A DNA stretch of 64,000 nucleotides from Eledone cirrhosa (lineage: Eukaryota), in contig OZ024743.1 of NCBI GenBank assembly GCA_964016885.1, positions 253,580,001-253,644,000 on the forward strand. Direction: 5' to 3'. Shown here one piece after another: positions 1 through 64,000 of the stretch (its first letter is position 1; each line of letters starts with the position of its first letter). The notes below the pieces were generated by a model. That model was not told the origin of the DNA. It saw only the letters and a program-made list of their open reading frames with translations, and did not search any database. Made by a program: the position numbers and the translations under genes.

Positions 1-68
1 ATGGTTTTTTAACTAATGGTACATTTTTATTATACAATCAAGTTTATAATTTACTGGTGTGTGTAGTG

Positions 69-122
<54 letters not shown>

Positions 123-142
123 TATATGTTTGCATATGTATA

Positions 143-285
<143 letters not shown>

Positions 286-2237
286 TGTATTATGTTATAA
301 TATTACTTTATATTTTTCTCATCATTTGCCTTTGTGCTTTGGCATAACAAAAGGAAATAAAAATAAAAACAAAAAGCGAACATAAAGACACAAAATCGAT
401 ACTATATCAGATGTATAAAAGAGTAGATCGATAAATTTACACAAAAATCAATCAAAAGACATTAGTATTTTATGAGAACCTGATAATTTAATATTGCTTG
501 CTTGCACCCACCAACACATGCATTCACATCTGCATAACTACCTACACATATACAAGTGTTCATACAACACAGTAAGTATTACATTTGTATCGATATATGT
601 ATATCCATACTGAGACTTATAGTAGTTGCATTTTCTATTTTACATGTTACGTACGACTGTGTTGAAAGTTTAACTATTTTAAACTAGTTTACGTTTTCCA
701 TATTTTTTTTTCTTTCGTGTCTCTCGCAATTTTTTTGGAACATTAAAGATATGAAATCTGTCAAAATTGTTTCTATACTTTCGCCGTTCAGTAGCCAACA
801 GAACTTCACATTCTGATTATGAAACTGCGAACATCGAGTAGCATCTGCACAATAGGGTGTACTAAATATTTGAAAATATAATTATAACAACATATGCGAA
901 TTTCTGAGCAGGTGTCCACATAGGTCTCTGGCCTGTAGACGCTCACACCCACACTTTCTCGTTGTCTGTCTCTGTAGGTATTACCACATCACTTCCATCA
1001 TCCTCGTGTAGCTGTTGTATCTTTCTGTCTATAGCTCTTGCGCACGCGCACCCCCTCTCTCTCTCTTTCTCTCTCTTTCCCTCTCTGTTTCTCCCCCCCC
1101 CTCTCTTGCTCTGAGTAACCCTAATATATGTTTCGTAACAACGATAGTTAATATATGTCCTTGTGTATTAAAATAAAATAAATCGCAGAATCAACTATGC
1201 TGTTGTGAGTTCATATCGAAATCCCGTCAAAGAATTCGCGTACAAGAAGTTTAGGATGTGCTCTCTTAGACTAGAGGCCTTAGAGTGAGCCGATAAAAAA
1301 CATGTCCGGCCATGTTGCACCGTTCTGATTATCTTTTCCAGTTCTCTCATTTAGTTTCATTGGATCTGATCTCTTTTCAACAATTGTTAGATTTACATTT
1401 CTCGTAGCTCATTTGATTTACTGAAAATTGTTGCTTTTATTGTTGATTACGTTAATCTCCAGTTCAACATATATTATATACACGTGCGTCTACATGTGTA
1501 AGCAGGATACAGATACCTAAATATGGAATTCGTTACAACAGGTTACTGCCTTCATTTGTCTTTTAAAAGGATTTCATTGCCAACGCCACAATCGTTACTA
1601 TAATTGGCACCACCATCTATGAGAGACAGGGATGGATGGAGGAATCGTGTCGTAGAAAGCCGAGCAAGCTCGACCTGATGATAATGATCTCTACAAACAA
1701 CATCATCATTAATATAACTGCTACCACAATCAACACCGTCATAACCACCATAACCACCATCACCACCAACACTACCAACGCCATCTTAGCTACAATAACC
1801 CAAACAACCATCATCATCATTATTATCACCACCGCTATCATACCATCACCACCATCATCATCATCATCAATAATTCCGCCGCCGCTGTCAACCACTATAC
1901 ATTGAAACCTCATACGTTATTACATACGTTATGCATTCTCCATGTAAACGATAGAATTTATCCGGCTATAACATACACGCACAAACATATGCAGTGTATA
2001 TCCGTTTTACACAAGTAAATGTTTAGTAGGGCCTGGTGTGTTTGTGGATACAAACACATACATACAGACCTGTACACACAATTATACATACATACATCCC
2101 TACACACACACACACTCACACACACATACATACATGGATACATGCATATATATATATTTTTTTTCACATACACACGGACATATATACACATCTATACAAA
2201 CTTGTAGTTGATATCTGTTTTACACACATACACTCAC

Positions 2238-2278
<41 letters not shown>

Positions 2279-3522
2279 GACGTATATATTGACTGGATCA
2301 TTTGTTGACGATTAGAGATTTGTTAATTTGTTTAAGATGTACAAATATTGCAAAGGTTGTTTACCCTGAGGGATATATTGATTTGGAAATTGGTTAGCAT
2401 CTAGGATTTAATGGAAAGACGAGGAGAGAGGAAGAGTGAGAATGAGTGGATGGGTGAGTGGCATAGATGGGTAGAAAGTGATAGAGAGGGAGGAAGAGGG
2501 TGAGAGAGAGAGCAAGGAAGAGCGGCACAGTGGTTGAGGGGTGTGTGGTGGATGATAGGGAGAGAAAGTAAAAGAGTAAGCCAAGGTAATGTAGGGAGGG
2601 AAAGAACGTGTAAGGAGAAAACAAGAGAAAAGTGTGTTTGTGTGTAAAGTGAGAGCATAGAGAGATAGAAGAGGAGAAGTGGAGAGAGAATGACTGTGAT
2701 GGCGACAGAGCGGCAGGGGACATAAACAGAGAGGTAAAGTGAGGGAAATGGACAATGGCATAAGGCGTGAAAGCGATGGGGTAAGAAACAAAAGCAACAG
2801 TGAGAGGGAAAGGTAAATGAGAGAGAGAGAGAGGGCGGCGATAGAATTTAAAGGAACGGAAAGAGAGAAAGTAAGAGAGCAAAAAAGGAAGAAAGTGTAG
2901 AAGCATATATCCCCCACAGTGACGTTTATAATACCCGGCTCGCCAAACTTCACGCATTTTACGGTAATTTCCAATATTTTAAAAGTTCTTTCACGTTTAC
3001 GATATTTTGTGCTTACGTTCACATTTTTTAGTTTCGCGGTCTTCTGGCTTGGCCTTGTGGTTATGATGTTGAACTCATAAACATAATATCGTAGGTTCGA
3101 TTCTTAGAACAGGTAGAGTGTTGTAATCTTGAAAAAAATGCATCACTTAAATTTGCTCCAATACATTCAGCTGAAAATTAGTACCAGCGGTAACTGGAGC
3201 TTAAACTTACGATGAACAGGCTTCATGTTCAGGACGAAGTCATTCACTCTCAGTTTCTTAACGCCGATGAAACTTATAACTGCGGATAAGCACCAGCCTG
3301 ATCGCTTTAGACAGACTCTAACTAACATTTTTTTAAAGTAGCTGATTCCGACGTTTGTAAGAATGACATGCTGTCGTTGCTTTAAACTGGACTCCCTTAT
3401 TGTTTAATTGTATAACCAAACCAATGATCATTGAAAATATACCCATGACGAATAGATAATTTCCGGCGTGGTTATATTGGAATGCTATCATTTATTATAA
3501 TGTTATACTTGTTTACTTTGTA

Positions 3523-3577
<55 letters not shown>

Positions 3578-3582
<5 letters not shown>

Positions 3583-4402
3583 AGCGAAGCAAGCGGTTAT
3601 TAAACAATTTTCTAAATAAATTAAAAAAACGATTCAAATAATCACCTGTTCCATTGCTGTTACAGACGGTTTCATCATTCCGAAAGATTGGAAATCCAGA
3701 GAATTTCCAATGGAAAAATATGAATCTTCAGACAGCCTATTTCCACACCATAAGGTTGCAAGTCCCATAGTAAGTAAATATTTTGCTTTCTGCCCAACGC
3801 ATGCGGTTAAGCCGTTAAAATGACACACGCAAAATCAGGTCGCAGATAATAGCTGTATATTATAAACATGTTGATATTGCCACTAAAATTAGCAGCATTA
3901 TTCAACGTTTTGTTCTCTACATAAGGAGAAAAATTATAAAAGTGGATGAATACCTCAACAGGTACAATGTACTTGTAGAAATATGCAATTTGTTTATAAT
4001 ACATGTGGTTCAATTGTACTAATTCCAGATGTGCGACCTGATTTTGCGTGTGTGTCATTTTAACGGCTTGACCGCATGCGTTGGGCAGAAAGCAAAATAT
4101 TTACTTACTATGGGGCTTGCAACCTTATGGTGTGGAAATAGGCTGTCTGAAGATTCATTTCTTTCCATTGGAAATTCTCTGGATTTCCAATCTTTCGGAA
4201 TGATGAAACCGTCTGTAACAGCAATGGAACAGGTGATTATTTGAATCGTTTTTTAATTTATTTAGAAAATTGTTTAATAACCGCTTTCTTCGCTACATTT
4301 TATACTGTCCTGGCATCTCGAATTAGTACCATTGAACCACATGTATTATAAACAAATTGCATATTTCTACAAGTACATTGTACCTGTTGAGGTATTCATC
4401 CA

Positions 4403-4408
<6 letters not shown>
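3578..4408 (+). mobile_element. Fold-back non-coding hammerhead element (family A) in (TA)n
   Basis: Inverted arms 3581-3844 / 4032-4296; tail 4297-4408 also present inverted at 3935-4031; (TA)n on both sides. Confidence 0.85.
4142..4222 (+). ncRNA. Type I hammerhead ribozyme (mirror copy 3656-3736 on minus)
   Basis: GCTGT-CTGAAGA-long stem II (TCATTTC/GGAATGA plus ATTGGAAAT/ATTTCCAAT)-GAAA-CCGTCTG-TA-ACAGC. Confidence 0.75.
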
Positions 4409-4458
<50 letters not shown>

Positions 4459-4461
<3 letters not shown>

Positions 4462-5035
4462 CAAATCGTTTATCGCTCTACATGCCTGAACACAATTAAT
4501 GTAATCTGAATTTTCCGAATATTGATAATAATACTACAGTTCTGGTTAAATGCCAACACAAGAGCAAGAATGACGATTTCACTCTACTGACATGGCTTTA
4601 AAGAGGCTGTTTGTATAGTTACAAACGAATCGAATATTATTATTATTATTCGAAAAACTCAGATTATATTTATTGTACTCCACCATGTAGAGCGATAAAC
4701 GATTTATTTGTTATTTGAATATGACCTGTCTGCTGATATGCAAATCTGGCTGATCAGTGGGTCTGCTAATTTTCAAAACACGCCGATCAATCACTGTACA
4801 TTTTAGAATATATGTTTTCAGTAGCTCTGACAGTTGGCAGATAAACAGTATACTGCACTGAAGAAGGGTAATCACTCAGAAACAACAGTATCTGCAGTTC
4901 TGTTTCAGTGGCAACACAAGAGCAACAACGACGGGTTCATTCTACTGAGATGGCTTTAAAGAGGCTCTTTACATTATTGCAAACGAATCGAATATTATTA
5001 ATAATATTCGAAAAACTTAAAGTACATTTATATAC
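4459..5035 (+). mobile_element. Older tandem + inverted non-coding element (family B) with a degenerate hammerhead at 4852-4898
   Basis: 4460-4535 is inverted relative to 4640-4715; 4538-4670 is repeated directly at 4895-5030; ACTGCA-CTGAAGA-AGGGTAATCACTCA-GAAA-CAACAGTATC-TGCAGT. Confidence 0.6.
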
Positions 5036-5399
5036 ATATGTGTGTGTATAAACCTATATTTGTCTTAATAGGCATGTTTTTCAGTGACTTCTCAACATGA
5101 CTGCAACTCAATCAAGCGAAAAAGGACACTCTTCTACAAACCTACATTTAGCGCCAAACCAGTTCGCGCTAAAATCAATTTTTAACATTCACGTGACCTC
5201 TACCGACCAATCAAAATTGTTTTGACTACCAGAATTTTTGCAACACGAATTGGCACGAAATTTATAGTACCTATTCACGTGACATTCAACAACCAACCAA
5301 ATTTGAATACATCTAGAGCCACTTTTTCACATAAAACAGGAAGAATTTCCAAAACTAATCAGATTAGAGCAAACATCACGGGCGCTCTATCTCAAAATT

Positions 5400-5437
5400 A
5401 TTTTTGAAAAGCATTAGAAATGCGCAACCGGTAAAAA
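5400..5437 (+). ncRNA. Degenerate minimal hammerhead, U3-A8 core
   Basis: TTT-TTGAAAA-GCAT tagaa ATGC-GCAA (for GAAA)-CCGG-TA-AAA; upstream TCACGTGAC x2 and CCAAT motifs at 5188-5300. Confidence 0.5.
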
Positions 5438-5603
5438 TTTCAAACTAAAACTGAATACTAAACAATACTTATTGCTAATTTATATTTATTCCTAATTAAA
5501 CTATTTTTCACTGGGAAAAATTTGTCACCATTTCCTTTTCCTTTTTACTAATATATCACAACTCGTGTGTCACACCTCTATTTTTTTAAATATATATATA
5601 TAT

Positions 5604-5935
5604 ATTAATAAAAGGAATTCCAACTTTGTCTGATTTATTCGTTTTATTTACAATCCTTTAAAATGTATAATGGTATTAGAATGAAATAGTATGGTAGAAT
5701 ATTAAATGTTAAGTGTTAATTGAACAAGTACTTTCATGCTTTCGCTATCTTCAGGTTCATATTCTGTGGTGACAGTCAAGTTTGTTCAATTAACACGTAA
5801 CATTTAATATTCTACCATACTATTTCATTCTAATACCATTATAAATGTTAAAGGATTATAAATAAAACGAGTAAATCAGACAAAGTCGGAATTCCTTTTA
5901 TTAATATAATCTTCTATACACAATCATAAACACCC
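5604..5935. mobile_element. Fold-back element (family C) with a hammerhead in the spacer
   Basis: Inverted arms about 5604-5727 / 5782-5908, next to short TA runs. Confidence 0.8.
5721..5759 (-). ncRNA. Minimal type I hammerhead
   Basis: TGAAC-CTGAAGA-TAGCgaaaGCAT-GAAA-GTAC-TT-GTTCA; palindromic stem III AGTACT. Confidence 0.75.
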
Positions 5936-5944
5936 GTGTATATT

Positions 5945-5978
<34 letters not shown>

Positions 5979-6046
5979 CATATATATATATACAGATCAC
6001 GTTATATAAAGAAATTGATTTTAAAAAAGGTTTTGAAAAGCGCACC

Positions 6047-6113
<67 letters not shown>

Positions 6114-6294
6114 TGTTTTTTATAACATGTACAAATGTTGATGCTAAAAATTTATGTTTATCAAAGCCTGCTTTCTCCGTATCGGATTATCAAAACATTT
6201 CTTTTTAGGTTAAATTGTTTTTCTGGTTAACACTGCTTCATTCAAAAGGCAATAAATATTAATATTTAAGCCTCCTAGAACCCAAATCCAAAAT

Positions 6295-6650
6295 AGATAA
6301 AAAGGTCATACCATACATCTCAACCTTCAACCACCAAAACACAGAAGTCTATACATACAACTAAACTTACCTATACTACAAAAAGACAAGAAAGTGAAAA
6401 TCCTCTTTAAAAAAGATCTTATTATTTAGAGTTAACGACAGCCGAAATCAATTTAAAAATACCGACAAGGGAAGAGCAGCAAACCCCATTTACAGGACCT
6501 CGTGTGAAAAGAGTCAACCGACCCGATTGCGGAATATGCAATTACCTATTAGAATGCCATGAATTTCACTTCAAAGAAGAACCAATCATCAATATTAGAA
6601 AAAGCATCTCGTGCAAATCGGAAAAATTATATTAAGTCATAAACTGTTTC
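6295..6650 (+). pseudogene. Penelope-like element fragment (RT thumb / Cys linker / start of GIY-YIG; Neptune-like)
   Basis: KVIPYISTFNHQN, RQPKS, RPDCGICNYL and SISCKSEKLY*VINC, with stops and frameshifts. Confidence 0.6.
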
Positions 6651-6846
6651 TGGCAACATGACAGGCAGTTGGTTTTTGTGTAATACTTCAGCAGACGGGT
6701 AGATTCAAACAGATGTATAGATTCAAATATATATGGTCATGTGCAGACAATAGTTGATATGTTTGAAGGATTCATAGTCTTGATTTATGTACATTTAGTA
6801 TTGGTTAAATCATGGTAAAAGTCTGGTAGATATGTACGGCCTCCCG

Positions 6847-6874
<28 letters not shown>

Positions 6875-6881
<7 letters not shown>

Positions 6882-7086
6882 GTGAGGTTATTTTTTTTTA
6901 AATGAAAAATAACCGAGGTGTCCTACACGAGTGAAAGTATGAAGAAAAAAAAATTAAATCGAAAATGCAACTGGAGTCTGATTTAAAAAAAATATATATA
7001 TTTATTTGGTTCCTTTACCGGTTCCGCAGTTCTTCTGCTTTTCAGAAGGTGAGTTGAGATGGAGGGTCTGTGGTTTTTCTCACATC

Positions 7087-7090
<4 letters not shown>
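6875..7090 (-). mobile_element. Single arm of hammerhead family D (degenerate motif 7012-7049)
   Basis: Homologous to 40557-40740 and 63623-64000; starts at (TA)n. Confidence 0.75.
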
Positions 7091-7129
<39 letters not shown>

Positions 7130-7230
7130 GAGAGAGAGAGAGAGAGAGTGAGTGAGTGAGAGAGAGGAAAAGAGTCAGGACACTGACGGCTGACCACCGG
7201 CCGTTTTGACAGCTTACCGCATCTTCTTTG

Positions 7231-7265
<35 letters not shown>

Positions 7266-7381
7266 AAAAACAAGATGTCGTGGGAGTTTCATTTACATTG
7301 TTTTCTTTTTCCTTCTAAATATTTTGAAAATTAGAAGCTTATTCCTCCATCACATTCACGCACTTCGTCTGATCCCCACAG

Positions 7382-7824
<443 letters not shown>

Positions 7825-7949
7825 TATTAATGTTGAATGTGAAGTTTATCAGAAATAGTTTCAATCTGCTTGTGGACACTAGCAATAAATAACATGAAAT
7901 TTCATTACAGAAGTAGTTTATTTACTTTTTATTTTATTCTATTTTTCTC

Positions 7950-8507
7950 ACACTATTATCATCATCATCATCACTACCATCGTCAACATTATCAGCACTA
8001 CCACCGTTACCACTATCATCATTATCAGCATTAACTTTGTCTCTATCACCATCATCAACATCATAAACATTATCATCATCACCACCAGCACCATCATTAT
8101 CCTCAACATAATCCTCATCATTGACAACCCCGCTGCCACTGGCATCAGCATCATCTATTTAATACGTTTTCTCTCCACTTCGCCACCACCATCAATAACA
8201 ACAAAAGCTACAATCAGTACCATCATCATCATCATCGTCATCCTTATCAACATCAACAGCACTTCTACCATCATCTTCATCGCTGCCGTCTTCACCACCA
8301 CCACCAACAACAACAACAAGATCAGCAACTACCACCACCACCTCATCACCATCAACGTCAACACCACTACTATCATCTTCACCGCAGCCACCACAGCCAC
8401 CACCACCACCACCACCAAAACAACAACAGCAGCAACCACCGCCAGCACCATCATTATCAACGTCACCCCCCACTACTACCATCATCTTCACCACCGCCAC
8501 CACCACC

Positions 8508-8538
<31 letters not shown>

Positions 8539-8975
8539 GCAGCAACCACCGCCAGCACCATCATTATCAACGTCAACACCACTACTACCATCATCTTCAC
8601 CACCGCCACCACCACCATCACCACCAACAACAACAACAGCAGCAACCACCGCCAGCACCATCATTATCAACGCCACCCCCACTACGAACATCATCTTAAC
8701 CACCGCCACCACCACCACCACCAACAACAACAACAGCAGCAACCACCGCCACCACCATCACCATCAACGTCAATACCACTACTAACATCATCTTCACCAC
8801 AGCCACCACCACCACCAGCACCACCACCAACAACAACAACAGCAACTACCACCGCCAGCACCATCATTATCAACGTCAACACCACTACTACCACCATCTT
8901 CATCACCACCACCACCAACAACAACAGCAACCTCCATGATCACCCTCATCATCAACATCATCACCACAACCATCA
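7950..8975. repeat. (ACC/AAC/ATC)-rich degenerate minisatellite, unit about 100-110 bp
   Basis: Recurring accaccgccagcaccatcattatcaacgtcaacaccactact motif. Confidence 0.8.
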
Positions 8976-9496
8976 CGTAAATGACAGCCCCTACCCCCAC
9001 TCCCCCATATACTTCGTTTGTCGCTCTCTTGTCTCTCCTCTCCTCTTCTATTACTAAGTAAAAAGCTTTTTAGATTATTAAATAAATTCAAAATATTATC
9101 GAAATGGCTTATGACTTTCTCATAAAATTCTCTTTAGGGAACCACCAGATACACCTTAATGAATTAATGGAGTCGTTTACTTGTTGTCGCTCCTGGGAAT
9201 TCAACCAGGCAAAGCAAGTTAAGGCAACGCAACTACTGTTCGGAAATATTTGTTTCATGCACAATTAGAGAAGTCAAATTTTGCGCATTCCCCTGATATA
9301 AAAATGTTTGTAACAAATTAGATCATTGTTGCATATAACACCCCGCTTTCCAATGGGACTTTATTTTAAAAGACACAGATACATACATATATACGTGTGT
9401 GTAGAATGTGTTTGTAAGTGTGTGTTTGTAGCCATATGGTAGGGATGATAATCTTAGTCGCATATACATATATACATGCATGCACACTCACACGCG

Positions 9497-9527
<31 letters not shown>

Positions 9528-9554
9528 ACACACACACACATATTTATATATATG

Positions 9555-9585
<31 letters not shown>

Positions 9586-9596
9586 AAACTTATATA

Positions 9597-9657
<61 letters not shown>

Positions 9658-9676
9658 GTATATATGTATATATATG

Positions 9677-9737
<61 letters not shown>

Positions 9738-10171
9738 CCTCATGTGCTTTTTCATAAATACACATGAAGGCGAACTAGCCAGTTTTAGAATTCCCTTTTT
9801 CGGATTATATTACTGTGAGAGCCCTGGTTTTCTGTTGAGCTCTGCTGATGATTGAAATTCCAACCGTGACCATCTCCACTGAAAGTTTTCATGAAATAGT
9901 CTTTTAAGACTATACAGAGCATTTGATGTTATTCCAAATTGAAGGATAAGTGTTTCAAACTTTATTTTATCATGAGTTAAAGGTCTATAGATTTTCCCTG
10001 GATTTTACTAAATTCTGTGGATGAATTTATATCCTGATTCTCTTTTGAGATGAGTTTGAGTTATTTTTCCTAAATCTTTCGTTAACTACTTTTCCCATCT
10101 TGACGTTATAGTCGCATATATATGTTATAGAATGCCGTTAGCTTCTTGCAAAAACAATCTCTATACCTCTC

Positions 10172-10230
<59 letters not shown>

Positions 10231-10238
10231 CATATATC

Positions 10239-10324
<86 letters not shown>

Positions 10325-10452
10325 ATTGTTTCTACTTTAGGACCAAGGCCAGCAATTTTCCAGTACATTACTGGTACTGTATATATATACATAATGTATA
10401 TCCATCTCGTATGGATATAATCATAGTCATTATTACTTGTGTGTTTGAGTGC

Positions 10453-10531
<79 letters not shown>

Positions 10532-10931
10532 TATGTATGTGTGGAGAATCTCTCTGACTCTCCGTATGTCTATGTGTGTGCCTGTGTGTGTGTGTGTGTG
10601 TGTGCGTGTCGCGAAGTAATTAAGAAGTTTGTTTCACAATCATAAGTTTCCACGTTGGTTCCACTGTACGGCAGTTAGGGTAAGTGTGATTTACCATAGC
10701 CTCAGAAAAAGCCAAACGTTGTGACGGAAACTTGACAACACAGCTGGATTGTTAACCCTGCAATGGATTGGCGTCGTGTTCGAATTTCAATTTTTGTACA
10801 ATTCTCGTGAAATATGTCACATCCATTCCACCCTGTAAATACGAAACTGTTGCTCACAACATCAATATAGATGTATCTATATTATTGTTCAGTTGAATAG
10901 GAGGTTAATTACATGTACAAACATTGATAAT

Positions 10932-10976
10932 GCTCCGATGATTCCAAACGAAAGTTTGGAAGAAACGATAGTCAGC
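10932..10976 (+). ncRNA. Minimal type I hammerhead, U4C core (CCGAUGA)
   Basis: GCT-CCGATGA-TTCCAAAC gaaa GTTTGGAA-GAAA-CGATAG-TC-AGC, then ATTAAA and (TA)n about 45 nt later. Confidence 0.8.
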
Positions 10977-11067
10977 TATTAAATGATTTGAACACAACTT
11001 TGATAATTGTCTAATTTATTTATATACATATACATATATATATATGTATGTGTGTGTGAGTGTATAC

Positions 11068-11179
<112 letters not shown>

Positions 11180-11212
11180 GTGTGTGTATACATTTACATA
11201 TATATATATATA

Positions 11213-11405
11213 TAGGAACAAGTAAGACCCCGACGGCTGAGCTCAAGCCGTTTCGACGGCTAATTCTGGACTGAATTAGCCGTCGAAACGGCTTGAGCTC
11301 AGCCATCGGTGTCCTACTCGTTCCTATTACCCACTCTACTACCCTAAGTATTGAGTACTTTGGTGCGTTATGGTCCACCTGATTCCTTACCACATTTCCT
11401 TCGTT
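11213..11405 (+). mobile_element. Mini palindromic derivative of family E in (TA)n
   Basis: About 55-bp inverted arms around CTGGACT plus an 80-bp tail; matches the termini of 48078-49971. Confidence 0.85.
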
Positions 11406-11947
11406 ATATATATATATATACATATATATATGTGTGTATCTATATATATATACATATATATATATATGTGTGTGTGCGTAAATATATATATATATATTAT
11501 ACATATAATCACACCTTTCAGAATTTTAAACTGTAAATAGGATACATATATACAACTATATATGCACACAGAGGAATACAGACTTGCAGATATACCCGAT
11601 ATATATATGTGTGGGTGTGTTTGTATGTGTATGTGTGTGTGTGTACGTGTGTGTGTGTGTTTGTGTGTCTCTGTGTGTGTGTATCAAGGTAATATGCAAA
11701 CTGTGTAAAGAGAAGTGTTTGTTTCTGTGTAAATACGATTATGATTATGTGTGTGACAGTTTGTATATATATATCACATAAATATTTGTGTTTATATATG
11801 TTTACTGTTTGATAACTCCAAAGAAAGTGAAAAAATATATATACATATATTTCAACCAATGAAATATATAGTTGTATAACGAAATATATTGAAACAAAAT
11901 ACTTCATGATGGATAACTTTAATTTAGTATTGATAAAGTCCTACAAA

Positions 11948-12033
<86 letters not shown>

Positions 12034-12209
12034 TCTCTCTCTCTCTCTCCACACACACACAGACTCACATATATATATTTGTTTGTGTGTTTATATAGAG
12101 AAAGAGAGAGGGAGCGCATGCGCAGACTAAGCACACAACACACACACAAAAACAAAATGGCGTAGGACAGAACAAAGGAGAGGCACAAAAACAAAGAAAA
12201 GAATCCCCA

Positions 12210-12252
12210 GTCACTGAAGAGGTCACAGAATGTGTGACGAAAGAACTTTGAC
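12210..12252 (+). ncRNA. Minimal type I hammerhead
   Basis: GTCA-CTGAAGA-(G)GTCACA gaatg TGTGAC-GAAA-GAAC-TT-TGAC. Confidence 0.75.
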
Positions 12253-12398
12253 AATATATAAACAGCTATCTGGTTGTGGTACCAACCAACCAACCAGAAA
12301 TTTATGAATTCCTAAATTTATAAATTCATTATAATAAATTGAAGTGAAAGCAACTGGTGCGTGTGTTTCTTATTGGCAACATGACCTTCCCAAAGTAT

Positions 12399-13229
<831 letters not shown>

Positions 13230-13277
13230 ATAATAATATTCTTTGCTTAAACTTTAATCTGTTATTTTAATAAATAA

Positions 13278-14018
<741 letters not shown>

Positions 14019-14025
14019 CATACAT

Positions 14026-14142
<117 letters not shown>

Positions 14143-14200
14143 AAGGCTCTGATACCTTCAACACCATAAACACAGAGCTGGCATATCTAAGAACTGGCTA

Positions 14201-14256
14201 ACTGCCTGATGAGGTCATAGCCATTCAATGGCTATCATCGAAATATATATAGTAGT
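14201..14256 (+). ncRNA. Minimal type I hammerhead, canonical core
   Basis: ACTGC-CTGATGA-G..ATAGCCAT tca ATGGCTAT..C-GAAA-TATATA-TA-GTAGT followed by AATAAA, inside a ~165-bp insert between (TA)n tracts. Confidence 0.85.
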
Positions 14257-14297
14257 AAATAAAGGATTATTAGTTCATGCAATTGACTTATGTTTCG

Positions 14298-14369
<72 letters not shown>

Positions 14370-14784
14370 TAACAGATTAAAGTTTAAGCAAAGAATCGCT
14401 GCTTTCACCCTTAACGGGATCTTCTGAAATTAACAAAGTCAATCTGTAAACGCAGAACTGGATATTTCAAAAAACGTTGCAACCGGAGGAAGACAGGAAG
14501 ACGATACTTTGGTTCGTGGAAACGTTCGCTGGCTAAGAACGGGGAAAAACGAATATAATACGTCATTAATAGGAGTGGTGAAAAACAATTACGCGCAAAG
14601 ACAGAACCACGTTTATGGTATAAAAGAGGTCGTAGACTAATGTTCCCTTAGGTGGTGCATAGAGACGTTCTCTGGCAATGAACAAAAAAATCGAAGATAA
14701 TACGTAATGTGTGGAGCGTGGAAAACAATACCACGCAAAGACAAAACCACGTAAATGGTATAGCAGAAGTCGTATATATATATA

Positions 14785-15372
14785 TAATAACTAGAAATTG
14801 ATTAACATATATATAAATAAATATAAACATGAATAATCACAGGAGATAATTTCTACAAGCGTGTAACCATGCATGGCTAGTAGGTAACGAATAAATAAAG
14901 TTAACTAGAACTTCAAAAATAGATACCTTTTAATGATTAATCTTCCCCGAATATATTCCATTAAAGAAATATATTTCACCAATTAATCAGATGGTAAGTC
15001 ACAGGAAGTGGATATTATTGGATTATCAACAAGGAAGAACAATATTTCAGCAATCCGTGTTTACACTTCGAGTCAAAATTTTCAACTGGCCGCTATCACG
15101 TGTTGTTTTTACACATCACAGCGGCTTCGTCTCAGTGGCGTGAATAGGTATTCGACAACTAGAAATAGCAGTCAATTCTTTTCAACAGAGTTAGCTCTAC
15201 AATTAAGGAGCCGTATTTATATATCTATATCCAAAATTAAGATAAATCAAATGAATTCGGACCTACATAATCTCTGAGCTTATTTTCCGGGCGATATGGC
15301 GCATGCCGTTAAGGCTTGACACCCACAATTTCGATTTGGATTAAATTCATTTAATTTATCTTAATTTCGGAT
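14785..15372 (-). mobile_element. Hammerhead family F copy (motif 14941-15038, core UUGAUAA)
   Basis: Stem I TCTTCCTTG/CGGGGAAGA, TTGATAA, TCCAA/TTGGT, GAAA, long stem III; inverted tail at about 15255-15372. Confidence 0.8.
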
Positions 15373-15394
15373 ATATATATATATATATATATAT

Positions 15395-15584
15395 ACCGAA
15401 GGAAATGTGGTAAGGAACCAGGTGGACCATAACGCACCAAAGTACTCAATACTTGGGGTAGTAGAGTGGGTAATAGGAACCAGTAAGACCCCGACGGCTG
15501 AGCTCAAGCCGTTTCGACGGCTAATTCTAGTCCAGAATTAGCCGTCGAAACGGCTTGAGCTCAGCCGTCGGGGTCTTACTGGTT

Positions 15585-15588
<4 letters not shown>
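15395..15588 (-). mobile_element. Second mini palindromic derivative of family E
   Basis: Reverse-oriented copy of 11213-11405 with the same fold-back point; perfect arms. Confidence 0.88.
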
Positions 15589-15620
<32 letters not shown>

Positions 15621-15917
15621 TTTATATATTTATATATATACATTTCACTCATGCGAAAATATAATACTCGTCTCTCTCTCTCTCTCTCTCGGCCCCGAAT
15701 TTACTCTTTTTCGCCCATGCTTCCCCTCTCCACTTTTATATTCATCTATCTACCTATCTATACCTGTTCTGTCATTGGGTTGTTTTAAACATTTCCATGT
15801 TCCTTTCTTTATAAACCTATATATCATCGTTACAGACCTGTATTGGAGGTTGTATCAATAGCAGCAGTAATAATAGCAGTAGTATTAGTAGCAGCAGCTG
15901 TAGTATCAATAGTAACT

Positions 15918-15977
<60 letters not shown>

Positions 15978-16479
15978 ATAGTAGTAGTAGCAGCAGCAGC
16001 AGCAGCAGTAGTTGTTGTTGTTTTTGTTGGTGTTGTTGTTGTTGTTGATGTAGTACTCGGTGATCCTCCGTCGATTTCGAAGATGAGTATTATTCAGTTT
16101 GTTTAATCAAGTCTATATCATACTCATGTATAATATTGAATATTATATTCCACACCACGTGTACTCTTATGCACCCAGATTAGTATACCATACTCTATCC
16201 CTGTGTGTCATAAGAGATGAATAAAAGAGTTGCCACCGGGAAGAACAACCGGCAGTACAACCTTAGCTATCATTGGAGCCCATGCAACATTCCTTTTAGT
16301 TTTTCCCTTTCACTGCGCAGAATGTTTGATATTTTGAAAGTTGGTGTCCCGATAAATTGCACTCCGTAGTATGCGATTTCTTGGTTCCAGGCCCACCCAA
16401 GCATTTGGTAGAGAATAGGAGCGTTGCGTAAGCGATTTGCTGAGCCCCAGTTCGCCCAGAATTCGGTAGAGCGTGGAAA

Positions 16480-16700
16480 CATTATGTATGTGAGATGCAG
16501 GCCCACGGCCAACCAGAGAGGTCAGAATCTTTGCTTGAGTACTAGCTCGGTCTATGACGACATGTCCAACCATTTCTAATAGGGAAATCAGACAGGAAAA
16601 GTGATGAAGAAAATATGTTCCATAATATTTTAAAGCTGTCGAGTGGCGGCGTTTTGAAGTGCACTGTACGAATGCAATGGTCTCGCGGCTTTTCACCTAT
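16480..16700 (+). pseudogene. Possible decayed mariner transposase fragment
   Basis: Broken translation MTT..SNH..REIRQEK, KYVP* (cf. KWVPHEL), RRFEV. Confidence 0.35.
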
Positions 16701-17519
16701 ATAGCTTGTAATATACGAAGGATCTATACCACTGGGCCTACAAAGCTTTAACCTCTGTATTGTGTACGGAAAATGTCATTAAAATGCTTGTTGTTGTCAT
16801 GTCTATCTTTAATTATGTCTAACATAGCTAGACTTTCGAATTACAAATACAGTTCAACATATGGAAAAAGCGTTTCCACCTACCCAATTTTACTCACATG
16901 ACTTGGGACAATCCGTAGATATGGTAAACGACGATTGTCCTTGATGCCACCTACCTGAATCGAACCCGTGACCCTATAGTTGCGAAGCTAACATTTTAAA
17001 CATTCAGCTATTACCAAATAACACATCTGTTCTCTGTCTAGCGTTTTAGCTATCTTTGCTATGTTGATCTTATTTGAAATCAATATTATTGATGTTGACG
17101 TTGTTGTCGTGTAGCTGTTGTTGTCTATTGGTTGTTATTGTAGACTAGAGGTTATAGAGTAACTGTTGTTGTTTGTATTGTTGTTGTTGATGCTGTAGTA
17201 TTTGTTGTAGCTTTTGTTGTTTATGTAATAGGAGTTGCAGTTGTTGTTTTTTATTGTTGGTGATGGTGTTTTTGTTTTAGTTGTTAAGTAACTAAAGCCA
17301 TCTCTAACCAAGCAGACATATTCAACAGCAGTAAAACAATTGACTGATTTCAGAGCTAACACAAATGTACTCTGCTCTGTATTTGCCAAAGTTCGGTGTC
17401 TTTTGGAACCATCTTAAAAACTTCGACATGCAAGGATTAATATTATTGCTGCTGTTATTATTATTAATGATAATGATGGTGATAGTGTTGATGTTTCAGC
17501 TAGTTATCGACCTGACCAA

Positions 17520-18100
17520 TCAGACGTATGATCAAAGGTATTGAAGCTATGAACATCCAGTATTTTCAAGAAAGGTGAATCCTGGACATTATCCAATATG
17601 TGGTTTAGTTAAAGTCAGTAGGTTATCGTAGTTTGAAGACGATATTTGACTGCTATTTCTAGCAATTAGGGTGACCACATACTGGTTCCTTCATTAGCTC
17701 GCATTGATGTCGAGCACAGTGTGAAAATATTCAAGTATATTACATCTATTTTTCCAGTGTTTTGAGGAATGGTGATTCCTGGATATTATCCAATATGCAT
17801 TTTTGTTAACGCTAATAAGTTGTCGTAGTCTGACGGAGATATTTGGCTGCTATTTCTAGCAGTTTGGGAGGCCATATAGAGGTTTATTCATTAGCTGGCA
17901 GGTTATAACTATGTTGGAACGTATTGTGAAAATAGTGAAAATATTTAACTGTTTCGTCTATTTTCCAGTGTTATCAGGAATGTTGGTACTTGGATACTAT
18001 CCAACATGATTTTGATAAAGACAGTCGTCTGTGCTAGTTTGAAGGAGATATTTGGTTTCTAATTCTAACAGATTGTGTGGTTACTTTACAGGTTTATCGA
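17520..18100 (+). repeat. Three diverged tandem copies of a ~200-bp repeat
   Basis: ctggatattatccaatatg...ggagatatttggctgctatttctagca repeated at about 17580, 17780 and 17990. Confidence 0.75.
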
Positions 18101-18687
18101 CCTCCTCGAGGTGAGCCCAGAAAACTGATCACGAATAGGCGAACGACAACCTGATACCAACTCATACGCAAAAAGAACCTTTCTTCATTAGTTTGTAGGG
18201 ATTAAACAATATTAGAATATTTTGTCTATTTTTGCTAGCCTTGTAATCTATTCAGGTGCGACTGAAGCCTTTGCTAATAAAGTGGGTCGATTCCACAAAG
18301 TGATAGTGGTGGTACAAATATGCAATATACCTGGTACATTCTGTAACTTGAGTGATATGGGAAAGGTACACAGCTGTAAACATCATGCAAAATAAAGAGT
18401 TGGCGTGAATCTTCAGTTCGGTCAAGGACATGAGAACCTATATTGTGCAGGTCTCACAATATAATACACCATTAAATAGGGCATCCAGCCGTAGCAGCGA
18501 TGACAAACACGGAACGCATGTAAATGAAATGCCCACTCCCACTCACCACCATCCCATCTAGACGGGGTGTAATTTGATTTAAGTACAAATTTGGTTCGTA
18601 ACGAAATGTTCAAACAATGCCAGCATGGAAAAAAGAGCGATGAATGATGATGATGAATAATGCCAAAAAATTCAATGATATGACTTA

Positions 18688-19610
18688 TGGAGGATTAGCA
18701 GAATCGTCAGAGCCACGGACAAAACGCTCTGCGGCATTTAGTTATGGTTCTTTGTGTTCTGAATTAAAATTTCGATAGGGTTACCTTTGCCTTTTATCGT
18801 TTTGGGGATTGTTAACAAAGTATCAGTTATGTACTGGAATCAATATAATTTACTTTCCTCTTCCTACGAACATTACCGGCCTTCTTGCCAAAATTAGAAA
18901 CCATTATGGTGGATTGGCAGTATCGGTAGAGGGTCGGACGCCATTCTTTGCAGCACAGTTACGTCCCTTTACGGACTAACTTCAAAACTCGCCGAGGTGA
19001 ACTTTGCCTTTCATCCTTAAGTGGTCGATAACATAAAGTACCAGAAATACACTGGGATAATTGCTGGCCTTGTGCCAAAAGTAGAAACAACTATTAGTTT
19101 TATTAGTTTTAAAAGGGCGGTGGATTGGCAGTATCGGTAGAAGGACGGACGCCATGCTTTGTAGCAACGAGTTACGGCCCTTTATGATCTGAGTTCAAAT
19201 CCCGCCGAGGTTAACTTTGCCTTTCATCCTTACGGGGTCGACAAAATAAAGTACCAGTAATACACTGTTATAATTGCTGGCCTTGTGCCAAAAGTAGAAA
19301 CAATTATTTGTTTTATACTTTATATTTCAATACTGGTGCATATAGTATATATTAAATATCTTACTTAATGATTCTGCTAATCCACTATTTTACTGTTATA
19401 GTTGATTAGCAGAATGATTAGAGCGTCGGACCAAATGTTGTGAGGCATTTAGCTATGAGACATCAGATTCTTAGTCTCCACCCGCCAGCTCATGTTTGTC
19501 CTCAATTTTTCTGGATTCCATGAAATAAAGTATCAATCAAATAATATTTTCAATATAATCGACTTCCTCTACTCTCAAATTGTTGGCCCTGTGCCAATGT
19601 TAGAAAGAAT
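18688..19610 (+). mobile_element. Four head-to-tail tRNA-derived SINEs with a Nin/Deu-like central domain
   Basis: A box (TGGCAGTATCGGTAG), B box (GAGTTCAAATCCC), then GCCGAGGTTAACTTTGCCTTTCATCC..GGTCGA..AAAGTACCAG; units at about 18690, 18910, 19118 and 19405. Confidence 0.8.
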
Positions 19611-19874
19611 TCTTATTGAGGGAGATGGGCTGAAATAGTCAGTACAATTCGCAACACTCGTAGATGGCTTGCTACTTCCCGACCGCAGCAAATAGGAAGT
19701 GTCCCAACTACTATGGGTTTAACGATGAATCGATCGGAGAGCGGTTGGTAATTTATCAGCTGATGATCTTCTCCAACTTCTCAGACAATGGGCTTCTTTC
19801 ACCTGTTGAATTCACCTGGTTGTTATTGAAGAAAGTATCGCCGGATATTATAGGTTTGATGTGAAATCTGCCAA

Positions 19875-19945
<71 letters not shown>

Positions 19946-20610
19946 GTGAGAGTGAAAGAGAGAGATTGCTAATTTATCAGTTTGTGATCTTCAGTCTGTC
20001 AGTAGGGCAATGAATCTGTGTTTGAAGTTGATATCACCCGGTTGCCAGTGAAGTAAGTATTGCTACAGGTCGCATCCCAGATAAGGGGCCTTTCCTCTTC
20101 AAAAAGAGAAAATTATTAAGCAGTCCTACCTTTTGCCGTCTCCTCAGTCTAACCGTACCGGTACAAGTCTAATGTTCTCAAACATATGAGCAGATGAATT
20201 ATATTATATAAACAATGTAAACATGCTTTACTTTATTCCAGTACTGTAATTCAACTGTAAATATATCTTCAGTTTATCTTGCCGAATAGTTTCCTATTTT
20301 CAATTTGCTTAGTAATAGCTTTATTTATGTATACATTTATTTATTTTCCCCCTATTTAACTACTTGAATTTATTCAATTTATGTAATATTCTTTGCATAA
20401 AAACACTTGCAGATATTAATCAAGAGTTTTCTCTTTCCTCGAGACAAGAATTTTCATTTTATTTAAACAATTTTCTTTCGGAACATCTAAATTTTAATTC
20501 TCAGAGAAATTCGCCAAATATATGCAACAGCAACAATGACAGCGACAATGATGACGATGAAAATGATGATAACATCAACAACAACAACAACAACAACAGC
20601 AACAATAATT

Positions 20611-20661
<51 letters not shown>

Positions 20662-20931
20662 ATTTCTTTATTAACCACAAGGGTTTACATAAAGTAGACA
20701 TTAAGGACAGTGCAGGACAATGCAGGACGGTACAAATGGGCATTTCTGCGTGTAAAAAAAAAAAAAAAAAAAAAACAGAGGATGTAACAAAAATAACAAT
20801 GAAAATAACAATGAAAAATTCCCCAATAGGGGGGAGACTTCGGAGGGACATTTGTGGAGAAAGCCCAGTAAAAAGCCACAATGACCCTGACCACCAAGGC
20901 AAGTGCCCTCTCCCAGTTTTCCACCTTTAGT

Positions 20932-23900
20932 TTACAGATATATACTCAGAGTCGGCCCATTCACTCGGGCCATTCTTGCTTCTCTCACCCATCTTTCAAC
21001 AAAATGCTGGGAAGAGAGCACTTCCTTCTCTACTCTGATTTTCCTTTTCAAATGAAATTTGAAAAAGTCAATCAGAGCATCACCGAAGAGGTAAGTGCTC
21101 GTCTTCAGCCCTTTCAAACGTGTCCACCATACTATCTCTTTCGCCATGGCCACCAGACAGATAAAAACTGCCTGCCCTTCCCGGCTAAAGGAGGAGGGCG
21201 GGGCAATCCTCACGATAGACTCAGATGATAGCTGGATCCGTCCTAAACGCGACAGCAGGTGTTCGACATAAACCCACAAGTCAGCAATTTTCGGACACTG
21301 GACGAGTGCGTGCAGGACGGTTTCGTCGCCCTGCGCGCATCTCGGACATGCCCGGCTGACGGCACCTCCATGCCTGTAGAGTTTATCCCGAACTGGCAAG
21401 GCTCCTCGGTAGCACTGCCAGGCCAGAGATTTCTGGAAGTTGTCCATAGGCCCTGGCCCGAAAGTTCTTCCGAAGAGATTGGCTAGTTGATTTTCGTCGA
21501 CGCCTAGAGTTTCCCCAAGTACGTCGTCGCTCTTCCCCTCCACTAATCCTCTATAGAACGCCGAAGTGGAGTTTCCACCGATCACATTGCCCGATTGGTC
21601 GAGGGCTGTGAGCGCCTGAAGACATTCCAGTCTCCAGGCGCTCCCTCTCGGTCTTCGCTTGACCCAGGACTGCAGCTCCGTCAAGGAAACGAGCTGGGGA
21701 AAAACGCGTCTAGCAAACGGCGACCACACCTGATCACCGTCGAGGAAGAGGTGGAGATGTCGTAGCCTGTGCGCGTGCCTGCGCATCATCAGCCACGGCA
21801 TGCCCAGCCCTCCACGTAGCGGGTGTTGACAACAGATGGACCGCCTGACCATCGGAGCACGTCCCTTCCACAAAAAGCGAAAGAGCAAACGCTCCAGCGC
21901 AGTCAGGCGAGGCTTAGGACAAGGTACGACGGTTAGGCGGTAGCAGATGACAGACGCGATGTACGCGTTAGCCACCTCCGCTCGACCTTTCAGGGATAGC
22001 TTCCTCTCCGCCCATTTCTGGGTGAGAGAAGCCACCCTGCTCGTCACCTCGTCCCAGTTTTTGTCCGTCTGGAGGTCCGGACCGAACCAGACCCCTAGCA
22101 ATTTAACCGGTCCGTCCGTCCAGCGCCCGACGACGCTGTTGGACGGCATGGACCTGCCTCTCCAGGTGCCGAGCTGCAGGCCCACTGACTTTTCCTGGTT
22201 GATCATTGCTCCTGTCACCGCTTCGTATTCTCTTAGTGTAGTGCCGATCGCCTCGATGTGTTTGGCGTTCGACACCACTACGGTGACATCGTCCGCATGT
22301 GCTGACACGGATCTTCCGCATCCTAGTTCGCGCGGGACTCCCCTCAACGTCTCCAGTTTGTGCAGTAATGGCTCGAGAGTCAATACGTACAAGAGGGACG
22401 AGAGGGGACATCCTTGGCGGACCGAGCGCATGATGTTGAACGGTTCCGACAGGTGACCGTTCACTCTCACCACAGAGCAGATGTCGCTGTGCATGGCAGC
22501 GATCCAGCCTCTGAAGACGGGCCCAAAGCCAGCCGCCCTCAGGACTGCCGCTAGGTAACGATGGTCGACCCTATCGAAAGCTTTCGACTGATCTAAATTG
22601 ATCAAAGACCCACCCGTGCCAGGTTCCCTAGCTACCCTCTCTACGATGTATCGCATGAGGTGGAGGTTGTCGTGGATGGATCTGTCGGGAATGGCGCATG
22701 TCTGCGCCTCTCCCACCAGACCACCAACGACAAGCGCCAACCTCTTTGCTAGCACCTTGGCCAAAATCTTAAACTCTGTGTTTAGCAGAGTTATGGGCCG
22801 GAAATTGTCTATGTTATCCCCCTTGTTCGGATCCTTTCTCAGCAGTGCCACCGCTCCTCGGCTCACAGAACTGGGAATTCTCCCGTTCTGTTGCCAGTTG
22901 CAGTAGACGTCCGCCAAGAGGCCTCCGAACAAGTCTGGCATCTGTACGTAAAGTTCATAGGGCAGACCATCCAAACCAGGCGATTTACCCCTTGTGCAGC
23001 CAGTCATTGCCTCCCGTACTTCAGCGGCTGTTATCGGCTTTTCGCAACACTTCGCCTCAGTGGCCGAGAGCCGCGGCAGTCCGTCGAGGTAGACACTAAA
23101 GTCCATCCCTCTACCCGGCCCCCCGCTGCCCCCGAACAGCTGAGCGAAGTGTCGCTGAAAAGCTTCACACATTTGCCCGGGATCGAGTAGCATGCGCCCG
23201 TCGTGTTCCACCAAAGACCGGATCGTGGCTTTGTTGCCACGACGCGCCTCCGCCACTCGGGCCCATTGAACGGCTTTCGTCCCCTCGTGTCTGAGAGCAC
23301 GCACCCTAGCTCTGACAACGCAGCCTTCGTGCTTTGCATTGAAGAATTGGTCAAGGGCCAATTTCGCCGCAAGCACGTCGGTCGCAATGCCTTTGCTAAG
23401 CGCCTCGTCTAATTTTCTAACTAGTTCTCCCTCTGCTCTATTTTTCTCTATTGCTAAAGCCTTACTAAACCTAATCGATTCTATTTTAATCGCTCTTTTC
23501 AGAGCAAACCACCACTTGTTGTTGACGATGGCCCCCGTCAACGCCCGCTTAACTAGTTCGCTAATCCGGTCTCTGTAGGCCTTGCGCGCTGGTAAGGACG
23601 CGTTTAGCTTCCAGTAGCCGGGTCCTCGTCTATGAAGCCTATCTATGTCAAGCACACAGGTCACGAATTTGTGGTCCGTGTAGCTGACTATCTTGAATTG
23701 TGGACAGCCTATGCTAGACCTATCTATTTCCCTACAAAATACTCTATCTAGATATGATCTGGATGACCCTATGCGGTTTGTCCAAGTCCACATTGGCACA
23801 TTCGGGAAATCCAATCGGTACCTGTCAGACAGTTCAAAACGCCTGAGCAGGTTGGTGAGGCTCTTGCACCCTCCACCCCTATCCGCTAATCCCACACAGT

Positions 23901-24351
23901 CCCAGCGTGCATCTAAGATCCCGTTCCAGTCGCCCACTAACACTAAAGAGCGGGACGTTCCAAGAAAGGTCTCCAGACGCCGGAAGAAATCAGGCCGCCC
24001 TGCTCCTGTCGGGGCATAGACGGCCACTAGCCTGAAAGCTTGCCCGTCTCCGCTGGTCACGTCCAGCACCACCAGCTTACCCTCTGGGTCCAGGAAGATG
24101 GCCCGTATGGCGAGATCCAAACCTCTCCGAAAAAGCACAGCAACTCCTCCACCCGATCCAGGACGGCTGGGAGATGCGTACACATCGTAGCCGCCGAAGA
24201 TCGGTGCGAAGGCCCGTGCTTCGGAGATTCTGGTCTCGCTGATGGCCACTACATCTATGTTTAGTGACCTGAGGTCGTTGAGCAGGTGACCCTGCTTCCA
24301 TGACGACCCCAAGCCACGCGCATTTATGCTGCCTATTCTGAGTGAGGTCAT
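20932..24351 (-). CDS. ORF2p: APE endonuclease + reverse transcriptase + C-terminal CCHC, 1139 aa (copy 1, HADD)
   Basis: APE motifs SINARGL, SETR, YAP, GDWN, LDRV, TDHK; RT motifs KSPGLDGLP, FRPITLLNTEFKIL, DQSKAFDRV, VRQGCPLS, HADD, LLGV; C-terminal CPRC..ETVLHALVQC. Confidence 0.95.
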   Translation of the reverse strand: MTSLRIGSINARGLGSSWKQGHLLNDLRSLNIDVVAISETRISEARAFAPIFGGYDVYASPSRPGSGGGVAVLFRRGLDLAIRAIFLDPEGKLVVLDVTSGDGQAFRLVAVYAPTGAGRPDFFRRLETFLGTSRSLVLVGDWNGILDARWDCVGLADRGGGCKSLTNLLRRFELSDRYRLDFPNVPMWTWTNRIGSSRSYLDRVFCREIDRSSIGCPQFKIVSYTDHKFVTCVLDIDRLHRRGPGYWKLNASLPARKAYRDRISELVKRALTGAIVNNKWWFALKRAIKIESIRFSKALAIEKNRAEGELVRKLDEALSKGIATDVLAAKLALDQFFNAKHEGCVVRARVRALRHEGTKAVQWARVAEARRGNKATIRSLVEHDGRMLLDPGQMCEAFQRHFAQLFGGSGGPGRGMDFSVYLDGLPRLSATEAKCCEKPITAAEVREAMTGCTRGKSPGLDGLPYELYVQMPDLFGGLLADVYCNWQQNGRIPSSVSRGAVALLRKDPNKGDNIDNFRPITLLNTEFKILAKVLAKRLALVVGGLVGEAQTCAIPDRSIHDNLHLMRYIVERVAREPGTGGSLINLDQSKAFDRVDHRYLAAVLRAAGFGPVFRGWIAAMHSDICSVVRVNGHLSEPFNIMRSVRQGCPLSSLLYVLTLEPLLHKLETLRGVPRELGCGRSVSAHADDVTVVVSNAKHIEAIGTTLREYEAVTGAMINQEKSVGLQLGTWRGRSMPSNSVVGRWTDGPVKLLGVWFGPDLQTDKNWDEVTSRVASLTQKWAERKLSLKGRAEVANAYIASVICYRLTVVPCPKPRLTALERLLFRFLWKGRAPMVRRSICCQHPLRGGLGMPWLMMRRHAHRLRHLHLFLDGDQVWSPFARRVFPQLVSLTELQSWVKRRPRGSAWRLECLQALTALDQSGNVIGGNSTSAFYRGLVEGKSDDVLGETLGVDENQLANLFGRTFGPGPMDNFQKSLAWQCYRGALPVRDKLYRHGGAVSRACPRCAQGDETVLHALVQCPKIADLWVYVEHLLSRLGRIQLSSESIVRIAPPSSFSREGQAVFICLVAMAKEIVWWTRLKGLKTSTYLFGDALIDFFKFHLKRKIRVEKEVLSSQHFVERWVREARMARVNGPTLSIYL

Positions 24352-24386
24352 GTTTAAAATAGAGTGGAAAAGATGGGAAAGACCAC

Positions 24387-26480
24387 TTACCGTACTTTTG
24401 GTAGAGGAGGGATGGTTTTTACATCCCTTTTCACTTGATCGTCTGGTGAAGGGACCGTTGAATCGTCCCTTCGGCTGGTCGTCGGCTCTTCTAAGAGAAT
24501 GTCTGAATATACTCTTCGATTGATGGTTCCTCCTAGGTCCCTGAAATCACCAACTGCGTTGGGGAATTTCGTTTTAATGTTTGTGTATTGTTTCTGTGCT
24601 ATTTTTAGCAGTCTTATGTTAGTTGGCGTTTTGATTGGTGCTGGTATTATGTAGTCCTGTTGTGAAATGTCTGTGTGTTCAATTATGTAAGTCATTAGTT
24701 TCTTGTTGTGTGTGTTTATTGCCGTGCATTTGTTTTTCTGGGGGTGGGGTGTGGTTCTGCTATTTTCTTGTCGTTGTTGCTGGGTGTGTGTGTTTTGTTG
24801 TTGTGTTTGCGATGTTGGTGCTTGTGGTGGTGGTGTTGAAGGTGTTGTTGGCGGTGGGGTTGTCGCCGGTGGTGATGGTGGTGCTGGTGTGGGTGGTGAT
24901 GGTGTTGGTGGTGTTGCTGCTGTGGGTCTCTTTGCAGTAGACTTTACCCTTTTCTCATTTCTTTCCTCCCTTTTCAAAGGCGACGATGCGCTGCTTCTGC
25001 GTTTGTGCCTTCTTGCGACCTTTTGCCATCCCTCTCCCACCTCACACTCCATGTCTGATTCTGTAAGGTCGGGGAGGGGTACCAGCTCCACTCTTTCACT
25101 TGTTGTTGTTGGTGATGTTTGCACTGGAGTCTCTGTTGCAGCTGCATTTGGTATTGCTGTTGTTGTTGTTAATATTTCCACTGCTGCTGCTGTCTTTGAT
25201 TTCCGTGGAGTGGGTATGGGTGCCACGGACCTATCGTTCCTGGTTGCCGCTTGTCCTGTTGCTGGTAGCCGTGGAGCCGGATTCGGAAGGAGGGGGGTTT
25301 TCTCCTTTCTCAGGGTCTTCTCGTTGCAGAAGGCCCTGAGGTGAGTCTTCGATCCACAGCGAAAGCATTTCGGGCGTTTGCCCTCAACACTTATGGGCAG
25401 TTGAGTGCCGTTATCGAAGTCTATCACATCCGGGATAGCTTCGATGCACTCCTGGTTAGTTTGGATTAGCATCTCAATGGAGGAGCCGACCCAATCTTCT
25501 CTTACTTTTTTCTGTACTTGCAGTACAGTTGTTTTGTCCTCGATTCCGACGAGGACAGACGCGGCCAGCCAAGAAGGGGTCATTCCGGGGGGGACGTGGG
25601 TCAGTTTGACCCTCACAATTTTTTGCCCGCAGTAGGAGGGCACCAACACCATTTCCTCGCTCCTTAGGGTCACTACTGATTGGGCCTTTGCCTCCTGGGG
25701 TGTGGCAAAAAGTACGTCTACGGTGGCGTATTTTTTGCCTCGGGTGATGTGCGTTTTCCTCTGCCACACAGACCCCAAGGCTTTTTGTATTTGGGCCTCT
25801 GTGGCTCTTTCCACCCTACGGGATTTTGTACTTACTGTACGGTACGTGACCGTACAGTGCTCTTGGGTTTCGAAAAAATTTTTCGCTGCCTTGCAGATTG
25901 CTCGGTGTCCGTTCTTTGTCACCATCTTCTTCGCTTCCTCTAATTCCTCATTTGTTATGAGGATTGTTTCCAAGTTTTTCGCAATACCTGCAAATGAGAT
26001 TGGTTTTTCTCTGCTGTTGTTGTTGTCGTCAGAGCTGCTGGTACTTTTGTTGCTGCAGGTACTACGACTACTGCCTCCGCCGCTGTTGCTGTGGTTGTTG
26101 TTGGTGTTGCTGCTGCTAATGCTGTTGTTGTTTATGCTGCTGGTGATGCTGTTGCGGCTGCTACTGTTGTTTTCATTGTCACTGTTGCTGTTGTTATTAC
26201 GGCTGCTACTGCTATTATTCCTGACGTCAGACGAATGAACTGGGTTTTCGTATTTCCCGCACACCTGTTTCGTCGCTGTCGTCGTCGTCGTGGAGAAACC
26301 TTGCACGCTTTGCACGAGACTTTTCTTTTCTTTCGTCGCTTGCGAAAGAGAAGGGAGGGAGAGAGACACATTTAAAGAAGGGAGGGAGAGAGACAATCTT
26401 CTCTCTGCTGTAGTGATGATTGAGGAAGAAGAAGACGGAATGAGTGGGAGTGACGTATGAAATTTCTTTTTGGTAGCCAT
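24387..26480 (-). CDS. ORF1p gag-like RNA-binding protein (RRM-like region + one CCHC knuckle), 697 aa from first ATG (copy 1)
   Basis: CFRCGSKTHLRAFC = CX2CX4HX4C after an RRM-like region (VRVKLTHVPP...IPDVI); N/S-rich and P/T-rich linkers; first ATG at 26480 (the track start at 26513 is TTG); 35-nt spacer to ORF2. Confidence 0.9.
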   Translation of the reverse strand: MATKKKFHTSLPLIPSSSSSIITTAERRLSLSLPSLNVSLSLPSLSQATKEKKSLVQSVQGFSTTTTTATKQVCGKYENPVHSSDVRNNSSSSRNNNSNSDNENNSSSRNSITSSINNNSISSSNTNNNHSNSGGGSSRSTCSNKSTSSSDDNNNSREKPISFAGIAKNLETILITNEELEEAKKMVTKNGHRAICKAAKNFFETQEHCTVTYRTVSTKSRRVERATEAQIQKALGSVWQRKTHITRGKKYATVDVLFATPQEAKAQSVVTLRSEEMVLVPSYCGQKIVRVKLTHVPPGMTPSWLAASVLVGIEDKTTVLQVQKKVREDWVGSSIEMLIQTNQECIEAIPDVIDFDNGTQLPISVEGKRPKCFRCGSKTHLRAFCNEKTLRKEKTPLLPNPAPRLPATGQAATRNDRSVAPIPTPRKSKTAAAVEILTTTTAIPNAAATETPVQTSPTTTSERVELVPLPDLTESDMECEVGEGWQKVARRHKRRSSASSPLKREERNEKRVKSTAKRPTAATPPTPSPPTPAPPSPPATTPPPTTPSTPPPQAPTSQTQQQNTHTQQQRQENSRTTPHPQKNKCTAINTHNKKLMTYIIEHTDISQQDYIIPAPIKTPTNIRLLKIAQKQYTNIKTKFPNAVGDFRDLGGTINRRVYSDILLEEPTTSRRDDSTVPSPDDQVKRDVKTIPPLPKVR

Positions 26481-26693
26481 GTTTTTTTGTTTAAAATGAA
26501 ATTTTGGGTACAAAACCCCAATAACTGGTTATTTAACCCCGAAGGGCCAAATAACGGACAGAAAGACCCCTCTCACGAGGAGGAGGGTGTCTTTATCAAC
26601 AATTTGGTTCAAGTTTTAAACAATTTACAATTGTTTTAACGGTTAAAAATTACTATACCTTACAGAGCCGAGCCTCCGTCAACCATGGCATTC

Positions 26694-26752
<59 letters not shown>

Positions 26753-27012
26753 TTTCTTTATTAACCACAAGGGTTTACATAAAGTAGACATTAAGGACAG
26801 TGCAGGACAATGCAGGACGGTACAAATGGGCATTTCTGCGTGTAAAAAAACAAAAACAGAGGATGTAACAAAAATAACAATGAAAATAACAATGAAAAAT
26901 TCCCCAATAGGGGGGAGACTTCGGAGGGACATTTGTGGAGAAAGCCCAGTAAAAAGCCACAATGACCCTGACCACCAAGGCAAGTGCCCTCTCCCAGTTT
27001 TCCACCTTTAGT

Positions 27013-30000
27013 TTACAGATATATACTCAGAGTCGGCCCATTCACTCGGGCCATTCTTGCTTCTCTCACCCATCTTTCAACAAAATGCTGGGAAGAGAGC
27101 ACTTCCTTCTCTACTCTGATTTTCCTTTTCAAATGAAATTTGAAAAAGTCAATCAGAGCATCACCGAAGAGGTAAGTGCTCGTCTTCAGCCCTTTCAAAC
27201 GTGTCCACCATACTATCTCTTTCGCCATGGCCACCAGACAGATAAAAACTGCCTGCCCTTCCCGGCTAAAGGAGGAGGGCGGGGCAATCCTCACGATAGA
27301 CTCAGATGATAGCTGGATCCGTCCTAAACGCGACAGCAGGTGTTCGACATAAACCCACAAGTCAGCAATTTTCGGACACTGGACGAGTGCGTGCAGGACG
27401 GTTTCGTCGCCCTGCGCGCATCTCGGACATGCCCGGCTGACGGCACCTCCATGCCTGTAGAGTTTATCCCGAACTGGCAAGGCTCCTCGGTAGCACTGCC
27501 AGGCCAGAGATTTCTGGAAGTTGTCCATAGGCCCTGGCCCGAAAGTTCTTCCGAAGAGATTGGCTAGTTGATTTTCGTCGACGCCTAGAGTTTCCCCAAG
27601 TACGTCGTCGCTCTTCCCCTCCACTAATCCTCTATAGAACGCCGAGGTGGAGTTTCCACCGATCACATTGCCCGATTGGTCGAGGGCTGTGAGCGCCTGA
27701 AGACATTCCAGTCTCCAGGCGCTCCCTCTCGGTCTTCGCTTGACCCAGGACTGCAGCTCCGCCAAGGAAACGAGCTGGGGAAAAACGCGTCTAGCAAACG
27801 GCGACCACACCTGATCACCGTCGAGGAAGAGGTGGAGATGTCGTAGCCTGAGCGCGTGCCTGCGCATCATCAGCCACGGCATGCCCAGCCCTCCACGTAG
27901 CGGGTGTTGACAACAGATGGACCGCCTGACCATCGGAGCACGTCCCTTCCACAAAAAGCGAAAGAGCAAACGCTCCAGCGCAGTCAGGCGAGGCTTAGGA
28001 CAAGGTACGACGGTTAGGCGGTAGCAGATGACAGACGCGATGTACGCGTTAGCCACCTCCGCTCGACCTTTCAGGGATAGCTTCCTCTCCGCCCATTTCT
28101 GGGTGAGAGAAGCCACCCTGCTCGTCACCTCGTCCCAGTTTTTGTCCGTCTGGAGGTCCGGACCGAACCAGACCCCTAGCAATTTAACCGGTCCGTCCGT
28201 CCAGCGCCCGACGACGCTGTTGGACGGCATGGACCTGCCTCTCCAGGTGCCGAGCTGCAGGCCCACTGACTTTTCCTGGTTGATCATTGCTCCTGTCACC
28301 GCTTCGTATTCTCTTAGTGTAGTGCCGATCGCCTCGATGTGTTTGGCGTTCGACACCAGTACGGTGACATCGTCCGCATATGCTGACACGGATCTTCCGC
28401 ATCCTAGTTCGCGCGGGACTGCCCTCAACGTCTCCAGTTTGTGCAGTAATGGCTCGAGAGTCAATACGTACAAGAGGGACGAGAGGGGACATCCTTGGCG
28501 GACCGAGCGCATGATGTTGAACGGTTCCGACAGGTGACCGTTCACTCTCACCACAGAGCAGATGTCGCTGTGCATGGCAGCGATCCAGCCTCTGAAGACG
28601 GGCCCAAAGCCAGCCGCCCTCAGGACTGCCGCTAGGTAACGATGGTCGACCCTATCGAAAGCTTTCGACTGATCTAAATTGATCAAGGACCCACCCGTGC
28701 CAGGTTCCCTAGCTACCCTCTCTACGATGTATCGCATGAGGTGGAGGTTGTCGTGGATGGATCTGTCGGGAATGGCGCATGTCTGCGCCTCTCCCACCAG
28801 ACCACCAACGACAAGCGCCAACCTCTTTGCTAGCACCTTGGCCAAAATCTTAAACTCTGTGTTTAGCAGAGTTATGGGCCGGAAGTTGTCTATGTTATCC
28901 CCCTTGTTCGGATCCTTTCTCAGCAGTGCCACCGCTCCTCGGCTCACAGAACTGGGAATTCTCCCGTTCTGTTGCCAGTTGCAGTAGACGTCCGCCAAGA
29001 GGCCTCCGAACAAGTCTGGCATCTGTACGTAAAGTTCATAGGGCAGACCATCCAAACCAGGCGATTTACCCCTTGTGCAGCCAGTCATTGCCTCCCGTAC
29101 TTCAGCGGCTGTTATCGGCTTTTCGCAACACCTCGCCTCAGTGGCCGAGAGCCGCGGCAGTCCGTCGAGGTAGACACTAAAGTCCATCCCTCTACCCGTC
29201 CCCCCGCTGCCCCCGAACAGCTGAGCGAAGTGTCGCTGAAAAGCTTCACACATTTGCCCGGGATCGAGTAGCATGCGCCCGTCGTGGTCCACCAAAGACC
29301 GGATCGTGGCTTTGTTGCCACGACGCGCCTCCGCCACTCGGGCCCATTGAACGGCTTTTGTCCCCTCGTGTCTGAGAGCACGCACCCTAGCTCTGACAAC
29401 GCAGCCTTCGTGCTTTGCATTGAAGAATTGGTCAAGGGCCAATTTCGCCGCAAGCACGTCGGTCGCAATGCCTTTGCTAAGCGCCTCGTCTAATTTTCTA
29501 ACTAGTTCTCCCTCTGCTCTATTTTTCTCTATTGCTAAAGCCTTACTAAACCTAATCGATTCTATTTTAATCGCTCTTTTCAGAGCAAACCACCACTTGT
29601 TGTTGACGATGGCCCCCGTCAACGCCCGCTTAACTAGTTCGCTAATCCGGTCTCTGTAGGCCTTGCGCGCTGGTAAGGACGCGTTTAGCTTCCAGTAGCC
29701 GGGTCCTCGTCTATGAAGCCTATCTATGTCAAGCACACAGGTCACGAATTTGTGGTCCGTGTAGCTGACTATCTTGAATTGTGGACAGCCTATGCTAGAC
29801 CTATCTATTTCCCTACAAAATACTCTATCTAGATATGATCTGGATGACCCTATGCGGTTTGTCCAAGTCCACATTGGCACATTCGGGAAATCCAATCGGT
29901 ACCTGTCAGACAGTTCAAAACGCCTGAGCAGGTTGGTGAGGCTCTTGCACCCTCCACCCCTATCCGCTAATCCCACACAGTCCCAGCGTGCATCTAAGAT

Positions 30001-30432
30001 CCCGTTCCAGTCGCCCACTAACACTAAAGAGCGGGACGTTCCAAGAAAGGTCTCCAGACGCCGGAAGAAATCAGGCCGCCCTGCTCCTGTCGGGGCATAG
30101 ACGGCCACTAGCCTGAAAGCTTGCCCGTCTCCGCTGGTCACGTCCAGCACCACCAGCTTACCCTCTGGGTCCAGGAAGATGGCCCGTATGGCGAGATCCA
30201 AACCTCTCCGAAAAAGCACAGCAACTCCTCCACCCGATCCAGGACGGCTGGGAGATGCGTACACATCGTAGCCGCCGAAGATCGGTGCGAAGGCCCGTGC
30301 TTCGGAGATTCTGGTCTCGCTGATGGCCACTACATCTATGTTTAGTGACCTGAGGTCGTTGAGCAGGTGACCCTGCTTCCATGACGACCCCAAGCCACGC
30401 GCATTTATGCTGCCTATTCTGAGTGAGGTCAT
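27013..30432 (-). CDS. ORF2p APE-RT-CCHC, 1139 aa (copy 2)
   Basis: Same motifs with canonical YADD. Confidence 0.96.
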   Translation of the reverse strand: MTSLRIGSINARGLGSSWKQGHLLNDLRSLNIDVVAISETRISEARAFAPIFGGYDVYASPSRPGSGGGVAVLFRRGLDLAIRAIFLDPEGKLVVLDVTSGDGQAFRLVAVYAPTGAGRPDFFRRLETFLGTSRSLVLVGDWNGILDARWDCVGLADRGGGCKSLTNLLRRFELSDRYRLDFPNVPMWTWTNRIGSSRSYLDRVFCREIDRSSIGCPQFKIVSYTDHKFVTCVLDIDRLHRRGPGYWKLNASLPARKAYRDRISELVKRALTGAIVNNKWWFALKRAIKIESIRFSKALAIEKNRAEGELVRKLDEALSKGIATDVLAAKLALDQFFNAKHEGCVVRARVRALRHEGTKAVQWARVAEARRGNKATIRSLVDHDGRMLLDPGQMCEAFQRHFAQLFGGSGGTGRGMDFSVYLDGLPRLSATEARCCEKPITAAEVREAMTGCTRGKSPGLDGLPYELYVQMPDLFGGLLADVYCNWQQNGRIPSSVSRGAVALLRKDPNKGDNIDNFRPITLLNTEFKILAKVLAKRLALVVGGLVGEAQTCAIPDRSIHDNLHLMRYIVERVAREPGTGGSLINLDQSKAFDRVDHRYLAAVLRAAGFGPVFRGWIAAMHSDICSVVRVNGHLSEPFNIMRSVRQGCPLSSLLYVLTLEPLLHKLETLRAVPRELGCGRSVSAYADDVTVLVSNAKHIEAIGTTLREYEAVTGAMINQEKSVGLQLGTWRGRSMPSNSVVGRWTDGPVKLLGVWFGPDLQTDKNWDEVTSRVASLTQKWAERKLSLKGRAEVANAYIASVICYRLTVVPCPKPRLTALERLLFRFLWKGRAPMVRRSICCQHPLRGGLGMPWLMMRRHALRLRHLHLFLDGDQVWSPFARRVFPQLVSLAELQSWVKRRPRGSAWRLECLQALTALDQSGNVIGGNSTSAFYRGLVEGKSDDVLGETLGVDENQLANLFGRTFGPGPMDNFQKSLAWQCYRGALPVRDKLYRHGGAVSRACPRCAQGDETVLHALVQCPKIADLWVYVEHLLSRLGRIQLSSESIVRIAPPSSFSREGQAVFICLVAMAKEIVWWTRLKGLKTSTYLFGDALIDFFKFHLKRKIRVEKEVLSSQHFVERWVREARMARVNGPTLSIYL

Positions 30433-30467
30433 GTTTAAAATAGAGTGGAAAAGATGGGAAAGACCAC

Positions 30468-32561
30468 TTACCGTACTTTTGGTAGAGGAGGGATGGTTTT
30501 TACATCCCTTTTCACTTGATCGTCTGGTGAAGGGACCGTTGAATCGTCCCTTCGGCTGGTCGTCGGCTCTTCTAAGAGAATGTCTGAATATACTCTTCGA
30601 TTGATGGTTCCTCCTAGGTCCCTGAAATCACCAACTGCGTTGGGGAATTTCGTTTTAATGTTTGTGTATTGTTTCTGTGCTATTTTTAGCAGTCTTATGT
30701 TAGTTGGCGTTTTGATTGGTGCTGGTATTATGTAGTCCTGTTGTGAAATGTCTGTGTGTTCAATTATGTAAGTCATTAGTTTCTTGTTGTGTGTGTTTAT
30801 TGCCGTGCATTTGTTTTTCTGGGGGTGGGGTGTGGTTCTGCTATTTTCTTGTCGTTGTTGCTGGGTGTGTGTGTTTTGTTGTTGTGTTTGCGATGTTGGT
30901 GCTTGTGGTGGTGGTGTTGAAGGTGTTGTTGGCGGTGGGGTTGTCGCCGGTGGTGATGGTGGTGCTGGTGTGGGTGGTGATGGTGTTGGTGGTGTTGCTG
31001 CTGTGGGTCTCTTTGCAGTAGACTTTACCCTTTTCTCATTTCTTTCCTCCCTTTTCAAAGGCGACGATGCGCTGCTTCTGCGTTTGTGCCTTCTTGCGAC
31101 CTTTTGCCATCCCTCTCCCACCTCACACTCCATGTCTGATTCTGTAAGGTCGGGGAGGGGTACCAGCTCCACTCTTTCACTTGTTGTTGTTGGTGATGTT
31201 TGCACTGGAGTCTCTGTTGCAGCTGCATTTGGTATTGCTGTTGTTGTTGTTAATATTTCCACTGCTGCTGCTGTCTTTGATTTCCGTGGAGTGGGTATGG
31301 GTGCCACGGACCTATCGTTCCTGGTTGCCGCTTGTCCTGTTGCTGGTAGCCGTGGAGCCGGATTCGGAAGGAGGGGGGTTTTCTCCTTTCTCAGGGTCTT
31401 CTCGTTGCAGAAGGCCCTGAGGTGAGTCTTCGATCCACAGCGAAAGCATTTCGGGCGTTTGCCCTCAACACTTATGGGCAGTTGAGTGCCGTTATCGAAG
31501 TCTATCACATCCGGGATAGCTTCGATGCACTCCTGGTTAGTTTGGATTAGCATCTCAATGGAGGAGCCGACCCAATCTTCTCTTACTTTTTTCTGTACTT
31601 GCAGTACAGTTGTTTTGTCCTCGATTCCGACGAGGACAGACGCGGCCAGCCAAGAAGGGGTCATTCCGGGGGGGACGTGGGTCAGTTTGACCCTCACAAT
31701 TTTTTGCCCGCAGTAGGAGGGCACCAACACCATTTCCTCGCTCCTTAGGGTCACTACTGATTGGGCCTTTGCCTCCTGGGGTGTGGCAAAAAGTACGTCT
31801 ACGGTGGCGTATTTTTTGCCTCGGGTGATGTGCGTTTTCCTCTGCCACACAGACCCCAAGGCTTTTTGTATTTGGGCCTCTGTGGCTCTTTCCACCCTAC
31901 GGGATTTTGTACTTACTGTACGGTACGTGACCGTACAGTGCTCTTGGGTTTCGAAAAAATTTTTCGCTGCCTTGCAGATTGCTCGGTGTCCGTTCTTTGT
32001 CACCATCTTCTTCGCTTCCTCTAATTCCTCATTTGTTATGAGGATTGTTTCCAAGTTTTTCGCAATACCTGCAAATGAGATTGGTTTTTCTCTGCTGTTG
32101 TTGTTGTCGTCAGAGCTGCTGGTACTTTTGTTGCTGCAGGTACTACGACTACTGCCTCCGCCGCTGTTGCTGTGGTTGTTGTTGGTGTTGCTGCTGCTAA
32201 TGCTGTTGTTGTTTATGCTGCTGGTGATGCTGTTGCGGCTGCTACTGTTGTTTTCATTGTCACTGTTGCTGTTGTTATTACGGCTGCTACTGCTATTATT
32301 CCTGACGTCAGACGAATGAACTGGGTTTTCGTATTTCCCGCACACCTGTTTCGTCGCTGTCGTCGTCGTCGTGGAGAAACCTTGCACGCTTTGCACGAGA
32401 CTTTTCTTTTCTTTCGTCGCTTGCGAAAGAGAAGGGAGGGAGAGAGACACATTTAAAGAAGGGAGGGAGAGAGACAATCTTCTCTCTGCTGTAGTGATGA
32501 TTGAGGAAGAAGAAGACGGAATGAGTGGGAGTGACGTATGAAATTTCTTTTTGGTAGCCAT
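30468..32561 (-). CDS. ORF1p (copy 2)
   Basis: Same protein as copy 1 ORF1. Confidence 0.9.
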   Translation of the reverse strand: MATKKKFHTSLPLIPSSSSSIITTAERRLSLSLPSLNVSLSLPSLSQATKEKKSLVQSVQGFSTTTTTATKQVCGKYENPVHSSDVRNNSSSSRNNNSNSDNENNSSSRNSITSSINNNSISSSNTNNNHSNSGGGSSRSTCSNKSTSSSDDNNNSREKPISFAGIAKNLETILITNEELEEAKKMVTKNGHRAICKAAKNFFETQEHCTVTYRTVSTKSRRVERATEAQIQKALGSVWQRKTHITRGKKYATVDVLFATPQEAKAQSVVTLRSEEMVLVPSYCGQKIVRVKLTHVPPGMTPSWLAASVLVGIEDKTTVLQVQKKVREDWVGSSIEMLIQTNQECIEAIPDVIDFDNGTQLPISVEGKRPKCFRCGSKTHLRAFCNEKTLRKEKTPLLPNPAPRLPATGQAATRNDRSVAPIPTPRKSKTAAAVEILTTTTAIPNAAATETPVQTSPTTTSERVELVPLPDLTESDMECEVGEGWQKVARRHKRRSSASSPLKREERNEKRVKSTAKRPTAATPPTPSPPTPAPPSPPATTPPPTTPSTPPPQAPTSQTQQQNTHTQQQRQENSRTTPHPQKNKCTAINTHNKKLMTYIIEHTDISQQDYIIPAPIKTPTNIRLLKIAQKQYTNIKTKFPNAVGDFRDLGGTINRRVYSDILLEEPTTSRRDDSTVPSPDDQVKRDVKTIPPLPKVR

Positions 32562-32774
32562 GTTTTTTTGTTTAAAATGAAATTTTGGGTACAAAACCCC
32601 AATAACTGGTTATTTAACCCCGAAGGGCCAAATAACGGACAGAAAGACCCCTCTCACGAGGAGGAGGGTGTCTTTATCAACAATTTGGTTCAAGTTTTAA
32701 ACAATTTACAATTGTTTTAACGGTTAAAAATTACTATACCTTACAGAGCCGAGCCTCCGTCAACCATGGCATTC

Positions 32775-32833
<59 letters not shown>

Positions 32834-33093
32834 TTTCTTTATTAACCACAAGGGTTTACATAAAGTAGACATTAAGGACAGTGCAGGACAATGCAGGACG
32901 GTACAAATGGGCATTTCTGCGTGTAAAAAAACAAAAACAGAGGATGTAACAAAAATAACAATGAAAATAACAATGAAAAATTCCCCAATAGGGGGGAGAC
33001 TTCGGAGGGACATTTGTGGAGAAAGCCCAGTAAAAAGCCACAATGACCCTGACCACCAAGGCAAGTGCCCTCTCCCAGTTTTCCACCTTTAGT

Positions 33094-36000
33094 TTACAGA
33101 TATATACTCAGAGTCGGCCCATTCACTCGGGCCATTCTTGCTTCTCTCACCCATCTTTCAACAAAATGCTGGGAAGAGAGCACTTCCTTCTCTACTCTGA
33201 TTTTCCTTTTCAAATGAAATTTGAAAAAGTCAATCAGAGCATCACCGAAGAGGTAAGTGCTCGTCTTCAGCCCTTTCAAACGTGTCCACCATACTATCTC
33301 TTTCGCCATGGCCACCAGACAGATAAAAACTGCCTGCCCTTCCCGGCTAAAGGAGGAGGGCGGGGCAATCCTCACGATAGACTCAGATGATAGCTGGATC
33401 CGTCCTAAACGCGACAGCAGGTGTTCGACATAAACCCACAAGTCAGCAATTTTCGGACACTGGACGAGTGCGTGCAGGACGGTTTCGTCGCCCTGCGCGC
33501 ATCTCGGACATGCCCGGCTGACGGCACCTCCATGCCTGTAGAGTTTATCCCGAACTGGCAAGGCTCCTCGGTAGCACTGCCAGGCCAGAGATTTCTGGAA
33601 GTTGTCCATAGGCCCTGGCCCGAAAGTTCTTCCGAAGAGATTGGCTAGTTGATTTTCGTCGACGCCTAGAGTTTCCCCAAGTACGTCGTCGCTCTTCCCC
33701 TCCACTAATCCTCTATAGAACGCCGAGGTGGAGTTTCCACCGATCACATTGCCCGATTGGTCGAGGGCTGTGAGCGCCTGAAGACATTCCAGTCTCCAGG
33801 CGCTCCCTCTCGGTCTTCGCTTGACCCAGGACTGCAGCTCCGCCAAGGAAACGAGCTGGGGAAAAACGCGTCTAGCAAACGGCGACCACACCTGATCACC
33901 GTCGAGGAAGAGGTGGAGATGTCGTAGCCTGAGCGCGTGCCTGCGCATCATCAGCCACGGCATGCCCAGCCCTCCACGTAGCGGGTGTTGACAACAGATG
34001 GACCGCCTGACCATCGGAGCACGTCCCTTCCACAAAAAGCGAAAGAGCAAACGCTCCAGCGCAGTCAGGCGAGGCTTAGGACAAGGTACGACGGTTAGGC
34101 GGTAGCAGATGACAGACGCGATGTACGCGTTAGCCACCTCCGCTCGACCTTTCAGGGATAGCTTCCTCTCCGCCCATTTCTGGGTGAGAGAAGCCACCCT
34201 GCTCGTCACCTCGTCCCAGTTTTTGTCCGTCTGGAGGTCCGGACCGAACCAGACCCCTAGCAATTTAACCGGTCCGTCCGTCCAGCGCCCGACGACGCTG
34301 TTGGACGGCATGGACCTGCCTCTCCAGGTGCCGAGCTGCAGGCCCACTGACTTTTCCTGGTTGATCATTGCTCCTGTCACCGCTTCGTATTCTCTTAGTG
34401 TAGTGCCGATCGCCTCGATGTGTTTGGCGTTCGACACCAGTACGGTGACATCGTCCGCATATGCTGACACGGATCTTCCGCATCCTAGTTCGCGCGGGAC
34501 TGCCCTCAACGTCTCCAGTTTGTGCAGTAATGGCTCGAGAGTCAATACGTACAAGAGGGACGAGAGGGGACATCCTTGGCGGACCGAGCGCATGATGTTG
34601 AACGGTTCCGACAGGTGACCGTTCACTCTCACCACAGAGCAGATGTCGCTGTGCATGGCAGCGATCCAGCCTCTGAAGACGGGCCCAAAGCCAGCCGCCC
34701 TCAGGACTGCCGCTAGGTAACGATGGTCGACCCTATCGAAAGCTTTCGACTGATCTAAATTGATCAAGGACCCACCCGTGCCAGGTTCCCTAGCTACCCT
34801 CTCTACGATGTATCGCATGAGGTGGAGGTTGTCGTGGATGGATCTGTCGGGAATGGCGCATGTCTGCGCCTCTCCCACCAGACCACCAACGACAAGCGCC
34901 AACCTCTTTGCTAGCACCTTGGCCAAAATCTTAAACTCTGTGTTTAGCAGAGTTATGGGCCGGAAGTTGTCTATGTTATCCCCCTTGTTCGGATCCTTTC
35001 TCAGCAGTGCCACCGCTCCTCGGCTCACAGAACTGGGAATTCTCCCGTTCTGTTGCCAGTTGCAGTAGACGTCCGCCAAGAGGCCTCCGAACAAGTCTGG
35101 CATCTGTACGTAAAGTTCATAGGGCAGACCATCCAAACCAGGCGATTTACCCCTTGTGCAGCCAGTCATTGCCTCCCGTACTTCAGCGGCTGTTATCGGC
35201 TTTTCGCAACACCTCGCCTCAGTGGCCGAGAGCCGCGGCAGTCCGTCGAGGTAGACACTAAAGTCCATCCCTCTACCCGTCCCCCCGCTGCCCCCGAACA
35301 GCTGAGCGAAGTGTCGCTGAAAAGCTTCACACATTTGCCCGGGATCGAGTAGCATGCGCCCGTCGTGGTCCACCAAAGACCGGATCGTGGCTTTGTTGCC
35401 ACGACGCGCCTCCGCCACTCGGGCCCATTGAACGGCTTTTGTCCCCTCGTGTCTGAGAGCACGCACCCTAGCTCTGACAACGCAGCCTTCGTGCTTTGCA
35501 TTGAAGAATTGGTCAAGGGCCAATTTCGCCGCAAGCACGTCGGTCGCAATGCCTTTGCTAAGCGCCTCGTCTAATTTTCTAACTAGTTCTCCCTCTGCTC
35601 TATTTTTCTCTATTGCTAAAGCCTTACTAAACCTAATCGATTCTATTTTAATCGCTCTTTTCAGAGCAAACCACCACTTGTTGTTGACGATGGCCCCCGT
35701 CAACGCCCGCTTAACTAGTTCGCTAATCCGGTCTCTGTAGGCCTTGCGCGCTGGTAAGGACGCGTTTAGCTTCCAGTAGCCGGGTCCTCGTCTATGAAGC
35801 CTATCTATGTCAAGCACACAGGTCACGAATTTGTGGTCCGTGTAGCTGACTATCTTGAATTGTGGACAGCCTATGCTAGACCTATCTATTTCCCTACAAA
35901 ATACTCTATCTAGATATGATCTGGATGACCCTATGCGGTTTGTCCAAGTCCACATTGGCACATTCGGGAAATCCAATCGGTACCTGTCAGACAGTTCAAA

Positions 36001-36513
36001 ACGCCTGAGCAGGTTGGTGAGGCTCTTGCACCCTCCACCCCTATCCGCTAATCCCACACAGTCCCAGCGTGCATCTAAGATCCCGTTCCAGTCGCCCACT
36101 AACACTAAAGAGCGGGACGTTCCAAGAAAGGTCTCCAGACGCCGGAAGAAATCAGGCCGCCCTGCTCCTGTCGGGGCATAGACGGCCACTAGCCTGAAAG
36201 CTTGCCCGTCTCCGCTGGTCACGTCCAGCACCACCAGCTTACCCTCTGGGTCCAGGAAGATGGCCCGTATGGCGAGATCCAAACCTCTCCGAAAAAGCAC
36301 AGCAACTCCTCCACCCGATCCAGGACGGCTGGGAGATGCGTACACATCGTAGCCGCCGAAGATCGGTGCGAAGGCCCGTGCTTCGGAGATTCTGGTCTCG
36401 CTGATGGCCACTACATCTATGTTTAGTGACCTGAGGTCGTTGAGCAGGTGACCCTGCTTCCATGACGACCCCAAGCCACGCGCATTTATGCTGCCTATTC
36501 TGAGTGAGGTCAT
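33094..36513 (-). CDS. ORF2p APE-RT-CCHC, 1139 aa (copy 3)
   Basis: Same protein as copy 2. Confidence 0.96.
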   Translation of the reverse strand: MTSLRIGSINARGLGSSWKQGHLLNDLRSLNIDVVAISETRISEARAFAPIFGGYDVYASPSRPGSGGGVAVLFRRGLDLAIRAIFLDPEGKLVVLDVTSGDGQAFRLVAVYAPTGAGRPDFFRRLETFLGTSRSLVLVGDWNGILDARWDCVGLADRGGGCKSLTNLLRRFELSDRYRLDFPNVPMWTWTNRIGSSRSYLDRVFCREIDRSSIGCPQFKIVSYTDHKFVTCVLDIDRLHRRGPGYWKLNASLPARKAYRDRISELVKRALTGAIVNNKWWFALKRAIKIESIRFSKALAIEKNRAEGELVRKLDEALSKGIATDVLAAKLALDQFFNAKHEGCVVRARVRALRHEGTKAVQWARVAEARRGNKATIRSLVDHDGRMLLDPGQMCEAFQRHFAQLFGGSGGTGRGMDFSVYLDGLPRLSATEARCCEKPITAAEVREAMTGCTRGKSPGLDGLPYELYVQMPDLFGGLLADVYCNWQQNGRIPSSVSRGAVALLRKDPNKGDNIDNFRPITLLNTEFKILAKVLAKRLALVVGGLVGEAQTCAIPDRSIHDNLHLMRYIVERVAREPGTGGSLINLDQSKAFDRVDHRYLAAVLRAAGFGPVFRGWIAAMHSDICSVVRVNGHLSEPFNIMRSVRQGCPLSSLLYVLTLEPLLHKLETLRAVPRELGCGRSVSAYADDVTVLVSNAKHIEAIGTTLREYEAVTGAMINQEKSVGLQLGTWRGRSMPSNSVVGRWTDGPVKLLGVWFGPDLQTDKNWDEVTSRVASLTQKWAERKLSLKGRAEVANAYIASVICYRLTVVPCPKPRLTALERLLFRFLWKGRAPMVRRSICCQHPLRGGLGMPWLMMRRHALRLRHLHLFLDGDQVWSPFARRVFPQLVSLAELQSWVKRRPRGSAWRLECLQALTALDQSGNVIGGNSTSAFYRGLVEGKSDDVLGETLGVDENQLANLFGRTFGPGPMDNFQKSLAWQCYRGALPVRDKLYRHGGAVSRACPRCAQGDETVLHALVQCPKIADLWVYVEHLLSRLGRIQLSSESIVRIAPPSSFSREGQAVFICLVAMAKEIVWWTRLKGLKTSTYLFGDALIDFFKFHLKRKIRVEKEVLSSQHFVERWVREARMARVNGPTLSIYL

Positions 36514-36548
36514 GTTTAAAATAGAGTGGAAAAGATGGGAAAGACCAC

Positions 36549-38642
36549 TTACCGTACTTTTGGTAGAGGAGGGATGGTTTTTACATCCCTTTTCACTTGA
36601 TCGTCTGGTGAAGGGACCGTTGAATCGTCCCTTCGGCTGGTCGTCGGCTCTTCTAAGAGAATGTCTGAATATACTCTTCGATTGATGGTTCCTCCTAGGT
36701 CCCTGAAATCACCAACTGCGTTGGGGAATTTCGTTTTAATGTTTGTGTATTGTTTCTGTGCTATTTTTAGCAGTCTTATGTTAGTTGGCGTTTTGATTGG
36801 TGCTGGTATTATGTAGTCCTGTTGTGAAATGTCTGTGTGTTCAATTATGTAAGTCATTAGTTTCTTGTTGTGTGTGTTTATTGCCGTGCATTTGTTTTTC
36901 TGGGGGTGGGGTGTGGTTCTGCTATTTTCTTGTCGTTGTTGCTGGGTGTGTGTGTTTTGTTGTTGTGTTTGCGATGTTGGTGCTTGTGGTGGTGGTGTTG
37001 AAGGTGTTGTTGGCGGTGGGGTTGTCGCCGGTGGTGATGGTGGTGCTGGTGTGGGTGGTGATGGTGTTGGTGGTGTTGCTGCTGTGGGTCTCTTTGCAGT
37101 AGACTTTACCCTTTTCTCATTTCTTTCCTCCCTTTTCAAAGGCGACGATGCGCTGCTTCTGCGTTTGTGCCTTCTTGCGACCTTTTGCCATCCCTCTCCC
37201 ACCTCACACTCCATGTCTGATTCTGTAAGGTCGGGGAGGGGTACCAGCTCCACTCTTTCACTTGTTGTTGTTGGTGATGTTTGCACTGGAGTCTCTGTTG
37301 CAGCTGCATTTGGTATTGCTGTTGTTGTTGTTAATATTTCCACTGCTGCTGCTGTCTTTGATTTCCGTGGAGTGGGTATGGGTGCCACGGACCTATCGTT
37401 CCTGGTTGCCGCTTGTCCTGTTGCTGGTAGCCGTGGAGCCGGATTCGGAAGGAGGGGGGTTTTCTCCTTTCTCAGGGTCTTCTCGTTGCAGAAGGCCCTG
37501 AGGTGAGTCTTCGATCCACAGCGAAAGCATTTCGGGCGTTTGCCCTCAACACTTATGGGCAGTTGAGTGCCGTTATCGAAGTCTATCACATCCGGGATAG
37601 CTTCGATGCACTCCTGGTTAGTTTGGATTAGCATCTCAATGGAGGAGCCGACCCAATCTTCTCTTACTTTTTTCTGTACTTGCAGTACAGTTGTTTTGTC
37701 CTCGATTCCGACGAGGACAGACGCGGCCAGCCAAGAAGGGGTCATTCCGGGGGGGACGTGGGTCAGTTTGACCCTCACAATTTTTTGCCCGCAGTAGGAG
37801 GGCACCAACACCATTTCCTCGCTCCTTAGGGTCACTACTGATTGGGCCTTTGCCTCCTGGGGTGTGGCAAAAAGTACGTCTACGGTGGCGTATTTTTTGC
37901 CTCGGGTGATGTGCGTTTTCCTCTGCCACACAGACCCCAAGGCTTTTTGTATTTGGGCCTCTGTGGCTCTTTCCACCCTACGGGATTTTGTACTTACTGT
38001 ACGGTACGTGACCGTACAGTGCTCTTGGGTTTCGAAAAAATTTTTCGCTGCCTTGCAGATTGCTCGGTGTCCGTTCTTTGTCACCATCTTCTTCGCTTCC
38101 TCTAATTCCTCATTTGTTATGAGGATTGTTTCCAAGTTTTTCGCAATACCTGCAAATGAGATTGGTTTTTCTCTGCTGTTGTTGTTGTCGTCAGAGCTGC
38201 TGGTACTTTTGTTGCTGCAGGTACTACGACTACTGCCTCCGCCGCTGTTGCTGTGGTTGTTGTTGGTGTTGCTGCTGCTAATGCTGTTGTTGTTTATGCT
38301 GCTGGTGATGCTGTTGCGGCTGCTACTGTTGTTTTCATTGTCACTGTTGCTGTTGTTATTACGGCTGCTACTGCTATTATTCCTGACGTCAGACGAATGA
38401 ACTGGGTTTTCGTATTTCCCGCACACCTGTTTCGTCGCTGTCGTCGTCGTCGTGGAGAAACCTTGCACGCTTTGCACGAGACTTTTCTTTTCTTTCGTCG
38501 CTTGCGAAAGAGAAGGGAGGGAGAGAGACACATTTAAAGAAGGGAGGGAGAGAGACAATCTTCTCTCTGCTGTAGTGATGATTGAGGAAGAAGAAGACGG
38601 AATGAGTGGGAGTGACGTATGAAATTTCTTTTTGGTAGCCAT
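36549..38642 (-). CDS. ORF1p (copy 3)
   Basis: Same protein as copy 1 ORF1. Confidence 0.9.
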   Translation of the reverse strand: MATKKKFHTSLPLIPSSSSSIITTAERRLSLSLPSLNVSLSLPSLSQATKEKKSLVQSVQGFSTTTTTATKQVCGKYENPVHSSDVRNNSSSSRNNNSNSDNENNSSSRNSITSSINNNSISSSNTNNNHSNSGGGSSRSTCSNKSTSSSDDNNNSREKPISFAGIAKNLETILITNEELEEAKKMVTKNGHRAICKAAKNFFETQEHCTVTYRTVSTKSRRVERATEAQIQKALGSVWQRKTHITRGKKYATVDVLFATPQEAKAQSVVTLRSEEMVLVPSYCGQKIVRVKLTHVPPGMTPSWLAASVLVGIEDKTTVLQVQKKVREDWVGSSIEMLIQTNQECIEAIPDVIDFDNGTQLPISVEGKRPKCFRCGSKTHLRAFCNEKTLRKEKTPLLPNPAPRLPATGQAATRNDRSVAPIPTPRKSKTAAAVEILTTTTAIPNAAATETPVQTSPTTTSERVELVPLPDLTESDMECEVGEGWQKVARRHKRRSSASSPLKREERNEKRVKSTAKRPTAATPPTPSPPTPAPPSPPATTPPPTTPSTPPPQAPTSQTQQQNTHTQQQRQENSRTTPHPQKNKCTAINTHNKKLMTYIIEHTDISQQDYIIPAPIKTPTNIRLLKIAQKQYTNIKTKFPNAVGDFRDLGGTINRRVYSDILLEEPTTSRRDDSTVPSPDDQVKRDVKTIPPLPKVR

Positions 38643-38855
38643 GTTTTTTTGTTTAAAATGAAATTTTGGGTACAAAACCCCAATAACTGGTTATTTAACC
38701 CCGAAGGGCCAAATAACGGACAGAAAGACCCCTCTCACGAGGAGGAGGGTGTCTTTATCAACAATTTGGTTCAAGTTTTAAACAATTTACAATTGTTTTA
38801 ACGGTTAAAAATTACTATACCTTACAGAGCCGAGCCTCCGTCAACCATGGCATTC

Positions 38856-38915
<60 letters not shown>

Positions 38916-39499
38916 CATAATGATAGATGATGATAATAAAAATGACAATAATATAAATTATGTGATCTTGTTTTCGTTGTTTGCTTCTTTGTTTTATTCT
39001 CAGTGTGTCTAAAGCTGCACTAAACTCTTCTATTTCTAAAACTCTTTTAGAAGTAGAATTACTCTAGAGATCAAAAATATTGTTGAGAACCAATTGATTC
39101 CTAAATTACACTGCTTCAGACAATATATTTTCAGGAGATATATTTAGAAATTCTGCACATAGTCATTTCAGCATATTATAATAATCTATATTATAACTGA
39201 AGAGAATTGTTGTATGTTCGACACACAAATGCTAGAATTTGGCAGGAATATTCTAAATTTTCTCTGAGAATTCGTAGAACGCAAAGGTAAGACAAAGAAT
39301 TGGGGAGGGGCAAATTGTCTAAAATAATGCATTCATTCAGGATTCAGGATTCTATGTCAATAATATTATCTGCCTCACTCATTACTCCCTCTATTACACA
39401 CACACTCATACACACACCCATGCACCCAGACACACACACTCACACACACAAACACACACACATATACATACATACATACATACATGGTGGCTGCCAACT

Positions 39500-40182
39500 C
39501 ATTTTCGAGTACGGCCACTACTTTATATCCATGTAGGAGAACCCCTACCGATGCGCTGAACGAGTGTGACTTTTTAGTCCAGCCAGCGACTTGAAAACTC
39601 TGGTACAAACACTACACATGTGACAATTATTGACACATAGTGCTGGGCCCATGGTACCATGTGATGACAAGTGCAGAGAGATCTCCAGATATAAAGCAAT
39701 GCCTGTGCCGTGAAGCTTTTATAGTGAGCAAAGGCAGTGCACAAAGCCAGTCCCACTCTCTTCACCAAGATCATATTTACCAAAAAGAACAAGTCAACAT
39801 CATTGGATACCATCAGGGTTGCAGGTGTTATATCAGAGTTTTCCTTCTCCTAGAATTCTGCCTTGACAAAGGCTAAGGGGTCATCTCTCCCAGTGATTTT
39901 AGATGGCCATTGACTCTTAAGAGCTCCTTTGCACTTTGACAGGTTTTGTATTTAGTCCTGCAGGATGTCCAAAGTCACCCTCCTCATCAAGAAACCTTGG
40001 TGGGGTTGCCAGTTTAGTCGCCAACGACCCGACCATGGGACAGGTTGTACTGGGATACATGTTACCAGTAGCACCAACTGGTGACCTGACACATATATAC
40101 ATACATATATACATACATATATACATACATATATACATACATATATACATACATATATACATACATATATACATACATATAA

Positions 40183-40215
<33 letters not shown>

Positions 40216-40455
40216 CATAGGCTGGAGAGAAATGAAGCAACCATGCTTCATTGGATGCACAATATAAATGTGTTAGAGAAAAGCAGACCTTGGATTTGAA
40301 CTGAGAGAGAAATTGGGTTTAAGAGGAATCAGAAATTGTGTGCCGGAGAGAAGACTTCATTGATATGGATATGTAAAAGGTGCCATAAAATCAGTGGAAG
40401 GAATTGTGGTAGAGATTGACCATGGAAGACCTGTGCAGAGGTGGTGAAAGATGAT
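39500..40455. mobile_element. RTE-clade LINE remnants: 5'-UTR-like segment (39500-40090, minus) and 3' ORF end (40220-40455, plus)
   Basis: Minus-strand AAGGCA..TCTAGGAGAAGGAAAACTC motif recalled from RTE 5' regions; plus-strand [36 protein letters not shown]. Confidence 0.55.
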
Positions 40456-40516
40456 ACATACATACATACATACATACATACATACATACATACATACATA
40501 CATACATACATACATG

Positions 40517-40556
<40 letters not shown>

Positions 40557-40563
<7 letters not shown>

Positions 40564-40873
40564 GTGAGGGTTTTTTTGAGGTGTCCTACTCGAGTGAAAG
40601 TATAAAGAAAAAAAGATGAAATCGAAAATGCAACTGGAGTCTTATTTTTAAAAATATATATATATTTATTTGGTTCCTTTACCGGTTTCGCAGTTCTTCA
40701 GTTTTTCAAAAGTAGAGTTGAGATGGAGGGTCTGTGAAAAAAACCATAGACCCTCCATCTCAACTCTACTTTTGAAAAGCAGAAGAACTGCGAAACCGGT
40801 AAAGGAACCAAATAAATATATATATATTTTAAAAAATAAGACTCCAGTTGCATTTTCGATTTCACCTGTTTTT

Positions 40874-40880
<7 letters not shown>
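40557..40880 (-). mobile_element. Fold-back hammerhead family D in (TA)n
   Basis: Inverted arms about 40601-40736 / 40746-40880 plus tail 40557-40600. Confidence 0.88.
40769..40805 (+). ncRNA. Minimal hammerhead, U3-A8 core (also 63698-63734 minus, 63832-63868 plus; damaged copy 40676-40712 minus)
   Basis: CTT-TTGAAAA-GCAG aagaa CTGC-GAAA-CCGG-TA-AAG, then AATAAA; palindromic ACCGGT. Confidence 0.75.
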
Positions 40881-40944
<64 letters not shown>

Positions 40945-40945
40945 A

Positions 40946-41130
<185 letters not shown>

Positions 41131-41138
41131 TATATTTA

Positions 41139-41179
<41 letters not shown>

Positions 41180-41382
41180 TAGAGAGAGAGAGAGAGAGAG
41201 ATAGAGAGACGGATGTGTAAAATACCGACAGCTTGGTGCTGCGGTCGGGATTCTACACATCACTATAGCCACTCGACATCACCCCAGGTATCGAGTATTC
41301 TTATGATTAATGGGCTCCTCAGTCACAGCAGCACAGAGTCTTTTTTTCTCTCTCTATATATATATATATAAATATATATATA

Positions 41383-42636
41383 TAGTTTCGTTGATAAGTA
41401 TATCAATGTGCACAGACACGCAGATATATTGCCCTTGGTATGACAGTGTGGTTTTAGCTCAATGTAGTATAACTAGTACACTACAGAGCCGTTATAAGTT
41501 TAGGTATTACCAAATAGTGCTTAGAAATACATTGTTTTATTTGCTAACAATGTTTCATCCATACCCTATGGTAGGAATCATCAGAGCTTATAAACAAAAA
41601 TATTACAAAGGTTGCAGGCTCCATTGAGCTCAGTCACCAGAAGAAGGATAAAGGACAATTAGGGGTGTCCCAAGGCCAGCGCTATATAGAAAAACACACA
41701 ATACATAACGCATATAATGTCTACGCGACTGACTAGCCATCACAAATCGAATAGCATTTACTGTGGTATATTTGCATATGGTATGGCACTTTAGTTCTAT
41801 GCCGACTCGGCCATACAGTGTATTTCACTTGGGACGTTGGGTTGCGTGACCGAACATGAGGACTTTGGGAGATAGTAGATATTGCGGACCTGTTTTATTT
41901 TCACTTTCTTCACTGAAGTGCTGGCAGTACATATACTCTACTTTACTTCAACTCATCGTACTTTACTTTATTTTAGATTTAGGGTGTTTATTGCAGATTG
42001 CCTATGTGGAGAAATCCTCTAGGTATATGTTTTGGAAACATAGTATTATATCGCCTAACGCTTTGAACCGGAACCAATGGATGGAGGGTGTTGGTATGAT
42101 ATGGAGAAATCCACCTGTTACAAAGCAATATAACTGGAGTCCACAATCCTTCCTATAGACAATCCTACATGTAAAGCTGCACCACAGCTAACCAACTTTT
42201 CTTTTCACTGACTCATGCTTGCAAGCTTTCATACTCTGTCTGTACATCCTGTATTTGCACTGCTTGTGAATTGATGTGTCTATGCGTTGTTTTGTTTTTT
42301 GTTGTTTTTTGATCATGCTGGGTAACACCCTCACTCATTTCTTGCTATCCTCTCTCAACCTGCTTATGATCTATTGCACCATTTATGGGATAAACTTTTG
42401 ATGTAATTTTTTATGACATTATATGCGTTATGTATTGTGTGTTTTTCTATATAGCGCTGAGCTTGGGGCCCCCTACTTGTCCTTTATCCTTGTTCTGGTG
42501 ACTAAGCTCGTTGGAGCGTGCAACCTTTGATATATTTTTGTTTATAAGCTCTGATGATTCCTGCCATAGGGTATGGATGAAACACTCTTAGCAAATAAAA
42601 CAATGTATTTCTAAGCAATCTTTGGTTATTCCTAAA

Positions 42637-42640
<4 letters not shown>
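41383..42640 (-). mobile_element. Fold-back hammerhead family G (motifs 41543-41587 minus, 42548-42592 plus)
   Basis: Arms about 41494-41720 / 42415-42640; GCT-CTGATGA-TTCCT(A/G)CCATAGGGTATGGAT-GAAA-CATTG-TT-AGC then AATAAA; TA flanks. Confidence 0.82.
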
Positions 42641-42689
<49 letters not shown>

Positions 42690-42692
<3 letters not shown>

Positions 42693-43489
42693 TACAAAGT
42701 GGAGGTGTTACAAATGAGATGTATTGCTCAATTCGATTACAAATGTGTCCCAGGCAGCCGGCTCGTGATCTGGAGTCATCCCAGACCAGACTCCAACACT
42801 GTCTGATCATCAGACCAGTGTCAACACAACAAAAACTCATTAAATATGTAGACGAACCAGCCAGACACAAACAAGCCTATAGAACGACTAATCATGGGTC
42901 TAGATTCTACGGGACGGACGTATCTCGAACATTCTAAAGGCTTGTTTGTGTCTGGCTGATTTGATGTGAATTTTGTTGTGTTAACACTTGTCTGAGGATC
43001 AGGCAGACTCATAGTCTCGTCTGGGATGACTCCATATAAAGAGCCCGCTGCCTGGGATACATTTGTAACCGGGTTGAGCAATAAATCTCATTTGTAACAC
43101 CTCCACTTGTGTCTCATTATACACACTCTGCTCTGCATTGAGTGCTGACATTGGTTCTCTCACCAGTTTTCTTTAGACTCACTGAATATTTTGCACGTAT
43201 AATGCTCCCCCCTGGTTCGAGCACTTACAACTGAGGACCATGGAGAAGTATATATGCACATCTTCTAAGGATATGCTTACACCGAATAGCAACACTTACC
43301 TATGTAGGACAGTACAGTACACTGACTCATTTACCTAACGATTGCGTTGGCGTGTTTACCATTTTGACCGCGCCAATAAATATCATTTGTAACACCTCCA
43401 CTTTGTTCTTATTATATTATTCTGCTCTGCATCGAGTGCTAACATTGGTTCTCTCACCAGTTTTCTTCGAACTTACTGAACTTTTGCGC

Positions 43490-43492
<3 letters not shown>
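42690..43492 (+). mobile_element. Fold-back + tandem family H with hammerhead-like motifs (42733-42818 minus, 42987-43072 plus)
   Basis: Arms about 42700-42878 / 42938-43108; direct repeat 43078-43200 / 43375-43492; CTGA(G/T)GA-TCAGGCAG..CTGCCTGG-GA(T/C)A-CATTTG-TA. Confidence 0.75.
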
Positions 43493-43527
<35 letters not shown>

Positions 43528-43530
<3 letters not shown>

Positions 43531-44324
43531 TTTCAACAATGTCAGTATTCCGTGTGTCATAAATCTCGATCATCATAGGTTCGTAGGTTTGAAACGAACC
43601 CGCCCACCTCAACGACGCCAAACTTAAATTAATATGTATAATGCCAATAAGGGAGTGAGAGGCAAAGTGAACGCTATGTTGGAAACACTATGTGTATGTA
43701 TTAGTGTAGAGACATGTGTGTGTGATGTGTGTGGAAATAAGAGGGGAAGGAAAGCAATAACTATTAACATGTGTGCGTGTGTATGTACGTGCGCGTATAC
43801 TTATGTGTGTGTGCGTGCATGCAGCGTTCTAGAGAAAGTAAAAACTATCAACATGTGTGAGTGTGTGCGTGTGTGTAAGTGCACGGGTGTGTGTGTAAGT
43901 TTGCGTGCGTGTGCGCATTTTCATGCGTCTATGTGTGTGTACGTGCGGCGTTCCACAATCGCCACGCAGTTTATCTGTCTGTGTGCCTGTATGTCAGTCT
44001 AACAAACACAGAGTTGTTAAGGGAGTAAATAGGGTCCTTTTTACATTGACTGACATCTTTTATATTTATTATTGTGTCATTTTTTGACAATTGCTCGAAA
44101 TGAATACTGATAATAAAACAATTCGACTTTATCAAACAGAGAACTACAGCGGCGACGGCGGCAGCCAGGAATGAAGAAAAAATGGGCCAAACAGCGCCAT
44201 CGGAACGCCGAACTTCAGAGGCGAAGACGTGCCGCCGAGACAAACATCCAATACAGTAATTTTCTCTTTTACCTGTCTTCTCTTATCATCTGTTTACCCG
44301 GGCAAAGCTGGGTAAGTCAGCTAG
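43528..44324 (+). mobile_element. Probable non-autonomous Helitron
   Basis: 3' end ACCCGGGCAAAGCTGGGT hairpin followed 7 nt later by CTAG then T; the 5' boundary is a guess. Confidence 0.55.
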
Positions 44325-44647
44325 TGTATATACTTTCCGTTTCTTTTGTTTACATATTCTCATCTATCGTTATATATCTTCTAAATTCCGACGGGTGACT
44401 AATGTCCGAAATGTTCAAACACTTTCCCACTACATCGAGCGTTAAACTAATATGTATTATGACTGTACTGTATTGTTCTTCAATATTGTTTTTCTTTGTT
44501 GACTTTTCACGTGGGTGTGTTTACGGGTGTACTGACGACAGTCAATTGCTTTAACTTGAACGTAAATACAACTAGTAAAAAGCAAGCAAGACACACACAC
44601 ACAAACACACTCACACACACACACACACATACACACATATATATATG

Positions 44648-44734
<87 letters not shown>

Positions 44735-45521
44735 TCACACACAGACACACATATATATGAGTGTGTGGGTGGGGTGTATATCATGATGGATTCAGTTTGA
44801 AACTTGTTACTCCATTACTCAAAAGAATAATTGATACATGGGTTAGGTGGATATTGTTATATTATACATCTGGGGACCCCATATACATATGTAACATGGC
44901 CGACTGGGTCTAAAAATATTTGTTGCCAGGAGATGAAGGGGGTCCACCTATATATAGAATCCTCTCATTTAATTTTTATAATGAATAAAAAATATTTTCG
45001 AAACATAGGTGGAAACAAAACAGAACAATCAAATTTTTGCGGGAAAATATCTTACCTTCTCCAATAAAAAATATTATGTATTTTGCGAAATCCAGAGACA
45101 TTCAATAATGAACAGAAGTAAATATTACTGATAGCTCTAGGAAAGCCATGAAAGACATCACAACTTTTTAACTTTAATTTTGAAAGTAGGTTTATTATTA
45201 TCAATTTTCATTATAATTTTGAAGCTGTCTAGGTGGCCTACTTAAAGGAATCATAGGCGGTGTGAACCGGTCTGAAGTTCGATCCTGGTCGAAAGTAGGG
45301 TTCCCAGTAAAATTCATACTTATATACCTACTATCAATATTTTAAAAACAAAGTTTTGTGTTGTCGTTCATGTCTTTCTTAATGTTATTGTTCCTACTTA
45401 AAGTCGGCTTCTAAATCATTTGGTTGTTCAATAAAATACATCCTCGTTTTGTTTCGCCTCGATCTAGACTATATTTTAACCTGTAATCCATGTTTAGTTT
45501 CTGTTAAACCAAATTTCTTGT

Positions 45522-45561
<40 letters not shown>

Positions 45562-45727
45562 TCTCTCTTTCCCTCTCTCTCTTTCTCTTTCTCTCTGTGA
45601 TATTTGAATCTACTATGATTTGGGCTTACTCTATTCATATATATTTGATTTTGCATGTCAGATACAAACATACAATAATTGGCATTATATATATATATAT
45701 ATAATGCCAATCATTGTACGTTTGAAG

Positions 45728-45913
45728 GGCGGTGAATTGGCAGTATCGGTAGAGGGTTGGACGCCATGCTTTGATGCATAGAGTTACGGCCCTTGCCATT
45801 CTGAGTTCAAATCCCACCTAGGTTAACTTTGCCTTATATCCTTACGGGGTCGATAAAATAAAATACCAGTATTGCACTGGGATAATTGCTGGCCTTGTGC
45901 TAAAAGTAGAAAC

Positions 45914-45917
<4 letters not shown>
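45728..45917 (+). mobile_element. tRNA-derived SINE, same family as 19118-19305
   Basis: A/B boxes and central domain; related copies at 55818-56133 (+, interrupted), 57045-57222 (-) and 59910-60040 (+, old). Confidence 0.8.
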
Positions 45918-45955
<38 letters not shown>

Positions 45956-46049
45956 TGATGCTAAAATAATGAAATTAAATTAATTCAACAGTTAAACGCA
46001 CGTAGGAATAAGGTTCTTACCTAAGGGCCAGAAGATTGACAAGTCGACC

Positions 46050-46458
46050 CTAAATATTATTAATAGCTCTAAGAAAGACATGAACAACACCACATCTTTT
46101 GAACTTTGATTTTGAAAGTAGCTTTGTAATTATCAATTTTCATTGTTGTTGGAGGAATCATTCATGGTGCTGATCTTAGTCTGAAGTTCGATCTTGGTCG
46201 GGAGTATGGTTCCCGGTAAACCTTTTCAGTTTTTTTCTATTGGTTGTAAAATAAAAACTGAAAAGGTTTACATGTACCTCTTGACCAGGATTGAACCCAA
46301 GGTCATAATATCCACCGACTCTAGCGATAGGCCACAGAGACAACTATAAATATCTTGTGAAAATGTATGCTTATAAACCTACTTTCAAAATTATCAAAAC
46401 AAAATCATGTAGTGTCGTTCATGTCTTTCTTAATGTTATTGCTCCTACTTAGGTCGAT
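46050..46458. mobile_element. Old MITE/foldback-like element with long imperfect inverted repeats
   Basis: gtcgacc..taagaaagacatgaac..ttttgaaagtag versus ctactttcaaaa..gttcatgtctttctta..ggtcga; central gtaaaccttttcagttttt/aaaaactgaaaaggtttac; internally deleted paralog at about 45120-45410. Confidence 0.6.
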
Positions 46459-46601
46459 TTCTAAATCATTTGGGTGTTCCTTAAACTACATCCTCCTTTT
46501 GTTTCTCATCTATCTAGACTACATTTTAAAATTGCAATTCGTGTTTCATTTCTGATCCACCTCATTTCTCCCCCTCCTCTCTCTCTCTCTCTCTCTCTCC
46601 G

Positions 46602-46651
<50 letters not shown>

Positions 46652-47678
46652 TCTCTGTGATATATGAATCTAGTATGGTTTATGCTTACCTTATTCCTAT
46701 ATATATATTTTTGCATGTCAGCTAGATTCAAACTTACAATGATTGTGATTATATATATATATATAATTATTATATATATATATATATATATAATTATTAT
46801 ATATATATATATACATAGAATGAGAAAATGCGAAGTAGTTTCAGATGTTAAAGTCCTTTATTGGTAATACTGTGAAACATATTTCAATGACGACAGTGGT
46901 CACACAATTCCCTGTACCATGTGCCGTGACATCATCAGACAGCTTCTTATATAATAAGGTTACGTTCCCAATGCAATCCAAACAGAAACGAACAGGGTGT
47001 GTGTTCTTGAATCGCCTGCCCGTTCCCCTGTATATACAGTGGGGAACTAGGTCTAAAAATATTGGTTGCCAGATGAAGGGGTCCCACCTACATATAGAAT
47101 GCGATCATTTAGTTTTTATAATGAATAAATAACATTTTCAAACAATACATATGTTGAAACAAAACAGTGAAATCAAATTATTGCGGAAAAATACCTTACC
47201 TTCTCCAATAAAAAAGATTATGTATTTTGTGAAATACAGAGACTTTCAATAAAGACCTTTGGCTTTTAACAGTCACAATATATATATATATATATATATT
47301 TGAGTGTCTATCTATCTATCTAATGGAAAGCCATCACTAAGTCCAAGCCATACTCAAGGGGCAACCCGTCTTGTGGACTATGTATTGATGAGCCTATAAA
47401 TATTCTAAGGAGATTACGCAATAGCGATTGCCTAAACTCAAGGATTGAAATCTTCACACGTTGTCCACATGTCTGGAAACATCTCTTACATAACTACAAA
47501 GCTCCGGATTAAATAACAACCACATCCTAATTTTCTTATCAACTTGCACTACTTTTCTGACTTTCGCAGTTCCCTCCCATCCACCTTTCGTCCGCAGTTT
47601 TGTCACTGCCTGTGTGAAGTGACCGTATCTGCGCATGCGCGTTCATACGGTTGTCCTTCCTATTCCATAAAACCATGA

Positions 47679-47728
47679 CCATTACGTGCTGAGGATCCGC
47701 GGAGGTGAAACAATTGTTTTCGGTATGG
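47679..47728 (+). ncRNA. Minimal hammerhead with degenerate stem I
   Basis: CTGAGGA-TCC gcgga GGT-GAAA-CAATTG-TT; palindromic ACAATTGT. Confidence 0.6.
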
Positions 47729-48029
47729 CGAACTAATTGTTGTGTTACCACTTCTACCTAACTCGTCCCTTGGACTTAGAGCTCAACCACTACGGATATT
47801 ACCTTGCAGTGTGTTCTACCTCTCTCTATATATATTGATTAGTTCTTTCGTTGTTTTTGGCACTGTATGTTTGGGTTTTGCCTACCGCAATTTTCAATTT
47901 GGTAAGCTATTTAAACGTAATCTTATTACTCTAAGACCTAACCTTATTGAGTGCTTTGCTACTTATTCCTTATTGTAGGTCGACTTTTCTTAGCCAAAGC
48001 CAAAGCTTCGATTTTACTAAGCTTCCACT

Positions 48030-48077
<48 letters not shown>

Positions 48078-48081
<4 letters not shown>

Positions 48082-49969
48082 AACCAGTAAGACCCCGACA
48101 GCTGAGCTCAAGCCGTTTCGACGGCTAATTCTGGACTAAATGAAAATTTATCCTGGTATTTAAATAGCCGATCTTCTCAAGGGGTAATTCCATATATGGT
48201 CAAAGTGATTGTCAAAAATCAGTAGTAATTCTGTGGTTGCAAATTAGTAGGGGAGATGGTGGCTAAACCTGCCAGTAGGAGAAAGAGGGGAGGGGGTGGA
48301 GTAGCCCCAATCAAGCGTTTGTAGTGCCAGCTACAGCTGGGCATGAGGTCAAAGAAGATACAGGGGAGGGAGAGGGGGAGGAAGTCGGAACGGTAGGTAG
48401 AACAATGGGGGGTAGAAATATATAGGAAAGAAAAAATACGTGTAAAGAAAAACAAATGAGTGTAAAGAAAAAAGTAAAGTAAATTAAATTCTACGACCTA
48501 CCTAGGTCTCTAGCTAATGTTAGTCTAGAATAAATAAATAAATAAATAAAGAAAGAAAGAAGTAAAGAAAGAAATAAAGAAATAACGAAATAAGTAAAAG
48601 AACTAGGTGGGACGTAATCGGCGAGGACCCTTTTAAGAGGTATAAGTACGTAAATGATACGGTGACGGGTCAACAAAAGGGGCCAAAATACTAAAGAGAC
48701 TACCACGAAATAAACAATCAAGGGAGACGTAAGATCTTCTTTGTATTCTTTTATCGCTTCCTTTATTTCCTTCCTTCCCCCCTCTCTCCTTAGTCCTTAT
48801 ACCCCAGCTCTTCTCCTTTGTCGGCGTCTTTTCTCGCCCACCCGAGGCTGCCCTTTGGCCCCTTGTAGCCTTAGTACCCCCACCCCCTCCCCTAGTCTAG
48901 GATAGATTTGGTGGACTCCGCCCTTTATAGCAGTTGGTTTAGACCCCGGATACTTGTCCCCTTTTTCCGACCGCTCCCACCATTCTCTGTGCCCTCTATA
49001 TTTCTTAGTGGCACTTATGCCTTATTTTTTCGTTTCAGTATTTCTTTCTTCGCTTTTCTTTTGGGCGGGGTGGATTCTGAATTTATTCTTCCGTATTCTA
49101 CCTTTACTTCGTACGAACTTTCATGTAGCTTGTTTTAGATCTTTTAGAGTTAGCATTAGTATATATTTTTCCCGGGACTCAGAATTATTATCTCGTATTA
49201 GTTCACTTTGCGGCACTGGGTGGTTGCTGGAATTGTGCCCGGGATGGAAACCTTTATTGTTTATTTCGTGGTAGTCTCTTTAGTATTTTGGCCCTTTTTG
49301 TTGACGCGTCACCGTATCATTTACGTACTTATACCTCTTAAAAGGGTCCTCGCCTATTTCGTCCCACCTAGTTCTTTTACTTATTTCGTTATTTCTTTAT
49401 TTATTTCTTTACTTCTTTCTTTCTTTCTTTATTTATTTATTTATTCTAGACTAACATTAGCTAGAGACCTAGGTCGTAGAATTTAATTTACTTTACTTTT
49501 TTCTTTACACTCATTTGTTTTTCTTTACACGTATTTTTTCTTTCCTATATATTTCTACCCCCCATTGTTCTACCTACCGTTCCGACTTCCTTCCCCTCCC
49601 CCTCCCCTGTATCTTCTTTGACCTCATGCCCAGCTGTAGCTGGCACTACAAACGCTTGATTGGGGCTACTCCACCCCCTCCCCTCTTTCTCCTACTGGCA
49701 GGTTTAGCCACCATCTCCCCTACTAATTTGCAACCACAGAATTACTACTGATTTTTGACAATCACTTTGACCATATATGGAATTACCCCTTGAGAAGATC
49801 GGCTATTTAAATACCAGGATAAATTTTCATTTAGTCCAGAATTAGCCGTCGAAACGGCTTGAGCTCAGCTGTCGGGGTCTTACTGGTTCCTATTACCCAC
49901 TCTACTACCTCAAGTATTGAGTACTTTGGTGCGTTATGGTCCACCTGGTTCCTTACCACATTTCCTTCG

Positions 49970-49971
<2 letters not shown>
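48078..49971 (+). mobile_element. Long fold-back hammerhead family E in (TA)n
   Basis: Near-identical ~640-bp inverted arms 48078-48718 / 49256-49892, ~540-bp spacer, 80-bp tail; no credible coding capacity. Confidence 0.92.
49779..49890 (+). ncRNA. Extended type I hammerhead, U3-A8 core (mirror 48080-48191 minus)
   Basis: GGAATT ACCCC-TTGAGAA-GA(T)CGGCTA..TAGCCGTC-GAAA-CGGC ttgagctca GCTG-TC-GGGGT cttact GGTTCC; predicted cut after GUC at 49873. Confidence 0.8.
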
Positions 49972-50021
<50 letters not shown>

Positions 50022-50026
<5 letters not shown>

Positions 50027-50890
50027 AAATTAAGAATAATTAAATTAAATGAAATTAAATTAAATTAAGGGTGTCATGCCGGATAGACATGCGCCATATC
50101 ACCCGTAAAATATGCTCCAATTTTCTAATGAATAGATCCGACCATTTTATATCAACTAGAAATTGATTGACATATAAATAAACATATGAAACAATAATTT
50201 GTAAAAGTCTGTAAGCACACATAGCTAGGTAGGTAACTAAATAAAGTTTAACTAAAGCTTCAAAAATAGATACCTTATAAAATTATTAATCTTCTTTGTA
50301 TATATTCCTTTAAAGAAATATATTTCACCAATTAATCGATTGGTAAACGACAGTAGCTAGGTCCTGGATTTTCAACAGGGAAGAGGTCCAGCCATCTATG
50401 TTTACGCATCAAATTCAAATCAGCGACTGGGCCTGTAACACGTGCTGTATTTACTAAAAATACACACATCATACCAGCTTCGTCCCGGTGGCGTGAATAG
50501 GGTTATCGACAACTAGAAACAGCAGTCAAGTCCTTTCAACTGAGTTAGCTCTACAATTAAGGGGCCGTATTTATATATATATATATCCAAAATTTTAAAA
50601 GGTATCTATTTTTGAAGCTCTAGTTAAACTTTATTTAGTTACCTACCTAGCTATGTGTACAAATTATCCCCTGTGATTGTTTCATATGTTTATTTATGTT
50701 TATCGACAACTAGAAACAGCAGTCAAGTCCTTTCAACTGAGTTAGCTCTACAATTAAAGGGCCGTATTTATATATATATATCCAAAATTGTAAAATGTAT
50801 CTATTTTTGAAGCTCTAGTTAAACTTTATTTAGTTACCTACCTAGCTATGTGTACAAATTATCCCCTGTGATTGTTTCATATGTTTATTT
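50022..50890 (-). mobile_element. Hammerhead family F: ~565-bp monomer (motif 50291-50383) plus duplicated inverted pieces
   Basis: Monomer restarts at about 50586 (ccaaaatt); 50503-50697 duplicated at 50700-50890. Confidence 0.8.
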
Positions 50891-51571
50891 TTGCACTATC
50901 ATATATTTTGGTTTCTAGTAATTCCCTGAGGAATTGTTTGACCAAATGTTTTGCTTAATTGTTTTATCTATTTTTTTATTTATTTTATTCTTTCTCTTAG
51001 ATTTCAGATATTTTTAGAAAGCAAAACAATGTCCTCGAATATACTACAGTGGAGCCTGCAATTCTACTGTGGGCTCTTGCAACGATGAATTAGTGAATGG
51101 TAACAGCAAGATAATTGTTTGGGAGTGGTGTGGGTTTGTTTAAGACTATTTTCTGTGTATATATGTATATATGTATATATATATATATGTATATCTTAAT
51201 TCCTTTCAATCTTCATCAACACTCCCTCACTCCTACATTCATTAACTCCCCCACCACCCAGAAACATCTAAATCTCTCTTATATATAGAGCCACACATCA
51301 AAACACAACCTGAGAATCGCCACAAACGAATACGAGAAAGTTTTCCAGGAAAGTTAACCAGGAATCTTTAAAAGTCTTCCCACCGAAGTTGACAAAAAAA
51401 TTACTAGATCTACGAAATCATAATATTATAAAATCAAATTAAATTGTTTTTAGAACTACAAGTGAAGTCATTCTTTTCCTATTTTCAAATATACCTAACT
51501 ATACCAAGGATTTCACACATTTTCCAATATATGTATATATGTATATATATATATGTATATATATATATATG

Positions 51572-54442
<2,871 letters not shown>

Positions 54443-54975
54443 TTTTTCGTTATGTTTTAATTCGTCAGTAATTAACTACGAATCACCGATGTTTCGGCGC
54501 ATTATTCAGTATACATCCTTCCGTAGTGCGCCCATAGCCTTTTATCTATCAAAAGGCAATGTAGGGGGAAAGAAAATAAGTATGAGAGAAGAAAAAGAGG
54601 TAAAATTGAAAAAGAAAACCTATATTTTAGGCCTTTAATTAAAGTACAGTGCTGCAACATGGTCGCAGACCAAAAAAGAAGAATGAAACCAAACCAAGAA
54701 TAAAAGATTATTTGAAATACTGGCCATAAAGGAAAAGAATTTCTCAGATTATTTATTTATTTAATTTATTTGGAATAAAAAACGTCTTTATCAATTTTTA
54801 GACAGAAACTGATTTAACAGAAAATAAAGAAAAATAAATTGGTTGAAAAATGATATAAATAATATAAAATATACAGGAAAAATACGAAACTTGGCTTTTA
54901 CTTCCTACGTTTTGATAGAAATACTTTTGAAAGACGAACCCTCCTCCCCATTTATATATATATATACACACACAC

Positions 54976-55022
<47 letters not shown>

Positions 55023-55276
55023 AATACACATATATATATAGTTTGGTGAATCTCTTCAGCTACTAGCAAGCAGTTGATGCAGAATAGTTTTCCAAAATGT
55101 TTTCCAGACAACCTGATTCATCAAAGCCATTCCTGGATATTACTTTATCATTCAGGGAGAAAATTTTCTTATTCAACTTCTGTGACATGAAGAATGGAAT
55201 TTGTTCGAAAAGTATGTAAATGTGTGTATGTGGGCACAAATATACTCTTGTGTGCGATATGTGTGTGTATGTGTGC

Positions 55277-55376
<100 letters not shown>

Positions 55377-56652
55377 CTGTGTGTATACTAACACATAGAA
55401 ACACATATATCTATTAGCATATATATATATATATATATATGCATATACAGAGCTCTAAGAGAATTAAAATAAGATTTGCTGTTGAATGAAGTATATATAT
55501 ATATATAAACATACATAAATATATAAAGTATAACAAAATATCATATATGCAGATAGTCTGGCAACGGTTGGGGAATACAGACTGAAATAATGGTGGTTTG
55601 TAGAGGGTTAAATATTTGGTGAGGTTAAAAACTTGGATTGTTTACGAAGAATTGAAATATTGATTATGTATTCTTGAAACACTGATTTAAAATGATTAAA
55701 GCTATAGTGAAGAGTATGGAGGGTTATTTATACATTATAGAATATGTATTTGTATTTTGTTTATGGCATCTAAATATCACATACGAAAAGTGAGCTCTAT
55801 ATTTAAAATTTATATATATTGGCAGAGTCATTACAACGTTGGTTAGAATGGTTTATGGTAATCGTTACGGCTCTCTGCTCTCGGTGTTCAAATCCTGCCG
55901 AGGTCAACTTTGCCTGTCATCTATTCGAGGTCGATAAAAAATAGTACCAGTATAGTACTGACGTCTATTTTTCCTCAACAAGCTTTTCTCATTCCCTCTC
56001 TCTCTCTCAATTTCTATCTTTCTCTGGAAGAAATCTGCTGAACTCAGGCCTTGAAACGAATGGTCTCCGCCAGGCTTAAAATGCTTAAGAAACGCCGTAA
56101 TTACTGGCCTTGTGCCAAAAGTAGAAACAATTATAATATAGGTTAAGGGGTAGGGTTTTTTAAACCATTACACAGGTTATTATCATGATTATGAATCAGG
56201 AAATGTCCCGGAATATTCCACCACTCTCTACACCAGATGGTTCCAGCTTAGATGTAATATCTGCTAATTGCAGCCAAATTTTAGGGGGTGTATACAAGAT
56301 GATTTCTTTCGTTTTCTTTATCCTCCTCAATTCAGACATTCACAGCACTTAAATTGTGTATAGCAATTAACGATAGCGTAATTAATTATGCGTGATTGCT
56401 CTTCTCTTGACATAAACGTTCTATAATTATACGCAAAAAGAGTAAATGTAAGGTTGTGACATTTATGCCTTTTCCATGAGTAATAATAATAATAATTGCA
56501 GAGTTTAAAATGAAATGTCTGCAACAGAAAATTAGAATTTCGACTGACAGACATTTCGTTTATACTGTTTGTTTGTTTGTTTTTTTTTTACTTTATAAAT
56601 AATTATTCATTAAGTCATCATCAGATTAAACTAATTACAATAATGATTTCAA

Positions 56653-56683
<31 letters not shown>

Positions 56684-56734
56684 ACAAATAAATAAGAAAC
56701 AAAAAGTACATGAACAAAAACAAAATCAGTCAGT

Positions 56735-56900
56735 TGGTGTGGTGGCTACGTGTTTATGAAGATCGATTCGCAATTACGTTATTTTTAGGTTCAATCTTAG
56801 TGTTTGGTGTGTTGGCCGGTGTCTACTTCTATAATCATCCAGGTTGAACAAGGCCTTGTTAGTCAAATTGAGTAGGTGGGAACTGTGGAAATCCGTCGTG
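56735..56900 (+). mobile_element. Old tRNA-derived SINE resembling octopus OK/OR-type families
   Basis: Degenerate tRNA head plus gccttgttagt..ttgagtaggtgggaactgtggaaatccgtcg; relatives at about 10610-10735 (+) and 16868-17012 (-). Family assignment is from memory of consensus sequences. Confidence 0.5.
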
Positions 56901-57436
56901 TATCTAAGTGGATAGTTTCATCGTTTAACTTCTAGAGACAACAGTGGAGGTGGAGCATGGCCAATTACATGATGATGACGTAGTCACTGCAAATACTTAT
57001 AACTTTGGCTTTATTATATGGAAACTACGTAATATAACTGTTTCTACATTTGGCACGAGGCCAGCAATTACCCAGTGTATTACTGGTACTTTATTTTATC
57101 GACCCCGTAAAAATGAAAGGCAAAGTTAACCTCGGCGCGATTTGAACTCATATCAAAAAGGGACCTAACTCTATGCTTCAAAGCATGGTGTCCGACTCCC
57201 TACCGATACTGCCTATCCACCGCCTATACTACGTAATATAACAGCTGCAGGTTGATAACGTCTGTCTTTCCCATTAGGTGGCTGTTGCGGGCTTGTTACG
57301 TAAGCCGTGTTTGGGAGGATCGGTGGTTTGATTTACCGAACTTGGAGGGTGAATATGGTTTGGAGACATGGGCACAGGTTGGCGTTCGGTTTAGAGTATT
57401 TACTGAGTGTTACTAGAACAGTCTTATTTACGCATG

Positions 57437-57505
<69 letters not shown>

Positions 57506-57599
57506 TCATATATTTATATATAAAGGAACGATCGACTTTCGTAAAATCGGACCGACGAAACAATGTTTCCATTGGTCTTTCCAGTTGCTAATACTATCT

Positions 57600-57740
57600 A
57601 TCCGTCGCAACTCCAGGTAGAAGGAGAAACGTGAAGTAAAATGTCTTGCTCAAGGACATAACGCATCGTCCGGTCAGGGAATCGAACTCACAACCTCACG
57701 ATTGCGAATCCAATTATCTAACCACTCAGCCACATGCCTT
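57600..57740 (-). mobile_element. tRNA-headed SINE with a CORE-like segment
   Basis: Minus strand TGGCTGAGTGGTTAG..GAGTTCGATTCC..GTCCTTGAGCAAGACA; related old copy at about 3045-3300 (+). Confidence 0.7.
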
Positions 57741-58756
57741 TATATATATATATGCATACACACACACACATACATGCAATCAGGTGTGTGTTTGTGTGTG
57801 TTATGTCTGTGTTTAGGGCCTGTAAATTATCAATTCGACAAAAGGTGATCGATAAAATAGTTATGAGACTTATTTTCTGATAGCATCACCACTATAGTTT
57901 GCCATCTCTTTCACACTACTAAGGAACACCTTCAACCATTTGTTTGGAACAGTTTCCAGTATGGTTAAATGCTTTTTCTTAAAACTGCTCACTTTACAGA
58001 GTGTACAGAGTGCAGTTTATCAAAGCACCACCACTAAGGAAGTTTTCATATTAGACATTACTGAAGAGGGCCCTCTACCCTCTTTGCCAAATTCCATGAC
58101 TAGATGCTTTCTTAACCACTTTATAAAATGTACTGGATGCCTTTTATTGTAACTCCAACGCTGGAGATGTCAGGTCTTTAACACAACTGAGAAATCCTCT
58201 TAACACTTTCATTTGAATGATTTCAATGACTTGCTGCCCTGCATAGTACTAAACATGCGACAAAGTGTACTCGATACATTTCTTAACACTATCTAGTACA
58301 ATTTATCATGGCACCAACACTACTGGCTTACAGAGTTATCAAAGCGAATATTTTCATATCACTTATATTGCAGAGTGTACTGGGTGCATGCTATAATGTC
58401 ACCAACACTACAACGTTTCATAGTGTACTGAGCGCATTTATTGTAGTACTAACAATAAAATTTTATAGACAGCACCATCACTAGAGAGGTTATGTTTGAC
58501 GTGACTGAAGAATCCTCTACACATTCTTCGTCTTATAATATGCTCAACATGATTGTTTTCTCGTAACCTTTCTAATTTAGACTTTCGACAAGACAATTCT
58601 GTTAGTTTGTCACACGGAAAATTTAATTTATGGCATAATTTGTAGATTTTAAGTCACCATTTTCTTGCTTTTCTTATATTTCCTTTTGTTTTTTTTTCAT
58701 TTCTACACTGACATATGTATACTGTTTGTATTCTTGTTTTACTATATTTATTACCC

Positions 58757-58878
<122 letters not shown>

Positions 58879-60083
58879 GTGTGTGTGTATGTATGTATAT
58901 ATGTGTGTGTGTATGTATGTATGTATATATATATGTATATATATATATATATGCGCGTATGTATGAATATATATGTGTGTGTGTGTGTGTCTGCGTGTGT
59001 GTGTGTATGCATATGTATGTGTGTGTGTTTGTTTGTAGTCTGCTTTAGCCTGACTCTTAATTAACAAAAAAATACAGGAAAAAAGTATTTTGAAAAATGA
59101 GAAGACGTGCAGACATTTTAAACAGCAATAAATTTAAAGTATAAATTTATAGTTGTCGATGGTCTGTACATTAGTAAGCAGTGATAAAAACCAATATCTC
59201 ATATTGGAATCTGCTGCAGATAGTTTCTGGTGTCAATTTAGTCTCTACGAAAGAGAGAATGATTGGGAGAGAAGGGGGAATGAAAATGGCTTATAGCAAT
59301 AGAAAGACAGAGAGAGAGAGGGAATGAATGAGAGTGAGAGAGAGAGAGAGAGAGAGAGGGGGGAAGAGGGAGAGAGAGAGTGAGAGAACTAGTGAGTGAA
59401 GTATATAGATAGATAGGTAAATAGAGAGATGATGGTGGAGACATATAGCGAGTGAGATAAATTCAGGGAGAGGTACATAGATAAAGAAATATAGTAACTG
59501 AGGGGTAGAGATGGATAGATAGATAGATAGAAAATGAGATAGATAGATAGATAGAGAGAGAGAGAGGGGGAGAGAAAAAGACGGAAACATCGGAAGAGAG
59601 AGAATGTATGAGAGGGAGAGAGAAAAAGAATAAGATGTTTACTCCGATGTTACTTCTTGACATTATATTACGTCTCTTACTTATCAAGATAAACTGCTAA
59701 ATATTCTTGAAATACGGCGAACACATCGGTCACACAACTAAAACAAATATATTTACCATTTACTTACTTCTAAATTATTTTTTTCTCAATATTTTCTTTA
59801 TTATATATATTAAATTTTTTCTCTCACATCTCACTTTGCAACAAGTTTACACCAATTTAAAAAAAAAACAATTTTGTTTTACCCATATAATGTTATTGTA
59901 AGATGATACGTTGGCAGAGTGGTTATGGCATCCAATAAAATACATCAATGTATGCATGTTGAGGCTGTTTACTCTCTTAGTTCTACTTTGGGTTTCGCTA
60001 CCCATTTGGGTTGATAAATAAAGTACCAAAACTACCAGTTCAGTAGTAGAAGGTAATCTCCTTATCCCATTCTGCACATATGT

Positions 60084-60115
<32 letters not shown>

Positions 60116-60584
60116 GTATATACACCCCCCCCTCCTGTATCTGATAGAACTTGACCGTGAGAAGAACATCAGAGAGTGATCCTGCCTGTTTGAAACTCAT
60201 GGTGGTGGTGGTGGTGGTGGCGGTGGTAGTAGTGGTGTTGTTGGTGTTGGTGGTGTTGGCGTTGTTGGTGGGGGTGGGGATTATCTTAGTCATAATTATC
60301 AACATCATAATTGTCATTTTCACCCATTTTAATGGTTTTTCTACGCATTTCCAAGATCCAACTATTTCCTGTTGTATCAGAGGCTAGAATATTCCAGCAA
60401 CGCTGTCTATTCCCATATTCTGTAACTTATATCTACCTATATATGTGCATATGTCTACACACACACATACACATATATATATATATATATCTAATAAATA
60501 TTTGTGAAATGGGTGGGGGTTGAAATTCAGATTGCACGGTTAAATGGTAGTAGACGTCGTCGGACTGACATGAAACAGTGATGA

Positions 60585-60618
<34 letters not shown>

Positions 60619-60620
<2 letters not shown>

Positions 60621-63002
60621 AGTGGGTGTAACTAGGAGTTACTGCAGGTTCCCCGGGTGAGCACTCAATGTTTAGGTTCACTTATGTGATGATGTGTAGA
60701 GCTATACAGAGTGTAAAATATAGAAAGGATAAAAAGGACGATTGATTATTGCTTCATTGCATTTATTGATAGGTGACGCGCGTTTCGCCACTGATCAGCT
60801 CAAGGTTCGATCTATATCAAATCCTACTCGACTCAATAATCGGCAGCTCGACGGACCCTCTTAAAATGCTATAAGAAAATGAAATACATGCTATGTGATA
60901 AAGTCAGAGTTTCAAGAGTTTGACAAAATGAGAAGGATCAAGGCGATGTACTGGCCTGTAGAGTATATGAGGGTGGGTGTGATGGTGAGATGTTGGTGAC
61001 GGTCTGTGGATGAGGTGGGATGTGGTGTGGTGGTGGTGGGTTGGCCTTGGCGTGTAGATTCATAGTTGCAACATCGTATTAAATCGGTACCATATGATAC
61101 GTTCTACCTTGCAATCCACAATGACAAGGGACTTTGTAAATACAATGTCGATCATATCACACCATCGCCACCACCACTACAGCACACATCGTCATGTGCA
61201 TACCATACACGCCTACAACCTCATCCCCCCCATATTCCCTCTATCTACCCTAACCTGCAACCCCACGCTAAATTCGACCCTGTATCTGTACTGTCGCACG
61301 CGCGCACACACAACCACCGCCACCACTAAATACATCCACATACTTCAACAATCATTATCATTACATCATCAACACATATCATCCCTCGCTCCCAAATCGA
61401 CTGTATTATATACCCCCCACCCCCCGTCTGCCTACTATATAACACACCGTAACCTCTGATCATGTAATCATCTTGCCGAACATATCACCCCAGCACCACC
61501 ACTATCACCATGTCCACAACACACATCGCCGTACGTCCATAACCGATTTCCCCCGCGTTCCCTATGTCACCTTTTAACCTGTATTCGATCCTGTATATAT
61601 ATTTTTGTACCTCACAACTCCACCACCACCACCACAAAACACAACTCCATACTTCATCAACACCGACAAAACATACCTCCACTCCCCAACCAACAATAGT
61701 GTGTGTGTCTGTGTGTAAGTATTTTACTCATACGGGCGTTTTAAATGTGCGTGCGTGTACGCAAATTTATCCGTATGTGTGTGTGTGTGTGTATGTGAAC
61801 ACATGTGTATGCCTATGTCTATGTTTGCGTATATATATATCTGTATATATATATATGTGTATGTGTATGCATATGTATACGTGTGTGTATATATGTATGT
61901 GTATGTATGTGTGTGTATGTGTACGTCTACATATATGTATATGGGTAAATCTGACTGTGTGTAGGTGAGCTCATATATGTGCATGTATGTGTATATGTGC
62001 GTGTATGTGTGTGTTGTCGGTACATGTGTGTATATATATATATATACATATGTATATATATATGTGTGAGCATACGTGTGTGCGAGTGTGTATGTGTATA
62101 TCTTGCATACATGAGTGTGAGTCAATGTGCCCATACCCATGTGTATGTATGTGTATGTGTATATATGTAAAACACCTTCTACATCGCCTCTCACCTTCCC
62201 CCATCTCTGTCGTTCGCCACCCCCACCGATACTCCCCCACTCTCCATATTGGTGTCCGCATGCGCGCATACACATACATGTGTGTACATATACATATGGC
62301 TGTGTGTAAGCGTATGCCGATATGCGTGGGCAAGGATGTGCGTATGTGTTTTATGTTGTGTGTGTTTATACAACAATATATGTGCACATATATACATATA
62401 TGTGTGTACGTATACGTATATACAAGGTATCTGTCTGACGAAGAGCGTCTAACTATGTATCTATGTAAGGACATGACGCCACCAATACATCCAATACACC
62501 ACCACAACGCCGCTACCATAGACAAAGGCACCACTACCACACCCCCACCCCACGCCAACCCGTCTACTGACAATTCACTAACCTCATACCACAGCCCATC
62601 CCACTAAATAACCTTAACCACCATCATATCATCACATACACCCCCACATACTCTACACGCCAAGGCCAACCCACCGCCACCACATCACAGCCCGCCTCAT
62701 CCACAGACCGTCACCAACATCTCACCATCACACCCACCCTCATATACTCTACAGGCCAGTACATTGCCTTGATCCTTCTCACCAATCAAAACATCTCATT
62801 TTGTCAAACTCTTGAAACTCTGACTTTATCACATAGCATGTATTTCATTTTCTTATAGCATTTTAAGAGGGTCCGTCGAGCTGCCGATTATTGAGTCGGG
62901 TAGGATCGATATAGATCGAACCTTGAGCTGATCAGTGGCGAAACGCGCGTCACCTATCAATAAATGCAATGAAGGAATAATCAATCGTCCTTTTTATCCT
63001 TT
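60619..63002 (-). mobile_element. Large fold-back family I with atypical hammerhead-like motifs (60771-60858 minus, 62869-62955 plus)
   Basis: Arms about 60724-61058 / 62652-63002, tail 60619-60723, (TA)n flanks. Confidence 0.85.
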
Positions 63003-63073
63003 ATATATATATATATATATATTTATATATACAAAGTATTAAAACATTTAGATCTTAGTTTAATACATTTATT

Positions 63074-63120
63074 TGCTGACAATTGTCACTTCCAGAGGGA
63101 TGGCTAGATTCATCGGAGCA
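63074..63120 (-). ncRNA. Degenerate minimal hammerhead, CCGAUGA core
   Basis: TGCT-CCGATGA-ATCTAG..CTGGAA-GTGA (for GAAA)-CAATTG-TC-AGCA then AATAAA. Confidence 0.5.
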
Positions 63121-63366
63121 TAGAGAATGTATAAACAGGTGACTAAAATCCTACTCTTCAGAACATTTAGGCAGATACATAACTGTTGTCAGTGTCATAG
63201 ACATCATACAGAAAATCGGGAGTTAAAAAATAATGTTATGCTTCAGAAAACACATCTACAAGGAGCAATGGTGAAAGATGAAAAATAAGAATATTATGTA
63301 TAAAAAATGCATTGTTTAAGGTAATACATGTGAAAAAGGTACAAGCAAAAAAAAAAAAGATGTAAG

Positions 63367-63614
63367 ATGAGAGAGATAAAAGATAAAACTAGAAAACAAT
63401 TTCTTAAAATATTAAAAAACTTCAACATAGGTATCACTTTAGATAAAAACACCAAAAATGTTAACTTCCTTGATGTTACTCTTTACTTAGAATCTAAAAC
63501 CTTTACACCTTATCATAAACACAATGAAAAACTTTTCTATGTTAATAACAACTCTAACCACCCCAAATGTGTATTGACCTCAATCATTAAAGGGGTATCT
63601 AATAGAATTTCTAG
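63367..63614 (+). pseudogene. Penelope-like RT fragment
   Basis: KNVNFLDVTLYL..FTPYHKHNEKLFYVNNNSNHPK..GVSNRISS aligns by eye with the ORF at 53890-54249. Confidence 0.75.
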
Positions 63615-63622
63615 TATATATA

Positions 63623-64000
63623 TATAAAGAAAAAAAGATGAAATCGAAAATGCAACTGGAGTCTTATTTTTCTTTAAATATATATATTTATTTGGTTCCT
63701 TTACCGGTTTCGCAGTTCTTCTGCTTTTCAAAAGTAGATTTGAGATGGAGGGTCTGTGGTTTTTCTGACATCTGTGTTTTTTCTCACAGATGTGAGAAAA
63801 ACCACAAACCCTCCATCTCAACTCTACTCTACTTTTGAAAAGCAGAAGAACTGCGAAACCGGTAAAGGAACCAAGTAAATATATATATATTTTAAAAAAT
63901 AAGACTCCAGTTACATTTTCGATTTCATCTTTTTTTCTTTATACTTTCACTCGTGTAGGACACCGGTTATTTTTCATTTTGTAAAAAAATCCTCACTTTC
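63623..64000 (+). mobile_element. Fold-back hammerhead family D copy interrupting the PLE RT fragment at a TA run
   Basis: Inverted arms about 63623-63775 / 63786-63943; same arm boundary (tataaagaaaaaaagatg) as the 40557 copy; tail reaches the window edge. Confidence 0.88.

Follow-up and report, generated by a model that had tools for sequence, protein, structure and literature searches.

LINEs that insert into simple repeats have been described before. Kibi, in (TC)n, Koshi, in (TTC)n, and the crocodilian Tx1 elements, in (TTCC)n or (TTTC)n, are two-ORF, APE-type LINEs that lie inside one simple repeat at both ends, and a LINE has been counted as target-specific when one sequence type makes up more than 20% of its flanks (PMC4494074). 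For Dong, a member of the R4 clade, TAA microsatellites have been reported as the target (PMC3812793), and R4-clade elements encode a restriction-like endonuclease (PMC4640811). Tandem arrays are known from Drosophila R1, in which full-length copies follow each other head to tail, parted by target sequence, with double insertion as the source of dimers and further growth into large arrays; repeated insertion and unequal exchange have both been published for R1 and other elements (PMC2718515, PMC5932611). In human L1, full-length copies form a small share, more than 99% overall being truncated or inverted (PMC4859970), and for short L1 templated insertions a related switch of the cDNA onto nearby genomic DNA has been proposed (bioRxiv 10.1101/2024.08.27.596794), a kind of event with which L1/L1 chimeras are grouped. 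The annotation of Octopus vulgaris includes 13 recently active L1-Tx1 and five Dong-R4 families, and the word ‘target’ is absent from its main text (PMC13282606). Our comparison also drew on PMC3747384, PMC9115989 and PMC5753468. A Tx1 family targeting ATT or AAT was not found in the literature searched, and Repbase or Kojima and Fujiwara 2004 may hold one. Here, we describe a young L1-group LINE of Eledone cirrhosa residing in (AAT)n, whose arrays, we believe, are likely to arise through a nick on the AAT strand and, sometimes, a switch of the cDNA onto a resident neighbour. Tandem arrays and microsatellite targeting are already known, and the unusual part lies in the 5' stretches shared by neighbouring copies and in the duplicated spacers between them.

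The window, that is the whole 64-kb stretch of DNA analysed, corresponds to C4:253.58-253.64 Mb of a 3.0-Gb assembly, the single assembly from which all counts given here were taken. It contains three full-length copies in one orientation (minus strand) inside a degenerate AAC/GAT/AAT run: copy 1 at 20661-26693 (6033 bp), copy 2 at 26751-32774 (6024 bp) and copy 3 at 32832-38855 (6024 bp), with a period of 6081 bp. Each carries an open ORF2 of 1139 aa and an open ORF1 of 697 aa, likewise on the minus strand, at 20932-24351 and 24387-26480 in copy 1, 27013-30432 and 30468-32561 in copy 2, and 33094-36513 and 36549-38642 in copy 3. On the plus strand, the copies are parted by two perfect 57-bp (AAT)19 spacers (26694-26750 and 32775-32831). 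The host microsatellite on the left (20525-20660), which forms the 3' flank of copy 1, is degenerate AAC/GAT followed by a 57-bp AAT tract with two irregular units (20604-20660), and that on the right (38856-38953), the 5' flank of copy 3, begins with a perfect (AAT)19 (38856-38912) and continues as degenerate AAA/CAT/GAT. All four AAT tracts bordering the copies are, in other words, 57 bp long. The coordinates and the six open frames agree with those of an earlier sequence-only reading of this locus, which had also placed AAT at every junction.

Copies 2 and 3 do not differ at a single position across 6024 bp. Copy 1 is set apart from them by 13 substitutions and by an A run that is 9 nt longer; every one of these changes falls within 20754-23278, a clustering in the 3' 2.6 kb with a chance of about 2e-5. 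Its remaining 5' 3.4 kb, together with the adjoining (AAT)19 (23279-26750, minus strand), is identical in all three copies. When compared with 30 other full-length copies, the 3' 2.6 kb holds five private alleles in copy 1 and six in copies 2 and 3, and the 5' 3.4 kb holds two private alleles common to all three; the 3' part of the array therefore has two origins and the 5' part one. Genome-wide, one haplotype of two alleles is confined to copies 2 and 3, and the 3' part of these copies can therefore not be traced to a separate source. The RT motif reads HADD in copy 1 and YADD in copies 2 and 3, so that an open frame is no proof that all three copies are intact. HADD was tried as a lineage mark for copy 1 and rejected: it occurs at 17 places, and six of six examined are old copies (137-244 differences) that do not carry the other alleles of copy 1. 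Of the 12 ORF2 differences that separate copy 1 from copy 2, eight alter the encoded residue, which would resemble neutral ageing in place and would also fit a later gene conversion.

The sequence-only reading had seen the window array as the product of self-stacking. Many other tandem arrays, described below, are in line with that idea; for the window itself it does not hold, since copies 2 and 3 are identical and share the 5' part of copy 1, and judged from these alleles the trimer is not three independent insertions. As to the third copy, a real unit and an assembly over-count are both possible; the public data consisted of the contigs of four runs and the raw RAD reads of two, neither of which covered an outer junction of the window array. 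The 5' UTR (32560-32774 of the window, minus strand) folds somewhat better than shuffled sequences (z -2.7), and a search of the element's 5' end for a ribozyme or known RNA gave no Rfam match near threshold.

The element belongs to the L1 group of LINEs, as judged from its ORF2, which has an N-terminal APE endonuclease, a reverse transcriptase (RT) and a C-terminal CCHC finger, the layout that defines L1-group non-LTR retrotransposons (Pfam Exo_endo_phos 3e-14, RVT_1 1e-28 and zf-RVT 7e-08; in copy 1 the domains are assigned through near-identity to copy 2). The solved structure closest to ORF2 is that of human L1 ORF2p (E 8e-53, residues 5-855), with R2 proteins at 2e-21 or weaker, in a comparison in which L1 and R2 were the only LINE proteins among the matches. 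NCBIfam gave only a weak group II RT match, and none of 46 homologues is named. The N-terminal APE domain sets the element apart from the Dong/R4 clade, which was considered and rejected. ORF1 has low-complexity ends, an RNA-binding-like centre and a single CX2CX4HX4C knuckle. The type I ORF1 expected of Tx1 combines an RRM-like domain with a CCHC knuckle in place of Transposase_22. The present ORF1 matched neither Transposase_22 nor RRM in Pfam, and its look-alikes in the Atlas, at 0.91-0.93, are CCHC and ZCCHC3-type RNA-binding clusters. ORF1s of the CCHC/ZCCHC3-like type have been called consistent with Tx1 (PMC5203782). Membership of Tx1 is plausible, as it would fit both the ORF1 type and the target specificity. 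Compared with Kibi, Koshi and the crocodilian Tx1 elements, the present family differs in its target, (ATT)n/(AAT)n, and in that about half of its copies keep the 5' end.

Throughout the genome, 1628 exact 5' ends and 3534 exact 3' ends of the family were counted by exact patterns. Sixty consecutive 3'-end loci on C1 were taken as a sample, from which L097 and, as a neighbour, L089 were left out. Of the remaining 58, 32 are full to the 5' end, 19 show a truncation or an interruption, and a sister subfamily accounts for the other seven. The 32 full-length copies are 94 to 99.6% identical to copy 2, and many of them keep both ORFs. The family is young. The sister copies (L068, L079, L083, L085, L087, L102 and L103) share ORF2 with it and have a divergent 5' UTR and ORF1, with the break near the ORF1/ORF2 border. 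A further relative with a variant 3' end lies head to tail with the family in the same tracts (flanks of L012, L063 and L084).

Insertion of the family is almost certainly targeted to (AAT)n. Directly beyond the 5' end, (AAT)4 is found in 1571 of the 1628 cases (96.5%), far above the 20% of flanks by which target-specific LINEs are recognised, with the 5' side included, and (AAT)6 in 1489. On both strands of the 3.0 Gb there are 65,958 V(AAT)5 starts, a lower bound, so that the number of 5' ends expected beside AAT by chance is far below one. All 32 sampled full-length copies have a 5' tract of at least six AAT units. At the breaks of the 19 truncated or interrupted copies, at least four units are present in six and at least two in seven, with none in 12, and seven of eight sister-subfamily copies with a divergent 5' end adjoin AAT as well; the tract is therefore most probably an insertion target and not just a part of the element. 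Several of the 12 AAT-less breaks run into other LINE fragments, where deletions of the target or later deletions are possible. The sequence-only reading had proposed a young (ATT)n-specific family, an idea that would fall if other copies had random 5' flanks and no further arrays were found; the counts of exact ends, the AAT flanks at 96.5% of the 5' ends and the frequent arrays bear this proposal out. Its idea of a tail that regenerates the target is not supported. On the 3' side, six of the 32 full-length copies have at most three AAT units, two of these having none, and two 3' ends are joined directly to AAC; at seven junctions that carry a mark, the spacer and the sequence flanking the following copy are the same, with zero AAT units added. 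The tracts are therefore read as split or duplicated target rather than as a tail of the element's own making.

The target is of the same repeat class as that reported for Dong. At six loci (flanks of L005, L016, L022, L094, L110 and L137), the family shares its AAT tracts with LINE fragments that are truncated at the 5' end and oriented the other way; these encode a CCHC finger and a PD-(D/E)xK-like motif, and we take them to be Dong/R4-like. In contrast to Dong, the family described here encodes an APE endonuclease, and it lies in the tract in the orientation opposite to that of the Dong-like fragments. Four truncated copies (L066, L096, L101 and L105) lead straight, with no AAT at the joint, into a Dong-like fragment that is itself truncated and oppositely oriented, and target deletion, later deletion or a template switch could each lie behind such joints.

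Tandem arrays are frequent. A same-family 3' end lies within 110 nt of the 5' end in 14 of the 32 sampled full-length copies, and 30 junctions with exactly eight AAT units occur genome-wide; these two counts stand in for a genome-wide number of junctions of any spacer length. The largest array described here (C4:357,932,481-358,059,754; L149-L163) consists of 21 full-length copies arranged head to tail over 127 kb, with both ORFs open in 20 of them and 0-42 differences between copies, in a mosaic pattern. One AAC mark is shared by 13 of its 20 spacers and is found at six places elsewhere; export of the marked leader from this array was considered and rejected, 13 of the 19 matches to the mark lying within the array itself. 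An array of six copies is found at C2:166.146-166.183 Mb. Most neighbours differ along their whole length, often by 40-250 substitutions, and repeated insertion is therefore the main route of array formation. The pattern expected of unequal crossover (A, B-left/A-right, B) was seen in one trimer on C2 and in a probable one on C4. We regard an origin of the arrays from repeated insertion plus recombination as very probable. As in R1 arrays, neighbours of independent origin are parted by duplicated target; the element itself is not R1. R1 spacers are fixed 14- or 33-nt duplications of 28S sequence at one rDNA site, whereas here the targets are tens of thousands of dispersed tracts, the spacers vary, and the duplications include kilobases of the neighbour's 5' part as well as unrelated inserts. 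The likeness to the telomeric R1-clade elements TRAS and SART, drawn loosely and for an interstitial site in the sequence-only reading, is not the closest one: the window lies at 253.6 Mb of a 378.8-Mb contig, copies are dispersed along C1 rather than placed at chromosome ends, and the R1 tandem arrays and Kibi, Koshi and Dong are closer parallels.

Neighbouring copies share more of their 5' than of their 3' sequence in one of two samples. In the first, identical 5' runs of at least 500 nt were found in 10 of 23 neighbour pairs (seven of 14 arrays) and in 2 of 630 unrelated pairs; 3' runs showed no excess (4/23 against 67/630), with the proviso that L089, L138 and L139 have no recognised 3' end, so that only their 5' runs are meaningful. 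The second sample was chosen by its eight-unit spacer and comprised 12 pairs, left from 20 junctions after removal of eight with a truncated, deleted or sister-type partner. Here, 5' runs were found in 2 of 12 neighbour pairs and 8 of 390 other pairs and 3' runs in 2 of 12 and 21 of 390, a much weaker polarity; the choice of short spacers may favour other routes. Taken together, 12 of 35 neighbour pairs have an identical 5' stretch of at least 0.5 kb, with the reservation that pairs inside one array are non-independent. The 5'-polar effect is real but affects a minority of pairs. The length of the identical 5' run ranges from 25 nt to 3.7 kb. In addition, marked spacers are duplicated exactly in seven of 30 copies beside a resident and in none of 41 others (p 0.0015), a comparison in which only some of the 41 control copies have a mark near enough to reveal a duplication, the flanks used being mostly 300-550 nt long. 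Three arrays contain, between two copies, an unrelated insert that is found again behind the second copy. These recurring inserts are two fragments that we take, from their motifs, to be Dong-like (369/370 nt and, over the part shown, 420/420 nt), and a truncated copy with its tract, making up a whole 232-nt spacer.

In the proposed model, elements would enter AAT tracts in a single orientation, with both ends inside the tract, as is seen in the family. The APE domain would nick the AAT strand, which we infer from the orientation of the elements and from standard target-primed reverse transcription, and the nick would prime reverse transcription with little or no tail addition. A tract left at the 5' side of a resident would then serve as target for new copies, which are indeed found there and often belong to another subfamily. 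In a minority of events, primed from a nick where the resident's 5' tract ends on the side away from the resident, the cDNA, which would have the sense of the AAT-bearing strand, would leave its RNA and pair with the other, homologous strand of the resident lying just behind the nick. The 5' part of the resident and everything up to the nick would be copied and the cDNA joined there, so that the new copy reaches full length and the spacer is duplicated. The product of such a switch would have the order A, spacer, B-left/A-right, spacer, which matches what is observed, and a single switch onto a resident would account for both this layout and the duplicated inserts. Dimers could grow further through unequal crossover. 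Applied to the window, copy 1 would be the likely resident, in copy 2 a new 3' 2.6 kb would have been extended along copy 1 to the 5' end, which duplicated the 19-unit tract, and copy 3 would be a later duplicate of copy 2, produced by crossover, by a second early switch or in the assembly. That new copies are completed on a neighbour in this way seems to us, from the sequences compared, somewhat the better bet. The switch proposed for L1 templated insertions concerns 22 cases with templates typically below 250 bp, whereas the one proposed here would be regular and kilobases long, and would be favoured by the homologous copy immediately beside the target.

The same targeting and repeated insertion could also be combined with a later origin of the shared 5' parts, through gene conversion, unequal crossover, or duplication of a whole unit followed by replacement of its 3' part by new cDNA. 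Crossover-type trimers are present (copies 3, 4 and 5 of the C2 array; L193-L195), the 21-copy array is a mosaic, and the route that has been published runs from double insertion to unequal exchange (PMC5932611). At the window locus, later gene conversion is a live rival, given that the 3' part of copy 2 cannot be traced to a separate source and that eight of 12 ORF2 differences change a residue, and the five to six private changes in each of the 3' parts of copies 1 and 2 would suit it as well. Crossover, however, predicts equal sharing of 3' and 5' parts and requires three copies, whereas in the first sample the sharing is 5'-polar and some of the arrays are apparent dimers, and crossover alone yields no duplicate of a unique spacer behind the last copy. 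We consider later exchange an unlikely source of the shared 5' parts, albeit one to be taken seriously, and prefer completion of the new copy on a resident neighbour.

An artefact of assembly or polishing in near-identical 6-kb repeats could explain part of the pattern, above all the lack of differences in copy 3 and in the shared 5' stretches. Copy 2 matches copy 3 throughout, spacers included, the copy number would need a read spanning about 15.6 kb (from 23278 to past 38912), and public reads gave no confirmation of the junctions. Most neighbours nevertheless keep many differences and the spacers keep locus-specific marks; the shared stretches hold alleles that 30 other copies lack and that would be erased if polishing drew the sequence toward a family average, and only one of 35 sampled pairs is fully identical. 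An artefact of this kind is improbable. Less probable still, to the point of being scarcely credible, is that the RNA itself brings in the (ATT)n of both ends, as a read-through leader and tail, with no need of a sequence-specific nick, and that arrays are concatemers formed via read-through RNA, template jumping or a circle. Such an origin could explain why 5' tracts are almost never short (at least six units in 32/32) while 3' tracts can have 0-3 units (6/32), and why the window spacers are equal at 19 units; R1 RNA, moreover, uses upstream target sequence for precise 5' joints (PMC2718515). Against it, AAT tracts also end some truncated copies, no units have been added at the marked junctions, the AAC mark that characterises the 21-copy array recurs at only six other places, and neighbours mostly differ. 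A short leader may still aid 5' joining.

The joining of LINE 5' ends is still poorly understood. Here a single genome offers hundreds of junctions with marks, so that switch points, nick positions and duplicated spacers can be counted by comparing neighbours. With this family, (ATT)n joins the list of targets of APE-type LINEs, as a parallel to Dong, and an APE domain presumably so specific for a triplet repeat would be well suited to studies of endonuclease specificity. The family also presents every step between a monomer and 127 kb of arrayed full-length copies, and so shows directly how a retrotransposon can give rise to a satellite. As a tentative wider reading, which we hold with slightly less than even confidence, the LINE may evade 5' truncation by using resident copies as repair templates, thereby multiplying intact 5' ends, duplicating the DNA in between and seeding dispersed, coding-intact satellites, in a target whose other strand is attacked by an unrelated LINE with a restriction-like endonuclease.

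Other features of the window were noted in passing. Two tandem SINE-like repeats of about 210 bp lie at 18908-19330, and the same repeat is found elsewhere inside AAT tracts beside the LINE family. An array of six to seven units of about 100-106 bp with CAC/CAT/CAA triplets occupies 8178-9000. At 48077-49893 there is a 1.8-kb element with inverted terminal repeats of about 645 bp, 98% identical, and with (TA)n at its left end, and an inverted repeat of about 350 bp, 92% identical and with arms 1.6 kb apart, is found at 60718-63008.
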